A DNA stretch of 64,000 nucleotides from Candidatus Micrarchaeota archaeon. GTDB taxonomy: Archaea > Micrarchaeota > Micrarchaeia > Anstonellales > Bilamarchaeaceae. The first letter of the stretch is position 1. The number at the start of each line of letters is the position of its first letter. The position numbers and the translations under genes are program-made. Where the stretch lies: contig CAYSWK010000001.1 in assembly GCA_964434735.1 (NCBI GenBank), positions 2,537-66,536 of the forward strand, read 5' to 3'. Below, in pieces: positions 1-64,000 of this stretch. Under the pieces are notes generated by a model. The model ran no database searches. It had not been told where the DNA came from and saw only the letters and a list, made by a program, of their open reading frames with translations.

Positions 1-1380
1 GCTCATTGCCGTCTTTCTCAACGTAGAGAAATCGCTTGAAAGGTTTGCCGAAAACCATTCGTCAAGCCCGTCAGTGTACAATGAATAACTCTTCAGCCAG
101 TTGATGGAGGGGAAGTGTCGCTTGTACGCAAGTGACGCATCCAATGCCAAGAACACCTTTGCAACACGCAACGTGTTTTGTGAAACAGGTTCTGAAATGT
201 CACCACCAGGAGGTGAAACTGCACCGATGATCGTGACTGAACCGAATCGTTCCTCGGTTCCAAGCGTCCTGACACGGCCGGCACGTTCATAAAATTCTGC
301 CAAACGTCGTGCAAGGTACGCAGGATACCCTTCTTCACCAGGCATTTCTTCAAGACGGCCACCGATTTCACGCATAGCTTCTGCCCAACGGGAGGTTGAA
401 TCGGCCATCAATGCAACATCGTAACCCATGTCACGGAAGTATTCTGCAATCGTAATACCTGTGTAAATGGATGCTTCACGTGCCGCAACAGGCATGTTTG
501 ACGTATTTGCAATAAGAACGGTCCGTTGCATAAGCGGTTTTCCGGTGTTCGGGTCGATAAGGTGGGGGAACTCCGTAAGGACTTCGGTCATTTCATTTCC
601 ACGTTCACCGCAGCCGATGTATACTACGATACGAGTATCAGAGTATTTTGCCAAGGACTGCTGGGTAACTGTTTTTCCTGAACCGAAAGGACCAGGAATA
701 CACGCCGTTCCTCCTTTTGCAATGGGGAAAAAGGTATCGATAACACGCTGACCTGTGATTAACGGAATTACGGGTGGGAACTTTTCAGTAACAGGTCGTG
801 CCTTTCGAACGAACCATCTTTGGTACATGAAAAGGTCTTTCTTCTTTCCTTCGTGGCTGATTGAGCCGATGACATCCTCAATCTGGTAGGTGCCACTCTT
901 AAGCTCCTCGATCTTTCCATCCTGGGGGCAGAGGATCTTGTGTTCAATGAGTTCGGTTTCCTGGACCGTACCAAGAATATCCCCGCGCACTACGCGGTCG
1001 CCTTTCTTTACCAATGCCTTGAATTCCCATTTCTTGTTCCGGTCAAGAGGAGGTGCAACAATACCTCGCTTAATGAATACGCCCTTGCTCTTTTCTTCAA
1101 TGAACGCAAGGGGTCTTTGGATACCGTCGTAAATACTTTGTAAAATACCGGGGCCAAGCTCAACTGAAAGAGGCTCGCCCGTTGTTTCAACAGGTTCACC
1201 TGGCTTAAGGCCAGATGTGTCTTCATAAACCTGAATGGTTGAAGTGTCTCCAATGATCTTGATGATTTCACCAAGAAGCTTGTCATTACCGACACGAACG
1301 ACGTCGTAAAGTTTTGCCTCAGGAACGGTTGCCTGTACAACCGGACCCGAAATCCGCGTGATTGATCCTTTTTTTGCCAT
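1..1380 (-). CDS. atpA: A-type (V-type) ATP synthase catalytic subunit A; the start ATG is at 1378-1380 and the C-terminus runs off the window start
   Basis: Translating the minus strand from 1380 gives [17 protein letters not shown]...[21 protein letters not shown]...[10 protein letters not shown] (Walker A)...GERGNEM. It lies downstream of atpF in the canonical H-I-K-E-C-F-A order. It is absent from the ORF track because it is edge-truncated. Confidence 0.85.
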
Positions 1381-1391
1381 TAGTTTTCACC

Positions 1392-1982
1392 TTAGTAATA
1401 TGATCCTCCTGAAACACCTGAAATCAAAAAGACTGAGACCAGTAAGAAAATAAGGATAATTAATAATAAAACGGGAATGACGACAACCGCAATGATTGCA
1501 CGTAACAAGGAAAGGCCGTGGATTGCCCTTACCCCTTGCACCACGTTTCCAAGAGCGGTAAGAGCTGCAAGGAAATTAAGACAAGGAATCTGACTGAGCA
1601 ATGCTCCAAGCGTACCACCGTAAACTTGAATTTGAAGTGTTTTCCCATAACTTTCCTTCCCACCCAGAAGCTTTACAAGAATATGAATAATTCCTGAATA
1701 CAAAAGCACAACCAAGGGAGAAAGCAAAAGATACAAAACTGTTGCAAAAAGAGTGGATACTACTGCATCTACAACCGAAGGTTTAACCAAGAGAAGAGCT
1801 GGTTTGTTTAATGCATCAAAAAGCTGAATTCCAAAGAAAATAGGCACCGTAATAAGCACGAGCACCATGAAATAGGTCAACGTTCGCATGATTCCGTCAT
1901 TGTGAACGCGGCTTGGCCAGTCTGCCATATTTATGAAAAAGATATTTTTTCGAATTTCACTGAGTAGTTCCATAATGCCCAT
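1392..1982 (-). CDS. Polytopic membrane protein, Yip1/DUF1282-like, inserted between atpF and atpA
   Basis: 196 aa with about 5 hydrophobic helices and no ATPase motifs. It sits in tight intergenic spacing inside the ATP synthase operon. Confidence 0.45.
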   Translation of the reverse strand: MGIMELLSEIRKNIFFINMADWPSRVHNDGIMRTLTYFMVLVLITVPIFFGIQLFDALNKPALLLVKPSVVDAVVSTLFATVLYLLLSPLVVLLYSGIIHILVKLLGGKESYGKTLQIQVYGGTLGALLSQIPCLNFLAALTALGNVVQGVRAIHGLSLLRAIIAVVVIPVLLLIILIFLLVSVFLISGVSGGSYY

Positions 1983-1991
1983 TGTTTCACC

Positions 1992-2312
1992 TTATTTTTT
2001 TGCAGCCAAGTCAAATCCAAGCGCACGTTTGATGAGCGCCCGAATTTCATCAGGTTGTTCCTTGCCGCCAGCGTCCGGTAAACCAACTACGACCGGAAAT
2101 GCGATTGAGTCTATTTTCTTTTTCAATTTCCAATCGACTCCTTGAAGGTATGAATCACTGACAAGTATAATGCCAAATTCCTTTGAATCGATTGATTTTT
2201 CAAGCTCTTTTGAAAAGTGCTCCGGTGGCGTAAATCGGGCGTCCTTGATGCCGCTCAGACGAAAACCATCAACAAGCGGTGCATTGCCAAGTACCAAAAT
2301 TTTTGTTTCCAT
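1992..2312 (-). CDS. atpF: A-type ATP synthase subunit F
   Basis: 106 aa, METKILVLGN...GFRLSGI..., matching the typical AtpF size and sequence; operon position. Confidence 0.8.
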   Translation of the reverse strand: METKILVLGNAPLVDGFRLSGIKDARFTPPEHFSKELEKSIDSKEFGIILVSDSYLQGVDWKLKKKIDSIAFPVVVGLPDAGGKEQPDEIRALIKRALGFDLAAKK

Positions 2313-2314
2313 GA

Positions 2315-3382
2315 TTAGACCACCACAAGCATGTCCTGAACATCTTTTTCTGAAAGACCGAATTCCTTCCCTTTAAGGATTTTCCTTATGTTGAAAATTT
2401 CCTGTTCCTTAAGAAGCAAAAAGCCAAGTGCGACACCAATTGAAAACATTGCGCTCGTGAAAAGCCTTGTTTTCTCCTTTGCAAGAGCACGTTCAAGCGA
2501 AACCTCAAGCTCAACAAGGTCAAGATCCCCAGACAACGTAACGTCCTTGAATCGTGACGCAAGGAATTTACGTACTTCTTTAGGATCCTGGGTACGGATG
2601 AGCCGTAAAAACTGCTCAGGCTTAATCATGCCGCCCGAAATAAGGTATTGTTGAATCTTCTGTGGCGTGAAATGAAGGCGCTTAAGCCGCTCGATAAGAA
2701 TGATATTTTTTGCGTCAACTTCCCTTTTAAGAAGCATACGTATTGCGTGCGTGTCAGCACTGGGCGAAGCCTTGAGTGAAAGGTCAAACAACTCATATGC
2801 ATACGCATCAAGAACCATGAGTGATTCGTACAAACGAGCCGGATCACGAAGCGATTGTTGAAGCGTTTTTTTATGAGTTTCAGAAAGAATTTTTCCCTCA
2901 AAAAGAAGCTTACCGAATTCAGTTGAGCGAAGAGTTGAAAGAAACGAAGAGTCGGGGGCTTCATAAAGCATCTGGCAATCTGATTCGCGAAGGAGCCCAA
3001 GAGGATAAATGTTTCCTTTTACAAGGGCATAAGGCTTTTTTGAGCTACGGCCGCCGATAATTGCCTTAAGGTTAAGAATATCAAAACGTTCAAGCAATGC
3101 GTTTAAGGGTTTAATGCCGCTTTTTGGAAGTGTTTTCTTTATTTTACTTACAGTAGCACTGAAATGAAGCTGGGTTGCATGCTCGATAAGATGATCGCCG
3201 ACATCCTTGGCTGTTGCTTTTGAAATACTCTCCTTATAGGGAGTATGGGACAACAACTCAACAAGTGCAGGAACAGACTTGACTTTAACCATTTCATCAA
3301 GTGTATTTGAAGCAAGGATAGTGCCTCGCATTCCCCTGATCCGAGCATTTGTATATCCCCACGCGAGCGCATCAAAGAACAT
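2315..3382 (-). CDS. atpC: A-type ATP synthase subunit C (d subunit)
   Basis: About 355 aa helical protein in the operon position. The start is chosen at the internal Met (MFFDALAWGY) to remove the overlap with atpE. Confidence 0.75.
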   Translation of the reverse strand: MFFDALAWGYTNARIRGMRGTILASNTLDEMVKVKSVPALVELLSHTPYKESISKATAKDVGDHLIEHATQLHFSATVSKIKKTLPKSGIKPLNALLERFDILNLKAIIGGRSSKKPYALVKGNIYPLGLLRESDCQMLYEAPDSSFLSTLRSTEFGKLLFEGKILSETHKKTLQQSLRDPARLYESLMVLDAYAYELFDLSLKASPSADTHAIRMLLKREVDAKNIILIERLKRLHFTPQKIQQYLISGGMIKPEQFLRLIRTQDPKEVRKFLASRFKDVTLSGDLDLVELEVSLERALAKEKTRLFTSAMFSIGVALGFLLLKEQEIFNIRKILKGKEFGLSEKDVQDMLVVV

Positions 3383-3395
3383 GCATATTCCCTCT

Positions 3396-3962
3396 TTAGA
3401 AAAGCTCCTTTGCGATATGTTTTCGCAAGGCTTCACGCCTCAATTCAAGAAGTGCTTCGACAGTTGAATTGATACAAACTTCCCTGCCGGGAGATTCGAC
3501 CAAAACGCCGCCCAAACCTTCAAGGTCTTCAACAACCTTAGCAGTCGTTTTTCCAACAAGTGACTTTTCACCCTTAAGCACGTGAACTACTGCCTTGGAA
3601 CCCAATTCAGTGATGGATTGATCACTTGAGGATTTTACAAATTCCTTGTACTCCTTTGATTTCCTGAATGCATCCATCTGGCTGATGAGCTCATCCAAAC
3701 TTGCGTTGATCGCCCGTTCTTTTGCATCCGCAAGAATGCGCTTACGCTCAAGACGTGCCCAGGCAAGCCGTTCGCCACGCGTTTCCGCAAGCGATTTATG
3801 TGCCTCATCTTCTACTCCTTTAAGAAGGAGTGCCCGACGAGCTTTTTCGGCCTGAAGTACATTCGCAGCTTCCTTTTCTGCCGAATGTATTACCTGGTCT
3901 GCCTCTTGCTTGGCACCTGCTAGAATAGAACGGGAAAGTCCCTCAATTCCCATGAAGATCAC
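3396..3962 (-). CDS. atpE: A-type ATP synthase subunit E
   Basis: 188 aa charged helical N-terminus (AEKEAANVLQAEKARRALL); operon position between K and C. Confidence 0.75.
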   Translation of the reverse strand: MIFMGIEGLSRSILAGAKQEADQVIHSAEKEAANVLQAEKARRALLLKGVEDEAHKSLAETRGERLAWARLERKRILADAKERAINASLDELISQMDAFRKSKEYKEFVKSSSDQSITELGSKAVVHVLKGEKSLVGKTTAKVVEDLEGLGGVLVESPGREVCINSTVEALLELRREALRKHIAKELF

Positions 3963-3973
3963 GAGATTTGAAG

Positions 3974-4231
3974 TTATTCTGCTCCCATAGTTCCAATCAG
4001 GAAGAACGCGATAACGAATCCTAAGATTGCGATAATTTCAGGAAGCACTAAGTATACCAATACGTTCTTTTCAACTTCAGGTCGTTCTGCGACTGCACCC
4101 ATTGCTGCTGCGCCCATCGTTCCTTGTGACCATGCTGCTGCAAGAGCACTTACACCCATTGCGATACCTGCACCAATTGCTGCTGCACCGCCTGTTGTCA
4201 AAAAGTTTCCTAGTGTTGTTGGTTCTGCCAT
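3974..4231 (-). CDS. atpK: A-type ATP synthase proteolipid subunit K (c subunit)
   Basis: 85 aa, two TM hairpins, Gly/Ala-rich (GAAAIGAGIAMG...) with a conserved acidic residue in helix 2 (LPEIIAILGF). Confidence 0.85.
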   Translation of the reverse strand: MAEPTTLGNFLTTGGAAAIGAGIAMGVSALAAAWSQGTMGAAAMGAVAERPEVEKNVLVYLVLPEIIAILGFVIAFFLIGTMGAE

Positions 4232-4248
4232 ATTATTTCACCTCAAAT

Positions 4249-6162
4249 TTAATGAGCACGATATTGATCTGTTGAGAAAGGCTCAAACGACTTGCCCCCT
4301 CCTTTCATGAATTTTGACCTGAATTCCAAGACGTTCAAACGGCCCCCTTGAATAAGGGCTTCAAACATCGCGATGAATGCATTTACGCTGTGAAGAATGA
4401 AAAACAACGGAAGTGCAAGGACAATAAACCATCCCATTTCCGGCCGCGGCATAAATGCTTCATTGATAATTTCACCAAGAAGCGTACCTACGACACCAAT
4501 TGCCGCAATACGTGAATATGAAATGACGTTCCCTGCAAAACCAGGAAGTTCAAGAAGACCCACAATTCCTTCAGTTGCAAGAAGACCCGCGACCGAAATA
4601 ACAAAGATAACAAGGCCTGCGGGCTGGTAGATGATAGGAAGCATGGGCAACACTGAAGTAAGGACAAGTATGGTCCCTCCAATTTCAACGCCAAGCCAGC
4701 TGATTTTTGCGAATGCGTGTTTCTTTGAATGATTCCATTCACTAATGGCTCCAAGAATAAAACCAAGCGCAAGATGAAGAAGACCTGCAAGACAGGAAAT
4801 TCCGATGACAAGCGGGAGGTTATGCACACGACTTATCCCATGATATAAGGGACCTGTAATATCTAGGGCATGAAGGTCAATAATATGCCAGGACTCCAAA
4901 AATTCAAGCCAATGATAGTGCGTTGCACCGCCAAATTCATCAAAAATAATTCCGAAAACAAATGCAGGAAGTGCTGCATACAACCAAAAGGTGCCGATAT
5001 TTTGAAGCACCGTGCTTGTCTTAAACTGTCGCTTAAGGAAAAGGGCAATAAAAACGGAGAGTATTGCGTAAAAAGCATCAGCAACGATAAGCCCGTAGAA
5101 AACAGGAATAAGAATAAAGTAAAGAAGCGTCGGATCAAGTTCAGTATAACTTGGCAAGGAGTATCTCGTTGTAATAAATTCAAGCGGAGAAGCCATTTTT
5201 GGATTCTTCAAAAGAATCGGAGGAACTTCATGGTGTTCATCAATTGGAAGGATTTCAAGAGTTAATCTCTCGCCAAAAAATGCAACAACTGATTCGAGAT
5301 CTTTCATACGTGTTGTTGGAACCCATGCTTCAATTACAAAACAGGATGAAGTGAAATGCGCGTTGGTTGCTGCCTGCGCGCGGTCAACTTCAATTTGCAA
5401 TGTTTTTTCAGCATATGCAAGTTCAGGATATAATTTGGTCGAAATTTCAAGAATCTGCTGTGAAAGAGAATCTTTAATTCCTTCAAGCTCTCCTTTTTTA
5501 CTTAAAAGTCCTGAAAGGGTAGATTTAGGAGAAGTAAAACCTTGTGGAAGCTCAATCTTTGTTGCATTAATTCCAGAAATCAATGAATCAAATTCAATGG
5601 AGCGATCAAGAACTAAAAGCACAGTTGCTTTTTCAACTCCTTTCTTTTGCGAAACTTGAATTTCAAACGGTTTTGAAAGAGATGCGAGTCTTTGATTAAG
5701 CTCCTTAAGCGAAGTGATTGGAACGTTCAAAAGTGCATATTTCAAAGAACCGGTTGAAAGTAACGAAAAATCAACAGATGAAAAATCAAGCAACCCCTCG
5801 CAAACTTTTATTTGATTCTGAAGCTGCTCAATATTTTGTGAAATCGACGCAAGCTGTTCCTTGATCTTTCGCACTTCATCAAGAAGAGGACGGTTTTTAT
5901 CAGTAACCTTTACTGCCTTTTCAAGGGAAAGAAGTTCGTCTTCAACAGGAACAGATTTAAGCTGCGATTTAAGAGTTCGTACAAAAAGAAGTTTTTCAGA
6001 CAACAATTCAAAAGAATCAAGAGGACGATTTGTTCCAAGACCTTCATAATGCGAAGTTTTTATTTCAAGAAGAGAAAGAGGATGAAGGCGTGCCAAAAGT
6101 TCAGAAAGTATTGATGATAGCCCGATCAACCTAATCTTATGGAACTTGACTGGTTTCATCAT
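4249..6162 (-). CDS. atpI: A-type ATP synthase subunit I (a subunit)
   Basis: 637 aa with a hydrophilic coiled-coil N-terminal half and a C-terminal polytopic membrane domain; operon position. Confidence 0.85.
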   Translation of the reverse strand: MMKPVKFHKIRLIGLSSILSELLARLHPLSLLEIKTSHYEGLGTNRPLDSFELLSEKLLFVRTLKSQLKSVPVEDELLSLEKAVKVTDKNRPLLDEVRKIKEQLASISQNIEQLQNQIKVCEGLLDFSSVDFSLLSTGSLKYALLNVPITSLKELNQRLASLSKPFEIQVSQKKGVEKATVLLVLDRSIEFDSLISGINATKIELPQGFTSPKSTLSGLLSKKGELEGIKDSLSQQILEISTKLYPELAYAEKTLQIEVDRAQAATNAHFTSSCFVIEAWVPTTRMKDLESVVAFFGERLTLEILPIDEHHEVPPILLKNPKMASPLEFITTRYSLPSYTELDPTLLYFILIPVFYGLIVADAFYAILSVFIALFLKRQFKTSTVLQNIGTFWLYAALPAFVFGIIFDEFGGATHYHWLEFLESWHIIDLHALDITGPLYHGISRVHNLPLVIGISCLAGLLHLALGFILGAISEWNHSKKHAFAKISWLGVEIGGTILVLTSVLPMLPIIYQPAGLVIFVISVAGLLATEGIVGLLELPGFAGNVISYSRIAAIGVVGTLLGEIINEAFMPRPEMGWFIVLALPLFFILHSVNAFIAMFEALIQGGRLNVLEFRSKFMKGGGKSFEPFSTDQYRAH

Positions 6163-6168
6163 ACAAAA

Positions 6169-6510
6169 TCACGACTGCCCGAAAAGAACATCCTTAATGA
6201 TTTCAGCGGCTTTCCGAGATCCTATGGATTTTTTTGCGAGTGCAGAGCCTTCTTTTCTTGCCTCGGAAAGAACTTGCTCAACCTCTGATTCGATAGATGC
6301 CGTGCCTTCTGAAATAATATGGTTCTTAAGCTTGACCGACTCTTCATGGGCCGCATTGCGCAACAAAAGAGCTTCTTGTTTTGCTTTATGAAGGATGTGT
6401 TCTGCCTGAACTTTTGATTCTGCCTTAGTATGTTCCGCTTGTCCTTCAGACTTACGAATGGCAAGAATTGCTCCCATCATATCAGAATCGGCTTCGTGTG
6501 AGCTAGACAT
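6169..6510 (-). CDS. atpH: A-type ATP synthase subunit H
   Basis: 113 aa small charged helical protein (ILAIRKSEGQAEHTKAESK...) as the first gene of the operon. Confidence 0.65.
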   Translation of the reverse strand: MSSSHEADSDMMGAILAIRKSEGQAEHTKAESKVQAEHILHKAKQEALLLRNAAHEESVKLKNHIISEGTASIESEVEQVLSEARKEGSALAKKSIGSRKAAEIIKDVLFGQS

Positions 6511-6556
6511 ATGAAACCCTCATTAACAAGATAATACGTACATTAGTGACCAACCT

Positions 6557-7786
6557 TTATAAACGCTCTTGCACTGCTTTGGCAATTCGCTCAAGTGCAA
6601 CAACATATGCGGCAGTACGCATATCAATTCCCTTCTTTGAGGAGATAGCATGGACGGCGTTAAACTCCTTGACCATTTTTTCTTCAAGCTTTGCGAATAC
6701 TTCTTTTTCAGTCCAATAATATCCGTAAAGGTTCTGAACCCACTCAAAATAGGACACGCAAACTCCGCCTGAATTTGCAAGAACATCAGGAATAACGAAT
6801 ACGCCCTTCTTATGCAAAAGGTCGTCTGCAGCGGGAGTTGTTGGCCCGTTTGCAAGCTCTACGACAATTTTTGCTTTAACATTGTTTGCGTTCTTTTCAT
6901 CAACCTGGTTTTCAAGTGCTGCCAAAACTAAGATATCAACGGGCAATTCAAGAATTTCCTTGTTTGAAACAGGTGAAGACCCTGAAAATCCTGCAAGCTG
7001 GCCAGTCTTTTCCTTGTGCTGTTTTGCCTGCGAGATGTTGATTCCTGTTGGATTATGTACTCCGCCTTTTGAATCTGAAACTGCAACGATAGTAAACCCG
7101 TCTTGAGCAAGCAAATCTGCCATGACGGCACCGGCATTTCCAAATCCTTGAATTGCAACCGTTTTGCCAGACTTAATATGTTTAAGAGACTCGCGCAAGG
7201 CATAGAAACCGCCCTGTGCAGTTGCAGTTCCACGCCCTTGGGAACCTCCAAGAGAAATAGGCTTTCCAGTAATGAAACCTGGTTGGTGCGATTGTGCGAT
7301 AGTTGAATACTCATCAACCATCCATGCCATGATTTGTGGAGTCGTATTTACATCAGGAGCAGGAATGTCCCTTTGAGGCCCGATAATAGGATATGCTGCG
7401 CGAACCCAACCACGTGAAAGACGCTCAAGCTCACGTACGGAAAGTTTTTTGGGATCGACCGTAATTCCGCCCTTGCCGCCACCATAGGGAATGTCAATCA
7501 CTGCGCACTTAACCATCATCCAAAATGAAAGTGCTTTTACTTCGTCTAACGTAACATCTTGGTGATACCTGATACCTCCTTTAGTCGGACCGCGTGCGTC
7601 ATTGTACCTAACACGGTATCCCTGGTATACTTTAAGTTCGCCATTATCCATGCGAATAGGTATTGAAAATTGAAGCTGTTCCTTGGGAGAAGCAAGAATT
7701 TCTGCAACCTCTTTTGAAAGAGTAATCTGCTTGTATGCCTTATCCAACTGAATCCTTGCGTTTTCAAAAACAGAATTTGTCGCCAT
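6557..7786 (-). CDS. gdhA: NAD(P)-dependent glutamate dehydrogenase
   Basis: K-rich catalytic motif GGGKGG and dinucleotide fold GFGNAGAVMA. The start is placed at the internal MATNSVFENA rather than the longer ORF start. Confidence 0.9.
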   Translation of the reverse strand: MATNSVFENARIQLDKAYKQITLSKEVAEILASPKEQLQFSIPIRMDNGELKVYQGYRVRYNDARGPTKGGIRYHQDVTLDEVKALSFWMMVKCAVIDIPYGGGKGGITVDPKKLSVRELERLSRGWVRAAYPIIGPQRDIPAPDVNTTPQIMAWMVDEYSTIAQSHQPGFITGKPISLGGSQGRGTATAQGGFYALRESLKHIKSGKTVAIQGFGNAGAVMADLLAQDGFTIVAVSDSKGGVHNPTGINISQAKQHKEKTGQLAGFSGSSPVSNKEILELPVDILVLAALENQVDEKNANNVKAKIVVELANGPTTPAADDLLHKKGVFVIPDVLANSGGVCVSYFEWVQNLYGYYWTEKEVFAKLEEKMVKEFNAVHAISSKKGIDMRTAAYVVALERIAKAVQERL

Positions 7787-8104
7787 AAAATCACTTATTT
7801 TTTTACATCTGCATCTAAGCTGCAAATAAAAACAAAGAGAATCATGAAAGAATTAATTATAAAAGGATATGCTCGATTGAGAAAAAAAATGAAGGCAGGG
7901 GTCTGCCTACATTATATATTGATTGCTCATTACTTTCTTGATTTCTTCTTTGATGATTTTTTTGCCCCTTTTGACTTTGACTTTGTTTTTTTCTTTGCTG
8001 CCATTGGTTTTTCACCAAAAAGCCAAACCACACAAACTTTAAAAATTTTTACACTACATATCAACGAGTCCAAACGTACAATAAAACGACCAAATGGTGT
8101 CAAA

Positions 8105-8440
8105 ATGCACACACATATCGATACGCAAACGCAAGAAAAAAACGACGAAGAACACTCAACAAACCAACGACCGGGGAACGTAGTTTACATTGGGCAAAAA
8201 ATGGTAATGGGGTACGTTTATGCCGTTTTGACGCAATTTAACAATGGCGCGAAAGAAGTGACTATAAAAGCACGAGGAAGAGTTATTTCAAAAGCCGTAG
8301 ATGTTGAACAAATTGTAAAAAATAAATTCAAATTCAACAACATAAGAACTGAAAGTATTTCAACAAGTACGGAAAGTGTAACCTCTGAAGACGGAAGCAC
8401 AAGCAATGTTTCCGCAATCGAGATAAAACTTGCAGTATAA
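8105..8440 (+). CDS. albA: Alba DNA/RNA-binding chromatin protein
   Basis: The C-terminal 95 aa (NVVYIGQKMVMGYVYAVLTQFNNGAKEVTIKARGRVISKAVDVEQIVKNKF...IEIKLAV) matches the Alba fold signature. The N-terminal extension of the track ORF is low-complexity, so the start is placed at MHTH. Confidence 0.8.
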   Translation: MHTHIDTQTQEKNDEEHSTNQRPGNVVYIGQKMVMGYVYAVLTQFNNGAKEVTIKARGRVISKAVDVEQIVKNKFKFNNIRTESISTSTESVTSEDGSTSNVSAIEIKLAV

Positions 8441-8477
8441 GGGATTCGCTTTGTCATTTCTTTTAAACAGCAAAGGG

Positions 8478-9068
8478 ATCATGCTCGCCTTGGTATTCGG
8501 GATTCTCATTTTTACAACTGCAGACTTGAGATATCTTGAAATCATGCTTGTTTTTTTCGCAAGTGCAATACTTGTCACAAAATATGAATATCTGCTTAAA
8601 CGAAAAATGGGCGTATATGAAAACGAACGGTCCTGGGAAAATGTTTTTTCAAATGGGATTGTACCTACAATTTGCGCCGTTTTTTCTTCAGCAATTGGTC
8701 CGCTTCCGTTTCTCTGTTCAGTTGCGGCAATAACTGCTGACAAATTTGCTTCCGAACTTGGCGTGTTTGGAGGAAAACCATATTCACTATTAACGGGCAA
8801 AAAGGTCACTGAAGGCGAAAGCGGCGCAGTAAGCGTACTTGGAACAATTATGTCCTTAGCAGGGGGAATGGTGATAGGCGTAGGTGCACTCATTCTCTTT
8901 TCCATTGAACCCATACATGCGCTCATGATTGCGTTCGCAGGACTTGTGGGCTCGCTCGTTGACAGTTTAGTGGGCATACTTGAAGCAAAAGGAATAGGTA
9001 CAAAAGGAACAACTAATTTTATATGTGCACTTGCAGGTGCAATTATTGGAATATTTATTGGAGGTTAA
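8478..9068 (+). CDS. Integral membrane protein, DUF92/TMEM19-like
   Basis: About 196 aa, 5-6 TM segments, Gly-rich C-terminus; resembles the DUF92 family by eye. Confidence 0.45.
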   Translation: MMLALVFGILIFTTADLRYLEIMLVFFASAILVTKYEYLLKRKMGVYENERSWENVFSNGIVPTICAVFSSAIGPLPFLCSVAAITADKFASELGVFGGKPYSLLTGKKVTEGESGAVSVLGTIMSLAGGMVIGVGALILFSIEPIHALMIAFAGLVGSLVDSLVGILEAKGIGTKGTTNFICALAGAIIGIFIGG

Positions 9069-9074
9069 ACAAAT

Positions 9075-9791
9075 ATGAAAGTAATGATACTGTGCGGCGG
9101 AGAAGGTACTCGTCTAAGGCCCTATACGTATAATGTGCCAAAACCGATGCTACCCATTGCAGGAAAACCAATACTGCAGTATGTTATTGAAAATCTTAAA
9201 CGACAGGGGTTTACGGAAATAATCCTCATGGTAGGATATTTGCATGAACAAATACAAAATTATTTTAAAGATGGAAAAAGATTCGGAGTTTCAATAACGT
9301 ATTCGATTGAAACCGAAGCACTAAGCACTGCGGGTGCCATATACGGACAAAAAGAAAAAGTAAAAGATGTTTTTGCCGTGCTTATGGGAGATCATGTGAC
9401 AAACATAAACCTTGCAAAAATGGTCGACTACCATAAAAAGCAAAAGGCAATTGGAACAATCGCAATATATTCACAAAAAAAACAGCTTGAATACGGAATA
9501 GTGAATATGGAAAGCAACGGAACTATAACTGGATTTTCAGAAAAGCCAACGCTTGAAACAAACATAAACACCGCAATGTATGTTTTTGACGCCAAAATCT
9601 TCGAATACATAAAACCAAGGGAAGATTTTGCAAAACATGTTTTCCCACGAGTGCTTAAAGAAGGGAAAGATCGGCTTATAGGATATCCCCTTGAGGAAGT
9701 ATGGTACGACATAGGCCGTGTCAGTGATTATGAAAAAGTAAATGAGCTGATGCAAACAATCAGGCTTGGAAAGGATCTGCTTGGAGTATAA
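9075..9791 (+). CDS. Sugar-phosphate nucleotidyltransferase (NTP-transferase fold)
   Basis: N-terminal MKVMILCGGEGTRLRPYTYNVPKPMLPIAGKPIL is the classic GXGXRL signature of G1P thymidylyl/uridylyl/cytidylyl transferases. Confidence 0.8.
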   Translation: MKVMILCGGEGTRLRPYTYNVPKPMLPIAGKPILQYVIENLKRQGFTEIILMVGYLHEQIQNYFKDGKRFGVSITYSIETEALSTAGAIYGQKEKVKDVFAVLMGDHVTNINLAKMVDYHKKQKAIGTIAIYSQKKQLEYGIVNMESNGTITGFSEKPTLETNINTAMYVFDAKIFEYIKPREDFAKHVFPRVLKEGKDRLIGYPLEEVWYDIGRVSDYEKVNELMQTIRLGKDLLGV

Positions 9792-9857
9792 TTGGCCCAG
9801 GCATACATTTTATGCCAAATTACACATGAATTTAAAGGCGCACTGCGAGGAATACAT

Positions 9858-10619
9858 ATGAAAGAGACAACTATCATTGAACGGAAAAAAATCAAGGCAA
9901 AAAATGCAATATTGATAACCGGTCTTCCAGGCATAGGTCTCGTTGGCAGAGTTGTTGGAAAATACCTTGCAGAAGAGCTGAAAGGGACCCATTTTGCAGA
10001 TATGTATTCGCCTCATTTTCCCCACCAAGTATTTATGACTAAACGCGGGGGGCTACGACTCATCAGGAATAAATTTTTCCTTTGCAAAGGCAAAAAACAT
10101 GACGTAATCTTGCTTACTGGAGATATCCAAGCAATGACTTCAACTGGCCAGTACGAAGTTGCCGGCGCAGTACTTGATTATGTCGAAAAAATGGGAGTAA
10201 ACACCGTCATAACCATCGGAGGTTATGGCATCGGAAAAATAAACGAATCACGAAGAATTCTTGCAGTCGCATCAAACGAAAAAGTGCTTGAAAAATTCAA
10301 AAAATTAGGAGTCGTATTCGGGGAAGCAAAAGGCTCAATCGTAGGTGCAGCCGGCCTTTTACCTGCATTCGCAAAAGTAAGGGGAATAGACGGCATCTGC
10401 CTTATGGGCGAAACGCATGGCGGCTATGTAGATGTAACTGCCGCAAAAAATATCGTAACGCTTCTTTCAAAATACCTTGGCTTTGATATAGATTTGACAC
10501 GGCTTGAGGCAAAAGCAAAGGAAAGCGAAAAAATCGTCAAAAAGATTGAGGAAGAAATCCAGACGAACATGATCCAGCCCTTTGAAGCAAACAAAAAGAG
10601 CATATCTTACATACGATAG
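9858..10619 (+). CDS. PAC2-family protein (proteasome assembly chaperone-like)
   Basis: ILITGLPGIGLVGRVVGKYL...GGYGIG motifs typical of archaeal PAC2/PbaA-like proteins. The start is taken at MKETTII. Confidence 0.55.
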   Translation: MKETTIIERKKIKAKNAILITGLPGIGLVGRVVGKYLAEELKGTHFADMYSPHFPHQVFMTKRGGLRLIRNKFFLCKGKKHDVILLTGDIQAMTSTGQYEVAGAVLDYVEKMGVNTVITIGGYGIGKINESRRILAVASNEKVLEKFKKLGVVFGEAKGSIVGAAGLLPAFAKVRGIDGICLMGETHGGYVDVTAAKNIVTLLSKYLGFDIDLTRLEAKAKESEKIVKKIEEEIQTNMIQPFEANKKSISYIR

Positions 10620-10662
10620 GCTCAAACAATATCTTTTTATTTTATGCTTTAAACAGTTAATT

Positions 10663-10911
10663 ATGAACGGCCGCGTTAAGGGACAGCTCTCTGCTGAAAT
10701 GCTTCTTTTAATAGTTGTGATAATCGCAATCATTGGAATTGCCGCAACACAGCTCCTTGGAAGCTCAAAAAATGCCTCAGAAACGATCAAGAACTCATCA
10801 AACCTCATAGTTGAGGATTCGTCACGAAGCCTCCTCAGAGGCCCGGGTGAGCCTTGTTCGGTAGATAACATCTGTGAATCAAACAGATGCCTTGAAGGAA
10901 AATGCGAATAG
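10663..10911 (+). CDS. Archaeal type IV pilin-like protein (class III signal peptide) with a Cys-rich C-terminal tail
   Basis: MNGRVKGQ|LSAEMLLLIVVIIAIIGIAA is a KGQ cleavage motif followed by a hydrophobic helix with Glu at +5. The C-terminus CSVDNICESNRCLEGKC has four Cys. Confidence 0.55.
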   Translation: MNGRVKGQLSAEMLLLIVVIIAIIGIAATQLLGSSKNASETIKNSSNLIVEDSSRSLLRGPGEPCSVDNICESNRCLEGKCE

Positions 10912-11103
10912 TCTCTCTTTTTTTAATAAGTTTAATAAGAGGGAGAAGTTCAGAGTATACTTTCGTCCAGCAAGAAACAAGAGCCTTGAATAAATCAGTA
11001 CGTAGCCCAACTTCTTTTAGAGTTAAAATGAAAAACAACGAAAGGATTCAAGATCGCAAATGAAATCGATTCCAAAATAAAAGAATAAAAATAAATAAAA
11101 AAA

Positions 11104-11766
11104 CTAGAAGTTAAAGTGTTCCCTGACGTCCTTCAACATCTGCTTTGCTTGATCCTGTCCACCTAAACCAAATGCAAGTGCAAAGGCAAGTGCAAGACCA
11201 TAAGCTACTGCTGAAATGACTATCTGGAAAATGCTTTCAATGATCGAAGTATCAAATCCTACTGTGTTCAAACCGACAATCATACCTACGAACACAATAA
11301 GTGCCTTTACGACATTTGCGGCACTTGATACTACTTCGGACTTCTTATCAAGACCGACCATTTCCTCTTTTACCCATTCACCCAGTAATGCTGAGAATAC
11401 TACGAAGAGTACTGCACCCATTACGGCTGGAGCATAGAGTACGATCAGGTTAAGGAATCCAACAAGAACTGAAAGTTGCAAGAACGAAATTGCTGAAGTC
11501 AAGAATACCAATATAACATAGTATTTGACAACACGTTCTACAACTGAACTTATTGAAATCTTACCCAATGCATCGTCGATCTTGTGTGCCGCGAGCATTT
11601 TTTCAAAATTGACCGCTACAAACAATTTTCGCACAAGCATGCTAATTAAGTTTGCAACGAGAACACCCACGACAAATATCACAACTGCAAAAATTGCAGA
11701 TGGTATAAAGTCCAAAAGGCCAAGAAGCTTGACCGTTACTGCGTCTTGAATTGCTACAATATCCAT
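11104..11766 (-). CDS. Membrane protein with repeated conserved TM-helix segments (MscS-N-terminal-like)
   Basis: 220 aa, about 5 TM helices, GGQDQ near the C-terminus; no catalytic motifs. Confidence 0.4.
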   Translation of the reverse strand: MDIVAIQDAVTVKLLGLLDFIPSAIFAVVIFVVGVLVANLISMLVRKLFVAVNFEKMLAAHKIDDALGKISISSVVERVVKYYVILVFLTSAISFLQLSVLVGFLNLIVLYAPAVMGAVLFVVFSALLGEWVKEEMVGLDKKSEVVSSAANVVKALIVFVGMIVGLNTVGFDTSIIESIFQIVISAVAYGLALAFALAFGLGGQDQAKQMLKDVREHFNF

Positions 11767-11907
11767 TATATTACCCCCCGTAGTTTATACGGAAATGGCA
11801 TATGCACTAAGTGATAATTTATAAAGGTTTTGGCGGGCTACGGCGAACGAAAAGTTCCCGGTTTCGGGTTTCCAGCTTTGCCAGATTCAACTTACTATAT
11901 TAACAAC

Positions 11908-11916
11908 TTTTAAATA
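11908..11916 (+). promoter_or_regulatory. TATA-box-like element (TTTAAATA) upstream of the MIPS gene
   Basis: AT-rich TTTAAATA about 31 nt upstream of the ATG at 11947, consistent with an archaeal TATA box and a short leader. Confidence 0.35.
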
Positions 11917-11946
11917 GTTTGCAAAATAGAATATAGTGTTGATACT

Positions 11947-13035
11947 ATGTCAAAGATTCGCGCAGCTGTTGTTGGAATAGGAAATTGTTTCTCAGGGCTA
12001 ATCCAAGGAATTGAGTATTATCGTTCCAATCCTTCTGAAAAAGTCATTGGGATCATGCATCAGTCTTTGGCAGGATATACCATTCATGACATTGAATTTG
12101 TGTGTGGATTTGATGTTGGGGAGAACAAAATAGGCGAATCCATTTCAGAAGCAATTTACCAGGAACCAAACCTTGTTACCTGGATTCCAAAAGAAAAAAT
12201 GCCAAAAACTGCTGGGCGAGTATATGAAGCGCCCGCACTCGATGGCGTAGGTATTTGGGTTGAAAATAAAGTCCATCCTATTACTAGTAAGAAAAGCACT
12301 GAGGAATTAACAAAGGAAATTCACAAAATACTTAAGGAAACAAAAGCGGAAATTCTTGTTTCTTATTTACCCGTAGGTTCAGAGAAAGCAACAAAGTATT
12401 GGGCGCAAGTATGTCTTGATTGCAACGTCGCGTTTGTAAATTGCATGCCTTCGTTCATTGCTTCAGAACCTTCCTGGGCTGAAAAATTCACTAAAAAGAA
12501 TATCCCGATTATCGGTGATGATATTAAAGGCCAAGTTGGTGCAACTATCGTGCATCGAACACTTGCACGACTTTGTGACGAACGAGGAACAAAGATTGAA
12601 AAAACATACCAAATCAACGTTGGTGGAAACACTGATTTTCTTAATATGAAGGAGCAGGACCGGCTTGTGTCTAAGAAAATTTCAAAAACTGAATCGGTTC
12701 AAAGCCAACTTTCAGAACGACTTCCTGATGATAAAATTTACGTGGGCCCCTCCGATTTCATCCCCTTCCTTGGAAACACCAAATTAATGTTTATGCGCAT
12801 CGAAGGAATGATGTGGGCAGGACGACCCTATAATATGGAAGTACGCCTTGAGGTTGATGACAAGGCCAATTCTGCAGGAATTGTCATAGATGCTATCCGC
12901 TTAGCAAAAATTGCTCTTGATAGGAAAATGGGTGGTCCAATTATCCCTGCAAGTGCGTATTTGATGAAGCACCCTCCGCAACAAATGAGTGATCCAGAGG
13001 CTCGAAAAGCGCTTGAGGAGTTTGTAAAAGGATAA
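11947..13035 (+). CDS. myo-inositol-1-phosphate synthase (archaeal type)
   Basis: N-terminal Rossmann AAVVGIGNCFSGLIQGIEYY, then VGGNTDFLNM and GPSDFIPFLGNTK, all characteristic of MIPS. Confidence 0.85.
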   Translation: MSKIRAAVVGIGNCFSGLIQGIEYYRSNPSEKVIGIMHQSLAGYTIHDIEFVCGFDVGENKIGESISEAIYQEPNLVTWIPKEKMPKTAGRVYEAPALDGVGIWVENKVHPITSKKSTEELTKEIHKILKETKAEILVSYLPVGSEKATKYWAQVCLDCNVAFVNCMPSFIASEPSWAEKFTKKNIPIIGDDIKGQVGATIVHRTLARLCDERGTKIEKTYQINVGGNTDFLNMKEQDRLVSKKISKTESVQSQLSERLPDDKIYVGPSDFIPFLGNTKLMFMRIEGMMWAGRPYNMEVRLEVDDKANSAGIVIDAIRLAKIALDRKMGGPIIPASAYLMKHPPQQMSDPEARKALEEFVKG

Positions 13036-13059
13036 AAAGGTTGATAGGGAAGAAAAAAT

Positions 13060-13506
13060 ATGGAATCCATCAAACTGACGCTCATCTTTATTGGAGGCGT
13101 TCTTATCATTCTTGCATTAGCTGATTGGTACACGCAAAGCTACAAATACCAATCATGGCAGAAGCTAGATGGAAAGGTTACGAGTGCCAAAATGCTTGAA
13201 GACAGCCAAGGTAGAGTATATCTTATAGTTCCTTTTTGGCATCCTGAAATAAGATACACCTATTCTTTTGAAAATAAAAAATATTCTGGAGAATACAAAG
13301 AACATCCTAATCTTGAAAAAGAACGAATCGAACAAACGATTGCAGCACTTCAAAAAAACCCTTCAATTGAGGTATTAATTAATCCAAAAAACCCAACCGA
13401 ATCAATGCCTACGATGTTTATTGATAGGTACTCCTGGACACGAATACTCATGGCTATTGGCGGATTATTATTTATTGCAGGTGCCTTTTTGATCAATTTC
13501 AAATAA
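13060..13506 (+). CDS. Membrane protein, DUF3592-like
   Basis: N- and C-terminal TM helices flanking a beta-rich domain. Confidence 0.4.
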   Translation: MESIKLTLIFIGGVLIILALADWYTQSYKYQSWQKLDGKVTSAKMLEDSQGRVYLIVPFWHPEIRYTYSFENKKYSGEYKEHPNLEKERIEQTIAALQKNPSIEVLINPKNPTESMPTMFIDRYSWTRILMAIGGLLFIAGAFLINFK

Positions 13507-13563
13507 ACACAAAAAACCATTAAAAAACATATGTTTAAATAGGACAACCGAGTAACTAGTATT

Positions 13564-14424
13564 ATGAGAGAGAGGGTTGTTCCAAAACTGCCACTACAAG
13601 GTGGGATTCCAGCACCTTTACGTGAGCCGTTGGCACCCGATACAATTATAGGCACCTATAAAATAACTCATTCGCTCGGTAAAGGAGGGCAGGCGCGAGT
13701 CTATAGAGGAACGTGCCAACAAACGGGAAGAAATGTTGCAATCAAACAAACGATAACGACTGACTCTAAAGCAACTGCACAACTAAGAAAGGAAGCAGAC
13801 CATCTTTCATCACTCAAAGGCGTAACAGGAGTTGTATCTCTCATTGAATTAGACTCCCATGAACGATTTATGGCATTAGGATACGTCTCTGGACCTTCAC
13901 TCGCAAGAAAAGGATATGATCAAAATAGCACCTGGAGAGTACTTGCAACTGCGGCATGTGCAACATTACGAATTCTTAATGATGTACATGAAAATGGTGT
14001 GATTCATCGCGATGTAAAACCACAAAATATACTCGTGTCACCCGGAGGTCCCATCCTTATTGATTTTGGAATGGCACATACTGAAGGAACAATAACGCCT
14101 TCAAATAGGTGTGTAGTAGGCACTCCTACGTATATGGCGCCAGAACAAGCAATCGATCTGGAAAACGTTGATGGAAGAGCAGACATCTACTCAGTTGCAA
14201 CTATGCTATATCATGCGGCATTCGGCACATTTCCTTTTAGAGCAGATAGAGCAATAGAACTTCTTAGAATGAAACAACATGATAGGCCCCCGCTTCATCT
14301 TCCGTTTGCACGCGAAGGAGTGCCTGAAGGGATCCGCGACATACTTGCAAAAGGACTTGCACGTGATCCTGAAGAAAGATTCCAAACCGCAAAGGAATTT
14401 GCACAAGCACTTGAACAGGCATAA
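13564..14424 (+). CDS. Hanks-type (eukaryotic-like) Ser/Thr protein kinase, catalytic domain only
   Basis: GKGGQARVY (Gly loop), VAIK (beta-3 Lys), HRDVKPQNILV (catalytic loop), DFGMA, GTPTYMAPE. The coding sequence is visibly GC-richer than its neighbours. Confidence 0.8.
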   Translation: MRERVVPKLPLQGGIPAPLREPLAPDTIIGTYKITHSLGKGGQARVYRGTCQQTGRNVAIKQTITTDSKATAQLRKEADHLSSLKGVTGVVSLIELDSHERFMALGYVSGPSLARKGYDQNSTWRVLATAACATLRILNDVHENGVIHRDVKPQNILVSPGGPILIDFGMAHTEGTITPSNRCVVGTPTYMAPEQAIDLENVDGRADIYSVATMLYHAAFGTFPFRADRAIELLRMKQHDRPPLHLPFAREGVPEGIRDILAKGLARDPEERFQTAKEFAQALEQA

Positions 14425-15138
14425 CTAAAGCACCGGGAAAAAAGGTACCTTAAAGTTGTTTTTAACCAGCTCATCGATGAGCATCTTTTTTATCCTAAAA
14501 TACTCCTCCTTTGAATACTGTCTGTTTGCGATGCAGTATTGCTTTGACACCAAATGAAAACAGAACATACAATCCCTCAAATCAAACGAGTTATGGCAAA
14601 ACAGGGAATTTGAGCATTTGGCACTAAAACTTACCTCAAAACAATTGGTAAGAAGCTTGCTATCCTGAGTACGTAAACAGAACGAAGAGGAAAGCATGTT
14701 CTTTGAGCCAAATACGTACTCGCAATTGTTAAGAAGCGTCGAAAAACCGATGTTTTTTGAATTTGAGATATAGTTTGAAGCAAACACCTTTGAACTGCCA
14801 TACACATTATCCGACTCAAACACCTCAGTACTCTGAATGGATTTACTGCCAAGAAAGGAAAAAAACGGCCGTATTAATGATTCAATATCAGCCAATGAGG
14901 AAATAGACTCTTGTTCTGCCATGAAGCCATGTGAAGATTCCTTTTTGATCACTTCTTCTTGGCTGATGGGCGAAGCAGCGTATTCAGTATATACTTTGGT
15001 GCCCAAAAGCGTTGTCTTGCACGCAAGTTGAGGGATTCCAGTACCAAAAATGCGACGGGCTTCTTCCAAAGAATATGAAGGCTCTCGGCCAAAAAGCTCC
15101 TGAAAAACGGCATTAAATTGCTGTTGAAGTGGATTCAT
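14425..15138 (-). CDS. Hypothetical Cys/Asn/Ser-rich repeat protein, translationally coupled to the upstream HerA-like ATPase
   Basis: 237 aa. Its start overlaps the stop of the ATPase gene. The C-terminal half carries a roughly 9-11 aa periodic N/S/F/C repeat (SKVFASNYISNSKNIGFSTLLNNCEYVFGSKNMLSSSFC...CHNSFDLRDCMFCFH), suggesting a beta-solenoid. No family was recognised. Confidence 0.5.
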   Translation of the reverse strand: MNPLQQQFNAVFQELFGREPSYSLEEARRIFGTGIPQLACKTTLLGTKVYTEYAASPISQEEVIKKESSHGFMAEQESISSLADIESLIRPFFSFLGSKSIQSTEVFESDNVYGSSKVFASNYISNSKNIGFSTLLNNCEYVFGSKNMLSSSFCLRTQDSKLLTNCFEVSFSAKCSNSLFCHNSFDLRDCMFCFHLVSKQYCIANRQYSKEEYFRIKKMLIDELVKNNFKVPFFPVL

Positions 15139-16881
15139 CTAAATCACCATAGGAGCATCGATTGTGCGCACCTTTATGGGTTTTGCAAAAGAACCGTTCT
15201 GCATAATACGCACAACACATTCACGAGGATGGCTTTCGGTAAGGATTTCCATCTTCTTCTCCTCTATTTCAGCAAATGACTTGCCCGTTTCAAAAATAGG
15301 GTTAAGCTCAAGGTTCATCATCTCTTTTGCCACTTTTGCATCATCACGGTTTATCTTAAAGAAAAAAAGGTTGACCATGTTTGCCTTAATAGAGTTCGTA
15401 AGATCCTGCGAAAGCTGGCCCAAATACTGCTGGGAAAGAATAAGGGTAAGGCCAAATTTACGTGATTCTGAAAGAATATGTGCAAGGGCAGGATTTTGCA
15501 CAAGGGAAGCTTCATCAACGATAAGAAGCACCTTTTTCTTGAATATCCCTGCCTGGCTCAACGTAAATACCTGCTGCAAGATGGCCCCACCTACGAATTT
15601 AGTCATGTTCTTGCCAAGAAAGGCAGGGTTGACTGTAGCAAAAATGGCCGAATTTGAAAGAAGAAGGTCGGGAAGCGCATATTGCTTTGCGTCTTGGATC
15701 CCCGCGCTCAAAAGCGTGTATTCATTGATAAGATTAATGATAGGAAGCACCGCCACATCATAGCGCTGGGTTGAAAGCTCAAGATACTCAATTTCAAAAA
15801 AACGCTTGAGTACTTCGTTTTCGCTCCCCCGAATAAAATTCTTGCGTGCAAGCGTATCGGTAAGAAGAAGGCTCAAGTTTGAGAGGCTCATGCGCTGAGT
15901 TGAAAAAAGAAGGTAAAGTGCGTGCTTGAGCACACGAAGGACGTACGGGTTCTTCTCAAAATCTATAAATGATGAGAAAAGTGAAAGCGTAAGCTCGGTT
16001 GACATGGAAGGTTCCCCTGCATTTGAGAACAACTGAAGCGCTTCTGTCCTAAAGTCAATGTGCCGCTTGATAACGTCGTGCGCATGCTTTTGCACTTCTC
16101 CATGGGGGTCAATAAAAATAACGGAATAGTCCTTCAAAAGCCCGGAAGCAGCAAGCCCGCGAATGAACAGCTCAAGGAACTTACTTTTTCCAGAACCACT
16201 TTGTCCTACAATTAAAGAATGCTTGGAAAAGTCAAAATCATTGACTCCAAAACGACCCGTGCCATTCTGAAACAAAATACCTTGCGGTGCGTCAGAATGC
16301 TGATTAAGATCTGAATTTTTAAGTTCAACCGTAACCTTATCAACCGATTTTTCAACAGTGTTTTGCACGCCAAATGAAAGGAAACGTAAAGGATCATGAA
16401 CAACAATTGATTCCTTTTTACCGTCAGAATAGATTATGGTTCCGCAACCAACGCTTGGATTAAACGGCTGCTTTATAGATAGAGTAAGCACAAGCAAATC
16501 AACCGAACGATTACGCTTAACCTGCTCTTGCGAATTGAAGGAAAAAATACTCGTATGATAAATGGGACGAAGACCAATCCCTTTTCCGACTCGAAAAACA
16601 GGCGAAGGAACAGCGATGACGCGCATAGGGTGAAACAGCGAATTTCCGTTCTCAAGAAGAGGGATGTCCTTGATAAAATAACGAATGCGCCCCCCTTGAA
16701 CTTGCACAAGAAGCGTTACTGTCCAGGCAAAACTTGAGAGTTTTTCAAGAAATACGCTCCAGTCATGAGGAGTAATTTCATCTTTGTAAAAGGAAAGCTG
16801 ATAGAAACTCTCATGGGAAGGTACGTTTTTTTGATACTGCCCAAATGCAAGGCTTTTCCCAGATGAAGTGGTGGAGTTCAT
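15139..16881 (-). CDS. HerA/FtsK-superfamily ATPase, DUF87-like (HerA/VirB4/CedB-type)
   Basis: Walker A LIVGQSGSGKSKF, the DUF87-type VIFIDPHGE motif about 30 aa after the P-loop, Walker B KVLLIVDEASL. The start is taken at MNSTTSS. Confidence 0.75.
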   Translation of the reverse strand: MNSTTSSGKSLAFGQYQKNVPSHESFYQLSFYKDEITPHDWSVFLEKLSSFAWTVTLLVQVQGGRIRYFIKDIPLLENGNSLFHPMRVIAVPSPVFRVGKGIGLRPIYHTSIFSFNSQEQVKRNRSVDLLVLTLSIKQPFNPSVGCGTIIYSDGKKESIVVHDPLRFLSFGVQNTVEKSVDKVTVELKNSDLNQHSDAPQGILFQNGTGRFGVNDFDFSKHSLIVGQSGSGKSKFLELFIRGLAASGLLKDYSVIFIDPHGEVQKHAHDVIKRHIDFRTEALQLFSNAGEPSMSTELTLSLFSSFIDFEKNPYVLRVLKHALYLLFSTQRMSLSNLSLLLTDTLARKNFIRGSENEVLKRFFEIEYLELSTQRYDVAVLPIINLINEYTLLSAGIQDAKQYALPDLLLSNSAIFATVNPAFLGKNMTKFVGGAILQQVFTLSQAGIFKKKVLLIVDEASLVQNPALAHILSESRKFGLTLILSQQYLGQLSQDLTNSIKANMVNLFFFKINRDDAKVAKEMMNLELNPIFETGKSFAEIEEKKMEILTESHPRECVVRIMQNGSFAKPIKVRTIDAPMVI

Positions 16882-16980
16882 AGAACTACTTGAGCAAAAC
16901 GAAGCATATAATATGCTGCATTCAGAACTAAGCAAAATATGGAAAAGAATTTAAATAAATACGTATAATGATTAATATTT

Positions 16981-17979
16981 ATGGGATTAGACAAGAAAGA
17001 CGTAAAAATATTAAAAATTATATCCGATAATGCAAGGATTCCGGTAACCGAACTGGCAAAACAAGTGGAGTTATCAAAAGATGCTGTTTCGTACCGATTG
17101 AGTAACCTTGAAGCTAATGGCGCAATAAGCAAATATATCTCATACATTTCATTGCCGGCATTAGGGTATACTTCGTTTCAAGTCACGTTACGACTTGCCG
17201 GAGGGAAGGAAAGCCTTGAAAAAACAGTCGAATTCCTCAAAAAACATCCGTTTTGTATCAATGCATTTACAACGCTTGGTGCATGGGATGTCTTGGCTGA
17301 ATTTGCCGCCCAAAATGAAGTTGAAGTCGCCAAAATCATGAATGAAATTGCGGAGCACCTTGGAAATATGCTTGAGGCAATAGACTCAAAAATGCCATTT
17401 TACTTATACAAAAGGCCAAGCACACGTGGACTTCTTGAGCAGGAAATGGAACACCTAGAAACAAACGAAAACCCGTCTTTTGGAAGCGCAAAACTCGATG
17501 AAACGGATGTTAAAATACTATCGCTCCTTTCGGAGCACGGGCGAATAAAACTAACCGAACTTGCAGAAAAACTTGGTATCGAACGAGACGTTGTAGCATA
17601 TCGAAAAAAACAACTTGAAGAAAAAGGTGTGATTGATAAGTACCAAACACGTCTTGACCTTTCATTTTTTGAATATTCTGATTACTACCTTACAATAAAA
17701 ATGAAAAATATGATACGAAGCCAGGAAGAACTATTCAAAAGGTATATCCAATCCTCACCAAATGTCACGTATGGTTTCAGAAGCGCTGCGGCGTTCGAAG
17801 CTATACTTTTTTATGCCGCACGTTCTCCTAAAGAATTTCATGAACAAATTATGGAGTTAAGAAATACGTTTTCATCGTTTCTTCAATCATTTGAAGTGCT
17901 CGTGGTCCTTAAAAATCACCATTATACTTTATTCCCTGTTGGGATACAATCAAAGATTTTAGAAAAAAGACCGGGTTAA
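16981..17979 (+). CDS. Tandem-fused Lrp/AsnC-family transcription regulator (two HTH plus two RAM-like modules)
   Basis: Two copies of D.KILK/D.KILSLLSE...ELA..V..S...V..R...LE..G.I spaced about 170 aa apart; 332 aa, twice the usual Lrp length. Confidence 0.7.
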   Translation: MGLDKKDVKILKIISDNARIPVTELAKQVELSKDAVSYRLSNLEANGAISKYISYISLPALGYTSFQVTLRLAGGKESLEKTVEFLKKHPFCINAFTTLGAWDVLAEFAAQNEVEVAKIMNEIAEHLGNMLEAIDSKMPFYLYKRPSTRGLLEQEMEHLETNENPSFGSAKLDETDVKILSLLSEHGRIKLTELAEKLGIERDVVAYRKKQLEEKGVIDKYQTRLDLSFFEYSDYYLTIKMKNMIRSQEELFKRYIQSSPNVTYGFRSAAAFEAILFYAARSPKEFHEQIMELRNTFSSFLQSFEVLVVLKNHHYTLFPVGIQSKILEKRPG

Positions 17980-18007
17980 AAATACTTTTACGCTATTTTT
18001 AGGATAT

Positions 18008-19240
18008 ATGTCTAACCTTGAGCACGAGCTCGCCCAATTTGGGATTCGCCCAGGTCTTGAGCGTATGGAAAAGTTAATGCTGGCACTTGGAAATCCCCAT
18101 AAAAAGCTCAAGGTCATTCTAGTCACCGGAACAAACGGAAAAGGCAGCACTACATCTTATATTGCAAGTATCCTAAAAGAAACAGGATATACGGTCGGAT
18201 CATATTTTTCCCCACATCTTATAGATAATACTGAAAGAATAAAAATAAACGGAATTGACATTTCAAAAAATAAATTTAATGAATATGAAAAAATGCTTCT
18301 TGCACTCCATTCAAAAGGACAAGAAATGACGCTTTTTGAAGCACTTACCGCCATGGCATATATGCATTTTGTCAAAAATAACTGCGAATATGCGATTATG
18401 GAAATAGGGATGGGTGGGACTTATGATGCAACAAACCTTTCACAAGAAATTGCCTCAGTAATTACTACTATTGACTTCGACCATATGCAATACCTTGGAA
18501 AAACAATTGAAGAAATAACAAAGGATAAAGCAGGCATAATAAAAAGTTCAAAATTATGTGTAACGGGCACAACAGGTAAAGCTCTTGAAATAATAAAAGC
18601 AAAAACACATACTTTGGGTATTGAACTTTCAGTTATTGGCGAAACAATTCATATTTCAAACATACAAACCTATCCATCAAAAACGAGATTTGATTACCAA
18701 GGAAAAAATTCAATTAAAGGTATTGAAACCTCACTTGCCGGAGATTACCAGGCAAAAAATGCCGCACTTGCAATTGCCCTATGTGAACGAATAGAACGAG
18801 TCGATGAATCCTCAATACGAAAAGGAATCAAAAATGCGCAAAATCAAGGGCGCATGCAAATATTGCAAACAAAACCGTATGTTGTGCTTGATGGTGCTCA
18901 CAATCCAGAAGGAATACGTGTCCTTGTAAACAACCTGGGAATGTATGCTGCTAAAAAAATTATAGTCGTCTTTGGAGTTATGAAGGATAAGGATTGGAGA
19001 GAAATGATAAAAATTCTTGAACCAAATGTTAATGAATTTATTATAACTATGCCACACCTAGAACGCGCTGAAGATCCAAATATACTTGCAAAAGAGATAA
19101 TAAAACCCAAAAAAATAATAGAAAAAAGTGATGACGCCCTGAGGTATGCAATTCAACACGCAAACGAAAACGACCTTATTCTCGTGTGCGGCAGCCTTTA
19201 TTTGGTAGGGGAAATACTAACAAAAATCAAAACTATTTAG
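18008..19240 (+). CDS. folC: Mur-ligase-family protein, folylpolyglutamate synthase/dihydrofolate synthase-like
   Basis: VTGTNGKGST P-loop, DGAHNPEG motif; about 410 aa. Confidence 0.75.
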   Translation: MSNLEHELAQFGIRPGLERMEKLMLALGNPHKKLKVILVTGTNGKGSTTSYIASILKETGYTVGSYFSPHLIDNTERIKINGIDISKNKFNEYEKMLLALHSKGQEMTLFEALTAMAYMHFVKNNCEYAIMEIGMGGTYDATNLSQEIASVITTIDFDHMQYLGKTIEEITKDKAGIIKSSKLCVTGTTGKALEIIKAKTHTLGIELSVIGETIHISNIQTYPSKTRFDYQGKNSIKGIETSLAGDYQAKNAALAIALCERIERVDESSIRKGIKNAQNQGRMQILQTKPYVVLDGAHNPEGIRVLVNNLGMYAAKKIIVVFGVMKDKDWREMIKILEPNVNEFIITMPHLERAEDPNILAKEIIKPKKIIEKSDDALRYAIQHANENDLILVCGSLYLVGEILTKIKTI

Positions 19241-19264
19241 AACCCCCCGCAACGTTATATATTC

Positions 19265-20605
19265 ATGGATCTTGGCAAAAAGCTTAGAGAAACCCTTGCA
19301 AAACTTACCAACAAACCATATGTTGATGAAGAAGCAGTCAAGGCCCTTATCAAGGATTTGCAACGCGTACTTATAGCCTCGGATGTAAACGTAAAATTAG
19401 TTCTTGAATTCTCAAAACACGTCGAACAACGCGCACTTGGTTCAGAACGGGTTCCCTCCCTTTCCATGCGTGAGCATGTGCTCAAAGTCGTCTATGACGA
19501 ACTTGTTGGAATTATGGGCAAATCATACCAGCCTCGACTTGACAAGCACAGAATACTTGTACTTGGATTGTATGGTTCTGGTAAAACTACTACCTGTTCA
19601 AAACTTGCCTATTTCTACAAATCAAAGGGATTAAGCGTCGGCCTTGTGGGTGCGGACACCGACAGGCCTGCGGCACAGGATCAACTTGAACAATTAGCAG
19701 CAAAAATCAAAGTTCCTTTTTACACCACACGCGGTGAAAAAAACCCTTCAAAAATAGTCGAAACGGCATTAAAACATGCAAAGGAAGAGGTAATGATTAT
19801 AGACTCTGCAGGCCGCAGCGCACTTGATGAAGAGCTTGCGCAAGAACTGAAAGGAATTGTTGACGTACTTAAGCCTGAAGAGACATACTTAGTAGTCTCA
19901 GGAGATATCGGGCAAATTGCAGGAAAACAAGCGCAAGAATTTGATAAGATAACCAAAATCTCAGGAGTCATTATTACCAAAATGGATGGGTCGGGCAAAG
20001 GTGGCGGCGCACTTTCTGCCGTAGCATATACTGATGCCAAAACCTCATTCATCGGACTTGGTGAAAAGGTTGAAGACCTTGAGGTTTATGACGCCCCCCG
20101 TTTTGTCGGGCGCTTGCTTGGGGTCCCTGATTTCCAGGGATTAATTGAAAAGGTCAATGCCATAGCCAAAGAACATGATATGTCAAAACTCCAAAGCGAG
20201 GAGTTCACAATTGAAACGTTTTATGAACAACTCAAGGCAGCAAAGAAAATGGGTCCCCTGGGTGGAGTCATGTCCATGATGGGAATGTCTGATTTGCCAA
20301 AAGAAGTGACCAACCAAGGAGAGGAAAAATTAAAGAAATTCGAATCAATGATTAATTCCATGACCCTCAAGGAACGAAAGGATGCAACTCTTCTTAAAAA
20401 AAGCGGCTCGCGCATTGCACGAATTGCCAAGGGTTCCGGATGTACTGAACAGGATGTACGGGAATTTTTGAACCAATTTGAGAAAATGGAAAAGATGCTC
20501 GGTGCCTTCAAGCACAACCGCGGATTCAGAAAGCAAATGGAACGGATGATGAAGGGCGGCGGAAAAATGGGAGATATTGGAAAGCTCATGGGCGGAAAAA
20601 TGTAA
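19265..20605 (+). CDS. srp54: Signal recognition particle protein SRP54
   Basis: N domain, G domain with GLYGSGKTTT and DTDRPAA, and a Met-rich M domain (MMKGGGKMGDIGKLMGGKM). Confidence 0.9.
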   Translation: MDLGKKLRETLAKLTNKPYVDEEAVKALIKDLQRVLIASDVNVKLVLEFSKHVEQRALGSERVPSLSMREHVLKVVYDELVGIMGKSYQPRLDKHRILVLGLYGSGKTTTCSKLAYFYKSKGLSVGLVGADTDRPAAQDQLEQLAAKIKVPFYTTRGEKNPSKIVETALKHAKEEVMIIDSAGRSALDEELAQELKGIVDVLKPEETYLVVSGDIGQIAGKQAQEFDKITKISGVIITKMDGSGKGGGALSAVAYTDAKTSFIGLGEKVEDLEVYDAPRFVGRLLGVPDFQGLIEKVNAIAKEHDMSKLQSEEFTIETFYEQLKAAKKMGPLGGVMSMMGMSDLPKEVTNQGEEKLKKFESMINSMTLKERKDATLLKKSGSRIARIAKGSGCTEQDVREFLNQFEKMEKMLGAFKHNRGFRKQMERMMKGGGKMGDIGKLMGGKM

Positions 20606-20642
20606 AACATAACCTTAGGTTAATATTCTTTATTATTGAAAG

Positions 20643-21032
20643 TTGTTTATGAAGATAGAACAAATTTCACTTGATGCAAAGGGGCGTATCGTATTGCCGG
20701 CATCATTTCGTTCAGCATTATCCCTTTCGTATGGAGACTCTCTTTATTTAGCACTCGATGAAAAAAACCAAACGATCATTCTTTCTTCTAAACCAAATGA
20801 ATCGCTCTATGAATTAACAATTGCAATGGGCGATGCTCCAGGTACACTTGCACATTTGGCGTTGGTTCTTGCAAAACATAAAGTCGACCTGGTTTCAACC
20901 GAAAGCCACTCGCTTACACGTTCAAAAGAAGCAGTATGGAGAATAGTCTGCAAATTCGAAGGAGATTGGCAAGGCTTGCTTGAAGACTTAAAGAAAAATG
21001 GAGCCGTAAAAGTAGAAAAGAAAAAAATCTAG
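20643..21032 (+). CDS. Putative regulator: SpoVT/AbrB-like swapped-hairpin N-domain plus ACT-like C-domain
   Basis: N-terminal LDAKGRIVLPASFR is an AbrB/MazE-type motif. The C-terminal LTIAMGDAPGTLAHLALVLAKHKVDLVS resembles an ACT domain. Confidence 0.5.
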   Translation: MFMKIEQISLDAKGRIVLPASFRSALSLSYGDSLYLALDEKNQTIILSSKPNESLYELTIAMGDAPGTLAHLALVLAKHKVDLVSTESHSLTRSKEAVWRIVCKFEGDWQGLLEDLKKNGAVKVEKKKI

Positions 21033-21187
21033 GATTCTTCTTCGGCAAATTTCTTGATTGCTTCAAAATTCTCAACAATTAATTGGGCCTTTTTCTTGCC
21101 AAAACTAAACGGATATTGATCTGATTCGTCTCGTTTGAGTACAATAAGCTTGTTTCCCTTAAACTCACTAAATTCAATAATTGCCAT
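21029..21187 (-). CDS. Small hypothetical protein (52 aa)
   Basis: ORF from the internal Met MAIIEFSEFKGNKLIVLKRDE...; no family recognised. Confidence 0.25.
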   Translation of the reverse strand: MAIIEFSEFKGNKLIVLKRDESDQYPFSFGKKKAQLIVENFEAIKKFAEEES

Positions 21188-21367
21188 TAGGTTACACCTA
21201 TTAGTAATTCTAAAGAATATAATTAAAAGGCTAGAGGGCACTAGTATAATCCATTGTGGGAATAAAGTGGGAATATTTATAAACTGTTTGTTTCTCAAGT
21301 AATGCACAACAAATGGAGGATATGAAAATGGAACAACAGGAAAAGGGTTTACTTCACCTGCAAATTA

Positions 21368-22645
21368 TTGGAAACCCCATTGGAAAAACCGATTTGGGAT
21401 AAGTTACTTGATAGAAACACTAGTTCTAAGGAAGTTTTAGAAAAGGTAAAACAAATTCTTGAAAATATTAAAACTCGAGGATTTGAGGCTGTCAAAGAGT
21501 ATACGAAACGATTTGACGGGATAGAACGGGAATCTTTTGAAGTTCCAAAAAAAGAGATGCAAACTGCACTTAATGGCTTAACTGTTGAAGAACGCAAATG
21601 CATCGAACGCTCAATTGCTTCGGTTCGCGCAATCTGCCTTGAAGAAAAGAAAAATATCAAAAATACGGAACTCAATATGCAAGACTCCAAAACCCTCTTG
21701 CGCTATCTTCCGCTTGCCAAAGTAGGAATATACGTCCCAGCAGGCAAGGCACCGCTCCCAACTTCAGTAATCATGGCTTCAATTCCAGCACAAGTTGCAG
21801 GAGTAAAAGAGCTTATTCTTTGCTCACCTCCGCAAAAAGACGGGCAGGTAAACAAATACATACTTGCAACTGCAGCGCTTTGTGGAGTTACAAAAGTATA
21901 TGCTATTGGCGGAGCACAGGCAATAGGTGCATTGGCATATTGTTTTAATGTTGATTTGATTGCTGGACCAGGAAATGTATACGTGAGTGCTGCAAAACAG
22001 ATCGTACAAAGCCAAGGTGCATGCACGATAGATATGTTAGCTGGACCTTCAGAGGTTCTAGTCGTCTTAGAGTCTGTTGGAAACCCGAAACTGGATGCCG
22101 AAAACTGTCGCTTGGCAGCAAGCGACATGCTTGCTCAAGCTGAACACGGGCCCACATCTGCAGCAGTTTGCATTACTACTAGCAAGGAACTTGGGCAAAA
22201 AGTAAGGGAAGAAGTTGAAAAACAGCTTAATGCGCTTAAAGACCAAACTCCTCGCGAATCCATTAGATTGTACGGAACTGCAATTGTTACAAAGAGTATG
22301 CAGGAAGCAATTTCCCTTGCAAACGAATTTGCTGCAGAACACGTTGAAATATTTGCAAAGGATGCAAAAAAATACGCAATGCAAATTACGAATGCAGGCG
22401 CAATATTTGTCAATACTGCAGAAGTGTTTGGAGACTACGGGTTTGATTCAAGCAACCACATCTTGCCCACGGGGAGATCTGCCAGGTTTGCAAGTGGAGT
22501 AAGCATCCAAACATTCATGAAAAGGCAGTACGTAAAAATCGCAAATGCTGCAGCACAGGCAAAATGGGCAGAGGACTGCGCAAGATTTGCACGAATGGAA
22601 CAATTGGAAGCTCACGCCAAGTCTGCAGAATGCAGACAGTTTTGA
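21368..22645 (+). CDS. hisD: Histidinol dehydrogenase (apparent TTG start)
   Basis: ILENIKTRGFEAVKEYTKRFDG, SPPQKDG, DMLAGPSEVLV and AQAEHGP are HisD motifs. There is no in-frame ATG upstream, so the ORF begins at TTG 21368. Confidence 0.9.
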   Translation: METPLEKPIWDKLLDRNTSSKEVLEKVKQILENIKTRGFEAVKEYTKRFDGIERESFEVPKKEMQTALNGLTVEERKCIERSIASVRAICLEEKKNIKNTELNMQDSKTLLRYLPLAKVGIYVPAGKAPLPTSVIMASIPAQVAGVKELILCSPPQKDGQVNKYILATAALCGVTKVYAIGGAQAIGALAYCFNVDLIAGPGNVYVSAAKQIVQSQGACTIDMLAGPSEVLVVLESVGNPKLDAENCRLAASDMLAQAEHGPTSAAVCITTSKELGQKVREEVEKQLNALKDQTPRESIRLYGTAIVTKSMQEAISLANEFAAEHVEIFAKDAKKYAMQITNAGAIFVNTAEVFGDYGFDSSNHILPTGRSARFASGVSIQTFMKRQYVKIANAAAQAKWAEDCARFARMEQLEAHAKSAECRQF

Positions 22646-22672
22646 GTTCAGGATCTTGAGTCTTAAAAAAAG

Positions 22673-24352
22673 GTGGAAAAAATGATTAATGATATTATAC
22701 GCCAAGAAATACGCAACATGAACCCCTATGTGGGAGGAGAAACTACAGAAGTAGAGGTTAAACTCAACCAAAATGAGTCCCCTTACAATTTGCCAGAACC
22801 GATTCTTGCCAAGATACAGGAAAGGCTTGCTAACGTAAAATTTAACCGCTATAACGAAGGTTCACTCAAGCGTTTGCGAGAGTTAACTGCACAAATGTAC
22901 GGCCTTGATGCAGACCAAGTAATGTACGGTTGCGGGATAGATGAGATATTCTATTATATTATTCTTACATTTGTAGGCAAAGAAGAAAAAATAGTACGAC
23001 CTACGCCGAGCTTTGCAATGTATGAAATTTGCGCGCAAGTTGCGGGAGCAAAGGACGTGCCAGTTGCACTTGATACAAATTTCGAACTAACCGATGAATT
23101 CATAAAACAAAGCAAAGATGCAAAACTCACCTTTATTTGCAGGCCAAATGCACAAACCGGCAATTCGTGGGATAAAAAAACAATAGAACAAATTGTCAAA
23201 AATACAAAAGGAATAGTGTGCATTGACGAGGCATATGCGGAATTTGCGCAAGATGATTGCCTGGATCTTCTCAAATATGAAAACGTAATCCTTGTTCGTA
23301 CCTTTTCAAAGGCATATTTGGCAGCAGGAGTACGATTAGGATATGCTTTGGCAAGCAAGGAAGTCATTGCATACATGAATAGGGTGCGGCTGCCCTGGAA
23401 CGTCGGAGCTTTGCCACAGGTTGTTGGAGAGGTTATTCTTGAAAACCAACAAGTATTCAAGGAAAAAGTAGCTGAAATAAAGGAAAACCGCAAAGAGCTG
23501 TTTGAAGCACTCAAACTACGGACCAAGGTATTACCCACCCAAACCAATTTCATGTCATTTAAGGTAAGCGACCCAAAAGGTTTTTGCAAAACACTTAAAG
23601 AAACAGGAATTCTAGTTCGAAATGTAAGCAGCTACCCTGGCCTTGAAGGATATGTACGCGTAACCGTTGGAACGAAAAGGGAAAATGAACAGTTCCTCAA
23701 AGCATTTGACCAAGTGCAATTCAAACCAATTGACTCGATCATTTTTGATGTTGATGGGGTTCTCGTTGATGTTTCGAAATCATACCGTGAAGCAATCAAA
23801 TTGACCGTTGGACAGTTTAGAGGGACAAATGCAACTGATGAAGAAATTGAAAACATAAAGAAAAAACCAAACTCAAACAACGATTGGGTTGTCACATACG
23901 CACTTGCAACAGATTATACGGGAGAATTGTCAAAATTAGACCGAACAAATGCCAAATACCTTGAAATGAAGGAAGCATTTCAAAAATTCTACTTAGACGG
24001 ACTTATCGACAAGGAAGAAATTTATATGGATAAAGCCTATGTGCGGGCGATTCTTAAAAAAGGATTAAAGATCGGAGTTGTTACGTCGCGTCCACGTTTT
24101 GAAGCGTTGTACGTGCTTAAGCGAATTGGAGGGTTTGATGAGCAGTTCGTTATGGCACAGGAAGATTGCACCGAGGAAAAGCCATCGCCAAAGCCGATCA
24201 ATGAACTAGTCGCAAAAATGAAGGTAAAAAACCCGGCATATATAGGTGACACAATCAATGACAGGCTTGCTGCAGAACGTGCAGGAGTTCGGTACGAGGA
24301 AGTAAACAAAACACAAGACGTAAACGATATTTTAAAGAGGTTATTGAAATGA
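22673..24352 (+). CDS. hisC: Histidinol-phosphate aminotransferase fused to a C-terminal HAD-superfamily phosphatase domain
   Basis: The first roughly 350 aa form a class-II aminotransferase (SFSKAY PLP-lysine region). Residues about 355-559 start [11 protein letters not shown] (HAD motif I DxD), followed by VVTSRP (motif II) and [11 protein letters not shown] (motif IV). Confidence 0.85.
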
Positions 24353-24933
24353 GAACTGCAAAAATTGAAAGAAAAACAAAGGAAACGGAAATTTCACTTG
24401 AACTGAATTTGGACGGTACGGGTAAAAATAATATCAATACGGGAGTAGGCTTCCTTGACCACATGCTTACGCTTTTTTCAAAGCACTCACTCATTGACCT
24501 CACTGTTAATGCAAAGGGCGATTTGGAAGTTGATGATCACCACACTGTTGAGGACATAGGTATTTGCTTAGGCGAAGCCATTGCAAAGGCAACGGGAGAT
24601 AAGAAAGGGGTCAAAAGATATGGCTTTTTCCTTCTTCCAATGGACGAGTCCCTTGGCCAAGTTGCACTTGACTTAGCTGGAAGAACCTCCTTTGTGTACA
24701 ATGCTGTGTTTGAACGGGAAAAAGTAGGTGAACTCAGCACTGAACTGATCAAGGATTTCTTTTACGCAATTGCGCTTAATGCCAAAATGAACCTCAATAT
24801 CAAAATTGAGGGTGAAAACAATCACCACAAGTCAGAGGCAATGTTCAAGGCGTTTGCACGCGCTTTGCGTATGGCAGTGGAAATTGATGACCGAGTAAAA
24901 AATGACATTCCTTCAACAAAAGGAACATTATAG
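24349..24933 (+). CDS. hisB: Imidazoleglycerol-phosphate dehydratase
   Basis: [16 protein letters not shown] and GFLDHML, the typical IGPD N-terminus; overlaps the hisC stop (ATGA). Confidence 0.9.
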
Positions 24934-25767
24934 GTGATACTAATGAAAATTGCAATTCCCAACAAGGGAAGATTATATGAAGATGCTGTAAAGGAACTAG
25001 CGGCAATTGGGATTGTGTTTCCAAGCAATGGCCGAAAACTTTACACAAGTACAAGCCAACCAAATATACAAATAGTTCTATTGCGGGCTCAAGATATTCC
25101 TTGGTATGTAGCAAGTGGATCCGTAGAACTTGGAATTACGGGTACAGACATGATTGAGGAAAGCGATGTCACGGTAACTAAGATTCTTGATCTTGATTTT
25201 GGCAAATGCAAAATAGCTTTAGCTGCACAAAAAGGAACGAAAATTGCGAATTTTGACAAAATTGCAACTAAACTTACCAATATTGCCAAGAAATGGATCG
25301 CAAAAAAGAAATTGAATGCACAAGTTATTCCTCTTTCAGGAGCGCTTGAGTTTGCACCTTTTGCAGGTGTTGCACCTGCAATAATTGACCAGGTTTCAAC
25401 GGGCGACACGTTGCGCGAAAATAACCTTGAAGTAATCGAAGTTATTTTTGAATCCAATGCCTGCCTCATAACTAAAAACAAAACAAGCGAGGAAATGGAA
25501 GAAATAAAAATGGCATTACAAAGCGTTATGCTTGCCAGGAAAAAAATGTATATTATGCTCAACGTAACTAATGAAGAAAAACTTTCGGCAGTTGTACGAG
25601 TACTTCCTTGTCTTGAAAGCCCTACGGTGATAAAACTTGCCAAACCTGGAGAATACGCCGTGCACTCAGTTGTTGATTCAAAAGATCTTAGCCAAACTAT
25701 GCGTACGATCTCAAAAGCTGGTGCTGAAGGCATTCTTGTAACAAAACTTGAACGGGTAGTGCTATGA
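24934..25767 (+). CDS. hisG: ATP phosphoribosyltransferase, long form
   Basis: IAIPNKGRL N-terminus, ARAQDIPWYV-like region; the 277 aa length implies a C-terminal regulatory domain. Confidence 0.9.
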   Translation: MILMKIAIPNKGRLYEDAVKELAAIGIVFPSNGRKLYTSTSQPNIQIVLLRAQDIPWYVASGSVELGITGTDMIEESDVTVTKILDLDFGKCKIALAAQKGTKIANFDKIATKLTNIAKKWIAKKKLNAQVIPLSGALEFAPFAGVAPAIIDQVSTGDTLRENNLEVIEVIFESNACLITKNKTSEEMEEIKMALQSVMLARKKMYIMLNVTNEEKLSAVVRVLPCLESPTVIKLAKPGEYAVHSVVDSKDLSQTMRTISKAGAEGILVTKLERVVL

Positions 25768-26333
25768 TCGGGATTATAGATGTAGGAAATGCCAAAAGTG
25801 TTGAAAATGCACTTGAAAAATTAGGCTATTCTAGCGTACGAACTATCGATTCTACAATCATTAGCAAGTGTAATGGAATCATACTTCCAGGAGTTGGCGA
25901 ATTTGGAACGGTAATGCAACAAATCGATCCGCTGTCGCCACTCATCAAACGATGGAAAAAACCGTTTCTTGGCATTTGTGCAGGAATGCAAGTATTGTTT
26001 GAATCAAGTGAGGAAAGCCCCAGTGTTGAAGGGCTTGGAATCATTAAAGGAAAAGTAAAAAAATTCCAAAACATACGAACTCCCCAAATAGGTTGGAATA
26101 AACTTGAAAATAGTACTAATCCGCTGCTTGGAAAAGAAGAGTATGTATATTTTGTTAATTCCTACTATTGCGTCCCGCGGGAAAAGGCAATTACTAGTAC
26201 TGCCAAATACGGAATTAACTTTGCAGCATCAATAAATAAAGAAAATTACTACGGCGTACAATTTCACCCTGAAAAAAGCGGGGAATGTGGGCTGGAGATG
26301 CTCAACAAATTCGCGAGGTTAGTAGTATGTTGA
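25764..26333 (+). CDS. hisH: Imidazole glycerol phosphate synthase, glutamine amidotransferase subunit
   Basis: IGIIDVGNAKSV, GICAGMQ (catalytic Cys), VQFHPEKS. Confidence 0.9.
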   Translation: MIGIIDVGNAKSVENALEKLGYSSVRTIDSTIISKCNGIILPGVGEFGTVMQQIDPLSPLIKRWKKPFLGICAGMQVLFESSEESPSVEGLGIIKGKVKKFQNIRTPQIGWNKLENSTNPLLGKEEYVYFVNSYYCVPREKAITSTAKYGINFAASINKENYYGVQFHPEKSGECGLEMLNKFARLVVC

Positions 26334-26986
26334 TTATTCCTGCGATCGACTTACTAGACGGAAACTGCGTACGTTTGCTCAAAGGTAAACGAGATGAGTG
26401 CACAGTCTATTCGAACAATCCGTTAGAAGTAATTAAATCCTTTAAAGAACAAGGCGCAAAACTTGTCCACATTGTAGACCTTAATGGTGCATTTGATGGT
26501 ACAATGAAGAATCTGCCAAGTATCAAAGAATTAGCAAAAGAAATTGAAATAGAAGTGGGCGGTGGAATACGAACCAAAGAAAAAATAGATCAACTAAGGG
26601 CAAGCGGAGTGAAAAGAATAATTGTAGGAACGAACCTTCCTGAATTAAAGAAATATGGAGTAATCGGTGCACTTGACTTTAAAGATGGAAAATTCGCAAC
26701 AAAAGGATGGGTTGAGACAAAAGAGGTTAATATCAAGGAACTTCTTAAAGGACTCACCGAAGTGATTGTTACTGATGTTTCAACTGATGGAATGTTAAGT
26801 GGACCAAACGTGCCTCTTATGAAAAAAATCCAAAGTTATGGCATCAACGTCATTGCTTCTGGGGGGATTGGCTCATTAGAAGATATTGCAAAACTCAAAA
26901 AAGCAGGCATAACTGGGGCAATTGTTGGAAAGGCACTTTACGAAAAAAAATTCTCACTTGAAGAGGCGATTGATTATGCTAACTAA
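26327..26986 (+). CDS. hisA: ProFAR isomerase
   Basis: MLIIPAIDLLDGNCVRLLKG and VHIVDLNGA; the start is at the internal Met. Confidence 0.9.
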   Translation: MLIIPAIDLLDGNCVRLLKGKRDECTVYSNNPLEVIKSFKEQGAKLVHIVDLNGAFDGTMKNLPSIKELAKEIEIEVGGGIRTKEKIDQLRASGVKRIIVGTNLPELKKYGVIGALDFKDGKFATKGWVETKEVNIKELLKGLTEVIVTDVSTDGMLSGPNVPLMKKIQSYGINVIASGGIGSLEDIAKLKKAGITGAIVGKALYEKKFSLEEAIDYAN

Positions 26987-27734
26987 ACGGATCATACCTT
27001 GTCTTGATGTTGCACAGGGTCGAGTAGTTAAAGGTACGAATTTTGTCAATTTGCAGGATAATGGAGATGCCGTTGAACTTGCAAAAAAGTACTATTTGGA
27101 AGGTGCAGATGAGCTATGCTTTCTTGATATTACTGCAACAGTTGAAAAAAGGAAAACGCTTCTTGAATTAGTGCAACGTGTCGCCCGTGAGATATTTATT
27201 CCATTTTCAGTTGGCGGAGGGATACGCACACTTGAAGATGCCCGTGCAGTACTGACATGCGGCGCTGAAAAGGTAGTTCTTGGAACTATAGCCATACAAC
27301 AACCTAAAATAGTACAAGAAATTGCAAAAGAATTTGGAAGCCAGGCAGCGGTTATTTCAATAGATGCAAAACGCGTAGGCAATTCTTGGAACCAGTTTAT
27401 CAAAGGCGGGCGGGAAGATTCTGGTAAAGATGTAATCAAATTTGCAAAAGAAATGGAAAACTTGGGAGCCGGAGAGATTCTGCTCAATTCAATAGATAAG
27501 GATGGCACAAAACAAGGATTTGATCTAGAACTATGCAATGCAGTTTGTAATGCCGTAAACATTCCAGTAATCGCATCAAGCGGGGCTAAGGATGCACAGA
27601 GTTTTGTTGAAATTTTCAAAAAAACACAGGTAAGTGCTGCTTTAGCTGCACGCATATTTCACACTAATGAAGTTTCGATTAGAGAGGTTAAGAAAATACT
27701 GACTAAAAACAAGGTGAACATACGTGAAATTTGA
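26976..27734 (+). CDS. hisF: Imidazole glycerol phosphate synthase, cyclase subunit
   Basis: RIIPCLDVAQGRVVKG and CFLDITAT; the start is at the internal Met MLTKRII. Confidence 0.9.
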   Translation: MLTKRIIPCLDVAQGRVVKGTNFVNLQDNGDAVELAKKYYLEGADELCFLDITATVEKRKTLLELVQRVAREIFIPFSVGGGIRTLEDARAVLTCGAEKVVLGTIAIQQPKIVQEIAKEFGSQAAVISIDAKRVGNSWNQFIKGGREDSGKDVIKFAKEMENLGAGEILLNSIDKDGTKQGFDLELCNAVCNAVNIPVIASSGAKDAQSFVEIFKKTQVSAALAARIFHTNEVSIREVKKILTKNKVNIREI

Positions 27735-28302
27735 TAAAAAAGGACTCATTCCAATGATTATTCAAGATGCTAAAACAAGGGAAGTACTTTCACTTGTCTA
27801 TGGAAATAAAGAATCCATACAAAAAATGAAAGAGACAAGATTTGTATGGCGATACTCTCGTTCAAAAAAACGAATTATGCAAAAGGGTGAAGAATCCGGA
27901 AATGTTCAAAAAGTAGTCTCAATTGTTGAAGACTGCGATTCAGACGCACTGCTTGTACTAGCTCAACCATCGGGGCCGGCATGCCACAAAGGCACAGGAA
28001 GCTGTTTTAGTGATGCTATAACTAGTTTAGAATCAGACACGTTAGAAAAACTAGAGCAGATAATTGAAAATCGGATCAAGAATCCTAAAGAAGGGAGCTA
28101 TACTGCTAAATTGGCTGGTAATGGCGCACTCCTCAACGGCAAGTTACGTGAGGAACTGTATGAATTCATATACTTTAAGGACAAGGACAATCTGAATTGG
28201 GAAATGGCTGACCTTTTGTACTTCATGCTCGTACTCTTGAAAAAAAACGAGGGAAGCTTAAAAGAGGTTAAAGAAAAGCTGCAAGAACGGATGAAGATCT
28301 AA
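27724..28302 (+). CDS. hisI: Bifunctional phosphoribosyl-AMP cyclohydrolase / phosphoribosyl-ATP pyrophosphatase
   Basis: The N half (GLIPMIIQD...CDSDALLVLAQPSGPACHKGTGSCF) is HisI. The C half (LEKLEQIIENR...) is HisE. Confidence 0.85.
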   Translation: MKFDKKGLIPMIIQDAKTREVLSLVYGNKESIQKMKETRFVWRYSRSKKRIMQKGEESGNVQKVVSIVEDCDSDALLVLAQPSGPACHKGTGSCFSDAITSLESDTLEKLEQIIENRIKNPKEGSYTAKLAGNGALLNGKLREELYEFIYFKDKDNLNWEMADLLYFMLVLLKKNEGSLKEVKEKLQERMKI

Positions 28303-28346
28303 TACAAACAGAAAATTAATATAGCCCCCCAAATATAATCTAAATT

Positions 28347-28928
28347 ATGAACGCACGATATGGTTGTCTTATACTTATAGCAATTCTTTTCTTAGGATGC
28401 ACTACTCCTAATACGAACAATATAGGTGGGCCGGAAAATCAACAAGTACTAACTACCGACCAAACCGCAGTACTGCCAGAATCAATACCGCCAGCAATTG
28501 ATAACGATACACAAGAAAATGAAATTCCAATGCAGAATGATGTAACAAAGGATTCAATTTCAAACCAAACGTCTTCTCAAAACACTATTCTGACAGAATT
28601 AAGTATGGCTGAGGTTTCCAAACATAATGCCGCACAAAATTGCTGGGTTGTCGTATACGGAAAAGTTCTTGACCTTACGGCATTTACTGCGCACCCTGGA
28701 GGAAGCGCATACGTGCCTTATTGTGGAACTGAAGCAACCCGCGCGTTTGAAACAAAGGGCGGGCAAGGATCCGGGCATTCTCAAGCTGCGGTGTCATGGC
28801 TTGACAGCTATACTATTGGCGCACTGGGCAGCACCGTAAACAGCACCGCACTGCCAGCAACCAATCAAACAATCCCAAAAGGAGAGGATGAGGATGACGA
28901 ATATGAAGATGAGTTTGAGGATGACTGA
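28347..28928 (+). CDS. Secreted/lipobox protein with a cytochrome b5-like heme-binding domain and an acidic tail
   Basis: Signal peptide plus lipobox LFLGC. SKHNAAQNCWVVVYGKVLDLTAFTAHPGG matches the cyt-b5 HPGG motif. The C-terminus is EDEDDEYEDEFEDD. Confidence 0.55.
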   Translation: MNARYGCLILIAILFLGCTTPNTNNIGGPENQQVLTTDQTAVLPESIPPAIDNDTQENEIPMQNDVTKDSISNQTSSQNTILTELSMAEVSKHNAAQNCWVVVYGKVLDLTAFTAHPGGSAYVPYCGTEATRAFETKGGQGSGHSQAAVSWLDSYTIGALGSTVNSTALPATNQTIPKGEDEDDEYEDEFEDD

Positions 28929-28969
28929 TAATGTTCAGATAGAAAGAGGGCCTTGTTGTAAAAATAAGA

Positions 28970-29284
28970 TTGGATAATGAACATTTTTCCTACGCACGAA
29001 TTCTCAAAGATCCATTAATCGTATTTTATAATGGTAAATTCAAAGAAGAAAAAATGCTTGAAGAAATAATAACTTTACCCATTCTCTTCAAAGTATGGTG
29101 TCATAAAGATGTTCATAAAATAATGGAAAACGTTGGATTTATTAAACTTGAACAAAATCTAAAAAAGCCAGTAAAATTCTACAAACAAGACCCTACTACC
29201 AAAAAATTATTTATTTACGAAAAGGGCAAGCAACAACCCGCCTCACGTGAAGAAATTAAAGAACTGGAATACGCTGCTGTTTGA
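28970..29284 (+). CDS. Hypothetical protein
   Basis: 104 aa ORF with no recognisable motif. Confidence 0.3.
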   Translation: MDNEHFSYARILKDPLIVFYNGKFKEEKMLEEIITLPILFKVWCHKDVHKIMENVGFIKLEQNLKKPVKFYKQDPTTKKLFIYEKGKQQPASREEIKELEYAAV

Positions 29285-29360
29285 GAGCTTGAACATATTT
29301 TGGAAAGACTCAATGCTGAACTTGAAGGCAAAGAATCGAAATGGAAAAAAATGATAAAAA

Positions 29361-29618
29361 CTACTTAAACTCGATTTTGCCTTCTATAACTTTTCCAGAG
29401 AGATTAAAACTAATCCCATATTCTTCCATGCCTTTCATGACACTTGCACTACATTGCAAGGGATCGACAATGATCTTTTGGCCTTCACCCGTTTCAATAA
29501 TAACTTTAACAGCATGGATATTGGCTGTCTTAATGCCCAGATCTTTTGCGAGTTGATCTGCCTCTTTTGCCAGTACTGAAACATCATTATCTTCTGAAAC
29601 TTTAGCTTTTTTTGCCAT
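29361..29618 (-). CDS. Small hypothetical protein (85 aa)
   Basis: MAKKAKVSEDNDVSVLAKEADQLAKDLGIK...; no family recognised. Confidence 0.3.
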   Translation of the reverse strand: MAKKAKVSEDNDVSVLAKEADQLAKDLGIKTANIHAVKVIIETGEGQKIIVDPLQCSASVMKGMEEYGISFNLSGKVIEGKIEFK

Positions 29619-29677
29619 AAAAATACCAAAACAGTTTCAACAAGAACCATTAAAAAGAAACTGAAAATAGATAGAAT

Positions 29678-30025
29678 ATGCAAAAAGAAATGATCATCCT
29701 ATTTGGGATTATTATCCTGGCGGCAATTGCATTCGTAATGGTGCAAGGGACTGATACTATGGCGCGTTCAACAACATTTGAAGGAATTGCACAAAATGCA
29801 AAAGGTGGAGCAGTACTTATTACTCCTGACAAAGTCATTTACCTCAAAGGATGGGACTCGTGGCCTGATGACTCGACACTTGGAAAGAAAGTCAAAGTCT
29901 CTGGAGTTCTAAAACAAGAGCAGTACTTACAAGAGGCAATTGTTGATGAAAAAGGCGCCATAAGTCAGGGAACAGATGGACCTTCGATGGATTACGTGCT
30001 TTATAACCCCGTTGTAAAGAAATAA
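29678..30025 (+). CDS. Small membrane-anchored hypothetical protein
   Basis: N-terminal TM helix followed by a soluble domain of about 90 aa. Confidence 0.3.
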   Translation: MQKEMIILFGIIILAAIAFVMVQGTDTMARSTTFEGIAQNAKGGAVLITPDKVIYLKGWDSWPDDSTLGKKVKVSGVLKQEQYLQEAIVDEKGAISQGTDGPSMDYVLYNPVVKK

Positions 30026-30026
30026 T

Positions 30027-30641
30027 TTAATTTTTTAAAATAATTCTCCCCAACCTAATCATATCGCTTCCTTCTTTAATCGCTTCAATATAATCCTCAC
30101 TCATGCCCATTGACGTTTTAAGGAGATATTTTTGCGCAAGAGACTTGAGGGTTTTGAAACAGGCACGTTTATCCCCTTCAATTGTTCCAAGAGTCATAAG
30201 ACCAAGAAGCTTAATGTTTGGAAGCAACCTAGCATGAGAAATAAGGGCGCCAAGTTCATCAAGTATTATTCCCGTCTGATTTTTATTATCATCAAGCTTT
30301 ACTTGCAGATAAATATCGACAGTTACGCCTTCTTCTCCCGCAACTTTTGATATTTTTTCAAGCAAGACCTTGGAATCAACACTTTGGATCGTTCCAAACA
30401 ATTTTATGGCATCACGAACCTTATTTCGTTGTAAATGACCAATAAGATGGTAACGTTCACGCGGGATTTTTACCGTACGTTCATGTGCTTGCTTAACATA
30501 ATTCTCGCCAAACAAAAGGGTTTTGTCTGCCGCAAGAAGTTCCTGTATCTGCGCATCGTTTGCATACTTACAGGCAAAAAGAATACTAACTAAAGAAGAA
30601 ATTGAATGACGAAAAGAAAAGTATTTTTCTGATAAAGACAT
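30027..30641 (-). CDS. YggS/PROSC-family pyridoxal-phosphate homeostasis protein
   Basis: LIGHLQRNK (PLP-Lys region) and an alanine-racemase-N-like fold of about 204 aa. Confidence 0.75.
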   Translation of the reverse strand: MSLSEKYFSFRHSISSLVSILFACKYANDAQIQELLAADKTLLFGENYVKQAHERTVKIPRERYHLIGHLQRNKVRDAIKLFGTIQSVDSKVLLEKISKVAGEEGVTVDIYLQVKLDDNKNQTGIILDELGALISHARLLPNIKLLGLMTLGTIEGDKRACFKTLKSLAQKYLLKTSMGMSEDYIEAIKEGSDMIRLGRIILKN

Positions 30642-30647
30642 GTTCGA

Positions 30648-31211
30648 TCAAAGCTTTCCGACCAGGTCTAAACCCGGTTTAAGTGTCGTTTTACCTGGCT
30701 CCCAGCTTGCAGGACATACGTTGCCACCATGTTCACGTACAAACTTTGCAGCTTGCAATTTTCTAATGATTTCCTTGGTGCTCCTCCCTATAGAGTTGTC
30801 GTGAACATCCATCGCTTTCAAGACGCCGTCAGGATCAATGATCAACGTTGCACGTAAGGAAAGACCTTCGTTTTCAATATACGTGCCAAAGGTTTTACAA
30901 ATAATCCCCGTAGGATCTGCTGCCATAGGATAATTGATTTTCTTAATAGATGGAGAACTATCATGCCATGCCTTGTGCGCATAAACCGTATCCGTGCTTA
31001 CGCTTATTACCTCGGCACCAAGTTTTTTTACTTCGTCGTACTGGCTTGCCATTTCGGTAAGTTCGGTTGGACAAACAAAGGTAAAATCTGCAGGATAAAA
31101 AAGTAAAATGAGCCATTTTCCAGCGTAATCTGAAAAATTTACTTTTTTTGTTTCTTCATTATGATAAATGTCTGCCCCTAAATTTGGAATTTTTTCACCA
31201 ATTTGAATCAT
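30648..31211 (-). CDS. Peroxiredoxin (AhpC/TSA family)
   Basis: FTFVCPTE peroxidatic-Cys motif; 187 aa. Confidence 0.9.
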   Translation of the reverse strand: MIQIGEKIPNLGADIYHNEETKKVNFSDYAGKWLILLFYPADFTFVCPTELTEMASQYDEVKKLGAEVISVSTDTVYAHKAWHDSSPSIKKINYPMAADPTGIICKTFGTYIENEGLSLRATLIIDPDGVLKAMDVHDNSIGRSTKEIIRKLQAAKFVREHGGNVCPASWEPGKTTLKPGLDLVGKL

Positions 31212-31266
31212 TTTTTCACCGTAGTATAACTATATGAAATAATTTAATAAGGGAACAATTTTTTTC

Positions 31267-31548
31267 TTAATTCCAGGTATTATTCAACCGACATTGCGCA
31301 ACAGTAAATGAATTGTTCTTGAAATATTCTTGGCAACGAGTACTATGAATATATGTCGTAAGGAACTGCCCGCATATTGCAGCGCCCTCACCAACTCCAA
31401 CGGGGCTTTGACTGAAAGAATAAACGCATTCTTCGCAACAGCTGATAGGTGAAAATGATCCGTCGTACGAATCAGGCATTTCCTTGGAACCAAGACATCC
31501 AAAAAGGATAAACGCCAATATGATGAAAAGTATCGATTTCATAACCAT
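31267..31548 (-). CDS. Small secreted Cys-rich protein
   Basis: Signal peptide plus lipobox-like GCLG and 8 Cys in 70 mature residues. Confidence 0.35.
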   Translation of the reverse strand: MVMKSILFIILAFILFGCLGSKEMPDSYDGSFSPISCCEECVYSFSQSPVGVGEGAAICGQFLTTYIHSTRCQEYFKNNSFTVAQCRLNNTWN

Positions 31549-31551
31549 GCC

Positions 31552-32385
31552 TCACAATGAATCATAGTAGTTCTTCAAAATCAACGCATCCTCTTCAAGC
31601 ACCGGAGATTCAACCGTGACACAACCGGCAACGGAATAGTCCTTCAGCGCCTTCATAAGGTCCTTATAGTTCCAGGAAGGATCTTCTTGAATAGAAAGAT
31701 GATTCTTCTCGCCCTTATCACCATAATTAACTCCTTGTATGTGCAAGTGCATCTCCTTAAGTGCGGTTTTTCCAAGCCCTTTTTCGACCACGTCAAGCGC
31801 CTTGCAATACTCATCGTAAGAGTTTACCCTTCCGTTCGTAGTTGCACGCATATGGGAAAAATCAATGCAAGGAAGCACCTGGTCAAATTCGGATGAAAAT
31901 TGCACAAGCTCCTCAAGCGTGCCAAATTGGGCATGCTTTCCTGCGGTTTCAGGACGAATCCATACGTCGATTCCATGATTCTTGCAGTCTTGGACAACAA
32001 GGCCAATTTCCTTTTTTACACGCGCATAAACCTGTTCCTTGCTCGAATCGAGTCGAAATGCAGAATGAACACAAACCGAATAGCCTCCAGACCATGAAAG
32101 CGCCTGCGCAGCGGCAAACAAACGTTGGCGTGATGCGGAACGTTTCTCGTCTTCCGGTGAGTTAAGATTAATGAAATAGGAGGCGTGTGCAGTCAATTTG
32201 ACACCCAATTCCTCTGCCGTCTTCTTGATAATGGGTGCCTTTTCCTTTGAAATGTTCACATTACGGACAAACTCAAGCTCCATCGAACCTAAACCAAGTT
32301 TTTTGATAGTTCGGATACCGTTTTCCGTATCGCGAGGCTCAGTGCAAAGAGGTATTCCGCCAGTTCCAAAATAAAGCTTATCCAT
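31552..32385 (-). CDS. nfo: Endonuclease IV (AP endonuclease family 2)
   Basis: Xylose-isomerase-like TIM barrel: AHASYFINL, CVHSAF, IDFSHM and HLHIQG motifs match metal-binding His/Asp/Glu of Nfo. Confidence 0.8.
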   Translation of the reverse strand: MDKLYFGTGGIPLCTEPRDTENGIRTIKKLGLGSMELEFVRNVNISKEKAPIIKKTAEELGVKLTAHASYFINLNSPEDEKRSASRQRLFAAAQALSWSGGYSVCVHSAFRLDSSKEQVYARVKKEIGLVVQDCKNHGIDVWIRPETAGKHAQFGTLEELVQFSSEFDQVLPCIDFSHMRATTNGRVNSYDEYCKALDVVEKGLGKTALKEMHLHIQGVNYGDKGEKNHLSIQEDPSWNYKDLMKALKDYSVAGCVTVESPVLEEDALILKNYYDSL

Positions 32386-32415
32386 AAAGAGTATAAAAAA
32401 AGAAAGAATAAAGAC

Positions 32416-33645
32416 TTACTTCCGTGGTTTCTCTTGGGTTGAAGGAACGTTCGTATCCTTTTTCCTGATAAACGAATACGCCTTCTTTGCGATTACAACT
32501 ATGACGCCAAGCGGAATGAGAAGACCAAGAAGACCTACGATCGCCATGATGCCTATTGAAAACGCCCCAAAGAACAATTCTCCAAGGCTATCTAACGGTA
32601 AGAAGAAACTTCTTTGAACTTCCGGTTTTTCCTCGACAAGGCGTACGGAAATAATGGATTCTTTCGGCCGATTTTCCGCATTGATATTCGTAGTAAGTTG
32701 TTTTACTTCTCCAAGCGTCCTTAAACTCTCAAGAGTGCCCTCAAGAGATGAAAAAGGAACGCTCAAAAGAATTTCATAATGCTTCTCATACGTATTGTCG
32801 CTAAATTGAAGAGAAGTTATTTTGCCATTCTTTGAGGAGACTATTCCCTTAAGGGATTGAAGCTTTTCTTCAATAGTTCCCTCCTTGACTTTTAATGACA
32901 CTTGCGCTTCTTGGCTTTCAGGAACCCCTACATAGGAATAAAGTTCAAGAACCACCGTTGACTTTGAGATTCTTCCTTCAAGACTTTGCTTTTGGCTCGT
33001 AAGAATTTCCAAATCTGAGGTAACTCGTGAAATCTCCTTTTCAACGGCTAAAAGACCTTCTACATCTTCAGTTTGATTAAACAGAACATAGAGTCTTTCA
33101 AGTTCCACTTTTTTATTCTTAAGCCGGATATCTAAATCAACATATTCACGCGTTACATCCTGAACTTGCACGTTCAAGTCAGTAACATCGCCTAAAACGG
33201 AAAGTTCCTGAAGCATCGAATCGAAGGAGTCGGGTACAATTTTAAACGTAAGAACATACGTTTGAGTTCCATAATACTCATTATAATAAACGGAAGTCGT
33301 TTGTGCACCTTTTGAAGATAATATTGATTTTGCACGTACAAGGGAAGATTCAAGCGTTCCTGAATCTACTTTAACCCTAACAGTCCCTTCTTTAGTCTGG
33401 TATGTCCCTTCATCTACGGCCGGAACGATAGAAGGTGCGGCTTCTCGCATAGGCATATCTTGCGTAACATAAACTCCAGAACTGTCAGAAGGCATCATCC
33501 CGCCTTGTTTAGCCATCATGGGCCCATCAGAATCATAATACACGGATTCAACATTTGACGGTGAACCTCCTGATTGAATTGAAGTACAACCTCCAAGAAG
33601 CAAAAATAAGGCAAGCAAACCGAAAATGTGGTGAGTGAGTTTCAT
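32416..33645 (-). CDS. Lipoprotein with coiled-coil region and C-terminal TM anchor (DUF4349-like)
   Basis: Lipobox LLLGGC, long coiled-coil (LKNKKVELERLYVLF...), C-terminal TM IGIMAIVGLLGLLIPLGVIVVIA. Confidence 0.45.
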   Translation of the reverse strand: MKLTHHIFGLLALFLLLGGCTSIQSGGSPSNVESVYYDSDGPMMAKQGGMMPSDSSGVYVTQDMPMREAAPSIVPAVDEGTYQTKEGTVRVKVDSGTLESSLVRAKSILSSKGAQTTSVYYNEYYGTQTYVLTFKIVPDSFDSMLQELSVLGDVTDLNVQVQDVTREYVDLDIRLKNKKVELERLYVLFNQTEDVEGLLAVEKEISRVTSDLEILTSQKQSLEGRISKSTVVLELYSYVGVPESQEAQVSLKVKEGTIEEKLQSLKGIVSSKNGKITSLQFSDNTYEKHYEILLSVPFSSLEGTLESLRTLGEVKQLTTNINAENRPKESIISVRLVEEKPEVQRSFFLPLDSLGELFFGAFSIGIMAIVGLLGLLIPLGVIVVIAKKAYSFIRKKDTNVPSTQEKPRK

Positions 33646-33714
33646 AAGGAAACTAATCTCTCCAAGTATTAAAACCTCTCATATTTGGTAAGGAAACGGC
33701 CTTGGCAAGAAAAA

Positions 33715-34146
33715 TTATGCGCCGCCGTATCCTTTATGGGTTTTATGAAGGATGTAATTTTTTGATTCAAGAACCCCAAAGCAAATAAGCGTGCTTACAA
33801 GAACATAATTCCATAAATGGAGCCCCACCAGAATACCAATTGCCGCAGTTACCCAAATGGTTGCGGCAGTTGTAAGCCCCGTAAGCTTGTTATTGTCCTT
33901 CCAAACAACTCCCAAACCAAGAAAACCAATGCCCGAAACAATTTGGGCAACAACACGCATCGGGTCGGAACCAGGGGAATTTGAGGAAACGGAAATGAGC
34001 GTAAAAAGCGTCGAACCAAGTGAAATGAGAATGAAGGTGCGAAGACCGGCCTGCTTTTTTCTTCGAGTATAACCAATTAAAGAACCAACAAGCAAAGATA
34101 CGAGCAATGGCAATGATTCTAAGAGAGATAAATCTTCCATATCCAT
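33715..34146 (-). CDS. MgtC/SapB-family membrane protein
   Basis: 143 aa, 4 TM; AGLRTFILISLGSTLF and AATIWVTAAIG resemble the MgtC N-domain. Confidence 0.65.
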   Translation of the reverse strand: MDMEDLSLLESLPLLVSLLVGSLIGYTRRKKQAGLRTFILISLGSTLFTLISVSSNSPGSDPMRVVAQIVSGIGFLGLGVVWKDNNKLTGLTTAATIWVTAAIGILVGLHLWNYVLVSTLICFGVLESKNYILHKTHKGYGGA

Positions 34147-34201
34147 TTTTTAAAAGAAAGAAAATAAAAAGGAGTGGGGAGAAGATATCTTACTGATGAT
34201 T

Positions 34202-35446
34202 ATGCCTAAGCTTACACCTAAAGGAATGCGCGACTTTTTGCCTGAAGAAATGATTTTCAGGGAAGAGATAATCCAAAAAATAACAAAAGTTTACCAGCGA
34301 TATGGGTTTGTACCGCTTGAAACGCCTGCAATGGAGTATAAGGATACGCTTGCGGCAAAAGCAGGCGAAGCAATTAAACGCGAAATCTTTCTTATTGAAG
34401 GTGGAGAATACGGGCTCAGGTTCGATTTGACCGTTCCTTTGGCACGTGTTGCTGCAACAAATGCATTTGCAAAACCATTCAAAAGATACTGCATCTCACG
34501 AGTTTGGCGGCACGAAGAACCCCAAAAGGGGCGCTTTAGGGAATTTTGGCAATGCGATGCGGACATTATTGGTACGCCTTCAATGAAAGCAGAGGTTGAG
34601 CTTATACGCTGTGCGGTTGATGCACTTAATGAAATCGGCTTTGAAAAACCAACGATCCTCATCAACAACCGCAAGATCATGAATGGCCTTGCCGAAAAAC
34701 TCAATGTCCACGACAAGCTTGATGAACTCCTTAGGATAATAGATAAAATAGACAAACTGGGCGAAAAGGGGGTTCGTGAGCACTTAGCAGAACACTTCTC
34801 AAAAGAAGTTATTGACCAGGTATTCAAGCTCATAAAAACAACAGGCTCAAACGAGGAAAAGTTGAAAAACGCAAAAGTACTCAGCGAAGAAGGTGCAAAA
34901 GAACTCGAAGAAATCCTCAATCTTACAAAGGGAATTAATATGGTACTTGACCTTTCGCTCGTACGCGGGTTGGGATATTATACGGGTCCCGTATTCGAAA
35001 TAAAATTAAGCGATGAAATAGGTTCATGTGGCGGTGGAGGAAGGTATGACAACCTCTTAAGCACCTACGGCCAAGGAGACTGTGCAACGGGAATTTCATT
35101 AGGTCTTGAACGGATCCTCTATTTACTCAATGAGAGGAAACAGGAAACTAAAAAGACGTTTACAAAGCTGTTCATAGCCCCGGTAAAACCAGAATTGTTT
35201 GGCGAATGTGAAAAACTTGCACATGTACTTAGGAAAGCTGGGATACCGACCGAAGTGGATATCAATGAGCGTAACCTCAAAAAACAACTTGAATATGCAA
35301 ATGCAATGGGGATTCAATTTGTTGTAGTCGTCGGTGAAAAGGAAATCCAATCAAAAAAATATGCGCTCAAAAATATGAAGGATGGGAAATCAACCGATGC
35401 GACCCTTGAGCAGGTCAAACAGGAATTGCTCAAACACTGTGAATAG
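34202..35446 (+). CDS. hisS: Histidyl-tRNA synthetase
   Basis: Class II motifs: GMRDFLPEE (motif 1 region), FQCDADIIG (motif 2 region), GGGGRYDNL (motif 3); C-terminal anticodon-binding domain. Confidence 0.9.
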   Translation: MPKLTPKGMRDFLPEEMIFREEIIQKITKVYQRYGFVPLETPAMEYKDTLAAKAGEAIKREIFLIEGGEYGLRFDLTVPLARVAATNAFAKPFKRYCISRVWRHEEPQKGRFREFWQCDADIIGTPSMKAEVELIRCAVDALNEIGFEKPTILINNRKIMNGLAEKLNVHDKLDELLRIIDKIDKLGEKGVREHLAEHFSKEVIDQVFKLIKTTGSNEEKLKNAKVLSEEGAKELEEILNLTKGINMVLDLSLVRGLGYYTGPVFEIKLSDEIGSCGGGGRYDNLLSTYGQGDCATGISLGLERILYLLNERKQETKKTFTKLFIAPVKPELFGECEKLAHVLRKAGIPTEVDINERNLKKQLEYANAMGIQFVVVVGEKEIQSKKYALKNMKDGKSTDATLEQVKQELLKHCE

Positions 35447-35447
35447 C

Positions 35448-35942
35448 ATGGACATACCTAAAATATATCTCAAAGACAAGCAAGCGTGGAAAAAAGAAAA
35501 AGGGATCATGCAAATAATGGGCAAGGCAGTTGACGTATGCAAAAATCTTGCAAAGGAACAGTACAAACTGGTCCATATTCTTGATATGGATGCAAAAAAA
35601 GGAATGTACACAAACTCCGATGTGTATGACACGCTTACGTATTTCATCCATGTACAGGTAGAAGGCTTTCTTGAGGAAAAAATAATCGACAAGCTTCTTT
35701 CTTATGACGTACGAGTAGTAATTGAATTGCCAGCAAAAATACAACTTCTCAAATGGGAAAATAAACAAAAATTCCTTGTAGGACGCGTGCTTGAAAAAAC
35801 AGAAATTCCTAAAGAAATAGGAGATGTGATCGTATCAACTAAGGAACTTCTTGAATGGGTGCGAAAGGAACATCCAAAAAAGCGCATAATCTGGGATGGA
35901 AAGGAAAAAATGCAAAAAGTGTTTGGCACAATTATGGATTAA
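35448..35942 (+). CDS. Degenerate HisA-like protein (truncated, probably non-catalytic paralog)
   Basis: MDIPKIYLKDKQAWKKEKG and LVHILDMDAKKG parallel HisA IPAIDLLDGNCVRLLKG and LVHIVDLNGAFDG in this same window. The catalytic Asp is replaced (IYL), and the protein has only 164 aa. Confidence 0.4.
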   Translation: MDIPKIYLKDKQAWKKEKGIMQIMGKAVDVCKNLAKEQYKLVHILDMDAKKGMYTNSDVYDTLTYFIHVQVEGFLEEKIIDKLLSYDVRVVIELPAKIQLLKWENKQKFLVGRVLEKTEIPKEIGDVIVSTKELLEWVRKEHPKKRIIWDGKEKMQKVFGTIMD

Positions 35943-36630
35943 CAGTAAATCCGTTGTTATCTATACTTGCAGGGTGTATTTTTGACGAGTGTTGCATCCC
36001 TTTTAACTTAAGGATTTCTACTGCACGAGATCGCTCCTTACCTCTGCCGCCATACAAATAGTAAATGTGGATCCACGCATCCGAGAAAGTTTCAATCCCA
36101 TATTTAGTATCTGGAAGCACATCTTGAGTAGTTGCAGGCGTATCCTCTGAAATGATAAGTGTAGTTGCGTTCCATTTCCTTAAGTTTTCCATAAGCTTAA
36201 GGAATCCCCGTTTACGCTCATCGTCATTTGAGAAATATACTGCCAAAGGCATTACGGAATCAATGACGACTCTGCGCACACCAAGCGTTTGGATGATTTC
36301 CTGGATTGCATTATTTTGATTCAGGAACTGGTCAACCTCATAAATAGGATAGTCTAGGAACATAAGAAGCTTGCTTTTTTCAAGCTTTTCAAGGTCCCAC
36401 GAATAGCCACTCATGTGGAACATAAGCGTTTCACGCGATTCTTCAATAGTGATGTAAAGGCCAGGTTCCTTGAACTTGGTCGCTCCTGCGACAAGGAATT
36501 GCATGGCAAACGTACTCTTGCCGCAGCCGGTCGATCCGCTCACCGTAACGATTGAATTTCTTAAAATGCCGCCTCCAAGAACGTCATCAAGACCAGTAAT
36601 TCCCGTTTTGAGAAGCTCGCGTGTAAGCAT
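35932..36630 (-). CDS. KaiC-like RecA-superfamily ATPase (single domain)
   Basis: GITGLDDVLGGGILRNSIVTVSGSTGCGKSTF Walker A and VVIDSV Walker B; the start is taken at MLTRELL. Confidence 0.7.
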   Translation of the reverse strand: MLTRELLKTGITGLDDVLGGGILRNSIVTVSGSTGCGKSTFAMQFLVAGATKFKEPGLYITIEESRETLMFHMSGYSWDLEKLEKSKLLMFLDYPIYEVDQFLNQNNAIQEIIQTLGVRRVVIDSVMPLAVYFSNDDERKRGFLKLMENLRKWNATTLIISEDTPATTQDVLPDTKYGIETFSDAWIHIYYLYGGRGKERSRAVEILKLKGMQHSSKIHPASIDNNGFTVNP

Positions 36631-36634
36631 ACAT

Positions 36635-37117
36635 TCACCGTGACAAGATCTTTTCGCCAAGTTTAAGGCGGTTTTCAAGCGTTTTTTTGTATACCTCGAG
36701 TTCGTCTTTTGATGAAATCTTGGTAAGAATATGGCGCTTATAATCAAACGTCGTAGTGGAAATAAACAAAAGAAGGTCGTGCACCTCATTAAGCTTAAGG
36801 TGAATTGAGTCGGGCTTTTGTATTTCAAGGGAAATAGGGCTATACGTTGCACATATGCGTGCAAGGGACTGGAAATCACTCACCAAAACTTTTGCCTCGA
36901 TTGAGCTTGAAAATACGTCGCCAGTTGCAACAGGCTCATCTATTTCGCCAAGAACGGAAATGACGCCAGGCTCCTTAAGAAGGGTTTGGATAAACCCTGC
37001 AGAGAGATTTTGGATCGTTTCCTTTGAATTCCCATCAATTGCAAAAAAGAGCTTTGCAAGGACTCCCCCTTTCTTGATGGTGTCCTGAGTGAGCTTTTCG
37101 ATTGAATGTGACATCAA
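36635..37117 (-). CDS. Hypothetical protein co-transcribed with the KaiC-like ATPase
   Basis: 160 aa; its stop is 4 nt before the KaiC-like start; no family recognised. Confidence 0.35.
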   Translation of the reverse strand: MMSHSIEKLTQDTIKKGGVLAKLFFAIDGNSKETIQNLSAGFIQTLLKEPGVISVLGEIDEPVATGDVFSSSIEAKVLVSDFQSLARICATYSPISLEIQKPDSIHLKLNEVHDLLLFISTTTFDYKRHILTKISSKDELEVYKKTLENRLKLGEKILSR

Positions 37118-37177
37118 CTATAGCTCACAACCAATGTTTAAGAACATTCCCAGGTCAAACTAGTATAGGTAGAACTT

Positions 37178-38122
37178 ATGACATCATCTGTTGATCTTAG
37201 AAGAACAAAAGAACGTTTTCTCTCAAAAGCAAGAGTTCAGGTTCAGGAAGCATTCATGAGCAGGGATATGCTGCTTGGGCACGTATCAAAAACGCTTGTC
37301 GATTTGGACAAGATAATCCATCAAATGTCCGAACGCCTTGAGGAATGGTATGCAATTTATTTCCCGGAACTCAAGCACGAAGACCCCATCAAATTTGCAC
37401 GACTTGTATTGGCAATAGATCGGGAAAACATCTCAAAGGAAAAATTAATGCAATTGGTAAGCGACAAAAAAGCAGATGAAATTGTTGCAAAAAATGCATC
37501 AAGTATCGGTGCGAAAATAAAGGAAGGCGACCGAGTAAAGATCCAGGAACTCGCGCAGTCAATAATTGAGCTTGATTCGCTTCGCGTAAGATTTGGAAAA
37601 TACCAAGAAGAGCTTGCACAAGACATTTGCCCCAATATGACTCACTTAGTAGGTGCAGATGTTGCAGCACGACTTGTTGCACGCATCGGCAATCTCAAAA
37701 GGCTTGCCGTGCTTCCCGCAAGCACTTTGCAGGTTATCGGAGCCGAAAAGGCATTGTTTTTGCACCTTAAGAGCAAACGCAAAATCGCACCTCCAAAACA
37801 CGGGATTATCTTCCAGTTCTCAAAAATTTCTTCGGCACCACGAAGCGTACGGGGTAAAATATCCCGGCTTATTTCAAACAAGCTTGCAATTGCAAGCAAG
37901 GCCGACTACTTTACCAAAAACTTCATTGCGCCCGATTTAAAAAAGAACTTTGAAGAGCATTATTCAAAAATTATGGCAGGCTGGGAGAAAAACAAGAATT
38001 CCCCCGTCCAACGCGCAAAGGACCAGGAACCCGAACGTGACAACCGTGAAGGTTTCCAAAGAAGGCCCCCCATGCGTGACAATCGGCCCGGCAAAAAGCC
38101 CTTCTTCAACAAGAGACGATGA
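37178..38122 (+). CDS. Nop5/Nop56/58-family protein (NOP domain), lacking the usual N-terminal fibrillarin-binding domain
   Basis: NOP domain THLVGADVAARLVARIGNLKRLAVLPASTLQVIGAEKALFLHLKS...RGKISRLISNKLAIASKADYF with a basic KKE/R tail. At 314 aa it is about 90 aa shorter than archaeal Nop5. Confidence 0.7.
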   Translation: MTSSVDLRRTKERFLSKARVQVQEAFMSRDMLLGHVSKTLVDLDKIIHQMSERLEEWYAIYFPELKHEDPIKFARLVLAIDRENISKEKLMQLVSDKKADEIVAKNASSIGAKIKEGDRVKIQELAQSIIELDSLRVRFGKYQEELAQDICPNMTHLVGADVAARLVARIGNLKRLAVLPASTLQVIGAEKALFLHLKSKRKIAPPKHGIIFQFSKISSAPRSVRGKISRLISNKLAIASKADYFTKNFIAPDLKKNFEEHYSKIMAGWEKNKNSPVQRAKDQEPERDNREGFQRRPPMRDNRPGKKPFFNKRR

Positions 38123-38766
38123 ATAACTATCGTATCAAATTTCTTCTTTTTTCAGATATTCACGACGATGAGGAAGCACTTGCTAGGCTGATTCTTACTT
38201 CAAAAAAAGAAAAAGTAGATGCTGTGTTATGCTGCGGAGACATAACGGGAAATTCACGCTGGTTTGCTGAAAAAACCTGCACTTCTTTTGAGGCCCCGTT
38301 CTTTTTTGTACCCGGAAACAACGAGGAACCAGAAATCCTCTTAGAGCTTGACAAATACGAAGGAAACTTGCACGGCAAGGAAAAAACATTTACAAGCATA
38401 CTGCTCACCGGGTTTGGATTTAGCAACCTTACTCCATATCATACACCTAATGAACTTACGGAAGCAGACCTTGCAAAACAGCTTAACAGTCTAAAGGTAG
38501 ACTCCAGCACCGTCTTTCTTGGGCACTGCCCTCCATTTGGTTTTTTTGACATCGCTCATGGAAAACACGCAGGAAGCGCTGCAGTCCGGGCATTTATAGA
38601 AACAAAACAGCCTCTTGCCTATTTATGCGGCCATGTACATGCCGAATCAGGCATTTCAAAAATAGGGCAAACGACAATAATAAAAATTCCCGCAGCATGC
38701 CTGTATAAGTATGCAATTCTTGAGATTGAAAACGGCAAATGCTCCGTGAGGTTTAAAACGCTATGA
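38119..38766 (+). CDS. Calcineurin-like metallophosphoesterase
   Basis: SDIHDD, GDITG, GNNE, GHCPP and GHVH metal-binding motifs in canonical order. Confidence 0.75.
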   Translation: MNNYRIKFLLFSDIHDDEEALARLILTSKKEKVDAVLCCGDITGNSRWFAEKTCTSFEAPFFFVPGNNEEPEILLELDKYEGNLHGKEKTFTSILLTGFGFSNLTPYHTPNELTEADLAKQLNSLKVDSSTVFLGHCPPFGFFDIAHGKHAGSAAVRAFIETKQPLAYLCGHVHAESGISKIGQTTIIKIPAACLYKYAILEIENGKCSVRFKTL

Positions 38767-39146
38767 AAATACGGCAAGCGCACGCACATGAGGACGCAAA
38801 AGTCCGTGCGCTTATAACTCGCATTTTTCCCAAATCAAAAATTATAATACGTGCTCAAGATTATGTATATCTGGCACAAAATGGCAAAACGTGCCTTGGA
38901 TTTATCCATATTCGCATAACGCGCAAAATAATTATCATACAAGGAATCGGCGTCCTGCCACCATACCGCAAACAGGGGATTGCCTCAAAACTTCTTGAAT
39001 TTATAAAACGAAAATTTCCCGACTCACAGGTGCGGCTTAAAGTCAAAAGTACAAATCCGGCAACACACGTATATTTTCGTGCAGGGATGATGCCGGTCAA
39101 AACAAACGGCAAAATACACGTTGTTGCATACAAGAAAAACAATTAA
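38763..39146 (+). CDS. GNAT-family N-acetyltransferase
   Basis: QGIGVLPPYRKQGIASKLL acetyl-CoA-binding motif A; 127 aa. Confidence 0.65.
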   Translation: MKIRQAHAHEDAKVRALITRIFPKSKIIIRAQDYVYLAQNGKTCLGFIHIRITRKIIIIQGIGVLPPYRKQGIASKLLEFIKRKFPDSQVRLKVKSTNPATHVYFRAGMMPVKTNGKIHVVAYKKNN

Positions 39147-39155
39147 AAAATAAAA

Positions 39156-39239
39156 CACCGAGGGAGAGATTTGAACTCTCGAACGCTTACGCGCAACAGG
39201 TTAGCAACCTGCCGCCATACCGGGCTAGGCGACCTCGGT
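39156..39239 (-). tRNA. tRNA-Ser (anticodon GCU), type II with long variable arm
   Basis: The reverse complement folds to a 7-bp acceptor ACCGAGG/CCUCGGU, anticodon stem GCAGG/CCUGU with loop UUGCUAA, a long variable arm, and T-arm GAGAG-UUCAAAU-CUCUC. Confidence 0.7.
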
Positions 39240-39301
39240 TTAGAATAAGTAAAAAGAAGTATTGTTCAATGATTTTAAAAATACGTAATAAATAAAAAAA
39301 G

Positions 39302-39667
39302 TTAGTCTTCTGCAAAAGTATCGCCGATCTTTTGGAAAATCAAAAGCATTGCGATGAAGAAGACAATTATCAGGAAGAGCACGTTGTCGGATTTTTGGAA
39401 AACGATGTACACGATTGCACTGCCTACTGCAAGGAAAGTAATAAGCAAAAGAACCCGCGTCTCCTTCTTTTGTTGAGATGCCTCTTTTGAAGAATGCATA
39501 GGCGGCTCAGCAACAGGAGTTTCCATCCGTTCAAATGAAAGGGGCTCGAGTGTTGCCTTGTCTGCCAAAGGATAATTAAGGGGCTTTTTAACTGCAGATT
39601 TTTTAGAAGGTTGCTTCTTGACTGCAGATTTTAATGGTTTTTTTGAAGATGATTTTTTCGCTGCCAT
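39302..39667 (-). CDS. Lys-rich (KKP/KKS repeats) membrane-anchored hypothetical protein
   Basis: N-terminal AAKKSSSKKPLKSAVKKQPSKKSAVKKPL, then two C-terminal TM helices. Confidence 0.35.
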   Translation of the reverse strand: MAAKKSSSKKPLKSAVKKQPSKKSAVKKPLNYPLADKATLEPLSFERMETPVAEPPMHSSKEASQQKKETRVLLLITFLAVGSAIVYIVFQKSDNVLFLIIVFFIAMLLIFQKIGDTFAED

Positions 39668-39907
39668 AAGTAAAACAAGAACGGCACAGTATAAAAATGT
39701 TTTGGCTGGCACAATATGCTTTTACGAGGTTAAAGCAAATAAGCGACAGCCCGCACAAAACCAAAAACAAAAGAGACGCCAATTCGCGCATTTTTCATGG
39801 AGCAAAACCCGGAACTGAAGACAGAAAACTCGACCCAGGTGTCGCAACGCGACACTGGCCTCTTGTCAGATGCGTCGGACAAACGAAACGATCGATTGAT
39901 AAAAATA

Positions 39908-39979
39908 TGCGCTCGCCGGGATTTGAACCCGGGTCAGTGGATTGGAAGTCCACGATCCTAACCGCTAGACTACAAGCGC
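39908..39979 (-). tRNA. tRNA-Gly (anticodon UCC)
   Basis: Reverse complement GCGCUUG-UA-GUCUAGCGGUUAGGAUC-GUGGA-CUUCCAA-UCCAC-UGAC-CCGGGUUCAAAUCCCGG-CGAGCGC-A is a canonical cloverleaf with no intron. Confidence 0.85.
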
Positions 39980-40024
39980 AAAATAAGCAAATACCATTTG
40001 TAGGAAGTAGTTTTTAAATGGTTT

Positions 40025-40693
40025 TCATTGGGAATCAAATGCGCTTACAAGCGACTCCAAGAACGTTTTGGGGTCTTTTGCCTTCACAAACGCGCTTGCA
40101 AGCAAGACCCCTTCTGCACCAAGCCGCAGCGCATTCTTGACGTCTTCGGCGTTGCTTACTCCTGCACCGCACAAAACAGTAATGTTCGGATTTATTTTCT
40201 TAATTGCAGCAACGGTGCCAGTAACTACTTCGGGCTTTGCATTTGAAACGCTTACGCCAGAACCGATAAGCTCGGGTGGCTCAACTGCAATAAATGAAGG
40301 ATTAAACAACGCAAGTTTCTGCGCCTCCGCAATACTGTCTGCGCACACGATGCTCTCAAGGTCAAAAAAATGAAGCTTCAAAATCGCTTCTTTTACCTGC
40401 GTATGCGGGAGCTTTTTTTCCGAATGATTGAGAAGGGATCCGGTTGCACCAAGTTGTGCCAACGATTCTGCAGGAACCGAACCCGTAAATGCTCCGGAAT
40501 CGTTTGCGTCGGCATGCTGCGCAAACACGTCATCATACTCCAAAAGCGCATCCTTAATGCATGTAAGGGGAGGTGCAAGCACAATCCGGACATCTGTTTT
40601 GGAAGCAACTTCAGAGCATATTCTTGCAAACAGTGAGGTCTTTTCAAGGCTTAAGGGGTAGGTTTTAAGGTTCAAGACGATCATAGATATCAA
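40025..40693 (-). CDS. tpiA: Triosephosphate isomerase (short archaeal form)
   Basis: MIVLNLKTY N-terminus, NHSEKK catalytic His region, AVEPPELIGSG catalytic Glu, about 222 aa. Confidence 0.85.
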   Translation of the reverse strand: MISMIVLNLKTYPLSLEKTSLFARICSEVASKTDVRIVLAPPLTCIKDALLEYDDVFAQHADANDSGAFTGSVPAESLAQLGATGSLLNHSEKKLPHTQVKEAILKLHFFDLESIVCADSIAEAQKLALFNPSFIAVEPPELIGSGVSVSNAKPEVVTGTVAAIKKINPNITVLCGAGVSNAEDVKNALRLGAEGVLLASAFVKAKDPKTFLESLVSAFDSQ

Positions 40694-40715
40694 TTTTAAA
40701 TAGTTTGAATAGAAT

Positions 40716-40723
40716 TTTATATG
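40716..40723 (+). promoter_or_regulatory. TATA-box-like element upstream of tRNA-Ser(CGA)
   Basis: TTTTATAT about 22-29 nt upstream of the tRNA 5' end. Confidence 0.35.
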
Positions 40724-40744
40724 AGTGTGTTTTATTGCCAGGAT

Positions 40745-40840
40745 CGCATAATCCGGTAGTGCGTCAGTCTCGAAAACAATTATCGTGTAAACTGATCCGT
40801 AAGGATTGTAGGTTCAAATCCTACTCCTGGCGTTTTTCTT
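40745..40840 (+). tRNA. tRNA-Ser (anticodon CGA) with a 15-nt intron at the canonical 37/38 position
   Basis: Acceptor GCCAGGA/UCCUGGC, anticodon stem UCAGU...ACUGA interrupted by CUCGAAA plus a 15-nt insert, long variable arm UCCGUAAGGA, T-arm GUAGG-UUCAAAU-CCUAC, followed by a T-run. Confidence 0.7.
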
Positions 40841-40850
40841 TAACATTTTT
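40841..40850 (+). terminator. Oligo-T archaeal terminator after tRNA-Ser(CGA)
   Basis: TTTTTCTTT immediately 3' of the tRNA. Confidence 0.35.
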
Positions 40851-40942
40851 AATGTATTGCATATAACAACCAAATAACATTTTTTGATGAAACTTTTTCT
40901 CTAAAGTTTCTTTGATTAAAAACTCTTAGCAAGAAAGTTTAT

Positions 40943-41093
40943 GCCACTGTAACTCAGCGGTAGAGTGCCTCTCTCGTAAATCGGTTTTAAATTTCGAGTT
41001 GGGCGTTTCGTCTCAAAAAACGAAACGCAACACGGAAAACGATCAACCGATCAGGACAGGAGGAAGTCAGGAGTTCAAATCTCCTCTGTGGCT
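40943..41093 (+). tRNA. tRNA-Thr (anticodon CGU) with a 79-nt intron at 37/38
   Basis: Acceptor GCCACUG/CUGUGGC (one U-U), D-arm ACUC-AGCGGUA-GAGU, anticodon stem CCUCU/GGAGG, loop CUCGUA|A split by a 79-nt insert (40979-41057), T-arm AGGAG-UUCAAAU-CUCCU. Confidence 0.65.
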
Positions 41094-41131
41094 TAGTTGC
41101 CTTTTTTATATCTTGCTCCTGAAAGGAACGC

Positions 41132-41764
41132 ATGGGAATCGAAAAAGAAGTGCAAATTCCAAACCCCAGTTCCATCATGAACGCAGTACATATTGCACTC
41201 GATACGTATGATGATATTTTCTCCGATTTTGACCCCTCGCCTTATCATGAACGAGCATTATCAACAGATTTCCTTATAGAAATGAAAAAACGCGGCATTG
41301 AAAAACATAATGACCAGATCGAAATCCGGTTTTCCCTACCAAATATGTATCGGGACCTTAAATTAGAAACACTCATAAAAAAACGACTAAGAACGTATTT
41401 TTCCAAAAAAGCTGAAGACGAGCTTAAAAAAGCAAAAAAAGAGTATATGAATGCCGCCAAAAAAACATTTGTAGGATTTATGTTCTTATTTTTTGAAATG
41501 ATTACTGAATATTATAGTATAGAGGATTTGTGGGTCCGGTTAATTAGCATACCTATGATACCTGCAGGATGGTACTTATTGTATAGCTCATTTGAGACGA
41601 TAGTTGATCATAACCACATTCATCTTGGAAAAATAAAATACCTCCAAAAAATTTCAAAGGCATCATTCCAATTCATATCTGAAGAAGACGTGCTTAAAGT
41701 ACTGTCTGAAAACCAAGAAACAAGGCAGGGGGAACAACCCGCTAACAATAAAAATACTTCTTAG
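41132..41764 (+). CDS. Hypothetical protein with two TM helices
   Basis: 210 aa ORF; TM segments at about 115-140 and 150-170; no family recognised. Confidence 0.35.
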   Translation: MGIEKEVQIPNPSSIMNAVHIALDTYDDIFSDFDPSPYHERALSTDFLIEMKKRGIEKHNDQIEIRFSLPNMYRDLKLETLIKKRLRTYFSKKAEDELKKAKKEYMNAAKKTFVGFMFLFFEMITEYYSIEDLWVRLISIPMIPAGWYLLYSSFETIVDHNHIHLGKIKYLQKISKASFQFISEEDVLKVLSENQETRQGEQPANNKNTS

Positions 41765-41787
41765 CACAAAAAATATACGCTTTTTGT

Positions 41788-41860
41788 GGGGTCGTGATGT
41801 AACTTGGTAGCCTGCGAGCTTTGGGAGTTCGTTGTCTGAGTTCAAATCTCGGCGACCCCA
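41788..41860 (+). tRNA. tRNA-Pro (anticodon UGG), probable
   Basis: Acceptor GGGGUCG/CGACCCC, anticodon stem CGAGC/GUUCG with loop UUUGGGA (G37), T-arm CUGAG-UUCAAAU-CUCGG, followed by T6. The D-stem has one mismatch. Confidence 0.6.
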
Positions 41861-41947
41861 TATTTTTTATCCGCTGATCGTTTCCGGTTTAGAGGTTCCT
41901 ATTTTGGGTTTTCAGTTTAGAGTTTTGACGTTTAGGTTTTTTCTCAG

Positions 41948-42901
41948 CTAAAAATAATCCGCAAGGGTCACTGCTTTTTTCTTTGCCTGTTGCGGAAAGC
42001 ATATGCGCTTGAATACGCATAACTCACACGTTGTACGCTCAGCAGTCATGGGAGCATTTTCTTCAGTAACGGCATTGGTGAACGAATCAACAAGAACAGA
42101 TTTAAGCAAACGGATATTGTCGCTCAAAAGAGTTTTTGCAGTTTGAAAGATTTCTATAGTACAAACGCATTCTGTTTCCTGAACAGCGCCAAGCCGCAGC
42201 TCGCAAAGAACAATTGACTCTGGAGCGACGTTCCATTTTTGAACAACATATATCAGATAACAAAGGCGCTGAAGCGCATAGTCCTTTTCTACCTTACGCG
42301 TCGTTTTCCAATCATAAATGTAAACCTTATTTTCATGCTTGAAAACAAGGTCTGGCTTTGCATAGATCTTTGTTGAATCGAGCATAAACGGATCAAGTGT
42401 ATCTTCGTCAATTGAAAGAAACGAGTCCGAAGCCGCCGAATTGATCATTGCAAATGCTTTTGATTTTGCAAATGAATCGATACAGGAAAGACCATGGAGA
42501 ATACTTTCCTGAATAACGTCTTCCCCCAACGGGACGGAATACTCATGCTCAAAAAATCGTACCGCAGAAATCCCTTGTTTTGAAGAGGAAACCATTGCAA
42601 GAAAACGGCTCTTGAATATAGATTTGGCAGTTTCAGGATCCCAGGGCTTTCCTGCTTTTATGGAAAGAATTGCCGATTTTATAATCTCATGCACGAGCGT
42701 CCCTATAACGGTCTCCTTATGCACCAATTTTTTAAGAAAATAAAGTTCTTTTGCAAGAGCATCCCCGCTTCCTCGAGGCCAGCCTTCCCAAGAACGGTAA
42801 CGTGAATAATAATATTTGCGCCTGCATGTTTCGAATTCCATGGCTCGGGAAAAGGACCAGGAAAATTCGTTTTTTAATGGAGGCATGAACTTGAAGCTCA
42901 A
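41948..42901 (-). CDS. PD-(D/E)xK nuclease-family protein with C-terminal Cys cluster (Cas4/RecB-nuclease-like), standalone
   Basis: KPDLVFKHENKVYIYDWKTT matches the D...E.K core of RecB-family nucleases. The C-terminal ECVC...CELCVFKRIC resembles the Cas4/AddB 4Fe-4S cysteine arrangement. Confidence 0.55.
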   Translation of the reverse strand: MSFKFMPPLKNEFSWSFSRAMEFETCRRKYYYSRYRSWEGWPRGSGDALAKELYFLKKLVHKETVIGTLVHEIIKSAILSIKAGKPWDPETAKSIFKSRFLAMVSSSKQGISAVRFFEHEYSVPLGEDVIQESILHGLSCIDSFAKSKAFAMINSAASDSFLSIDEDTLDPFMLDSTKIYAKPDLVFKHENKVYIYDWKTTRKVEKDYALQRLCYLIYVVQKWNVAPESIVLCELRLGAVQETECVCTIEIFQTAKTLLSDNIRLLKSVLVDSFTNAVTEENAPMTAERTTCELCVFKRICFPQQAKKKAVTLADYF

Positions 42902-42938
42902 ACGAAGTATTTAAATCCTCACCGTGTGACAGAAGTTT

Positions 42939-44255
42939 ATGAGTCTTCAGATTAAGGGTGAGCCTCGACCTTATTTTACACTCGTAGTCATTCTCATACT
43001 AGGAATTTTTGTCGGTTTTTTAATAAAATTACTCGGGTACTTTTGGGTCATCCTTATACCCAATGTTTTCCTTCTTGCACTGACAGTTATTCTTTTAGTT
43101 GCCTATTTTGACCTTAAACAAACAAAAACAAAAACAACGCAAAGCAAACTACCTTCTCTTACCGTAATAATTCCCTGCTTCAATTCCAAAAAAACAGTCT
43201 TCAGGACGATAGAATGCATAAAAGAATCGGATTATTCAGGAGAACTTGACATCATCGTTGTTGATGATGGGAGCACTGATGGCTCGCGCGAACTGCTCCT
43301 TCAAACAAAAGGAATAACTCCTCTTCTGCTTGAAAAAAATGGAGGAAAGGCAAAAGCACTTAATGAGGCGCTTAAATCCGCAAAAGGATACGCGGTGGCA
43401 TGCATTGACTCTGACTCTTACCCTGAAAAATCGGCACTGAAAAATGCAGTTTCGCTCCTTATGGAAGATGAAAAAACGGGCGCAGTTACCTGCTTTATCC
43501 GCGTGGAAAAACCTGATTCGTTCCTTAAAAAAATCCAAGACATAGAATACCTTACAGGATTTGGATTCTCGCAAATGACCACGAATTTCATGGATGCGAT
43601 TTTTGTTGCCCCAGGTCCGACAACCATTTTCAGGAAAAAAATACTTCTTGAAATTGGCGGCTATGATGAAGATAATATAACTGAGGATCTTGAAATTGCC
43701 TGGCGCCTTCGTAAATACGGCCACAAAATAGAATATACTCCTGAAGCAGTCGTATATACTGATGTCCCTGAAACAATTTATTCGTTGTACCGACAACGAT
43801 TACGCTGGTACCGTGGAAAAATATTCAACATACGAAAACATTATGATATGTTATTCAACCCAAAATATGGGTTGTTTGGCATGTTCATCCTGCCCATTTC
43901 ATTCTCTGCAGAGGTGGCGGGAACGGTGCTCAGTTTTTCATTCTTATATCTCATACTTAACCAGTTATGGTGGACTGCGCAGTATGTGTTGTCAAACGCT
44001 GCCCTCGGTGCGCCTCTTTTTGATATATCTGGCTTTTTAGTAGTAGGCGTATCGATGATGGCAATGGGCGTGGTCCTTATCTCCCCTTGGCTTTTCGTAG
44101 TTGGATTAAGCCATATCATCGGCAAAAAGCAGGTGTCCATCCTTGACCTACCGATAATGATCATCTTCTTACTTTTTTATGGAACAGTAATATCCTTTTT
44201 TTATTGTATGAGCGTTATTAAGGAAATTAATAGGAGTGATTACAAATGGAAATAG
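42939..44255 (+). CDS. Membrane-integrated processive family-2 glycosyltransferase (cellulose/chitin/PNAG synthase-like)
   Basis: VVDDGSTDGS, DSDS, TEDLE and QRLRWYRG (the QxxRW signature of processive GT2) flanked by N- and C-terminal TM helices. Confidence 0.8.
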   Translation: MSLQIKGEPRPYFTLVVILILGIFVGFLIKLLGYFWVILIPNVFLLALTVILLVAYFDLKQTKTKTTQSKLPSLTVIIPCFNSKKTVFRTIECIKESDYSGELDIIVVDDGSTDGSRELLLQTKGITPLLLEKNGGKAKALNEALKSAKGYAVACIDSDSYPEKSALKNAVSLLMEDEKTGAVTCFIRVEKPDSFLKKIQDIEYLTGFGFSQMTTNFMDAIFVAPGPTTIFRKKILLEIGGYDEDNITEDLEIAWRLRKYGHKIEYTPEAVVYTDVPETIYSLYRQRLRWYRGKIFNIRKHYDMLFNPKYGLFGMFILPISFSAEVAGTVLSFSFLYLILNQLWWTAQYVLSNAALGAPLFDISGFLVVGVSMMAMGVVLISPWLFVVGLSHIIGKKQVSILDLPIMIIFLLFYGTVISFFYCMSVIKEINRSDYKWK

Positions 44256-44902
44256 CCTCAAAAAATGTCTTTCTTAAAGCGGCAATTATTGCAATATTCG
44301 TGTTCCTTGCGTCAATAGGGGTCGGGTTTTATATCGAATCTGAGCACTATGCAAAAGCAGAAAACCAACTTCTTGAACTACAAGAAGGGGCTGACAACTC
44401 ATTATTATTTTCACTTTTCCTTAGAACGCACACACAGAATGATTCCGTATGTAAAGTACTCAAAGCGCAAGTAGATGAATCTGCGCAAACAACGTATAAT
44501 CTCTATGGTGAACTTGAAGACAGTAAAAGTACGAGCGTATTCAATAATTACGCCCAGCTTCGCAAAAAATATTTCCTAGCAAACATGCGATTTTACCTTA
44601 CGCTTAAGGATTACGCACTCTCATGCAAAGACGAGTCCCTTAAACCCGTACTCTTTTTTTACAACACCAGAAATGATTGCCCCGCATGTGCTGCGCAGGG
44701 GCAAGTTCTTGACCAGGTACGAAACGAATGTCCAAACGCGCGAGTATACGCATTTCCCACAGACATCGAGGATCTTTCAATGATAAGGGCATTTAAAACA
44801 TATTACTCAATTAAAACGGCACCAACGTTAGTCATCAATGATAAAACATATGATTCATTGGTTTCAAAACAACAGATAAAACAGGCAATAGGGTGCAAAT
44901 AA
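44246..44902 (+). CDS. Membrane-anchored thioredoxin-fold protein (CPAC motif)
   Basis: N-terminal TM anchor. NTRNDCPACAAQ is a CxxC within a thioredoxin-like context. It overlaps the GT2 stop. Confidence 0.5.
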   Translation: MEIASKNVFLKAAIIAIFVFLASIGVGFYIESEHYAKAENQLLELQEGADNSLLFSLFLRTHTQNDSVCKVLKAQVDESAQTTYNLYGELEDSKSTSVFNNYAQLRKKYFLANMRFYLTLKDYALSCKDESLKPVLFFYNTRNDCPACAAQGQVLDQVRNECPNARVYAFPTDIEDLSMIRAFKTYYSIKTAPTLVINDKTYDSLVSKQQIKQAIGCK

Positions 44903-44970
44903 CGAAGTGAATGCGCGATACCTATTTAAGCTTATTTTCTCTCTTTTTATACAAATTATTTGGTGAACAT

Positions 44971-45543
44971 ATGGTACTTGAACTAGTTGGTTTTGCATGT
45001 GTAGGATTAGGTGTCGTTGCACTTGTAGGTGCCGGACTGTATCTTTGGTCCTTACAAAATCGGCTTGTTGATTTGAAAAACCGGGTCGATAACGCGTGGG
45101 CGCAAATAGACGTACAGCTCAAGCGAAGGTACGACCTTATCCCGAACCTGGTTGAAACAGTAAAGGGGTACATGAAGCACGAGAAAGAAACGCTTGAAAA
45201 CGTCACAAAAGCACGTGCCGGATTGCAAACGGGCTCAGTTGAAGACAAAATCCAGGCAAACAACATGCTTTCACAGACATTGAAAACATTGTTTGCAGTT
45301 GCAGAAAGTTATCCTCAGTTAAAGGCAAATGAAAATTTCCTTAAATTACAAGATGAGCTTGCAGGTACTGAGAACAAGATTGCATATATACGAACTGCAT
45401 ACAACGATGCAGTCATGGCATTCAACACAACCATCCAGAAATTCCCCGCATCAATCTTTGCGGCACTTATCGGATTTGGATCTAAACTACCTTACCTTGA
45501 AACGCCTGAGGAAGAACGCAAGAATGTCCAGGTAAAATTCTAG
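44971..45543 (+). CDS. lemA: LemA-family protein
   Basis: N-terminal TM, then LKNRVDNAWAQIDVQLKRRYDLIPNLVETVKGY, the characteristic LemA motif. Confidence 0.8.
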   Translation: MVLELVGFACVGLGVVALVGAGLYLWSLQNRLVDLKNRVDNAWAQIDVQLKRRYDLIPNLVETVKGYMKHEKETLENVTKARAGLQTGSVEDKIQANNMLSQTLKTLFAVAESYPQLKANENFLKLQDELAGTENKIAYIRTAYNDAVMAFNTTIQKFPASIFAALIGFGSKLPYLETPEEERKNVQVKF

Positions 45544-45554
45544 CGTGATCACAC

Positions 45555-46433
45555 TTGGAAAACAAAGTAAGTTTCTTTGACAGGATTGAGGCGAACAAAA
45601 GAAACTCGATCCTTTTTCTTTTCTTTATGTTCGGGATATTTGCATTCATGATACTTGTTTTTTCATATGCATTTGACTTGGGAATTTTCGGCGCAATAAT
45701 AGGATTTCTTGTACTAGGAGTATATGCGACCATAACCTATTTTGCAGGAGATGCAATCATCCTTGCATTATCACGTGCAAAACCGCTCACGAACGAGGAA
45801 TTCCCGTTTGTATTTAATGTTGTTGAAGGGCTTGCGATCGCAAGCGGAATCCCCGTTCCAAAAATATATATTATGGAAGATCCCGCACTCAATGCATTTG
45901 CAACCGGAAGAAATCCTTCAAAAAGTGCAGTGGTGCTTACGCGAGGGATACTTACTGCATTGAATAAAGAGGAACTTGAAGGCGTACTCGCGCATGAAAT
46001 ATCCCATATCGCAAACAACGATGTCCAATTTTCAATGGTTGCGGTGGTTTTTGCAGGTTCGATAGCATTGCTTTCTGATATGCTTTGGAGAAGCATGAGA
46101 TTCTCAGGCGGAGGCTCACGCAAAGGCAATCCGTTTATGCTTATTGCAATCGTTTTTGCAATAATTGCGCCGTTCTTTGCGGAATTAGTACGATTTGCAT
46201 TGTCACGCGAACGGGAATACCTTGCAGATGCAAACGGTGCAAAACTTACACGTTACCCTGAAGGCCTTGCAAAAGCACTTGAAAAATTAGCAAACAACAA
46301 CCTACCTGTACAAAATGCGACAAAGACGACCGCAAGCCTTTATTTTGCTGAGCCCTTGCGGGGCGGATTTGGGTCACTTTTCTCAACTCACCCGCCGATA
46401 CAGGAAAGAATCAAACGCCTTAGGGCGATGTAA
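45555..46433 (+). CDS. htpX: HtpX-like M48 zinc metalloprotease
   Basis: HEISHIANND (HExxH) plus a downstream EREYLAD Glu. There are 4 TM helices. It pairs with LemA as is commonly seen. Confidence 0.85.
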   Translation: MENKVSFFDRIEANKRNSILFLFFMFGIFAFMILVFSYAFDLGIFGAIIGFLVLGVYATITYFAGDAIILALSRAKPLTNEEFPFVFNVVEGLAIASGIPVPKIYIMEDPALNAFATGRNPSKSAVVLTRGILTALNKEELEGVLAHEISHIANNDVQFSMVAVVFAGSIALLSDMLWRSMRFSGGGSRKGNPFMLIAIVFAIIAPFFAELVRFALSREREYLADANGAKLTRYPEGLAKALEKLANNNLPVQNATKTTASLYFAEPLRGGFGSLFSTHPPIQERIKRLRAM

Positions 46434-46464
46434 CATTTATTAACCATAAGAAAGGTATATATCA

Positions 46465-48153
46465 ATGGCAGAGTTCGACGAAATCCTTATTACGACAGGT
46501 GTTGACGCCCTTGTGCGCCTGGTAAAGGAAAAAGGCCGGATTGAGCTTGAACTTGCTTCAAAACTTCTTATGATCCCTTCAACAACTATCCAGGATTGGG
46601 CAAAAATCCTTGAAGAAGAAGGAGTTCTCAAAGTTGAGTATTACCTTACAAAAGTATATTTAAGCTGGGCTGAAAAATCTGACGTCGAAATTCAGGCAAG
46701 AACAGAAACGCTCAAAGAAGAAAAGAAAGAAGTCATCTCCCAAGCAGAAGCGCTCAAAAAAGAAGTGACCCCTCAAATAGAGGAACTCGATGGGCTTAAG
46801 GAATCCTTTGAACAGGTGTATAAAAAACTCCAGCCACGACTTGAAATGATAGAAAAGAAATTGGGCGAAAGCAAATCACAAGTCGATACTTCAAAACTTG
46901 ACACGAAAATCCAGGAAACAGAAGATAAAATTTCAACGCTTCTTGAAGAGCTTACAGAATTAAAAACAGAACTTGAAGAATCGAAGGAAAATGTCAAAAA
47001 AATAGATGGGATTGGGCAAAAAATAGAGCAATTCAGCGAACTTAAAACACGCGTTACGGATCTTCTTGAGTCAATAGATACGGTGAAAACGCATGCAAGC
47101 TCCGCGCCCTCGCCAACGGAATTGCCAGACGTAAGCGATCTCAAGAAAAAATTTGAGCAAATAAAAGGAGAGTATGCTACGCTCAAAAAACAAAATGGCC
47201 AGCTTCGACTCGAATTAACAAACATCGCAGAAGGCAAGGAAATTTTATCCCACGTTGCAAGCGCAATAGGGAATTATTCCGAGGACGCGCAAAAACTGCA
47301 TGCCGACCTCAAGGCAATGAAAACAGTTGCCGATGAACTTGCCGCACAGAGTGCTGAAATTTCAAATAAGATTAAAAATGACCTCGATGCGGTGGACCAT
47401 TTCTCAGATTCAATTACGGTTGCAAAAGGAATCCTCCAGCGATTCCCCTCCCAAGAACAATTAATGGGCAAACTGGATGAGATACTCAAGAAAGAGCAAA
47501 TATTGGATGGAAAACTTGAAGCATTTGCAAAAATTGCAAATTCCCTTGATGAAACACAATCAGTAAGCGAAGATTTTGAAGACCTTAAAAACCAGATAGA
47601 GACGACCAAGGAAATGCTCGAATCCGAAAGCAATGACATATTCAACTCCATAACCGAAGCAGGTGATGCATACGCAACCTACCAGCAAATACGGGACAGG
47701 ACAGTAAAATCAATTGAAAATTACGGCTCAAAAATAGTTGAAATAGAAGCGGATGTAAAAAAAGCGAAGAAAGAACTTGATGCAGAGCTTGAGCAGGCAA
47801 AAAAAGCAATAGATTCGGCTTCACGCGAAGCAACAAAAATAGAAGGAATCGGCAACATCGATGACCTTCTTGAGAAAAAGAAGGCGCTTGAAGAAATCCA
47901 CTCCGCAATTGATTCACTCACGCTTACTGCTGACGGCCTTCGACGACAAATAGAAGTACTTGGAAAAGAAGTTCAACTGGTTTCAATCCAATCTTCGGGC
48001 GCAAGCGGAAAGCCTCGAACCGAACAGGAATCGAAAGTCATCGAGACCAAAATCTCAAACCAGATAACGCTTACCAAGGACGAGGAAGCGGAATTCAAGA
48101 AAAAACGGGACGAACTCAAGAATTTGATCAAGAAGTTGTGGGAAGATAACTAA
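46465..48153 (+). CDS. Long coiled-coil protein with N-terminal winged-helix-like domain
   Basis: The N-terminal 70 aa (ILITTGVDALVRLVKEKGRIELELASKLLMIPSTTIQDWAKILEEEGVL) is wHTH-like. The remaining roughly 490 aa are heptad-rich, E/K-rich coiled coil. Confidence 0.4.
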   Translation: MAEFDEILITTGVDALVRLVKEKGRIELELASKLLMIPSTTIQDWAKILEEEGVLKVEYYLTKVYLSWAEKSDVEIQARTETLKEEKKEVISQAEALKKEVTPQIEELDGLKESFEQVYKKLQPRLEMIEKKLGESKSQVDTSKLDTKIQETEDKISTLLEELTELKTELEESKENVKKIDGIGQKIEQFSELKTRVTDLLESIDTVKTHASSAPSPTELPDVSDLKKKFEQIKGEYATLKKQNGQLRLELTNIAEGKEILSHVASAIGNYSEDAQKLHADLKAMKTVADELAAQSAEISNKIKNDLDAVDHFSDSITVAKGILQRFPSQEQLMGKLDEILKKEQILDGKLEAFAKIANSLDETQSVSEDFEDLKNQIETTKEMLESESNDIFNSITEAGDAYATYQQIRDRTVKSIENYGSKIVEIEADVKKAKKELDAELEQAKKAIDSASREATKIEGIGNIDDLLEKKKALEEIHSAIDSLTLTADGLRRQIEVLGKEVQLVSIQSSGASGKPRTEQESKVIETKISNQITLTKDEEAEFKKKRDELKNLIKKLWEDN

Positions 48154-48484
48154 TCCGTACATAAACAAGATTTTTCCGCACCTGTTGTTCAACCAATCTT
48201 TCATTGCTTTAAGCTCAAGAGGCCATTACCAGGTGCGGAAAGAATAATTTAAGCATGAAAAGAAATTAAGAATCAGCCGTTTTTCTGTTTTGTTGCAGGA
48301 GGTACGATTTTAGGTTCAGAACTGTCTGTTGCCCGATCAATTAAGGGTACGTGATCCCTGTTCCTCTTATCTCTGCCCCTACCTCGCAATCTCTTTGGAC
48401 TCAAACGAGTAGTATCTTTGGCAACAGTTACCATTCCTATAGTATCCCCCTCTTTACGCAAAATAAATAAAAAAGAAAAAGAAA

Positions 48485-49921
48485 TTACTTCATCTTGGTG
48501 ATGATCTGCAATGCCGGAGGCGTTTTGTTTACGTTTCCGATCTTGACGCCCATAAGGACTTTTACGCCCTTATTGTTTGACAAATCAACCAAACGTTGCG
48601 TAATAATTCCGTCAAACACGATTGCTGCGATGTCCTTCACCTCTTCAAGGGATTTAATGACATCCCGAACTGCCACTTCCTTGGTAATATTGTAGGTGTG
48701 GTCATAAAACCGTGCACGAAGAGTATTTGAGAGCTGGTCAAGATCCCCTTTCAAATCATCAATTGAACGGGGCTCACGAGGAGGTGCATCTTCAACAGGT
48801 GCAACTGCTTCTTTTTCTGCTTTCTCAACCTTTTCAACGCGCTCGACACGCTCGGAACGCTCAACACGCTCAAGAACGGGAGGCTTTATGTCCTGAACAA
48901 TTGCCTCGACAATCGATTTTGGAACTTCAACTTCACGAACAGGCTCCTTTGAGAGTTCAACGCGAACCTCTGGCCTTCTCATGCGTAAATCGGTCCTGAT
49001 CTGATCTGAAACGCTCTTTTGGCGTGAAGGGGTAGGCTCATAGCTCATCTGCCTTCTGCGGTTTTCACGATCCTGACGATCCTCATTTGATTCCCTGCCG
49101 TTCTGCTCGAAAGGCAATTTGGTTCGTAAGCACTTGATAAGCTCCTTGCGCGTAAGCTCCTCAACTTCCTTTCCTGAAGGTGCACGTGCAATATGCTCAA
49201 TTTCAACTCCGCCCTGCACCAATTCACGCAAAATGATGTCGCCTCCACGGTCACCATCCAAGAAGACAGTAACTTCCTTGCTCTTTGAAAGCTCAACCAA
49301 GGATTTGGGTACTTTTGCACCCTGGATTGCGACAACGTTGGTAATGTCATTTTTCAAAAGGTTGATGACATCTGCACGGCCCTCTACGAAAATGACCTCA
49401 TCCATCTTGTCAATGGATGGTCCTGCCGGGAGGCGCTCAAAACCGTACTCAACAATTTCTGCAGTTTTTACCTCATTTCTTACCATTTCAGAAATTTCCT
49501 TTGATTCGGGAATTTCAGTGTTAATGAGATTCTTAAGAAGGTCTTTTGCACGGTCAACAAGCACTTTACGCTTGACGTTTCGCGTGTCTTCCACTTTTTG
49601 AACCCTGATCTTTGCTTCACAAGGACCTACACGGTCAACCGTTTCAAGTGCGGCTGCAACGATACAGGTTTCAACCATATCAAGACTCGAAGGTATCTTT
49701 ACCGAACCGACGGTTTTTCCTTCACGGGTTGGGTTAAGGTCTACCTCTATGCGGCCGATGCGGCCATTTTTCTGCGAGTCCCTTAAATCCAATTCATCTC
49801 CCAAAAGTCCTTCGGTTTGGCCAAAGACCGCACCAACGACATCGGGTTTTTCAACTAATCCGTCAATTTCAACGGATGCGTATACTACGTATTTTACAGT
49901 ATCAATGTATGTTTTTGCCAT
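48485..49921 (-). CDS. dnaG: Archaeal DnaG-type primase (Toprim domain; exosome-associated)
   Basis: N-terminus MAKTYIDTVKYVVYASVEIDGLVEKPDVVGAVFGQTEGLLG. Toprim motifs VIFVEGRAD and VFLDGDRGGD. An ER/EK low-complexity linker is present. Confidence 0.85.
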   Translation of the reverse strand: MAKTYIDTVKYVVYASVEIDGLVEKPDVVGAVFGQTEGLLGDELDLRDSQKNGRIGRIEVDLNPTREGKTVGSVKIPSSLDMVETCIVAAALETVDRVGPCEAKIRVQKVEDTRNVKRKVLVDRAKDLLKNLINTEIPESKEISEMVRNEVKTAEIVEYGFERLPAGPSIDKMDEVIFVEGRADVINLLKNDITNVVAIQGAKVPKSLVELSKSKEVTVFLDGDRGGDIILRELVQGGVEIEHIARAPSGKEVEELTRKELIKCLRTKLPFEQNGRESNEDRQDRENRRRQMSYEPTPSRQKSVSDQIRTDLRMRRPEVRVELSKEPVREVEVPKSIVEAIVQDIKPPVLERVERSERVERVEKVEKAEKEAVAPVEDAPPREPRSIDDLKGDLDQLSNTLRARFYDHTYNITKEVAVRDVIKSLEEVKDIAAIVFDGIITQRLVDLSNNKGVKVLMGVKIGNVNKTPPALQIITKMK

Positions 49922-49927
49922 TTTAAT

Positions 49928-50335
49928 TCACCTTTGTGTTTGGGCATAAAACTCATCAAGCTTATGCCTTAATTCTTCAAAGTACCTCAAGCGCAAAAGC
50001 TTGGAGATACGTTTTCTCATATCTGTATCGCAGGCTATTGAGTATCGTTCAAGCTCATTTTTGAGTTCAAATGCAAGCTCATCGCCTCGCGTATCCATGT
50101 CTGTCAGCAATATAACGTGCGTAACGTTGCGTCCTGTGAGCATATCTCCCAATTGGTACGTTCTGCCCGAGGCCGTTATTACGTCTCCATATCCTTGTGC
50201 ATTAAGCGCCTTTTTGTCACGAAGGCCTTCGCAAAGAAGAGTTCCTTCCTTGAGGATGCGATCTATCGCATCCCATTCATTGCGTGCCTGCAATTTCTCC
50301 AAGTCGCTTAAGAACCTCGGTTTCTTCTCCATCAA
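49928..50335 (-). CDS. Small Toprim-domain protein
   Basis: THVILLTDMDTRGDELA (the DxD of Toprim) within 135 aa. Confidence 0.55.
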   Translation of the reverse strand: MMEKKPRFLSDLEKLQARNEWDAIDRILKEGTLLCEGLRDKKALNAQGYGDVITASGRTYQLGDMLTGRNVTHVILLTDMDTRGDELAFELKNELERYSIACDTDMRKRISKLLRLRYFEELRHKLDEFYAQTQR

Positions 50336-50534
50336 TTGAAATCACCTTATAGGTCGATTGCATTCCCTTAATGATAAAAACCGTGCAACCAAGCAACCCT
50401 GAAAGCTCCTTAACGAGCTCCTTATTCACCTGATTGTCTTGCGGCGTCCTGGTGCAGTACACGTGCCAAAGGCTATCCTTATATGCAAGCTTAAATGCAA
50501 GCGAACGCGGATGAACACGTACTGGTAACAGCAT
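50277..50534 (-). CDS. DUF167/YggU-family protein
   Basis: 85 aa; KELVKELSGLLGCTVFIIKGMQSTYKVISI resembles the UPF0235 pattern. It overlaps the Toprim ORF by 59 nt, so one of the two starts is probably downstream. Confidence 0.5.
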   Translation of the reverse strand: MLLPVRVHPRSLAFKLAYKDSLWHVYCTRTPQDNQVNKELVKELSGLLGCTVFIIKGMQSTYKVISIDGEETEVLKRLGEIAGTQ

Positions 50535-50690
50535 AGTATCCCTGTTTTCCCTTAAGAAGACCCTAAGGTACTATAGGACCGGTCCTTACTTGGACAAAAT
50601 GAGTAGAAGATACTTCGATCACAACCCACTGTTGACGCATGCCCGCATTGCTTAAAGCTTGGGTGGCCATCCATGGATTGCGAATATCGT

Positions 50691-51122
50691 TCATGAAAGC
50701 TTTGCGTGCTCCTCAACCATATCAATAATTGCGGGAAATACGCGCATAATGTCTCCTTCTGAAAGAATACCTACTAATTCGTTTGAGTCGTTAACTACTG
50801 GAAGGCGTTTTACGCGATTTTTCTTCATCGCTTTTGCCGCCTCTTCCAACGAAGTTGTGGGTTTTATTACACGCAAGGGCTTTGACATGATCTTTTCGAC
50901 CATAGTCTTGGAAGGGTCATCACCTTTGGCGATCACCTTATGAACAATGTCACGTTCCGTAAGGATTCCCTTTGCCTTTTTCCCATGATTATCTTCAACG
51001 ATTATAATAGAGCCGATGTCATGCTGCTTCATAAGTTTTGCAGCATCCATGACACTGCTTTGATATGAGATCGTAATGACCTTTTTAGTCATGATATCTC
51101 CTACTCGTAACTCGGATCCCAT
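50691..51122 (-). CDS. CBS-domain pair protein
   Basis: Two CBS repeats (VGDIMTKKVITI... and VEKIMSKPLRVI...). Confidence 0.8.
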   Translation of the reverse strand: MGSELRVGDIMTKKVITISYQSSVMDAAKLMKQHDIGSIIIVEDNHGKKAKGILTERDIVHKVIAKGDDPSKTMVEKIMSKPLRVIKPTTSLEEAAKAMKKNRVKRLPVVNDSNELVGILSEGDIMRVFPAIIDMVEEHAKLS

Positions 51123-51237
51123 AATGAGGATAAGGATGAAAAGATTTATAAAGCAAAAGCAAAACGGGGAAGACCGATTAACACGTGAAAATCAATAAAA
51201 CCACTCATAAAAATAAGAATAAAAAAGAAGGAAAAAA

Positions 51238-51792
51238 TTAGCCTTCAAGGACTGTTCCGGTTACGGTTGCTTCTGCCTTGCGAGCTGCTTCCGCAGGATC
51301 ATTTTCAAACCTGTACCACATGAAGAACGTACCTTGGAACTTGTCGTTTGGCTGCTTGCTTAAAAGAGCTGCATTCGTCTGCCCGTAACACTTAAGGTCA
51401 AGGGCCGCATTTCCTCCAGGTACAATACGAACGGGTGCTGCAAGCCATTGTTGCGTGTCTTTTGCATCGTCCATTTTGATATTCCCCGCCGCACGCTCGG
51501 TGCAGAAATAACCCAGTACCATGATAGCATCGGATTGACGATTATTCACTGTAATCTTCACCTGTGCGTTACTATTAACAGATTGTATCAACGGACGGAT
51601 TGACTGACAATCAAAACCAGGCTGCTTGAACACACAGCCTTCGGGTTGCTGGATTCCTCCGTTAAGAAGAACGTATAATATGCCAATGACTAAGACAATA
51701 ACTAGTATTGCCCAGCCGTATGTCATCAAATATTCCATAGCCGCTTGGCCCTTGCGGGTTTGAGGCTTTTTTTGAGATGTATTCTTTTTCAT
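51238..51792 (-). CDS. Archaeal type IV pilin (class III signal peptide)
   Basis: KKPQTRKGQ|AAMEYLMTYGWAILVIVLVIGILYVLL is the canonical archaeal prepilin motif (KGQ cleavage site, Glu at +5). Confidence 0.65.
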   Translation of the reverse strand: MKKNTSQKKPQTRKGQAAMEYLMTYGWAILVIVLVIGILYVLLNGGIQQPEGCVFKQPGFDCQSIRPLIQSVNSNAQVKITVNNRQSDAIMVLGYFCTERAAGNIKMDDAKDTQQWLAAPVRIVPGGNAALDLKCYGQTNAALLSKQPNDKFQGTFFMWYRFENDPAEAARKAEATVTGTVLEG

Positions 51793-51798
51793 ATAATT

Positions 51799-52875
51799 TC
51801 ACCCACCTAATGAACTAAGACTGGATGTAAGCGCTTGCGAAACAAGGAAAAATATCGCATAACCCAGTAGAAGAAGGAACGGGAAATACTTAATCCCCTC
51901 ATTTTTGGTCCCTTTCTTGATAACCCCGACGATAAATGAGGAAAACAAGCACGTCATGGCAATTGTAACGAGCGAAAAAACAAAGAATTCGCTCGATTTT
52001 ATGATGATCTCTGCCCCTCCTGAAATCCCGCCAAATTGACCGAAAAAGCTTCCGCCCGATGCGGTTGCCGCGGGGAAGTTTGCCTTTTGCTTTTCAAACA
52101 CTTCAATAAGCTTTCCTGCAACAGCAAGCAAAAAGGGCGCACCTGCACCCGCTGCAAACAAAATGAATATTTCGTACAGCACAAGGTTGGCTGCAACTTC
52201 GCGCTTAAGGACAACGCTTTCACGAACGTCAGATGAAGTTCGTTCAAGAACTGACGTAACCTCGCCTCCCGTTGCGATTGCCTGCTTAAGAAGCGACATG
52301 GTCCGAGTAAATATTTTTGAATCAAACCGTGTGCCGAGCTCATCAAGTGCGTCATCAAGGTTCTGACCGCTAAAAGACTGTTGGATCGTTCCGCGCACTT
52401 CTTTGGCCAATGACCCGAATTCGGGCTTTGCCGCATACCATAAAGACTGATCAAGAGTCATGCCTGCCTTAACGTTTGCAGATACGAGCAAAAGAAAATC
52501 GGGCAATAGGACTTCCAATTCGTGGGTTCGTTGATCTTTTCTTAGGCTAAGCGTTGCTTCTGCAATTAATTTGATGAACCAAAAGCTGATCCCAAAACAA
52601 ACTGCGGCAGCAACAAGGTACACAAGAACGTCGGGCGGCTGAGGTATAAACCCTGAAACGAACGATCTCCATGCTAAAAACAACCCCTGGTTTGAAATAG
52701 ATTCAAACGTCGCACCAAGGCCGGCAAGAACTGTAACCAAGAATAAGTAACCAAGAAACGCATCAACGGGGACCTTAAGCCCAGCCGAATAGATAAGACG
52801 TTCCGTCACTTTTGACTTTTCCTTTGAATACACTGTTCTTCCTATGAGTTCAAAAACGCTGTTCATGAGTTGCAC
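51799..52875 (-). CDS. Type II secretion system F-domain membrane protein (TadC/FlaJ-like)
   Basis: LPDFLLLVSANVKAGMTLDQSL T2SSF-domain signature; polytopic. Confidence 0.7.
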   Translation of the reverse strand: MQLMNSVFELIGRTVYSKEKSKVTERLIYSAGLKVPVDAFLGYLFLVTVLAGLGATFESISNQGLFLAWRSFVSGFIPQPPDVLVYLVAAAVCFGISFWFIKLIAEATLSLRKDQRTHELEVLLPDFLLLVSANVKAGMTLDQSLWYAAKPEFGSLAKEVRGTIQQSFSGQNLDDALDELGTRFDSKIFTRTMSLLKQAIATGGEVTSVLERTSSDVRESVVLKREVAANLVLYEIFILFAAGAGAPFLLAVAGKLIEVFEKQKANFPAATASGGSFFGQFGGISGGAEIIIKSSEFFVFSLVTIAMTCLFSSFIVGVIKKGTKNEGIKYFPFLLLLGYAIFFLVSQALTSSLSSLGG

Positions 52876-53733
52876 CTATATGATGAATTTCGGTCTTGAG
52901 CTTTCGATCAATCCTAAGAAAAGGAACTGAACGATACCTACCATCACAAGAACATACCATAATATGTTCCCTGAAATTCCCAATTTGCCTCCGCTGATTA
53001 CCGAAAGAAGGACGGTTGCAAGGACAATGCCGATTACCGGAAGGATAATACCAAAAATCATGAAAAACATCACAAACGGAGTAAGTTTTGATCCGTATTC
53101 CTTAAGCTGTATGACTTGTTCACGCGAAATTTGATCGAGTACCGCTTCGAGTGAATCTGCAACGTTTGCACCGGATGTAAGTGAATTTGCAATCTGCACC
53201 GTTATGCGGGTGAAATACCGTGAAGGATTGTTCTGGGCAACATCACGAAGCGTATCGGCAGTTGATTTACCCAAAGCAATCTGATCAACTACTCGATTAA
53301 ATTCCTTACTGACTTCACCGTACCCTTTGGAAACTCCTACAAGCGAATTGAAAAGGGGCATACCGCTTTTGAGTGCAATGCCGATATGCCTTCCTGCAAA
53401 AAGAATTTCATAATCCATTTCACGCTTTCTTTGAATTGCCTTTAATTGGGGGTAACGTACCCAATAATTAAACATGAAAAAAGGAATAATGAGTAAACCT
53501 GGAAGAATAAGCACGGGAGAAAGAGGAATCGCAATAATGCCTAAAACAAGCAGGAACAACAAAAGAGCCGAATATTGGATAGTTACAAGAATGACCGTCT
53601 CAAGAAATTGAGCGGGAGTCTTATTTATATCCGCAAGCGCAAGCTTAAGACGAAGGTCTGGAAAAGAACCTTGAAGCCGTTCGGCAAGAGCGGTGAGTGT
53701 TGAACGTTTTTCAGAGTGTGTTTTTTCATCCAT
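52876..53733 (-). CDS. Type II secretion system F-domain membrane protein (TadB-like)
   Basis: FAGRHIGIALKSGMPLFNSL and VQIANSLTSGANVADSL, T2SSF-like; 285 aa. Confidence 0.65.
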   Translation of the reverse strand: MDEKTHSEKRSTLTALAERLQGSFPDLRLKLALADINKTPAQFLETVILVTIQYSALLLFLLVLGIIAIPLSPVLILPGLLIIPFFMFNYWVRYPQLKAIQRKREMDYEILFAGRHIGIALKSGMPLFNSLVGVSKGYGEVSKEFNRVVDQIALGKSTADTLRDVAQNNPSRYFTRITVQIANSLTSGANVADSLEAVLDQISREQVIQLKEYGSKLTPFVMFFMIFGIILPVIGIVLATVLLSVISGGKLGISGNILWYVLVMVGIVQFLFLGLIESSRPKFII

Positions 53734-55166
53734 TATGAATCCTCTCCAAAGTATGAGCGTATTGATTTATCCGAAATACCCTTTTCCTGGGCAACAAGCA
53801 CGCGCGCTTTAGTAAGTGCCTCATGCTTGCTTAACTTCTTAAGTTGATACTTTTTATACGTTGACGCATCATGTGCAAGAAGATAGTTAAGCAGTTCCTG
53901 CTCGTCCATCTGCTTAATCTCCTGAAGGTTTTTAGTATCATCTGAAGAAGGAGAATTGGTCGCTTCAAGGCCGCTCTCCATGATGGACTCGAACTTTTTC
54001 TCAAGAGAATCCTTTGCCTCCGCGAGGATAGATGCGTATTTTTTGGTCTTTTTCTGCTCCTCTGCGATTTTTTTAGCAAGCGGATCATTGCTTTCCAATT
54101 TTGAAAGAACGGCATTGAGTTCTTGAAGATGCTTTTGTTCAAGAAGCTGAGAATACTGTTCAATAGTTGGCTCAATTTGGGCACTGATTGCCGTAATCTT
54201 TTTTATGAATGACTCATGCTGCTCTTTTGAGGCGTTCTGGTTTTTCATATCCGCAACTGCTGCATAAAACGAATCACGCGTCTGAGATAAACGATCCTCA
54301 AACTGCCTGATGATGTGCTCTTTTGCAGAACCGAGCTCTTCGGATTGGGATTTGAGCATACCATCAAGCATAAGTGCAACGTCTCCTTCCTTTCTTCGTT
54401 TCGTTTCAGTCTGTGAAAGAAGATCTTTAATGACGGAAATTTCGCTTTTAATCTCGTTTCTGCGAGAAGTATTCGTTTCCTTGAAAAGGGATTTTGTCAG
54501 CTCAAGCATTTTCTTTTTCAATGCCGTATTGTCTAGATCCGCGTATTTCTGATGGGCCTGGGACTGAGATTCGATTTTCTTTTCAACGTCTTCCTCTTTT
54601 TGCGGCAATTTGACGATAACGGGAGGCTCAGGCACGACTTCTTCTTGAACCTTTTGCGAAGGCAAAGGTTGTTCTTCAATTACCTTTAATGGAGGTTGTG
54701 AAACTTCCTTGCTAGGAGCAGACTCGACAGACTTTTCAAAAATAGAATCAGATGAAGGCTCCAGATTCTCCACTGTGGGAGTTTCTTTTGAAGACTCATC
54801 ATGCGTCATCTTTTCAAAAGTAAGAGAAGAATCAACGGGTGCCTTTTGCATCTCTTCTTTTATCGCGCTTGCGTCTTCGAGCGATTTTGAAGTGATATTC
54901 ATTACGTTTTTTACCACTTCTTCGGTTTTCTTAGTATCCTCAACGGTTTTTGCAGGTTTTGCAACACCAAGCAATTTCTGGGTTGAAAGAATCTTTCCGA
55001 TCCTTTCATAGGAATTGATAAGATCGTTGTAAGTATAGGCAGCATATTCATCAGGACTCAAGTCTACACTATGATTGAGTACTACTTCGTCTTTATAGGA
55101 TTTACTCCCAAGTGCCTGTTTTGAAATAGAACGAATGATATTTTGTGCATCTTCAAATTCGGTCAT
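53733..55166 (-). CDS. Coiled-coil/low-complexity protein of unknown function within the pilus locus
   Basis: 477 aa, Ser/Glu/Lys-rich, predicted coiled coil in the C-terminal half; no TM and no family recognised. Confidence 0.4.
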   Translation of the reverse strand: MTEFEDAQNIIRSISKQALGSKSYKDEVVLNHSVDLSPDEYAAYTYNDLINSYERIGKILSTQKLLGVAKPAKTVEDTKKTEEVVKNVMNITSKSLEDASAIKEEMQKAPVDSSLTFEKMTHDESSKETPTVENLEPSSDSIFEKSVESAPSKEVSQPPLKVIEEQPLPSQKVQEEVVPEPPVIVKLPQKEEDVEKKIESQSQAHQKYADLDNTALKKKMLELTKSLFKETNTSRRNEIKSEISVIKDLLSQTETKRRKEGDVALMLDGMLKSQSEELGSAKEHIIRQFEDRLSQTRDSFYAAVADMKNQNASKEQHESFIKKITAISAQIEPTIEQYSQLLEQKHLQELNAVLSKLESNDPLAKKIAEEQKKTKKYASILAEAKDSLEKKFESIMESGLEATNSPSSDDTKNLQEIKQMDEQELLNYLLAHDASTYKKYQLKKLSKHEALTKARVLVAQEKGISDKSIRSYFGEDS

Positions 55167-56694
55167 AACTGAAATCCCACTCCATATTTTTCTTTACTCG
55201 TTCCATGACCTTTTCAGGCTCCACATAATAATGTGAAACAATGGAACCGACCTGATCGACAGAATCATAATTTTTTGCAACCATCCAATTAAGGATGGAT
55301 GTTTTTTCAACAATATCGGATTGAATTTCCTTAGGGGAAAGCCCTGCGTACAGTTCAAGCAATTCTTCAAGACGTTGCATTTGCCCAACTTCGCGCGTCT
55401 TGTCGCTTTTGAAATCCCATCGATATAACGTATTATACTGCCCCTTGCGCTGCATTTCGGAAAATTCAAGCGTACGGCGAATATTAAATCGCCTATGCCT
55501 GAACTGGACAATAATTCCTCCTAGTGCATCGAGCATCTGAACAGGAACGTTGATGGGTGGATTAGTAAGACGTGAAATTGCCTGCTCGGTGTTGTCAGCA
55601 TGCACGGTTGCATAAACTGAATGCCCCGTATGCATAGCCTCGAAAAGAATTTCTGCCTCCCTTTGACGACGAACTTCGCCTACAAGGATACGGTCAGGAC
55701 GTTGACGCAATGCGTTAACCATAAGGTCAAGCATGGTAATTTCACCCTTGCCCTCAGGATTTGCTTCCCGCGTAACCATAGGAACCCAATGGAGAAACTT
55801 TGGAAGCGTAAGCTCGCGCGTATCTTCAATGCTGATAATACGTTGGTTTGCAGGAATAAACGCAGCCATGGCATTAAGAAAAGAAGTTTTACCAGAACCC
55901 GTTCCACCTGCAACCAAAAGTGAAAGCTCGTTTTGAACACAAAGCCAAATAAGTCCTGCAACCTCAGGAGAGACGGATTTTGCTTTTACAAACCGGCTCA
56001 TGGTCCAAGGATTTTTTGAGAACTTTCTGATCGTCATAGTGTTGCCAAACTGAGAGATAGGAAAGAGCGTTGCGTTGACACGGTCTCCGCTTGGAAGGTG
56101 TGCGTCAAGCATAGGGTTTAAGACGTTTATTTGCCTCCCTACCTTTCGTGCAATCATTGACGAATAATCATAAATTGCGTCTTCTGTTTTGAGCTTGACA
56201 TTCGTTTTGCACCAGCCATATTTCTTATGGTAAACCCATGCCGGGTCATGTGCATTATTCACAACAACTTCTTCTAAGCGCTCATCACCCAAAAACGTCT
56301 GCAATTGGCCAAGTTCAAGAGTATTTTGAAGCAAATATGCTGCAAGAATATTTCGTTTTTCCTCTGAAAGCTTAGCAAAATTTTTAACAAGAATCTTGTG
56401 CGCACCTTCAAGGAATTTTGCCTTAACTTCATGGTATTTGTTAGGATCAAGAATTTCATTTATGTCCAAACGAACAGTTGAGATAAGTTCTCCCTTCAGA
56501 CGGTCAAGGATAAGTTTCGTTCCAAATTCAATGCCTGGAATAGTTGCTTCATAATAAGGGACAAAATCCCCGCGAGTAAGAATTCTTACTTCTACCGTGA
56601 CACCTTCCGCCTTGAAAACGTATTGCTCAAGAACTGTCTCATGAATTGGTTGTTTTTGCCGATCAAGTTCCGGCGGAACGTCTGAAGACTCCAT
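55153..56694 (-). CDS. Type II/IV secretion ATPase (FlaI/TadA/VirB11-like)
   Basis: Walker A LVAGGTGSGKTSFLNA, ISIEDTRELTLP, His-box region EAMHTGHSVYATVHAD. Confidence 0.85.
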   Translation of the reverse strand: MESSDVPPELDRQKQPIHETVLEQYVFKAEGVTVEVRILTRGDFVPYYEATIPGIEFGTKLILDRLKGELISTVRLDINEILDPNKYHEVKAKFLEGAHKILVKNFAKLSEEKRNILAAYLLQNTLELGQLQTFLGDERLEEVVVNNAHDPAWVYHKKYGWCKTNVKLKTEDAIYDYSSMIARKVGRQINVLNPMLDAHLPSGDRVNATLFPISQFGNTMTIRKFSKNPWTMSRFVKAKSVSPEVAGLIWLCVQNELSLLVAGGTGSGKTSFLNAMAAFIPANQRIISIEDTRELTLPKFLHWVPMVTREANPEGKGEITMLDLMVNALRQRPDRILVGEVRRQREAEILFEAMHTGHSVYATVHADNTEQAISRLTNPPINVPVQMLDALGGIIVQFRHRRFNIRRTLEFSEMQRKGQYNTLYRWDFKSDKTREVGQMQRLEELLELYAGLSPKEIQSDIVEKTSILNWMVAKNYDSVDQVGSIVSHYYVEPEKVMERVKKNMEWDFSYDRI

Positions 56695-56763
56695 GGCACC
56701 ACTCGAGGTAATAAAGGTGCCGACATTTAAAAACATGGTGGTGAGGCAACGAAGGCCAGCTAG

Positions 56764-57309
56764 TTACTTTTTAGCAAGCACGTGCTTTTTGATAACTGCC
56801 CATAATTCGTCAGCAACGGGTGGCGCAAGATGACTTGTAAATTCACGTACCAACCTTGAATTAGAGGATGCTGCATTATACGTTTTTATGAGAGTCGAGT
56901 ATTTTTCAAAAAACTCCGGCACGCACGGCCATATGCACAGCAATTCCTTGGCAACTGATTCAACATCAGCTTGTGAACGCACGTCCCACCACGTATCCAA
57001 AGAGGAAAAAACCCGCCCTATTCTCGTACAAATATGGCAATTATAAATCGTTGGTTTTTGAGGATCCCGCGTATACGTGAACTTCTTGTCAATCTGGGAG
57101 TAATAAATGCCAAGATTGATAGTAAACGTACCTCCTGTGGCCCAATTCCATTGGCTTGATTGGACATTAATAACGTATATGGCCTCGTTAGTTTCTTTCC
57201 TAAAATTATTGCCCTGTTTTTTGAAACCCTCCTTCTTAAGAATGGGAATAATGCTTTTTGAAAGAACTTCTGATAAAAGCACTTTATAGGATTTCGTCAT
57301 GAACGACAC
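56764..57309 (-). CDS. DUF4304-like hypothetical protein
   Basis: N-terminal LKKEGFKKQGNNFRK pattern; 181 aa. Confidence 0.4.
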   Translation of the reverse strand: MSFMTKSYKVLLSEVLSKSIIPILKKEGFKKQGNNFRKETNEAIYVINVQSSQWNWATGGTFTINLGIYYSQIDKKFTYTRDPQKPTIYNCHICTRIGRVFSSLDTWWDVRSQADVESVAKELLCIWPCVPEFFEKYSTLIKTYNAASSNSRLVREFTSHLAPPVADELWAVIKKHVLAKK

Positions 57310-57429
57310 CAGGGATCTGAGAATATAAACGTGCCTTCGACAGCTTTAAATACGTTTCCATTCATCAGTTTTGAGTACGTTTAATACGTTGAGCATTACG
57401 CATGCCCACGTCAAACATTCGGTGAATTA

Positions 57430-57738
57430 ATGGCAAAAGTTCGAGTAACACTCATGGGAGAAGACATTCAAGACCTTGAGAGCGTCGTAAGCCAGATTAA
57501 ATCCTTGGCTGATGCGCTCAAAATGAAGTTTACGGGGCCTGTTAGGTTACCACGTAAAAAAATGACGATCTCATGCAGACGCACCCCTTGTGGTGATGGA
57601 TCAGACACTTACGAGCACTGGGAGAAGCGAGTCTCAAAAAGGCTTATTGAAGTCGAAGGAGACGATATCAAGCAAATCTTGCGTGTTAAGGTTCCCACCT
57701 CAGTAATGGTGAAGATTTCACTTACCGAAAACAACTGA
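57430..57738 (+). CDS. rps10: 30S ribosomal protein S10 (uS10)
   Basis: [23 protein letters not shown]...[42 protein letters not shown]. Confidence 0.9.
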
Positions 57739-57748
57739 CGTGATACTA

Positions 57749-57862
57749 ATGGGAGACCGACCACGTAAATGGAAAAAGAAGAATCGAATGAGATGGAAAT
57801 GGGTAAAAAAGAAAAGGCGCAGGCTCAAAAAGAGAATGAAGCGCAGAGTGGGTGAATTATAA
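57749..57862 (+). CDS. Tiny Arg/Lys-rich ORF, candidate ribosomal protein eS32 (formerly eL41)-like
   Basis: 37 aa [37 protein letters not shown] resembles the KWRKKRMRRLKRKRRKMR pattern of eL41. It is not in the ORF track because it is under the length cutoff. Confidence 0.35.
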
Positions 57863-57967
57863 AGGGTTTTATACCTTTATTTTTATTATATTTAAACCCG
57901 AAAATTACTAAACAGTCCCAAAACCCGAAACCGGGTGCTGGAAACTGATTTTAGGAGGGAGATATCT

Positions 57968-58606
57968 ATGGTATTATTCGACAAAAAATCGTTCACGGAC
58001 GCGATAACAAAAGTCCTTGAGTCAAAGGGAAAGAAAAAATTCAGACAAAGCGTTGAAATCGCAATAAACATGCGCGGCATAGATTTCACAAAGAGTGAAA
58101 ACAGGCTTAACATGGACATCATCCTCCCTAAAGGAAAGGGCGGAAAAGAACCAAAAGTCGCAGTCATTGCTGATGATGCAACGTGCAACAACGCAAAGAA
58201 AGGCGGCGCAGACCTTACGATTCTTCCAAACGAAATTCCATCCTATGCTGCAAAGGAAAAAATAACCGACCTTGCAGACAACTACATGCTTCTTGCACAG
58301 CCAAACCTCATGGGTAATGTGGCTAAATCATTAGGTCAATACTTGGGTCCACGCGGTAAATTACCAAGACCCATCGTTGGAGATGTTGTTCCGCTTCTTA
58401 CAAGAACACGAAACTCAGTACGTGTTGCAACGAAAGGAAAATACCTTCCCGTTGTGCATTCATTCATTGGTACAGAAACAATGAACGCTTCAGACTTGGC
58501 TGAAAACGCAGAAAGCGTTTTCGAAGCAGTAAAAGCCAAGGTAGGCGAAGGCGCAATCAAGAACGTCTATGTCAAATTGACGATGAGCGCACCTGTAAAA
58601 GTATAA
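57968..58606 (+). CDS. rpl1: 50S ribosomal protein L1 (uL1)
   Basis: KFRQSVEIAINMRGID...PKGKGGKEPKVAVIADD, the typical uL1 pattern; the start is at the internal Met. Confidence 0.9.
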   Translation: MVLFDKKSFTDAITKVLESKGKKKFRQSVEIAINMRGIDFTKSENRLNMDIILPKGKGGKEPKVAVIADDATCNNAKKGGADLTILPNEIPSYAAKEKITDLADNYMLLAQPNLMGNVAKSLGQYLGPRGKLPRPIVGDVVPLLTRTRNSVRVATKGKYLPVVHSFIGTETMNASDLAENAESVFEAVKAKVGEGAIKNVYVKLTMSAPVKV

Positions 58607-58610
58607 TGAG

Positions 58611-59474
58611 ATGAGAACTATGTACAAAACTGATACTTCACGAAAGAGCATACAGGAAAAAATAAAGAAGGTCAATGATACGTACGCGCACATTCAAAAG
58701 TACCCAACGCTCGCACTTATCGACCTTGCACGTTTGCCAGACAACCTTTTCCAGGCATCACGTAAAAAAATCCGTGACGCGGGCGGAATCGTGTTCGTAC
58801 TTACCAAGCCCGTGCTTGAACGAGTTCTTGAAAAGAACCCCAAGCTTTCCTCACTTAAGGAAAAATGCACCAAGCCACTTGCACTCATTGCAACGAACAT
58901 GACTCCTTTTGAATTAAACAAATTCTTTAGGGCAAACAAGAAAAAGCGCGCTGCAAAAATCGGCGAAAACGCACCGTTTGAAATTATCGTTCCTGAAGGG
59001 GAAACAGACCTTCCTCCGGGGCCAGCACTTTCAGAATTAAAAGGTGCGGGGCTTAACGTCCAGATCAAAAACGGTAAAATTGTTGTTGCAAAGGACTCAA
59101 CACTTGCAAAACAAGGTGAAGCTCTCACGGTCCAGAAGGTCAAGGCACTCCAGATGCTTGGCATCATGCCATTCCACTCTGCAGTCAACCTCGTCAATGC
59201 ATATGATGGACACTATGTGTACTCAAAAGACGCACTTGACATTGACCTTACGCTTGATACAGATATGGTGCAAAGCATACGTGATGCACTTAACTTGTCA
59301 ATCAATGCAGGATATCCAACTTCGGCAACAGTCACAAACATGTTGCAGGAGGCATACCGCCAAGGGCTCAACGTGGCCATCAACGGTTCGTTATACTCAT
59401 CAGGTTCAGTAGAGCAGCTTCTCATCTCTGCTTTAAGGCAGGGAATGGCTATTGAAACTGTTGGAAAACAATAA
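58611..59474 (+). CDS. rpl10: 50S ribosomal protein L10 / acidic P0 (uL10)
   Basis: YPTLALIDLARLPDNLFQASRKKIRD...; about 287 aa; operon position between L1 and P1. Confidence 0.85.
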   Translation: MRTMYKTDTSRKSIQEKIKKVNDTYAHIQKYPTLALIDLARLPDNLFQASRKKIRDAGGIVFVLTKPVLERVLEKNPKLSSLKEKCTKPLALIATNMTPFELNKFFRANKKKRAAKIGENAPFEIIVPEGETDLPPGPALSELKGAGLNVQIKNGKIVVAKDSTLAKQGEALTVQKVKALQMLGIMPFHSAVNLVNAYDGHYVYSKDALDIDLTLDTDMVQSIRDALNLSINAGYPTSATVTNMLQEAYRQGLNVAINGSLYSSGSVEQLLISALRQGMAIETVGKQ

Positions 59475-59491
59475 TTATACGGTGAAAACAT

Positions 59492-59800
59492 ATGACAAAA
59501 GTCGACCCATATTTGCATGCAGTGCTCCTTTTGCACGGTGCAGGAAAAGAAGTTTCAGCTGCTTCAATCTCAAGTGTCTTGAAGGCAGCAGGTGCAGAAC
59601 ACGACGAAGCAAAGGCAAAAGTCCTTGCAGATGCAGTCAAAGGAGTTAACTTTGAAGACCTCCTCAAGAACGCATTGGCAGTCGCAGCGGCACCCGCAGC
59701 AGCGGCTCCTGCAGCAGCACCCAAGAAGGAAGAGAAGAAAGAAGACGCAGGCAAGACCGAAGCTCAAGCAGCTGAAGGTTTGGCATCGCTCTTTGGTTAA
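59492..59800 (+). CDS. rpl12: 50S ribosomal stalk protein P1 (aL12)
   Basis: MTKVDPYLHAVLLLHGAGKEVSAASISSVLKAAGAE...Ala/Pro hinge...EEKKEDAGKTEAQAAEGLASLFG. Confidence 0.9.
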   Translation: MTKVDPYLHAVLLLHGAGKEVSAASISSVLKAAGAEHDEAKAKVLADAVKGVNFEDLLKNALAVAAAPAAAAPAAAPKKEEKKEDAGKTEAQAAEGLASLFG

Positions 59801-59830
59801 TCTCTCTTTTTTTCTTTTTTATTCTTGTTT
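59801..59830 (+). terminator. T-rich archaeal terminator region after the L1-L10-P1 operon
   Basis: TCTCTCTTTTTTTCTTTTTTATTCTTGTTTTT directly after the P1 stop. Confidence 0.35.
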
Positions 59831-59862
59831 TTAATAATTACAATACCTTTTTTGATAGGAAT

Positions 59863-60480
59863 CTATTTATCAAAAAACTCATGGAAAAAATGGGGAAATC
59901 CATGCAAATCTCTTAAAAAAGCGATAAAATCATCCGGATTTTCAACTCTACTTTTAAACTGCGAGTCGATCTTAACAAATTTTTGATATTCAGTAATTCC
60001 ATATGCGTGGGTTACGTCTTCCAATTGGGCACCGATGCGTTGTGCACAATGCCTAAGTCGTTCACGCAATAGTTTTGCATCAAATTCATCATCTACATAA
60101 AAAACAAAACGCTTGCCGGGCAACTCAGGTCGGTACCCGCCCCATTTAGCAAAAAAAGGGTATTCTGGAAATTGTTTTGCAAGTTCAATAATAATAGTAT
60201 GCATCTGCTGCAAAGGATTATGGCCCATAACAAAACCTGAAAGACGTTGATCATCTCTTAAAGCGCGAAGATCAATTTCGGCTTTTCCATGAAGTAACAT
60301 TTCAAGTAAAAGGCAGGTGGCCACACCAGTCCTTTTATCGGCCTTGGAACGATCCCAATCAGAAGGCAAATGCCTTGCATAACTCCAGTATGGATTGTGA
60401 GGCTGAGTATCAACTAAAGGTGTTTCGATAGCTCCTTTGCCAACGTGAGAACGAGCAATACGAAAAGCCAGCTGAATCAT
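59863..60480 (-). CDS. Hypothetical protein (possible HEPN-like Rx4H motif), divergent from the RelA/SpoT-domain gene
   Basis: About 205 aa from MIQLAFRIARSH...; contains LRERLRHCAQR (Rx4H); no confident family assignment. Confidence 0.3.
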   Translation of the reverse strand: MIQLAFRIARSHVGKGAIETPLVDTQPHNPYWSYARHLPSDWDRSKADKRTGVATCLLLEMLLHGKAEIDLRALRDDQRLSGFVMGHNPLQQMHTIIIELAKQFPEYPFFAKWGGYRPELPGKRFVFYVDDEFDAKLLRERLRHCAQRIGAQLEDVTHAYGITEYQKFVKIDSQFKSRVENPDDFIAFLRDLHGFPHFFHEFFDK

Positions 60481-60571
60481 ATATTTCTTGAGACCAATTC
60501 TCTTTATAAATGTGTTTAAATTTGATAAAAAGTGTAGATTTATAAAACGTTTGAGGAACAATAAGAGATAC

Positions 60572-61348
60572 ATGCAACTTATCAATTATCGCCCTCATAG
60601 TAGCTTTCTTCGACCCCCCAGTCAAACGATAGAAAAAACCTATTCACGTTTGGGGATTACAGAAAATTTTATACGGGATATTAAGTATGAAAATAGGGAG
60701 GAACTTATGCGTGCGCTCCAAAAAAGACACGGGGTTTCACGTGATTTAGCGCGCAGATTACGAAAAAATTTTGATAAAGAATATCAAAAACGTGAAGGAG
60801 AAGTTTTTCTTGAATCCCGAGCAAAGGAAATCGAAAGAATACGGGAAAAACTGACACGTGAAAGAAGAGCTGAGGTTGCGCCTTGCATACTGCATGATTC
60901 TGAAGTAGAGTGGGTAACAAGCATACAAGGACATGAAAATTTTGACGGAATTATGAATATTCATGAACGCGTAGTTCGCGCCTTTGGTGGACTAAGGGAT
61001 TTAGGAGGCGTACGTACCATACCTGACGGGAACTATGCTCAAGATGAAGTAGTGTACACTACTTTTCAAAGAATACTCGATGTACTTGGAATAACCTCTT
61101 CGGAGGAACTTACCGTATTTCTTGACAGATTTTTGCTTGTTGGACCTGAAGAATGGGGATTACGGTCCATACATATGGGCATAATATATGAGGATGTGCC
61201 CGTTGAACTCCAATTTAGGACCATGCAAATGGATTTCTTTGCAAAAACACGATTATTACGAAAAGGATTAGACAAACCTGAACAAGGACTTACTGAAATA
61301 AATTATAGGGAACGAATGCGTGCAAAACAAACAGAGTTTTTAGAATAA
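60572..61348 (+). CDS. RelA/SpoT-domain nucleotidyltransferase (small-alarmone-synthetase-like)
   Basis: DLGGVRTIPDG (DxxGxR), LRSIHMGIIYEDVPVELQFRTMQMDFFAKTR (compare the YRSLH / EIQIRT..mH.WAE synthetase motifs), preceded by a roughly 100 aa Arg/Lys/Glu-rich helical region. Confidence 0.7.
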   Translation: MQLINYRPHSSFLRPPSQTIEKTYSRLGITENFIRDIKYENREELMRALQKRHGVSRDLARRLRKNFDKEYQKREGEVFLESRAKEIERIREKLTRERRAEVAPCILHDSEVEWVTSIQGHENFDGIMNIHERVVRAFGGLRDLGGVRTIPDGNYAQDEVVYTTFQRILDVLGITSSEELTVFLDRFLLVGPEEWGLRSIHMGIIYEDVPVELQFRTMQMDFFAKTRLLRKGLDKPEQGLTEINYRERMRAKQTEFLE

Positions 61349-61452
61349 AAAACGTTCTGATTAACGAGTACGCCAATTCACGCATTTTTCATAATACAAA
61401 ACTAGATCAAAACTGACTGCTGGAAACTCGAAACGATAAAAGGATCATGATA

Positions 61453-61669
61453 TGCGTCTGCCGGGATTCGAACCCGGGTCGCAAGCTGTTTCCAGAAATC
61501 AAATTAATTTCTTTGAAACTTTTTGATGAAACTTTTTTCCAAAAAGTTTCTTGGGAAGCTCGAATCCTACCGTCGTCCAAACGTCTTGACCATTCGTATC
61601 CTACGGGTTTTGATTAAACTTTTTCCCGCATGTATATACTGGTCAAAAAGTTTACTAGACTACAAACGC
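61453..61669 (-). tRNA. tRNA-Gly (anticodon CCC) apparently interrupted by two introns (about 82 nt in the D-loop and about 64 nt adjacent to the anticodon loop)
   Basis: The reverse complement gives a 5' exon GCGUUUG-UA-GUCUAG at 61655-61669. The internal exon CGGUAGGAUU-CGAGC-UUCCCAA matches tRNA-Gly(UCC) in this window. The 3' exon is GCUUG-CGAC-CCGGGUUCGAAUCCCGG-CAGACGC-A. The acceptor GCGUUUG/CAGACGC pairs at 7 bp, and the anticodon stem CGAGC/GCUUG pairs. Confidence 0.55.
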
Positions 61670-61709
61670 ATTCGTATCATCTTATATTTAGGATGATTTT
61701 AAAAGAAAT

Positions 61710-62507
61710 ATGGGAAGAACCCATAAGAGGCCTAAGATTACGATGACATGGATTAGAGTTAACATATTACGCACGAGTGTAAACGAAGTTACTGAAAAAC
61801 TGACTTCGCAGGGCTTTACGGTTACGCAAAGTGAATTTCTCCCCTATGCACTCGAGGTAACGGGAGAAACGCAAGTAGCAAAAACCGTTGAACACCAACG
61901 CGGGTTTTTCTACATTCAAAGCCTTGCAAGCCAAATGGTTGCCCACGTGCTTAATCCTACGGAAAATGACCAAATCATAGATTTATGTGCTGCTCCTGGA
62001 AGCAAAACAACTCATCTTTCAATGCTCCTTAACAATACGGGGGCAATCCTTGCAAATGACGAGAGTTTCCTTCGGTTACGATCATTAGGTGCAAACATAG
62101 ACCGCATGGGGTGTACAAACATCGCAATGGTCAATTACAAGGGCCAATTCCTTCGAACGACCATGGTTCCTGATAAGGTACTTGTTGATGCGCCCTGCAG
62201 CGGAAAGGGAACCAAAAGCCCCATGGAATTTTCAGAAAATAGGCTTTCGCAGCTTGCAAAGCTACAAAAAAAACTCATCGTACGCGGATTTGACCTACTC
62301 AAACCAGGTGGAACATTAGTATACTCAACATGCACAACCACTGAAAAGGAAAACGAAGAGGTCGTAAATTATGTATGCAGCAAACGGGAGAACGCACAAA
62401 CGGTAAAACCAAACCTCCCTTGCGACTTTGAATTCAACATTGGTGCACGTATAAAACTTGATGAGCAATTCTTCATCGCGTGTATAAAAAAAGGTGAAAC
62501 TGCATGA
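61710..62507 (+). CDS. NOL1/NOP2/Sun-family RNA cytosine-C5 methyltransferase
   Basis: DLCAAPGSKT (SAM motif I), DAPCSGKG (motif IV Pro-Cys), TLVYSTCT (motif VI TC). Confidence 0.8.
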   Translation: MGRTHKRPKITMTWIRVNILRTSVNEVTEKLTSQGFTVTQSEFLPYALEVTGETQVAKTVEHQRGFFYIQSLASQMVAHVLNPTENDQIIDLCAAPGSKTTHLSMLLNNTGAILANDESFLRLRSLGANIDRMGCTNIAMVNYKGQFLRTTMVPDKVLVDAPCSGKGTKSPMEFSENRLSQLAKLQKKLIVRGFDLLKPGGTLVYSTCTTTEKENEEVVNYVCSKRENAQTVKPNLPCDFEFNIGARIKLDEQFFIACIKKGETA

Positions 62508-62926
62508 TGTTTGAACAATTTGTATTCAATAGATTCGGAATTGACCTAACAGGCGTAACGTGCATTTACCAAGGTGAAAGAATATACCTTGCAAACCCTG
62601 CAACCGCTGCGCTGGAAGGCACGCAACGAAGAGGACTATATATCGGGAAAACAGAGAGTATTTATGGTCCCAAGCCAAGCCTTGACTTTGTCCTTGCATA
62701 CGGCCACCTGGCAACAAAAAACAAGGCAACGGTTGATGATAAGACAATTGAACAGCTGTATCTTGGAAATCATATAGAACCTCCTTCTGAGGATAACGGC
62801 CTCATCATTGTTTTGGATTCAAAAGGAAGGGGTGCCGCAATCGGTTTTGCAAATGATATTTCAATGCAAAGCCTTATCCCTAAGCAAAGGCAAATTACAA
62901 AAAGCGAAAAGAAAGAAGAGGAATAA
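62504..62926 (+). CDS. Hypothetical protein downstream of, and overlapping, the NSUN methyltransferase (possible detached RNA-binding/PUA-like C-terminal module)
   Basis: 140 aa, ATGA overlap with the methyltransferase stop; no motif recognised. Confidence 0.3.
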   Translation: MMFEQFVFNRFGIDLTGVTCIYQGERIYLANPATAALEGTQRRGLYIGKTESIYGPKPSLDFVLAYGHLATKNKATVDDKTIEQLYLGNHIEPPSEDNGLIIVLDSKGRGAAIGFANDISMQSLIPKQRQITKSEKKEEE

Positions 62927-62927
62927 A

Positions 62928-64000
62928 TTACTGAGGCTTTGAAGCACGTGCCTTGAGAAGAGTTGTAATATCAGCTTCTGAAAGCCCACCTGCACCTTGC
63001 GCAAACTGAGATGTGAGATATTCTTCACTTGGAGGAATATCATATGTAGGCCTTTCCCGAAGAAGATTTTCACGCTTTGATAATGCTTCTTGACGAGAAG
63101 CAAGATCTTCAACAACATCATCGGTAATTAATTTCTTAGGTCGTGAGAATACCTCTTTTTGTATCCCTTCAGTGACCCTCTTAAAATCTTCTTCGATTTG
63201 AGTTTTCTGTTCAGGAGGGGTAGACGGAGACTCTGATTTTTCCTTAAGTTCTATATAATGCCCATAAATTTCCTTAAGATTCTTATCTTCTGATACAGAT
63301 GCAACTGCAATTGCAAAATTATGTTTAAGTTCTTCGGGCAATTTACCTGTTTTTGCAAGCTCTGCAAGTTCTTCAGTTCCTTTATGGGGATCGAACACCA
63401 TTTCTATGATTTCTTTCACTGCGGCCGTACGCTCCAAAACAAGACTTGTACGCTCTTCTGATTGTCTAGAAGTTAGGGGGCCATAAGGAAGAGATTGTAA
63501 TTTCTTTTCAACCTCGTCAAACTTTTCGTATGCATCCTTAAGATCCTTATCAAGTGCATATGAAGCCCGTTCGAGAGCAACCTTCTCACGGTCCATCGAA
63601 TCGAATAAATAAGGTGTCTCAAATGCAAGAGGGTCATCTTTTTTCGTCCATTTTTCATCTGAAACACGCGAAATTTCAGAATCAACTGCTTTTTTAAGAT
63701 TTTTCTGTTCGTATCTATATTGTTCATTAAGTTCCTGAATCTGACGATTGATATCTGCCAAAGCATCGGTATCCTTGGCCTCTTTTGCCTCATCCTTACG
63801 AACCTCAAGGCTTGCCTGAGCATTCCTAAAGTCTGCAACTTCCTTAAGTTCATTGATACGATTTAGAGAACTTGGAACTACTTCAGGGGACGAATATGTA
63901 TACTTTTCATTAATTACTTCCAATGCACCAATTACAGTTCCATAATATTTAGCATCGGATTCTGAAATCTTGCCATCCTGTTTTGGAAGTGCTGAAAGCA
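62928..64000 (-). CDS. Coiled-coil hypothetical protein, N-terminus beyond the window end
   Basis: The open frame continues without a stop to position 64000; E/K-rich heptad-like sequence; the track start at 63923 is a TTG artefact. Confidence 0.35.
   Translation of the reverse strand, partial: LSALPKQDGKISESDAKYYGTVIGALEVINEKYTYSSPEVVPSSLNRINELKEVADFRNAQASLEVRKDEAKEAKDTDALADINRQIQELNEQYRYEQKNLKKAVDSEISRVSDEKWTKKDDPLAFETPYLFDSMDREKVALERASYALDKDLKDAYEKFDEVEKKLQSLPYGPLTSRQSEERTSLVLERTAAVKEIIEMVFDPHKGTEELAELAKTGKLPEELKHNFAIAVASVSEDKNLKEIYGHYIELKEKSESPSTPPEQKTQIEEDFKRVTEGIQKEVFSRPKKLITDDVVEDLASRQEALSKRENLLRERPTYDIPPSEEYLTSQFAQGAGGLSEADITTLLKARASKPQ

Follow-up and report, generated by a model that had tools for sequence, protein, structure and literature searches.

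The question raised by this locus is what a predicted ring ATPase and the protein encoded directly behind it accomplish together in a micrarchaeal cell. An earlier note had singled out the two genes as a candidate for an undescribed module. The window, meaning the whole stretch of 64,000 nucleotides that was analyzed, does contain both open reading frames described there, complete with the GQSGSGKS, DPHGE, and LLIVDEAS motifs of the 580-residue ATPase, and the features used in the following argument are these.

16981-17979, plus strand: tandem Lrp/AsnC regulator gene with two HTH_AsnC/HTH_24 modules, divergent from the ATPase gene
16882-16980, no strand: AT-rich divergent intergenic region with the palindrome AACGAAGCATAT-A-ATATGCTGCATT at 16898-16922, a putative promoter or operator
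15139-16881, minus strand: ATPase gene (ORF, 580 aa), soluble FtsK-HerA-superfamily motor, VirB4/HerA/TrwB-like
16246-16815, minus strand: N-terminal alpha/beta domain of the ATPase, aa 23-212, family-specific (structure model)
16183-16206, minus strand: Walker A GQSGSGKS, aa 226-233 (G226, G229, G231, K232, and S233 invariant in 38 homologs)
16096-16110, minus strand: DPHGE motif, aa 258-262 (D258, P259, and H260 invariant in 38 homologs)
15688-16011, minus strand: all-helical insertion in the motor domain, aa 291-398 (helices 291-396 in the model)
15505-15528, minus strand: Walker B LLIVDEAS, aa 452-459 (D456 and E457 invariant in 38 homologs)
15451-15468, minus strand: ESRKFG, aa 472-477 (E472, R474, and K475 invariant, as are Q485 and Y486 further on)
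14425-15138, minus strand: partner gene (ORF, 237 aa), new family of Ser/Cys-hexad repeat, beta-solenoid-like proteins
14854-15138, minus strand: N-terminal alpha/beta domain of the partner, aa 1-95 (pLDDT 78-88)
14554-14832, minus strand: about 15 hexads [S/C]-x-x-[V/I/L/C]-x-x, aa 103-195 (occupancy per position, shuffle test)
14500-14574, minus strand: C-terminal motif DCMFCFHLVSKQYCIANRQYSKEEY, aa 189-213 (F192, C193, Y201, C202, I203, and N205 invariant)

The stop codon TAG of the ATPase gene lies directly 5′ of the ATG of the partner gene, and therefore the two genes of the window abut with a gap of 0 nt rather than overlapping as the earlier note had it, while homologous pairs elsewhere typically overlap by 4-11 nt. 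At the other end, the partner stop at 14425 meets the stop of a convergent Hanks kinase gene at 14424, and the divergent tandem-Lrp gene flanks the pair, both as described in that note. Its view of the kinase gene as GC-rich was overstated, however, given a GC content of 44.3% (GC3 27%) against 41.3% for the window and 40-43% for the pair. Nor is the idea of a local, horizontally acquired island supported: the pair has the GC content of its flanks without a compositional anomaly, its neighbors are housekeeping genes, no integrase was seen, the only tRNAs are located at 39-42 kb, more than 22 kb away, and the arrangement is kept in other Micrarchaeota. The linkage to the Hanks kinase is likewise not recurrent, being found in the window and beside the pair in no other locus examined. 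In one CPR locus, an ABC1 kinase gene overlaps the ATPase start.

The ATPase belongs to the FtsK-HerA superfamily on account of its RecA-like P-loop core, Walker A and B motifs, and conserved Arg/polar sensor region, for which ESRKFG is a candidate by analogy with the arginine-finger/sensor region of FtsK and HerA. Fold comparison placed the protein nearest to the VirB4 C-domain, DptH, HerA, and TrwB, and its structural neighbors include the motors of DndFGH/DptH, HerA-DUF4297, Sir2-HerA (Nezha), and TdpAB. Pfam TrwB_AAD_bind (PF10412) matched aa 447-521 with 31.8 bits against a cutoff of 20.5. The helical insertion at aa 291-398 may, judging from the model, be equivalent to the all-alpha domain of TrwB/VirB4; the PF10412 match falls outside this insertion. 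The ATPase clade is sharply set apart, with scores of at least 169 bits inside and at most 83 bits outside, and the next sequence relatives beyond it carry T4CP domains (PF02534, PF12696, and PF26449), not those of HerA. The N-terminal domain, modeled as two beta-alpha-beta-beta units (pLDDT 75-92), evolves faster than the rest of the protein (mean distance 0.74), and its profile had no match among PDB sequences and Pfam. Judged by hydropathy, the ATPase is soluble and lacks a membrane anchor: the maximum Kyte-Doolittle value over 19 residues is 1.35 for the window protein, and values of 1.6 or more in the family fall mainly within the helical domain near aa 370-480. Such values also appear occasionally at the N-terminus of homologs, in ORFs with an over-called start. 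The basic pI of 8.9 is compatible with nucleic acid binding. No second ATPase of the superfamily was detected in the 64-kb window.

The partner, by contrast with its motor, lies outside all recognized families, just as the earlier note had supposed, with no match in Pfam, NCBIfam, PHROGs, the PDB, or PADLOC, the last being a check that the note had proposed. It is therefore not a family with an established HerA partnership, such as NurA, which would have spoken against novelty. Its N-terminal domain is modeled with helices at residues 3-16, 24-31, 60-70, and 82-92 and a hairpin at 39-51, and is free of hexad periodicity. The short repeats claimed for the C-terminal half are real: nine and six consecutive hexads (aa 103-151 and 160-190), separated by a 3-residue register shift near aa 157, carry Ser or Cys at position 1 and a hydrophobic residue or Cys at position 4, and the period-6 signal of the first block was reached by none of 5000 shuffles. 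Between 80% and 100% of 41 family members conserve position 1, and the hexad region is conserved to the same degree as the ATPase motor; model confidence in this region is moderate (pLDDT 57-74). The hexads do not correspond to the Hexapep left-handed beta-helix (PF00132), for which there was no Pfam match at E ≤ 0.1, and whose pattern [LIV]-[GAED]-X2-[STAV]-X differs from [S/C]-x-x-Φ-x-x of the partner, where the Ser-to-hydrophobic spacing is 3, not 4/2. The antifreeze protein of Tenebrio is a tight beta-solenoid with a 12-residue repeat, TCTxSxxCxxAx, and an internal ladder of small residues. Solenoids of this type resemble the partner in having a Ser/Cys or hydrophobic residue at every third position over about 90 residues but differ in that there is no sequence or detectable fold match and in that the partner appears to be cytoplasmic, and the resemblance may serve only as a lead. 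No domain common to the partner and the ATPase N-terminus was found (hhalign probability 0.1).

The partner contains nine Cys residues (40, 139, 154, 166, 175, 181, 190, 193, and 202), not ten as counted previously, and only C190, C193, and C202 are conserved. The other six interchange with Ser, which makes a disulfide ladder unlikely, and a role of all Cys as metal or disulfide ligands was rejected because these six positions are Cys in merely 37-56% of the members. In the C-terminal motif, which we infer to be a putative Zn site, C190, H195, A204, Q207, E212, and Y213 are kept in at least 90% of the members. Reading this motif as an HNH/beta-beta-alpha-Me nuclease gained no profile support and was rejected, because the invariant Y201, C202, I203, and N205 are placed in a hairpin without His at the catalytic position and because H195 is replaced by Asn in one archaeal clade. 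The partner showed no signature of a nuclease, an NADase, or any other enzyme, and neither a DNA-binding domain nor a membrane anchor was identified. A role as a DNA mimic is unsupported by the pI of the window protein, 6.8, and by the mildly acidic family median of 5.3.

The two genes constitute a genuine conserved two-gene module. The same pair recurs in genomes labeled Micrarchaeota, Patescibacteria, and low-GC gut bacteria. In agreement with the original proposal, no account of it was found in the literature. The ATPase gene is present in 84 of the first 90 partner loci, in nearly all cases as the immediate upstream neighbor in the same orientation, with gaps mostly from −17 to +22 nt in these 90 loci. 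Pairwise distances of ATPase and partner over 70 pairs correlate with r = 0.913, a value as high as which was given by none of 999 permutations; when motor divergence was controlled for, the highest residual correlation, a weak 0.39, was that between the N-terminal domains of the two proteins. No ATPase-partner fusion occurred among 280 retrieved proteins. Relatives of the partner were found in at least 372 species genomes by a pattern scan of 185,579 species, a lower bound that we read as a patchy distribution, and the family comprises 2511 cluster representatives at 50% identity. A Saccharibacteria query alone retrieved 1227 clusters at 90% identity, and identity is 61-85% over the 120 best Saccharibacteria-type clusters. 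In the supplementary tables of the genetically tractable Southlakia epibionticum ML1, VirB4 and two T4CP-like proteins appear but no obvious ortholog; the T4CP-like proteins are larger, since their ATPase domains extend to aa 800-920. Partner homologs were absent from PLSDB (72,556 plasmids), INPHARED (50,697 phages), and IMG/VR contigs. Deep inter-domain transfer is supported, with the pair having been transferred between Archaea and Bacteria at least twice, and the pair would therefore require only a universal substrate.

The genes around the pair are housekeeping genes and lineage-specific regulators (Lrp and AraC/GyrI-like), beyond which a census of about 280 neighbors revealed no third conserved gene. 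The divergent Lrp arrangement of the window is shared by three other Micrarchaeota loci (L001, L012, and L096), and the order Lrp-ATPase-partner is kept in other Micrarchaeota at only about 50% protein identity; the tandem Lrp is likely a dedicated regulator of the archaeal pairs. Lrp-like genes are also near nine double-partner loci, and an AraC+GyrI-like gene lies directly upstream of the pair in 28 loci. There were no defense or mobile-element families among the commonest neighbors, and DNA-repair genes were not clearly enriched. A T4SS cluster is near the pair in only one of about 80 loci (L007, with PrgI/TraC/VirB4 5 kb downstream), so that the placement inside a conjugative element that would have told against the earlier note was not observed. 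One locus (L003) adjoins toxin-antitoxin/Abi genes. Considering the pair as cargo of mobile, conjugative, or viral elements was rejected on the basis of its housekeeping flanks and the absence of the partner from the plasmid, phage, and viral sets. A typical defense island is likewise disfavored by the genomic context, by the strong conservation, and by the lack of the partner in plasmid and phage collections.

The partner family has multiplied in Micrarchaeota-type archaea, where up to 6-8 of its genes stand in one array and further copies are dispersed. Stable orthologous arrays of 6-7 diverged paralogs occur, as do natural genes in which two complete partner modules are fused in tandem (~530 aa), and all of these forms retain the C-terminal motif. 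An ATPase-like gene is found within 5 kb at only 15 of 83 expanded archaeal loci, and most double-module loci have none nearby. In three loci (L093, L094, and L097), the double-module gene directly follows LonB and lies beside DnaK/GrpE; the L097 protein is identical to the L093 copy, and L094 has the same gene order. Such a pattern fits clients, substrates, or specificity modules better than it fits a fixed subunit.

Our working model, which we put forward tentatively and would not call probable, is that the pair forms a self-contained cytoplasmic machine of two components, a ring ATPase and a docked partner, that acts on DNA. The ATPase, which falls in the VirB4/HerA/TrwB branch of the FtsK-HerA ring translocases and retains all catalytic motifs, would form a hexamer by analogy, and the partner would be made in step with it via the abutting or overlapping stop and start codons. 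The partner might dock on the ring as a dimer or oligomer, probably through the two fast-evolving N-terminal domains, in the way NurA, Sir2, DUF4297, and TdpB do on HerA-type motors. The motor would then translocate or remodel DNA, with the Ser/Cys-hexad solenoid serving as a noncatalytic adaptor, sensor, or gate, perhaps in genome maintenance or surveillance, and expression would be under the control of the neighboring ligand-sensing regulator, which is Lrp in archaea and of the AraC/GyrI-like type in low-GC bacteria. This model is supported by the tight coupling and parallel divergence of the two genes, by the invariant ATPase motifs, by the tandem fusions of two partner modules, which suit oligomerization of the partner, by the autonomy of the pair, which has no third conserved gene and has crossed between domains, and by the adjacent regulators. 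It is weakened because the nearest outside relatives are T4CP-like rather than HerA, because the partner is expanded in archaea, often with no ATPase nearby, because the partner has no catalytic signature or identified DNA-binding domain, because DNA-repair genes are not clearly enriched nearby, and because the repeat region is modeled with only moderate confidence.

If the kinship with T4CPs is given more weight, the ATPase may instead be a soluble orphan motor of the T4CP/VirB4 type, with the solenoid protein and its paralogs as adaptor or cargo. The motor would read the C-terminal motif, which arrays, doubles, and dispersed copies all keep, and would deliver or unfold proteins for a channel encoded elsewhere, either the Patescibacteria T4SS or an archaeal equivalent, in cell-to-cell interaction of host-dependent microbes. 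The above-cutoff TrwB_AAD_bind match, the T4CP domains of the next relatives, and the T4SS genes of the one linked locus accord with this, as do the many Patescibacteria T4CP homologs found away from virB4 (PMC12102498) and the small bound partners with which T4CPs work (Cag-beta/CagZ and the DotL complex). It is nevertheless rather unlikely: neither protein has a TM anchor, no conserved membrane or channel gene or relaxase was seen nearby, T4SS linkage is limited to one of about 80 loci, the window holds no second ATPase of the superfamily, NCBIfam TraD/TraG/VirD4 scores are far under the cutoffs, and the partner, with a solenoid as conserved as the motor and 61-85% identity over the 120 best Saccharibacteria-type clusters, shows a conservation uncommon for a secreted effector. 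Unlikely, too, and a little more so, is a role in defense against phages or plasmids, as a system of the type "HerA-type ATPase plus effector" with the solenoid as a new sensor or effector, for the partner has neither a PADLOC model nor a recognizable toxic effector domain, the neighbors are overwhelmingly housekeeping genes, synteny is stable at ~50% identity in Micrarchaeota and conservation very high in Saccharibacteria, and the plasmid, phage, and viral sets contain no partner. Such a system would account for the DptH, HerA-DUF4297, Nezha, and TdpAB ATPases among the structural neighbors, for mad8 as the best PADLOC match (2e-12) ahead of weak HerA models, and for an autonomous two-gene unit that moved between domains and is patchily distributed; the toxin-antitoxin/Abi genes of one locus also fit, and the paralog expansion could mean diversified specificity.

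The expansion in archaea can also be taken to mean that the solenoid proteins are themselves the product, stacking end-to-end into a cytoplasmic fiber or scaffold, with the ring ATPase as an assembly/disassembly factor that LonB or other chaperones replace in some archaea. Bactofilins are solenoid proteins that polymerize end-to-end, and the beta-solenoid-like repeats, the head-to-tail fusions, the stable arrays, the double-module genes near LonB and DnaK/GrpE, and the lack of the ATPase near most double-module loci would suit a polymer. We nonetheless consider it quite improbable, as the partner has no similarity to bactofilin or other cytoskeletal families, the LonB adjacency is limited to three loci, and the 1:1 coupling in bacteria suits a complex more than an enzyme and its substrate; moreover, no FtsK-HerA ATPase is known to serve as a chaperone of polymers. 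An equally small likelihood attaches to a bolder reading, in which inter-domain transfer spread the pair among prokaryotes that have small genomes and depend on hosts (Patescibacteria, Micrarchaeota, and perhaps also reduced low-GC gut lineages), where it would form the center of a hitherto undescribed machine specific to them. The soluble VirB4/T4CP-class motor would recognize the invariant C-terminal motif CxxC...YCIAN and then load, assemble, or export the solenoid proteins. If this were true, these proteins could be, for example, building blocks or cargo of a cell-to-cell bridge, and more than six paralogs, fused doubles, and dispersed copies in Micrarchaeota would be explained.

Whichever role the pair plays, Patescibacteria and DPANN archaea account for much of microbial diversity, and almost none of their conserved "hypothetical" genes has been explained. 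The partner family is tied to a ring ATPase whose class powers DNA translocation and type IV secretion, and this family is one of the few families of unknown function in DPANN archaea that are common to bacteria, a published survey having counted "only a few" of these (PMC8204110). The function of the pair, once identified, could be assigned to thousands of genes and could explain some of the "orphan" T4CP-like ATPases of Patescibacteria (PMC12102498). It is directly testable because genetic tools for Saccharibacteria now exist.

Among known systems, HerA-NurA, which resects DNA ends in archaea and bacteria, differs from the pair in its nuclease partner, whereas the window partner had no NurA match in Pfam or the PDB, and NurA, Mre11, and Rad50 were absent from the census of about 280 neighbors; sequence similarity between HerA and the ATPase is limited to the P-loop region, and the N-terminal domain of the ATPase, a helix-containing alpha/beta domain without detectable match, is not recognizable as the HAS barrel of HerA. 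Membership in the anti-phage HerA systems (Sir2-HerA and DUF4297-HerA) was rejected on NCBIfam scores of 13-15 bits against cutoffs of 800-850, and PADLOC HerA models matched the P-loop stretch only, and weakly. Unlike Nezha, DUF4297-HerA, and the PT-dependent TdpAB and DndFGH (DptH) systems, the pair has no Sir2, DUF4297, nuclease, or DndFG partner, its ATPase gene comes first, and it has no defense-island context. MADS was set aside in the same way: mad8 was the best PADLOC match (45 bits, 2e-12, aa 219-519), but no other mad genes accompany it. The adjacent Hanks kinase matches mad6, yet matches generic kinase models more strongly. The ATPase is not a member of VirB4, CedB, or CedD, scoring 35 bits against 600 for CedD and 20 against 700 for CedB; Pfam detected no CagE_TrbE_VirB N-domain, only the C-terminal motor resembles VirB4, and no CedA-like or VirB3 membrane partner is found among the neighbors. 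CedB and CedD, ATPases of the archaeal Ced system for DNA import, are VirB4-NTD-like paralogs in Sulfolobales (PMC11868833). With T4CPs such as TrwB, VirD4, DotL, and Cag-beta, the ATPase shares the TrwB_AAD_bind signature and a helical insertion, and T4CPs with small bound partners are exemplified by Cag-beta with CagZ (PDB 8dol, among the structural matches) and by the DotL complex (PMC12857230). It differs from them in its distinct N-terminal domain, in the membrane anchor and T4SS/relaxase linkage that T4CPs have, with no T4SS or relaxase genes in the neighbor census, and in NCBIfam TraD/TraG scores of 14-27 bits against cutoffs of 366-686. Patescibacteria possess 5,713 VirD4-like T4CP homologs, only 148 of them near virB4, for which possible exaptation has been noted (PMC12102498); these homologs are mostly unlinked to virB4, as is the ATPase, while the pair described here extends additionally into Archaea.

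The 580-aa DUF87/HerA-like ATPase and the 237-aa Ser/Cys-hexad repeat protein encoded directly behind it, here called the partner, form a conserved two-gene module, as the earlier note had proposed from the sequence. ORF listing and translation place both genes on the minus strand, and the ATG start of the 580-aa protein, for which a TTG at 16935 is an upstream alternative, is also the start called independently on two further contigs that encode identical proteins. The pair and its immediate surroundings in the window are as follows.

15139-16881, minus strand: ATPase ORF, 580 aa (ORF listing and translation)
14425-15138, minus strand: partner ORF, 237 aa (ORF listing and translation)
13564-14424, plus strand: Hanks-type Ser/Thr kinase (Pfam Pkinase, 1e-34)
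16898-16922: near-perfect palindrome AACGAAGCATAT-A-ATATGCTGCATT in the AT-rich, 99-nt divergent region between the ATPase and tandem-Lrp genes

The stop/start overlap proposed earlier does not exist, because the TAG of the ATPase is followed directly by the ATG of the partner (gap 0 nt), while the convergent kinase gene does adjoin the partner stop codon as described. The kinase gene, which had been called GC-rich, has 44.3% GC (window mean 41.3%) and a third-position GC of only 27%; the pair has 40-43%, so that composition gives no sign of foreign origin. A Hanks kinase adjoins the pair in the window only and at no other locus examined; the window kinase matches the PADLOC PD-T4-6 and mad6 kinase models, and at L005, a CPR locus, an ABC1 kinase gene instead shares 4 nt with the start of the ATPase gene. 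The palindrome is a candidate operator or promoter element. Neither gene has a second copy in the 64-kb window. It also encodes a 109-aa ORF (10582-10911, plus strand) with a Cys-rich C-terminal tail (CSVDNICESNRCLEGKCE) and a hydrophobic N-terminal stretch that, judged by eye only, resembles an archaeal class-III signal peptide of the type IV pilin-like kind.

The partner family is large. A word-index search found 46 full-length homologues and an exhaustive search 2511 cluster representatives at E<=1e-3, and a Saccharibacteria partner used as query gave 1227 clusters at 90% identity; the 120 of these that were listed are all 228-237 aa long, 61-85% identical to the query and, by their source names, "hypothetical." Scanning one genome per species with a pattern placed partner relatives in 372 species, a lower bound on the distribution. 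Among the best 80 of these, with labels taken from record titles, archaea (Micrarchaeota and others) account for about 10, Patescibacteria (Saccharibacteria, Gottesman-, Davies-, Roizman-, Shapiro-, Levy- and Taylorbacteria) for about 19, and gut MAGs labelled Bacilli, Clostridia, Tenericutes or Erysipelotrichaceae for about 38. GC content is 24-31% at the pair loci of the gut MAGs (a subset of L025-L090), whose proteins group with those of Saccharibacteria. At three pair loci labelled Muribaculaceae the GC content of 25-28% seems too low for that family, and these loci may therefore be mis-binned.

The two genes are tightly coupled. In a neighborhood survey based on gene calls, a DUF87 ATPase lay directly upstream of the partner in every locus inspected. 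Of the first 90 loci read, 84 gave an ATPase hit in a systematic HMM scan; the ATPase gene nearly always precedes that of the partner immediately and in the same orientation, at a spacing of -17 to +22 nt, most often with an overlap of 4, 8 or 11 nt. Pairwise distances of ATPase and partner are correlated (r = 0.913 for 70 pairs, a value reached in 0 of 999 permutations), as expected of genes inherited together, and the partner repeat region is about as conserved as the ATPase motor (mean distances 0.48 and 0.49-0.54). Neither a fusion of the two proteins nor a third conserved gene was found, and the absence of the latter indicates that the pair is autonomous. In a Saccharibacteria MAG (L042:3172-6690), partner paralogues flank the ATPase gene on both sides.

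The idea that the window locus is a horizontally acquired island is rejected, given its housekeeping context, the lack of mobile families among the commonest flanking genes across loci and the absence of the partner from plasmids and phages. The pair lies in the chromosome among genes for SRP54, folylpolyglutamate synthase, inositol-1-phosphate synthase, an MscS-type channel, PAC2, Alba and a V-ATPase subunit, with no GC anomaly. Across loci, the flanking genes, about 280 in all, belong to more than 120 Pfam families per side, and no defense, integrase, relaxase or T4SS family is among the commonest. Searches of 72,556 plasmids, of 50,697 phage genomes and of the IMG/VR contigs found no partner. 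T4SS linkage, part of the conjugative context raised earlier as an alternative, was seen once among about 80 loci: at L007, the pair is followed after about 4-5 kb by a PrgI/TraC-like/VirB4 T4SS cluster (13015-16270). The L007 pair itself sits between recA-recX and an RNase Y gene, on a contig that clusters with Microgenomates-labelled loci. One other pair locus, L003, is near toxin-antitoxin genes. The sole recurring neighbors are ligand-sensing regulators. A divergent tandem-Lrp gene, as noticed in the window, accompanies the Micrarchaeota versions, and in 28 low-GC gut loci the ATPase gene is immediately preceded, in the same orientation, by an AraC-HTH plus GyrI-like/Cass2 gene, for example:

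L061:3240-4058: AraC-HTH plus GyrI-like/Cass2 ligand-binding regulator, about 70 nt from the ATPase

By similarity, the archaeal sequences form two distinct clusters, and each of these lies with its own set of Patescibacteria. This implies that, on a deep timescale, the pair moved as a whole between domains two or more times.

Judged from its sequence, the ATPase is a member of the FtsK-HerA superfamily, with Pfam matches to DUF87 (4.7e-9), TrwB_AAD_bind (9.3e-8) and FtsK_SpoIIIE (2.9e-5). The motifs quoted in the earlier note were all found in the translation.

aa 226-233: Walker A, GQSGSGKS
aa 258-262: DPHGE
aa 452-459: LLIVDEAS

The Walker A residues, D258, P259, H260, D456, E457, E472, R474, K475, Q485 and Y486 are invariant in 38 homologues; this invariance indicates selection for catalysis, and the enzyme counts as a soluble and active member of the VirB4/HerA/TrwB class of ring ATPases. 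It has no transmembrane segment and a pI of 8.9. Its placement with HerA, VirB4 and CedB holds at the level of the branch. Curated NCBIfam models for CedD, CedB, TraD, TraG and anti-phage HerA gave 13-35 bits against cutoffs of 366-850, and the best PADLOC match was mad8 at 45 bits. The homologues form a sharply bounded clade (at least 169 bits inside, at most 83 bits beyond), past which the next relatives are T4CP-like proteins with PF02534, PF12696 or PF26449. The structural neighbors, each aligned over about 300-340 residues comprising the motor and a helical insertion (aa 291-398), agree with this placement.

Structural neighbors of the ATPase, with scores
VirB4 C-domain (4ag5): 27.1
DptH/DndH C-domain: 26.9
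S. solfataricus HerA: 23.6
TrwB: 23.2
HerA-NurA: 21.6
HerA-DUF: 21.4
DotL: 19.8
TdpA: 18.3
Cag-beta: 18.2
FtsK: 16.9

Residues 1-212 form a separate, private alpha/beta domain, whose profile had no match among PDB sequences or in Pfam.

The partner, as claimed, belongs to no known family: it matched no Pfam, NCBIfam, PADLOC or PHROGs model and no PDB sequence. An AF2 model of moderate confidence (pLDDT 74, pTM 0.79) has three parts.

aa 1-95: N-terminal alpha/beta domain, confident
aa 100-207: region of very short strands, lower confidence (pLDDT 57-74)
aa 210-226: C-terminal helix

In an alignment of 41 sequences, Ser or Cys recurs at each sixth position, with a hydrophobic residue or Cys three residues on. 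Nine hexads (aa 103-151) are followed, after a three-residue register shift, by six more (aa 160-190), with the first position kept by 80-100% of members. In the first block the periodicity of 6 is stronger than in any of 5000 column shuffles; the N-domain lacks it. This regularity supports the probable beta-solenoid suggested previously. The partner has 9 Cys rather than 10, and only C190, C193 and C202 are conserved (90-100%); the others interchange with Ser and thus look like core-packing residues more than ligands. H195 is His in 39 of 41 members and Asn in one archaeal clade. The invariant block, D-C-M-F-C-F-H-x3-K-Q-Y-C-I-A-N-x-Q-x3-E-E-Y, probably caps the solenoid and could hold a Zn ion. 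No catalytic signature was seen in the partner, which does not look like an enzyme.

In some archaea the partner family has expanded. In two Micrarchaeota genomes, paralogues with 40-50% identity stand in orthologous tandem arrays and without exception retain the C-terminal motif (CMFC...YCIAN). The proteins of a large subfamily of about 520-540 aa, from Micrarchaeota where a source is named, are built of two whole partner modules joined one behind the other.

L036:5938-10383: array of 6 paralogues, directly after one ATPase gene
L024:170-5258: array of 7 paralogues on a Micrarchaeota MAG contig, which starts inside the array, so that no ATPase is visible
L093:4858-8489: 534-aa double-module partner gene after LonB

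A metagenome scan for the double-module subfamily gave 276 relatives, and 79 loci from it (L097-L175) together with L093-L096 make an expansion set of 83, in which several loci can share one long contig. Arrays reach 6-8 consecutive partner-like genes with one or two modules (L121:1703-11417, L133:172-9299). An ATPase-like gene lies within 5 kb at only 15 of the 83 loci, often convergent and abutting the array end (L104, L108, L119, L123). At three loci only, all on archaeal metagenome contigs (L093, L094 and L097), the double-module gene is directly downstream of LonB and beside DnaK/GrpE, with no HerA-like ATPase within 8 kb; the L097 and L093 proteins are identical, and L094 shares the gene order. 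The arrays, the sparse ATPase linkage and the LonB loci indicate that the solenoid family is partly uncoupled from the motor in these archaea, and the natural double-module fusions suggest that partner modules act at least as dimers.

How might the pair work? The ATPase would hexamerize and, by analogy with known partners of its class, the partner may bind it stoichiometrically, the complex acting on a universal substrate; such a substrate would explain function after inter-domain transfer. We tentatively favor DNA, short of an even chance, on the grounds of the motor class, the basic charge of the motor and the stoichiometric coupling of the partner. The complex might then be a motor for genome maintenance or surveillance, with the solenoid as its adaptor, gate or sensor. 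Alternatively, the ATPase could be a soluble T4CP-like motor with the solenoid family as adaptor or cargo. The T4CP-like nature of its next relatives, the many orphan T4CPs in Patescibacteria (PMC12102498) and the expansions of partner paralogues would suit this, but the lack of any membrane link and the high conservation of the partner do not, and we consider it rather unlikely. That the pair is a new defense system is suggested by the structural neighbors of the ATPase and opposed by genomic context, conservation and absence from mobile elements, which make it unlikely. A polymer or client model for the solenoid proteins seems improbable.

No description of the pair or the partner family was found by full-text literature searches or in PMC12857230, PMC12102498, PMC10633639 with its supplements, PMC11868833, PMC8204110 and PMC9938205. 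A ring motor with a dedicated partner is an already known kind of system. The ATPase lies outside HerA proper, T4CP, VirB4 and CedB/D as those families are defined, and the partner repeat differs from both the canonical hexapeptide repeat and the pentapeptide repeat. The novelty lies in the family to which the partner belongs, in a clade of ATPases that has an N-domain of its own, in the distribution of the pair among lineages and in the expansions seen in archaea.

What the first reader, a model, noticed from the sequence alone, without database searches (positions are those of the whole stretch)
22673..24352. hisC fused to a HAD phosphatase domain: candidate missing histidinol-phosphate phosphatase
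The operon encodes every histidine step except HolP phosphatase. The hisC ORF continues for about 200 aa with the full set of HAD motifs ([22 protein letters not shown]). The aminotransferase product L-histidinol-phosphate is the phosphatase substrate, so a HisC-HAD fusion would channel consecutive steps. The archaeal HolPase is poorly defined.
Basis: partly seen in the sequence, partly recalled or inferred. Interest (0 to 1): 0.5.

Follow-up and report, generated by a model that had tools for sequence, protein, structure and literature searches.

The report
HisC fused to archaeal-type histidinol-phosphate phosphatase
One gene in this archaeal histidine operon joins the aminotransferase HisC to a phosphatase domain from a family already shown in other archaea to perform the next step of histidine synthesis, so the apparent pathway gap is filled by a known enzyme type in a fused form that databases label only as HisC.

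Summary
The ORF at 22673-24352 (likely start ATG 22682, 556 aa) contains an intact HisC domain and an intact HAD phosphatase domain joined by about 5 residues. It sits in a complete hisD-hisC/HAD-hisB-G-H-A-F-IE operon with no other phosphatase.

The interpretation (missing histidinol-phosphate phosphatase) is strongly supported but not new in kind. The domain belongs to the toHisN/nmHisN family of HAD HolPases, characterised in Thermococcus (2008) and Nitrosopumilus (Kinateder 2024). Evidence:
- Profile-profile probability is 99.9% against the Thermococcales enzymes.
- It carries the published cap fingerprint Y/K/D plus I/I, with one exchange (D25 to R) also seen in Euryarchaeota and delta-proteobacteria.

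Homologues lie between hisC and hisB in many phyla. I collected 152 other full-length HisC-HAD fusions (Micrarchaeota, Diapherotrites, Aenigmarchaeota, CPR bacteria, Aminicenantes, Myxococcota). Larger fusions with HisB, HisG and HisD also exist.

The named fusion hits are labelled HisC, apart from one mislabelled as another transaminase. I found no paper describing the fusion. Channelling is untested, and no enzyme of the R-variant class has been assayed. This is a new variant of a known kind, of moderate interest.

The parts
22682..24352 (+). hisC-hisN fusion gene (556 aa plus stop; the open frame begins at GTG 22673; the public annotation starts at 22718)
   Evidence: ORF and translation; two Pfam domains; 100% identical NCBI protein P0186; AF2 full-length model with mean pLDDT 94.6 and pTM 0.76
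22682..23719 (+). HisC domain (aa 1-346), histidinol-phosphate aminotransferase. PLP lysine K210 is at 23309-23311 (FSKAY). PNAQTGN, IDEAY and VRVTVG motifs are present.
   Evidence: TIGR01141 scores 315.5 bits, above the 276.55 cutoff. End-to-end alignment to solved HisC 3EUC, 3HDO, 1H1C and 1FG3, E 2e-46 to 1e-37. S209, K210, D182-Y185 and R326 are invariant in 62 fusions.
23720..23734 (+). Junction (FKPID). The last HisC helix ends at about aa 346 and the first HAD strand starts at aa 352, so there is no long linker.
   Evidence: DSSP of the full-length model, with block pLDDT about 85 at aa 341-350. In the split relative L082 the HisC stop and HAD start overlap by 4 bp at the equivalent point.
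23720..24349 (+). HAD phosphatase domain (aa 347-556), toHisN/nmHisN-type predicted histidinol-phosphate phosphatase. Motif I is D356/D358 (23747-23755), motif II is T468 (24083-24085), motif III is K500 (24179-24181), and motif IV is D523/D527 (24248-24262).
23771..24058 (+). All-helical C1 cap (domain residues 18-113) carrying the specificity fingerprint: V364, Y368 (23783-23785), R369 (23786-23788), I372, I389, K393 (23858-23860) and D401 (23882-23884). These correspond to nmHisN I20, Y24, D25, I28, I52, K56 and E64.
   Evidence: The cap lies between strand 6-9 and strand 117-121 of the model. Fingerprint definition comes from PMC10804674. The mapping uses the alignments to Tt82 and T. kodakarensis. 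Conservation is shown.
21368..22645 (+). hisD (histidinol dehydrogenase), which uses the phosphatase product
   Evidence: Pfam Histidinol_dh, E 6e-126
24349..24933 (+). hisB, IGP dehydratase only (194 aa, no N-terminal HAD domain). Its ATG overlaps the fusion gene's TGA (ATGA).
   Evidence: Pfam IGPD at aa 31-173 is the only domain found; sequence read directly
24934..28302 (+). hisG (long form), hisH, hisA, hisF and hisIE, the rest of the pathway
   Evidence: Pfam and NCBIfam hits
20649..21032 (+). Conserved AbrB/SpoVT-type protein with an ACT-like C-terminal half, directly upstream of hisD. It is a possible operon regulator (context, not proven).
   Evidence: MraZ and MazE_antitoxin hits. 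Sub-threshold ACT hits in three orthologues, E 3e-5 to 0.018. Same position in L081 and L082.

Best explanation
The gene encodes a bifunctional HisC/HisN enzyme. The N-terminal PLP-dependent domain transaminates imidazole-acetol phosphate to L-histidinol phosphate (step 7). The C-terminal Mg-dependent HAD domain hydrolyses histidinol phosphate to histidinol (step 8), which HisD, encoded just upstream, oxidises to histidine. In the HAD domain, D356 is the nucleophile, D358 the acid/base, and T468, K500, D523 and D527 complete the site. The helical C1 cap supplies substrate contacts through Y368, K393 and D401.

The HAD domain is a compact member of the toHisN/nmHisN family of archaeal-type HolPases. 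It is not the E. coli HisB-N type.

Shown here: domain integrity, family homology including the cap, conservation of the fingerprint, the gene-order and fusion pattern, and absence of another candidate in the window.

Inferred: the substrate itself. Also inferred is that fusion gives 1:1 expression and proximity, and lets an irreversible phosphatase pull the reversible transamination forward. True channelling is speculative.
For: (1) Both halves are intact.

(3) The published fingerprint is Y24, D25, K/R56 and D/E64 plus I28 and I52. Here it reads Y, R, K, D plus I, I. K393 aligns with the invariant Thermococcales R48 and D401 with the invariant D56. The D25-to-R exchange is the one the authors report in Euryarchaeota and delta-proteobacteria and judge 'likely HolPases'.

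(4) Homologues sit directly after hisC, followed by hisB where that DNA is held (L016 shows only hisC upstream), in Microgenomates, Aminicenantes, Terriglobia, Myxococcota, Bryobacterales, Sulfopaludibacter and Micrarchaeota, and directly after hisC at the operon end in Thermococci.

(5) Single-ORF HisC-HAD fusions: 84 of the 148 newly listed 50%-identity representatives and 153 full-length sequences in all, counting the window's own.

(6) Larger fusions involve only His enzymes: HisC-HAD-HisB, HisG-HisC-HAD and HisA-HisIE-HisD-HisC-HAD.

(7) hisB here lacks a HolPase domain, and no PHP, IMPase or second HAD protein is in the window.

(8) nmHisN was specific for HolP among ten substrates tested.
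Against: No activity was measured for this protein or for any R25-class member. In nmHisN, D25A cuts kcat/KM about 220-fold, and here that position is arginine. That position is variable across the fusions (R 106, L 9, D 8, N 5, I 5), so the binding mode may differ.

The TIGR01548 score of 111.9 is below the curated cutoff of 140.2.

HAD phosphatases are often promiscuous. From my memory only, Tt82 was published as having diverse substrate specificity.

Only 64 kb of the genome is visible, so another HolPase elsewhere cannot be excluded. An inositol-1-phosphate synthase at 11947-13035 suggests an IMPase-family enzyme may exist elsewhere.

I could not obtain the nmHisN sequence for a direct alignment.
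Confidence: 0.85

Rival explanations
1. The HAD domain is a phosphatase with another physiological substrate, for example phosphoglycolate, a sugar phosphate, phosphoserine or pyridoxal phosphate, attached to HisC for a reason unrelated to step 8. The true HolPase would then be encoded elsewhere in the genome.
Against: All those family hits are far below their cutoffs: 55 against 180 bits for PGP, 33 against 84 for HisB-N type. The cap, which sets specificity, is homologous to the characterised HolPase family and not to those enzymes. The gene is locked between hisC and hisB in many phyla and fuses only with His enzymes. nmHisN did not hydrolyse PLP, phosphoserine, phosphothreonine or sugar phosphates.
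Confidence: 0.08
2. The HAD domain is catalytically inactive or purely structural or regulatory, for example a substrate-binding or oligomerisation module for HisC.
For: No direct evidence. This is a generic possibility for fused domains.
Against: Every catalytic residue (D10, D12, T122, K154, D177, D181 in domain numbering) is essentially invariant in 153 fusions and in 54 standalone homologues. That is the pattern expected of an active enzyme under purifying selection.
Confidence: 0.03
3. The single ORF is an artefact (a frameshift or lost stop codon in a metagenome assembly) and the organism really has separate hisC and hisN genes.
For: The closest relative with a standalone HAD gene (L082; HAD 61% identical, HisC 54%) has separate genes overlapping by 4 bp at the same point, within an A-rich run.
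Against: The same in-frame junction occurs in about 25 Micrarchaeota sequences and in 153 fusions overall, from independent assemblies. The junction is modelled confidently. Even if the genes were split, the functional assignment would be unchanged.
Confidence: 0.03

Closest known systems
toHisN-type monofunctional HAD HolPase of Thermococcales (T. onnurineus TON_0887, from memory: Lee et al. 2008, J Bacteriol; relatives T. kodakarensis P0347 and Tt82, PDB 6IAH)
nmHisN (Nmar_1556) of Nitrosopumilus maritimus and its homologue clusters (Kinateder et al. 2024, PMC10804674)
   Same: It is a HAD enzyme with one large helical cap, and the gene lies between hisC and hisB. The fingerprint Y24, K56 and D/E64 plus I28 and I52 is matched with identical spacing. 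The D25-to-R variant equals their cluster II (Euryarchaeota) and delta-proteobacterial clusters.
   Different: nmHisN is a monomeric standalone enzyme with a nine-helix cap and D25. The window's domain has about six cap helices, R at that position, and is fused to HisC. The paper does not mention HisC fusions, DPANN or Micrarchaeota.
E. coli-type bifunctional HisB (HisNB): HAD-IIIA HolPase domain fused to IGP dehydratase
   Same: It is also a HAD-superfamily HolPase fused to another His enzyme in a compact operon.
PHP-type (HisK/HisJ) and IMPase-type (actinobacterial HisN) HolPases
   Same: They catalyse the same reaction.
   Different: They have unrelated folds, and no member is encoded in the window.

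Membership tests
HisC, histidinol-phosphate aminotransferase (TIGR01141) | Score above the curated equivalog cutoff, with full-length alignment | tested here: met
   315.5 bits against a 276.55 cutoff, aa 7-344 on model positions 1-348. End-to-end alignment with solved HisC structures.
HisC, histidinol-phosphate aminotransferase (TIGR01141) | PLP-binding lysine and class I/II aminotransferase motifs | tested here: met
   K210 in FSKAY, PNAQTGN, IDEAY and R326 are aligned with the solved enzymes and invariant in 62 fusions.
HAD superfamily phosphatase | Motifs I-IV (DxD, T/S, K, DxxxD) on a Rossmann-like core | tested here: met
   Pfam HAD_2 at 65 bits and Hydrolase at 60 bits, both above cutoff. 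D356, D358, T468, K500, D523 and D527 are present. The model has pLDDT 96.4.
toHisN/nmHisN-type HAD HolPase | Homology to experimentally characterised members over core and cap | tested here: met
toHisN/nmHisN-type HAD HolPase | Single large all-helical C1 cap inserted after motif I | tested here: met
   Helices at 19-34, 40-47, 55-64, 78-92, 95-98 and 105-113 lie between strands 6-9 and 117-121. This is fewer helices than the seven (toHisN) or nine (nmHisN) described.
toHisN/nmHisN-type HAD HolPase | Fingerprint Y24, K/R56 and D/E64, plus accessory I28 and I52 | tested here: met
   Y368, K393, D401, I372 and I389. In the 153 fusions the counts are Y 149, K/R 152 and D/E 152.
toHisN/nmHisN-type HAD HolPase | Fingerprint residue D25 | tested here: not met
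   Arginine (R369) occupies this position. The authors describe the same exchange in Euryarchaeota and delta-proteobacteria as likely compatible but unverified. The position is variable in his-linked members.
toHisN/nmHisN-type HAD HolPase | Location in a his gene cluster next to hisC | tested here: met
   It is fused to hisC and followed by hisB. The same order occurs in many phyla.
toHisN/nmHisN-type HAD HolPase | Specific hydrolysis of L-histidinol phosphate | not testable with these tools
   This needs an enzyme assay or genetic complementation.
TIGR01548 (HAD-SF-IA-hyp1, hypothetical equivalog) | Score above the curated cutoff | tested here: not met
   It is the best NCBIfam hit for the domain, but at 111.9 bits against a cutoff of 140.2. 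Several homologues are labelled TIGR01548 by JGI.
E. coli HisB-N type HolPase (HAD-IIIA, TIGR01656) | Score above cutoff, small-cap HAD-IIIA fold, fusion to IGPD | tested here: not met
PHP-type or IMPase-type HolPase elsewhere in the locus | A PHP or Inositol_P domain protein is present | tested here: not met
   None was found among roughly 70 window ORFs scanned. The rest of the genome is not available.

The most novel reading that the evidence does not exclude
The HisC-HisN fusion would be a true two-step machine. The short rigid junction would place the HAD active site next to the PLP site of the HisC dimer, so that histidinol phosphate is handed over without equilibrating with the cytosol. 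The arginine replacing D25 would be part of a substrate-binding mode specific to this class. On this reading, the fusion and its HisB, HisG and HisD super-fusions are the missing proof that the whole R25 class is HolPase. That class spans DPANN archaea, CPR bacteria, Myxococcota, Acidobacteriota and many Euryarchaeota. It would close a good part of the commonest remaining gap in amino-acid pathway annotation: hisN is missing in 20% of prototrophs and in two thirds of histidine-producing archaea in KEGG.
Probability: 0.2. Interest if true: 0.5.

Novelty: new variant of a known kind. Interest (0 to 1): 0.35.

Why it matters
HolPase is the least conserved and most often unannotated step of histidine biosynthesis. 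GapMind 2026 still lists it as the single commonest gap, missing in 42 of 208 prototrophs. KEGG lacks it for about two thirds of histidine-producing archaea.

This locus shows that in Micrarchaeota the step is hidden inside a gene that the named database records label only as a transaminase, usually 'histidinol-phosphate transaminase'. The same applies to many other lineages (Diapherotrites, Aenigmarchaeota, CPR bacteria, Aminicenantes, Myxococcota).

The recurrent fusion to HisC, and occasionally to HisB, HisG and HisD, is independent Rosetta-stone evidence. It supports HolPase function for the D25-to-R class of nmHisN homologues, which the 2024 study could only call 'likely'.

It also adds hisC to the set of his genes known to take part in fusions, since the 2007 catalogue lists none involving it.

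The practical value is better annotation and metabolic reconstruction, for example not calling such DPANN archaea histidine auxotrophs. The conceptual surprise is modest.

Tried and rejected
- Direct comparison with nmHisN (Nmar_1556) failed. The paper's supplements are not held, the AFDB fold library was unavailable, cluster look-ups of standalone homologues gave no organism names, and no other paper mentions the locus tag. I used the Thermococcales enzymes and the published residue numbering instead.
- The look-up of encoding contigs could not locate the window's own protein. The source is therefore inferred as a Micrarchaeota MAG from its nearest named relatives.
About two thirds of the 80 loci are unrelated HADs, so the taxon list is a sample and not a census.
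- Literature searches for a described HisC-HAD/HisN fusion, for Micrarchaeota histidine biosynthesis, for Tt82 substrates and for TON_0887 found nothing relevant.
- Rejected explanations: assembly artefact, E. coli HisB-N type, phosphoglycolate, phosphoserine or PLP phosphatase, and an inactive domain.
- The rough NJ/Fitch analysis suggests at least about 16 fused/standalone switches, and places the split L082 gene inside a fused Micrarchaeota clade. The sampling is biased towards fusions and the tree is crude, so I draw only the qualitative conclusion of repeated fusion or fission.

Full report
**Observation**

A single + strand open reading frame runs from 22673 (GTG) to the TGA at 24350-24352. 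The probable start is the ATG at 22682, giving 556 aa. It follows a GGTGG at 22671-22675, and residues 2-12 align with the N-terminal arm of solved HisC enzymes. The public record for the identical protein (P0186, 544 aa) starts 12 codons later.

Pfam finds an aminotransferase class I/II domain at aa 26-341 (E 7e-51) and a HAD domain at aa 353-538 (E 1e-17). NCBIfam's hisC equivalog TIGR01141 scores 315.5 bits, above its cutoff of 276.55.

**Surroundings**

The surrounding genes are hisD (21368-22645), hisB (24349-24933), hisG long form (24934-25767), hisH, hisA, hisF and hisIE, ending at 28302. hisB is 194 aa with an IGPD domain only, and its ATG overlaps the fusion gene's stop.

**Organism**

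The window is archaeal. It encodes A-type ATPase subunits, Alba, Nop5, PAC2 and L10P with its insertion domain. Two Rfam tRNA matches of 96 and 151 nt were missed by ARAGORN and are probably intron-containing.

The nearest named relatives of the fusion protein, at 46-62% identity, are all 'Candidatus Micrarchaeota archaeon'. I infer a Micrarchaeota (DPANN) MAG.

**Integrity of both halves**

The HisC half aligns end to end with solved HisC structures 3EUC, 3HDO, 1H1C and 1FG3. The PLP lysine (K210, FSKAY), PNAQTGN, IDEAY and the C-terminal arginine (VRVTVG) are all in place and are invariant among 62 fusions.

The HAD half models with pLDDT 96.4 as a Rossmann-like core with one all-helical C1 cap inserted after motif I. 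The full-length model has mean pLDDT 94.6 and pTM 0.76. Only about five residues separate the last HisC helix from the first HAD strand.

**What the HAD domain is**

The literature settles the family. Kinateder et al. 2024 (PMC10804674) showed that Nmar_1556 of Nitrosopumilus maritimus is a specific HolPase, which they named nmHisN:
- It is a HAD protein encoded between hisC and hisB.
- Its kcat/KM is about 1.1e4 per M per s, and nine other phosphoesters were not hydrolysed.
- It is distantly homologous to the Thermococcus HolPase toHisN (Lee 2008).
- It carries a cap fingerprint of Y24, D25, K/R56 and D/E64, plus accessory I28 and I52.
- Homologues in Euryarchaeota and delta-proteobacteria carry R instead of D25 and were judged likely HolPases.

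I could not obtain the nmHisN sequence, so I tested the link through the Thermococcales branch:
- The best PDB sequence match of the domain's family profile is Tt82 of T. thioreducens (6IAH, E 2e-29, covering the cap).
- The standalone HAD gene that ends a Thermococci his operon right after hisC (L022) retrieves the T. kodakarensis and T. thioreducens proteins.
- The window domain matches the T. kodakarensis protein at E 7e-14.
- A profile-profile comparison of the two families gives 99.9% probability, E 3.5e-35, over 209 columns.

In these alignments Y368 pairs with the Thermococcales Y18, R369 with their invariant D19, K393 with their invariant R48, and D401 with their invariant D56. This reproduces the paper's statement that toHisN is YDRD.

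The window's fingerprint is thus Y-R-K-D with I and I at the accessory sites. That is one exchange, the same as in the paper's cluster II and delta-proteobacterial clusters.

**Comparative genomics**

A sample of GTDB genomes shows the homologue immediately downstream of hisC and upstream of hisB in Microgenomates, Aminicenantes, Terriglobia, Myxococcota, Bryobacterales and Sulfopaludibacter. In an Angelobacter locus (L016) it follows hisC, but no hisB hit was found in the DNA held. In Thermococci it sits after hisC at the operon end.

In four of these (Microgenomates L001, Aminicenantes L003, Myxococcota L006 and L007) HisC and HAD form one ORF. An exhaustive HMMER search with the full-length protein found that 84 of the 148 newly listed 50%-identity cluster representatives are proteins of at least 500 aa aligned across both domains. 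The named database adds about 25 Micrarchaeota fusions, plus Diapherotrites, Aenigmarchaeota and Patescibacteria examples.

Ca. Bilamarchaeum dharawalense has the identical operon. An Aenigmarchaeota MAG has hisG, hisC-HAD, hisB, hisF, hisA-IE, hisD and hisS.

Across 153 full-length fusions, counting the window's own, the catalytic residues and Y, I, K/R, D/E and W of the cap are essentially invariant. Only the D25-equivalent varies (R 106, L 9, D 8, N 5, I 5).

Larger fusions exist: HisC-HAD-HisB (762 aa), HisG-HisC-HAD (764 and 782 aa) and HisA-HisIE-HisD-HisC-HAD (1501 aa). The domain's only fusion partners are His enzymes, which is classic Rosetta-stone evidence for a role in this pathway. 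HolPase is the only step left unassigned.

The relative with the closest standalone HAD gene (L082) has hisC and the HAD gene separate, overlapping by 4 bp at the equivalent point. A rough tree suggests many fused/standalone switches.

**Rivals**

- No PHP, IMPase or second HAD protein is encoded in the window. This rests on Pfam and NCBIfam scans of roughly 70 ORFs and a six-frame HMM and motif scan.
- Other HAD specificities score far below their cutoffs and do not explain the his linkage.
- An inactive domain is contradicted by residue conservation.
- An assembly artefact is contradicted by the many independent fusions.

**Remaining weaknesses**

No assay exists for any R25-class member, and D25A is strongly deleterious in nmHisN. 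TIGR01548 is matched below its cutoff. The rest of the genome is unseen. Channelling is wholly untested.

**Novelty**

The enzyme family and its role are known (2008, 2024). The fusion to HisC is widespread in sequence databases. Every named fusion hit I saw is labelled 'histidinol-phosphate transaminase' or 'histidinol-phosphate aminotransferase', with three exceptions. One is labelled '(5-formylfuran-3-yl)methyl phosphate transaminase', one partial record carries a generic aminotransferase name, and one fragment is labelled a TIGR01548-family HAD hydrolase.

I found no paper that describes the fusion. The 2007 catalogue of his gene fusions lists five, none involving hisC. GapMind 2026 does not cite the 2024 work and still counts hisN as the commonest gap.

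I therefore class this as a new variant of a known kind. It is a compact, HisC-fused, D25-to-R member of the toHisN/nmHisN HolPase family, with moderate interest that lies mainly in annotation and in supporting the function of the R25 class.

Noticed in passing
window 20649-21032 (+); L081 6181-6570 and 5779-6168; L082 2120-2509: A protein of about 129 aa sits directly upstream of hisD in three Micrarchaeota. It has an AbrB/SpoVT-type N-terminus (MraZ and MazE_antitoxin hits) and a C-terminal half that gives consistent but sub-threshold ACT-domain hits (E 3e-5 to 0.018). It could be an amino-acid-sensing transcriptional regulator of the his operon.
   Followed up: partly
window 40737-40832 and 40943-41093 (+): Two full-length Rfam tRNA matches of 96 and 151 nt were not found by ARAGORN. 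They are probably intron-containing archaeal tRNAs, and the 151-nt one would have an unusually long or multiple intron.
   Followed up: no
proteins P0112, P0088, P0243, P0160, P0135 (metagenomic): Higher-order histidine-pathway fusions occur elsewhere: HisC-HAD-HisB (762 aa), HisG-HisC-HAD (764 and 782 aa), HisA-HisIE-HisD-HisC-HAD (1501 aa) and HisD-HisC (778 aa). None is in the 2007 catalogue of his fusions.
   Followed up: partly
L082 3949-5624 (Logan ERR15087788): The relative with the closest standalone HAD gene has separate hisC and HAD genes with a 4-bp ATGA overlap in an A-rich run, nested among fused Micrarchaeota sequences. This is either a secondary fission or an indel error in that assembly.
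   Followed up: partly
L083 9067-10281 (Aenigmarchaeota MAG GCA_044240345.1): A 404-aa gene combines His_biosynth (HisA-like) with PRA-CH and PRA-PH domains, an apparent HisA-HisIE fusion in the same operon as a HisC-HAD fusion.
   Followed up: no
protein P0205 / L081 8001-9692 (Ca. Bilamarchaeum dharawalense): This HisC-HAD fusion is annotated at NCBI as '(5-formylfuran-3-yl)methyl phosphate transaminase', a methanofuran-pathway name. Given its position inside a complete his operon, the name is almost certainly wrong.
   Followed up: no
window 34196-35446 (+); L081 13814-15043; L083 11470-12762: Histidyl-tRNA synthetase lies about 6 kb downstream of the his operon in the window. It lies immediately after the operon in Bilamarchaeum and in the Aenigmarchaeota MAG, which is a recurring his-hisS linkage in DPANN.
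   Followed up: no
window 11947-13035 (+): A myo-inositol-1-phosphate synthase gene is present. This implies an inositol monophosphatase somewhere in the genome, which is the family that supplies HolPase in Actinobacteria, so it is a possible back-up activity. None is in the window.
   Followed up: no
window 16981-17979 (+): A 332-aa protein has two tandem winged-helix HTH modules (AsnC-type and MarR-type) and weak hits to the NirD/L-like siroheme decarboxylase HTH. This is an unusual duplicated Lrp/AsnC-like architecture.
   Followed up: no

Follow-up and report, generated by a model that had tools for sequence, protein, structure and literature searches.

A tRNA-Gly(CCC) gene with two predicted bulge-helix-bulge introns in a Micrarchaeota-like DPANN archaeon

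Layout of the tRNA-Gly(CCC) locus

We looked into a tRNA-Gly(CCC) gene on the minus strand of a 64,000-nt stretch of DNA (the window, meaning the whole stretch that was analyzed), where it occupies positions 61453 to 61669. The reverse complement of this segment contains three blocks, GCGTTTGTAGTCTAG, CGGTAGGATTCGAGCTTCCCA(A), and (A)GCTTGCGACCCGGGTTCGAATCCCGGCAGACGCA, which correspond to exons of 15, 21, and 35 nt; the inserts between them measure exactly 82 and 64 nt, the lengths that an earlier note on this DNA had given as approximate. When the exons were joined into a 71-mer, ARAGORN called tRNA-Gly(CCC) with a regular cloverleaf (−22 kcal/mol), which bears out the note's assembly of the three blocks into this tRNA. 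Exon 1 (61655 to 61669, minus strand) runs from G1 to G15 and supplies the acceptor 5' strand, U8 and A9, the D-stem 5' strand GUCU, and A14 and G15. Exon 2 (61552 to 61572, minus strand) runs from C16 to A37 and holds the remaining D-loop, the D-stem 3' strand GGAU, the anticodon stem 5' strand CGAGC, and the loop UUCCCA with the anticodon CCC. Exon 3 (61453 to 61487, minus strand) extends from A38 to the discriminator A73 and carries the anticodon stem 3' strand, the variable loop, the T-arm, and the acceptor 3' strand; CCA is not encoded. These assignments rest on the sequence, on the ARAGORN call for the spliced product, and on an orthologue in a sister species (contig L009), in which exons 1 and 2 are identical and exon 3 differs at three positions.

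Removal of 82 nt after G15 and of 64 nt after A37 leaves a canonical 71-nt tRNA-Gly(CCC). Direct reading of the spliced sequence showed U8, A14, G18G19, U33, a TTCGAAT T-loop, and A73, together with the pairs G1-C72, C2-G71, and G3-C70. The earlier note had also described the anticodon stem as near-identical to that of the tRNA-Gly(UCC) gene at 39908 to 39979; this is incorrect, as the two anticodon stems are unrelated.

The flanks of the gene have the appearance of transcription signals. A block of 26 nt, TTCTTTTAAAATCATCCTAAATATAA, lies at 61682 to 61707 on the minus strand and is identical in the window and in L009; its position and its A/T boxes, at about −35 to −28 and −21 to −13 from G1, make it a putative promoter. 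It sits in a 73-nt divergent spacer that the tRNA gene shares with an RsmB/NSUN-like gene. Downstream, the trailer TATCATGATCCTTTTATCGTTTCGAGTTTC (61424 to 61452, minus strand) is nearly identical in L009 and includes a T-run at 61436 to 61442. Because archaeal RNA polymerase terminates at oligo-T, this T-run is predicted to be, and likely is, the terminator of the gene.

In its unspliced form the locus received no tRNA call from ARAGORN, with or without the intron option, or from Rfam, at either the gathering score or a permissive threshold; the permissive Rfam scan detected the T-arm alone, as a weak match to the tmRNA clan. These missing calls are a limitation of the tools and not evidence against the gene. 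They matter for annotation: neither ARAGORN nor the Rfam tRNA model detects the gene even though GGG makes up 17% of the glycine codons in the window (133/796 in 34 ORFs), so that a genome of this lineage would seem to be devoid of tRNA-Gly(CCC) unless intron-aware tools are used. Neither a second Gly(CCC) gene nor a stray T-arm was seen within the window, in which three of the six tRNA genes carry introns. The tRNA-Gly(UCC) might read GGG as well, and the tRNA-Gly(CCC) gene might therefore be dispensable.

Splice-site motifs and host lineage

Next, we examined the exon-intron junctions, where the earlier note had pointed to bulge-helix-bulge (BHB) motifs as the feature to look for, and found that both motifs form in the exact register set by the exon ends. 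Intron 1 (82 nt, 61573 to 61654, minus strand) interrupts the D-loop at position 15/16 with a relaxed BHB of the HBh' type, as indicated by a strict-register check, by folding, and by the L009 orthologue. Its central helix H is complete (4/4), with GUCU of the D-stem 5' strand (61660 to 61657) paired with GGAC in the intron (61578 to 61575). The 5' bulge, AG|U, is a closed 3-nt bulge backed by an intron helix; an open loop surrounds the 3' site, GA|C. The inner helix h' (AAAC/GUUU, 4 bp) extends into a rod-like helix, and the outer helix h is absent. Both the minimum free energy (MFE) fold and the constrained fold contain the long intron helix; the unconstrained MFE favors a one-base register shift that yields a 3x3 internal loop.

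Intron 2 (64 nt, 61488 to 61551, minus strand) lies at the canonical position 37/38 with a relaxed BHB of the hBH type, for which the strict-register check, a constrained fold, and the L009 orthologue agree. Here the anticodon stem acts as helix h (5 bp), and H (4/4), formed by UUCC (61557 to 61554) and GGAA in the intron (61493 to 61490), is stacked above it. The 3' bulge, AC|A, is closed, and the 5' bulge, CA|A, lies at a junction followed directly by a 10-bp hairpin; a contiguous h' helix is missing, and the constrained fold gives a three-way junction. The boundary of this insert is ambiguous by 1 nt (A/A). The alternative 38/39 register gave H of only 2/4 and no flanking helices and was rejected, so that a BHB forms only at 37/38. 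The earlier note had spoken of a multi-intron gene of the noncanonical-position kind; this holds for intron 1 and not for intron 2, and 15/16 is thus the only noncanonical site of the gene.

At both junctions, all four pairs of the central helix form (4/4), the splice sites follow the second base of the bulge, and the flanking helix has 4 bp or more; neither motif is a strict hBHBh'. The combination of a 4/4 H with such a flanking helix occurred at random window positions with a frequency of 0.0008; for comparison, the strict-register test gave an H of 3/4 for the window's tRNA-Ser and tRNA-Thr introns, which are canonical and confirmed by Rfam. When both BHBs were imposed together with the acceptor stem and the T-arm, the fold reached −65.3 kcal/mol, versus −70.0 kcal/mol for the MFE, and the local BHB folds were 0.7 to 1.4 kcal/mol from the local MFE, with the constrained fold of intron 2 within 0.7 kcal/mol. 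The whole precursor folds more stably than its shuffles (z = −5.6). Judged by sequence, both inserts have the attributes of BHB tRNA introns, namely, a restored cloverleaf, a splice-site motif, and an archaeal host, and with sites at 15/16 and 37/38 the gene has the at least two BHB introns, at least one of them outside 37/38, that mark a multiple-intron tRNA gene.

Two other classes of disrupted gene were considered and rejected. Inserts of 64 to 82 nt are far too short for self-splicing group I or group II introns, with no ribozyme-core match, and no Rfam intron family matched positions 61200 to 61950 at an E value of ≤10. A split or permuted tRNA gene does not fit three collinear exons that share a strand, span 217 nt, and are flanked by a single promoter block and a single T-run.

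The host is archaeal, as indicated by P0/L10 with its insertion domain, Nop5, V-type ATPase subunits, and Alba, and the nearest named homologues of the window belong to "Candidatus Micrarchaeota"/Micrarchaeia, which agrees with the use of this tRNA gene as a taxonomic clue in the earlier note. To this DPANN phylum belongs ARMAN-2 (Candidatus Micrarchaeum acidiphilum), 56% of whose tRNA genes are disrupted and whose EndA is a broad-specificity epsilon2 enzyme that cuts relaxed motifs (Fujishima et al. 2011, PMC3239211). Given these homologues, the two-intron gene belongs to a known kind: its layout is already well known in this archaeal group, and the find is sound and not surprising. A Pfam scan of about 60 window ORFs revealed no EndA gene; the tRNA gene itself predicts a broad-specificity EndA in this organism.

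The comparison with ARMAN-2 extends beyond the phylum-level neighborhood. ARMAN-2 uses both strict and relaxed (hBH/HBh') motifs, and the 59/60 site of its tRNA-Cys and tRNA-Pro is also used in the tRNA-Gly(CCC) of L009 and in the tRNA-Gly(UCC) of another sequence (L011). In contrast, the introns here measure 82 and 64 nt, versus 13 to 25 nt for those assayed in ARMAN-2 (PMC3239211), and the noncanonical site here is D-loop 15/16. With this locus, the catalogue for Micrarchaeota-like DPANN archaea gains an intron in the D-loop (15/16) as well as introns of unusual length. Intron 2 also resembles the canonical 37/38 hBHBh' introns of Marck and Grosjean 2003, as these are cited in PMC4090602: it lies at 37/38, nucleotides 32 to 35 pair with intron positions −6 to −3, and its 3' site lies in a 3-nt bulge adjoining the anticodon stem. 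It differs in lacking a contiguous h' to close its 5' bulge; the hairpin starts immediately after that bulge.

We consider it highly probable, on the evidence of sequence comparison and folding, that the locus serves its Micrarchaeota-like DPANN host as a functional tRNA-Gly(CCC) gene interrupted by two BHB introns. By analogy with archaeal tRNA splicing, the primary transcript would start at the conserved A/T-rich promoter and end at the T-run, a broad-specificity EndA (epsilon2 or (alpha-beta)2) would cut each of the four sites behind the second base of its bulge, an RtcB-type ligase would join the three exons, and CCA would be added posttranscriptionally.

Conservation of the gene in a sister species

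We compared the gene with L009, a 2.3-kb Logan contig from SRR8426596 and the single relative on which the comparative support rests. The RsmB neighbor is 90% identical to its window counterpart at the amino acid level and about 80% at the nucleotide level. The exons of the orthologous tRNA gene are identical at 68 of 71 positions (96%), and its introns are 62% and 58% identical to those in the window. One of the three differences in exon 3 converts G28-U42 into a G-C pair; the acceptor stem of L009 has a U6-U67 mismatch. Intron 1 of L009 has an H of 4/4 and an h' of 8 bp, with compensatory changes from A-U to G-C and from C-G to A-U, and intron 2 has an h of 5 bp and an H of 4/4. The central helices and the bulges of both introns are unchanged between the two species.

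These data bear on the alternative that the locus is a disrupted pseudogene or the remnant of a mobile-element integration, from which the inserts are never removed. Such a reading could draw on the silence of the standard tRNA finders, on the relaxed type of both BHBs, and on the 14-nt imperfect terminal inverted repeats of intron 1, which are MITE-like. Target-site duplications are absent. It could likewise take as rearrangement scars the D-arm-like and leader-like 10- to 11-mers within intron 1. The first of these is the partial D-arm copy of the earlier note; the resemblance (GTAGGATACGA versus GTAGGATTCGA) is present, but its score was reached by about 10% of shuffled introns, and the orthologous intron of L009 lacks it. 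Both the D-arm copy and the 10-nt copy of the 5' leader were at chance level (P values of 0.10 and 0.19) and not conserved, and we rejected them as duplication scars. The exons are more alike than either the neighboring gene (80%, DNA) or the introns (about 60%), a signature of purifying selection on the exons. Furthermore, precise removal of the introns restores every conserved tRNA position, and the promoter and trailer are conserved in L009. The conservation of gene, introns, and splice motifs with compensatory pairs argues against a pseudogene or integration remnant, which we regard as very improbable.

The tRNA-Gly(CCC) gene of L009 has a third intron at 59/60 that is absent from the window gene; the 60/61 and 61/62 registers for it were rejected in favor of 59/60. 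This difference indicates that introns are still being gained or lost in this lineage. A variable intron number is also seen in the tRNA-Thr(GGU) of Caldiarchaeum subterraneum (Sugahara et al. 2012, PMC3293823), with one versus two introns among relatives or variants there and two versus three here. However, the gain in that case goes together with a scattered tRNA fragment and a 1.8-kb element that carries a recombinase (PMC3293823), neither of which was seen at this locus.

More distant relatives were sampled with a degenerate 3'-exon pattern in GTDB genomes, which retrieved eight distant DPANN tRNA-Gly genes. In six of these the stored sequence shows no intron, and a D-loop intron was found in none of the eight; the tRNA-Gly genes of L002 and L008 have an intron at the canonical position only. 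JGI metagenomes yielded no match to exon 2 in one scan or to the junctions of the D-loop intron in another.

A hairpin core common to the two introns

The two introns resemble each other. Their best local alignment scored 16, against a shuffle mean of 8.3, and a score of 16 was reached by a fraction of 0.001 of the shuffles (about 0.1%); the alignment covers a common core of 20 nt with 18 identical positions. In intron 1 (61610 to 61654, minus strand), the core consists of the arms TAAACTTTTT and AAAAAGTTTA, which form 10 bp around a 20-nt loop and are followed by ATCAA. In intron 2 (61523 to 61550, minus strand), the arms GAAACTTTTT and AAAAAGTTTC form 10 bp around a 3-nt loop, again followed by ATCAA. 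A third copy, GAAACTTT..AAAGTTTC plus ATCAAAA, lies outside any tRNA gene at 40884 to 40910 (minus strand), in the spacer between tRNA-Ser(CGA) and tRNA-Thr(CGU) and antisense to both, with a 17-nt exact match to intron 2. Three core matches in the window were reached by none of 100 shuffles. The kinship of the extragenic copy with the introns is nonetheless uncertain, and its likeness may be convergent.

The five copies of the core, three in the window and two in L009, keep the hairpin by covariation. Pairs 5 and 6 are C-G and U-A in all three window copies and U-A and C-G in both L009 copies, so that copies within a genome are more alike than orthologues; pairs 1 and 10 covary as well. The core has changed alike in both introns of each genome, a pattern that hints at intron copying or gene conversion. 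In our preferred reading of a functional gene, the two introns are paralogous, with this hairpin+AUCAA core in common.

Precedents exist in the Thermoproteales, in which, according to the summaries in PMC4033280 and PMC4090602, tRNA genes have up to three BHB introns (Sugahara 2008, Fujishima 2010), and similar introns at different positions have been interpreted as intron transposition (Fujishima 2010). The likeness includes multiple introns per gene, similar introns at different positions, and rapid gain or loss between close relatives. The host here is, however, a DPANN archaeon and not a member of the Crenarchaeota; the similar introns share one gene and a defined core, hairpin+AUCAA, whose copies change in concert, and spread to other tRNA genes was not seen within the 64 kb. 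Of two marks of a transposed family, significant similarity between introns at different positions was found, and the same intron type in several tRNA genes was not found among the six tRNA genes of the window, in which the extragenic copy is the only one outside tRNA-Gly(CCC).

These observations raise the possibility that the introns, together with the third intron of L009, are a lineage-specific mobile or copy-prone BHB family that was spread or homogenized by gene conversion. We hold this as a tentative minority reading. It concerns origin and dynamics and is compatible with a functional gene. The core identity, the covariation of the hairpin grouped by genome, the extragenic copy, the presence of the 59/60 intron in one species only, and the Thermoproteales precedent all favor it. 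Against it, the comparison covers only two genomes, the core is absent from the window introns of tRNA-Ser(CGA) and tRNA-Thr(CGU), within a sample of six tRNA genes, and 87 kb of other DPANN loci contained no copy. A search for the tRNA-Ser/tRNA-Thr spacer of L009 through two neighboring proteins retrieved only 100%-identical contigs of the same organism, so the L009 counterpart of the extragenic copy was not found by this route. Convergence is also relevant. Scans of IMG/VR for the hairpin plus ATCAA matched either a coding segment that is conserved or AT-rich palindromes that lie between genes and have no tRNA in their vicinity; they give no evidence of a viral origin of the core, and the near-identical hairpin plus ATCAAAA in unrelated AT-rich viral contigs indicates that such palindromes can arise convergently. 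In addition, mutual pairing of the arms within one precursor could yield concerted change as well. The stronger claim, that the tRNA-Gly introns are an active mobile BHB family, tagged by the covarying hairpin and AUCAA, homogenized or recopied in each genome, and landing also outside tRNA genes (40884 to 40910), strikes us as rather doubtful. If it held, the family would be a young, sequence-tagged system for tracing the mechanism of archaeal tRNA-intron transposition through closely related genomes.

Whatever the origin of the introns, a single intron (59/60) separates two species whose DNA diverges by about 20%, and their paralogous introns have changed in concert. Such young variation serves the study of BHB intron gain, copying, and loss, which to our knowledge have so far been described mainly for the Thermoproteales, without a known mechanism.

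A further explanation is that the core has a function of its own and is kept by selection and not by copying. It might bind a protein or signal processing of the precursor, act as an antisense element resembling a promoter, or pair the introns with each other so as to pre-organize the precursor. The covarying stem and the invariant single-stranded AUCAA tail are consistent with this, as is the rod-like fold of intron 1 in both orthologues, in which GGG/CCC closes an apical loop made up of the 3' arm and AUCAA. Between the two introns, the arms are mutually complementary over 9 to 11 nt, and the putative TATA region of tRNA-Thr begins a short way downstream of the extragenic copy. The density of GAAAC/GTTTC pentamers, which reaches its window maximum at this locus (6 per 300 nt versus a mean of 0.8), would also fit a functional element. 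Against this, the core has no Rfam match and no C/D boxes on the sense strand, we know of no factor that binds such a hairpin+AUCAA motif, the core is absent from the other window introns, and its L009 version is not TATA-like; we judge a function of this kind unlikely. A C/D-box sRNA, a CRISPR repeat, and a tandem array were each rejected as the source of the GAAAC/GTTTC motifs, as there are no sense-strand boxes and no arrays. The second-densest spot for the pentamers, at 29.4 to 29.8 kb, consists of ordinary small ORFs.

Exon-intron anatomy and splice motifs

Read as the reverse complement, the tRNA-Gly(CCC) gene runs from exon 1 (GCGTTTGTAGTCTAG, 61669-61655, minus strand) through intron 1 (61654-61573), exon 2 (CGGTAGGATTCGAGCTTCCCA, 61572-61552) and intron 2 (61551-61488) to exon 3 (AGCTTGCGACCCGGGTTCGAATCCCGGCAGACGCA, 61487-61453). 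The three exon blocks proposed in the earlier note to form a tRNA-Gly were borne out, as were its inserts of about 82 and 64 nt, which we read as exactly 82 and 64 nt: the spliced 71-mer folds into a regular cloverleaf that ARAGORN calls tRNA-Gly(CCC). From the sequence, we read U8, A14, G15, G18G19, U33, the anticodon CCC, A37, the G53-C61 pair, the T-loop TTCGAAT, discriminator A73 and the acceptor pairs G1-C72, C2-G71, and G3-C70; the CCA end is not encoded. The unspliced locus was not called by ARAGORN in a scan of the whole window (three tRNAs called elsewhere) or by Rfam at the gathering score (five tRNAs in the window, two of them with introns), and at permissive thresholds Rfam recovered only the T-arm there, as a weak tmRNA-clan match.

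The boundary of intron 1 falls unambiguously at 15/16 in the D-loop; for intron 2, a repeated A leaves a choice between 37/38 and 38/39. We evaluated the bulge-helix-bulge (BHB) motifs, with outer helix h, central helix H and inner helix h', in the strict register set by the A-I pair rule, which pairs intron positions -6 to -3 with the four exon bases that precede the final two and places each cut after the second bulge base (arrows below). The Rfam-confirmed introns of the window served as controls: tRNA-Ser(CGA) (40737-40832, plus strand; 15-nt intron at 37/38) gave h of 6 bp, H of 3/4 and h' of 1 bp, and tRNA-Thr(CGU) (40943-41093, plus strand; 79-nt intron at 37/38) gave 5 bp, 3/4, and 7 bp; ARAGORN had missed both.

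Motifs formed at both junctions of tRNA-Gly(CCC). Intron 1 has no h, an H of GUCU/GGAC (4/4), bulges AG↓U and GA↓C and an h' of AAAC/GUUU (4 bp), the relaxed type HBh'. Intron 2 at 37/38 is of type hBH, with the 5-bp anticodon stem as h, an H of UUCC/GGAA (4/4), bulges CA↓A and AC↓A and, in the strict register, an h' of a single G-U pair. The 38/39 register was ruled out, having an H of 2/4 and neither h nor h', so that intron 2 lies at the canonical 37/38. The view that the gene combines two introns at noncanonical positions thus holds for intron 1 and not for intron 2. A 4/4 H flanked by a helix of 4 bp or more occurs at random window positions with a frequency of 0.0008. With the acceptor stem, the T-arm and the two BHBs imposed, the fold reached -65.3 kcal/mol versus -70.0 kcal/mol unconstrained; the local BHB folds lay within 1.4 (intron 1) and 0.7 (intron 2) kcal/mol of their local optima, and the whole precursor folds far better than shuffles (z = -5.6).

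A partial D-arm copy had also been reported in intron 1. The segment is there (GTAGGATACGA, resembling GTAGGATTCGA of the exon D-arm), and a further 10 nt repeat the 5' leader plus G1; scores this high arise in about 10% and 19% of shuffled introns, respectively, and neither segment occurs in the intron of the sister species described below. We therefore treat both as chance resemblances, not duplications.

Conservation in a sister species and beyond

An RsmB/NSUN-type RNA m5C methyltransferase gene (61710-62507, plus strand) lies head-to-head with tRNA-Gly(CCC); its start is likely the ATG at 61743, which matches the 254-residue protein of a 2.3-kb Logan contig from a sister species (L009) and leaves a 73-nt shared promoter spacer. 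That protein (P0001; gene at 1489-2253) is the one close relative found (90% amino acid identity, about 80% in DNA). L009 carries tRNA-Gly(CCC) at the same place (1144-1415, minus strand), with 68 of 71 exon positions identical; the changes include G28-U42 becoming a G-C pair and a U6-U67 mismatch arising in the acceptor stem. Introns 1 (78 nt) and 2 (79 nt) are only 62% and 58% identical to ours, while the BHB-forming bases are the same, and the helix closing intron 1 (8 bp in L009) stays paired despite two double substitutions (A-U to G-C and C-G to A-U). Almost no change is seen in the upstream A/T-rich block of 26 nt (61682-61707) or in the 3' trailer and its T-run. Conserved exons, splice motif, putative promoter and trailer around drifting intron interiors argue for purifying selection on a working spliced gene, and this pattern is the opposite of that predicted for a pseudogene. 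The exon-intron anatomy, BHB geometry, conservation and covariation were all observed directly. The earlier interpretation of a tRNA-Gly(CCC) gene split by two introns proved essentially right.

A further intron in L009, of 44 nt at 59/60, has no counterpart in the window (h, the 5-bp T-stem; H 3/4; bulges AA↓U and UU↓U; h' 4 bp); the other two of its three possible registers form no BHB. The 12-mer AGTTTCCAGCAG in the window trailer (61417-61428, minus strand) is identical to the start of this intron, and trailer segment GUUUCCAG can form a perfect 8-bp duplex with CUGGAAAC, the 3' end of intron 2, where the BHB strand GGAA lies. These matches could reflect an origin of the 59/60 intron by local duplication or a competing pairing. 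In L009, a glyoxalase/bleomycin-resistance-family gene (643-1026) also separates the tRNA from the conserved upstream gene; its absence from the window indicates a one-gene indel between the sister species.

On a more distant Micrarchaeia contig (L011; neighbor protein 46% identical), the same methyltransferase gene (3001-3795) adjoins a tRNA-Gly(UCC) (within 2429-3001, minus strand) with introns at 37/38 (47 nt) and 59/60 (29 nt), both with H 4/4. Beside it, an insert of more than 300 nt parts the halves of a tRNA-Val(CAC)-like gene, and a similarly bloated tRNA occurs on another contig, L014. Eight tRNA-Gly genes of distant DPANN genomes in GTDB are intronless or have the canonical intron only, and two JGI metagenome scans gave no matches; as far as sampled, the D-loop intron is thus confined to the clade of the window and L009.

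A hairpin core shared by the two introns

Introns 1 and 2 share a 20-nt stretch (GGGAAAAAGTTTAATCAAAA versus GGAAAAAAGTTTCATCAAAA; about 0.1% of shuffles match), and in both a complementary arm, (T/G)AAACTTTTT, directly follows the 5' splice site; on this sequence likeness, the two are related to each other. The L009 introns 1 and 2 have the same core design, with arms GAAATCTTT/AAGATTTC. A third window copy is extragenic (40884-40910), antisense to the flanking tRNA-Ser(CGA) and tRNA-Thr(CGU), and matches intron 2 exactly over 17 nt. The AUCAA tail is invariant across the five copies. At stem pairs 5 and 6, all three copies from the window have C-G/U-A, against U-A/C-G in both from L009; pairs 1 and 10 covary too. 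Since copies within a genome are more alike than orthologues, the concerted change suggests gene conversion, re-copying or a common constraint, for example pairing of the arms with one another.

The spacer upstream of tRNA-Thr (40870-40942, minus-strand reading) holds a second, degenerate copy (TAAACTTTCTTGCTAAGAGTTTTTAATCAAAG) abutting the tRNA 5' end. On the plus strand it reads TTGATTAAAAACT, like the A/T box upstream of tRNA-Gly(UCC) (ATTTAAAAACT), and may simply be the tRNA-Thr promoter.

A search of 87 kb from other DPANN loci turned up no copy of the core. Matches in IMG/VR comprised a conserved coding segment and about 20 short hairpins between genes of very AT-rich viral contigs; none of the hairpins has a tRNA nearby, and two differ from intron 2 by one base. 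The hairpins (GAAACTTT..AAAGTTTC, then ATCAAAA) lie at L047 10407-10434, L063 419-446, L028 2927-3372 (three copies) and elsewhere, and several of these contigs are giant-virus MAGs. They are probably convergent AT-rich palindromes or signals, which weakens the extragenic copy as evidence of mobility. That the core marks an actively copying intron family appears doubtful to us, and only if it did would the wider significance of the gene grow. GAAAC/GTTTC pentamers are densest in the window at 61401-61700 (6 per 300 nt; mean, 0.8), spanning both introns and the trailer.

Proposed processing and genomic setting

By analogy with the established archaeal pathway, transcription would start from the conserved A/T-rich block and end at the T-run, all four splice sites would be cut by a broad-specificity tRNA splicing endonuclease (EndA), either epsilon2, as in ARMAN-2, or (alpha-beta)2, an RtcB-type ligase would join the exons, and CCA would be added to the spliced tRNA. 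We favor a broad-specificity enzyme because alpha4 and alpha'2 EndA require strict motifs at 37/38 (PMC3239211, PMC5829648); no EndA turned up among about 60 window ORFs scanned with Pfam, so its type is a prediction.

Catalogues from 2003-2008 onward list archaeal tRNA genes that carry as many as three BHB introns, at many sites that include D-arm positions (PMC4090602, PMC12397907). In ARMAN-2, a member of the Micrarchaeota, 56% of tRNA genes are disrupted, some of them by two introns, and the 59/60 site is in use (PMC3239211). In the Thermoproteales, likeness between introns at different positions has been read as intron transposition (Fujishima 2010, as cited in PMC4033280), and intron number is polymorphic at one Caldiarchaeum locus (PMC3293823). 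Our gene fits this multi-intron kind in every testable feature; what it adds is the 15/16 site, the length of its introns and a paralogous, tagged intron pair. The site 15/16 is not among the positions in one review of archaeal tRNA introns, which falls short of a full catalogue.

The window encodes the archaeal markers P0/L10 (with the archaeal/eukaryotic insertion domain), L1, Nop5, V-type ATPase subunits, Alba and SRP54. The closest named homologues of three of its proteins are from Candidatus Micrarchaeota/Micrarchaeia (about 40 to 63% identity), and three SRA runs hold contigs 100% identical to window 39-45 kb. Three of its six tRNA genes are interrupted; five cluster at 39.1-41.9 kb (Ser(CGA), Thr(CGU), Ser(GCU), Gly(UCC) and Pro(UGG)). 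Elsewhere are a Mur-ligase-family gene (18008-19240, plus strand) and, separate from it, a pilus/archaellum-type secretion ATPase with two T2SSF-like membrane proteins (51799-56736, minus strand). A near-complete histidine biosynthesis operon (21368-28302, plus strand; hisD, hisC-HAD fusion, hisB, hisG, hisA, hisF and hisIE) is of note in a genome related to metabolically reduced DPANN archaea.
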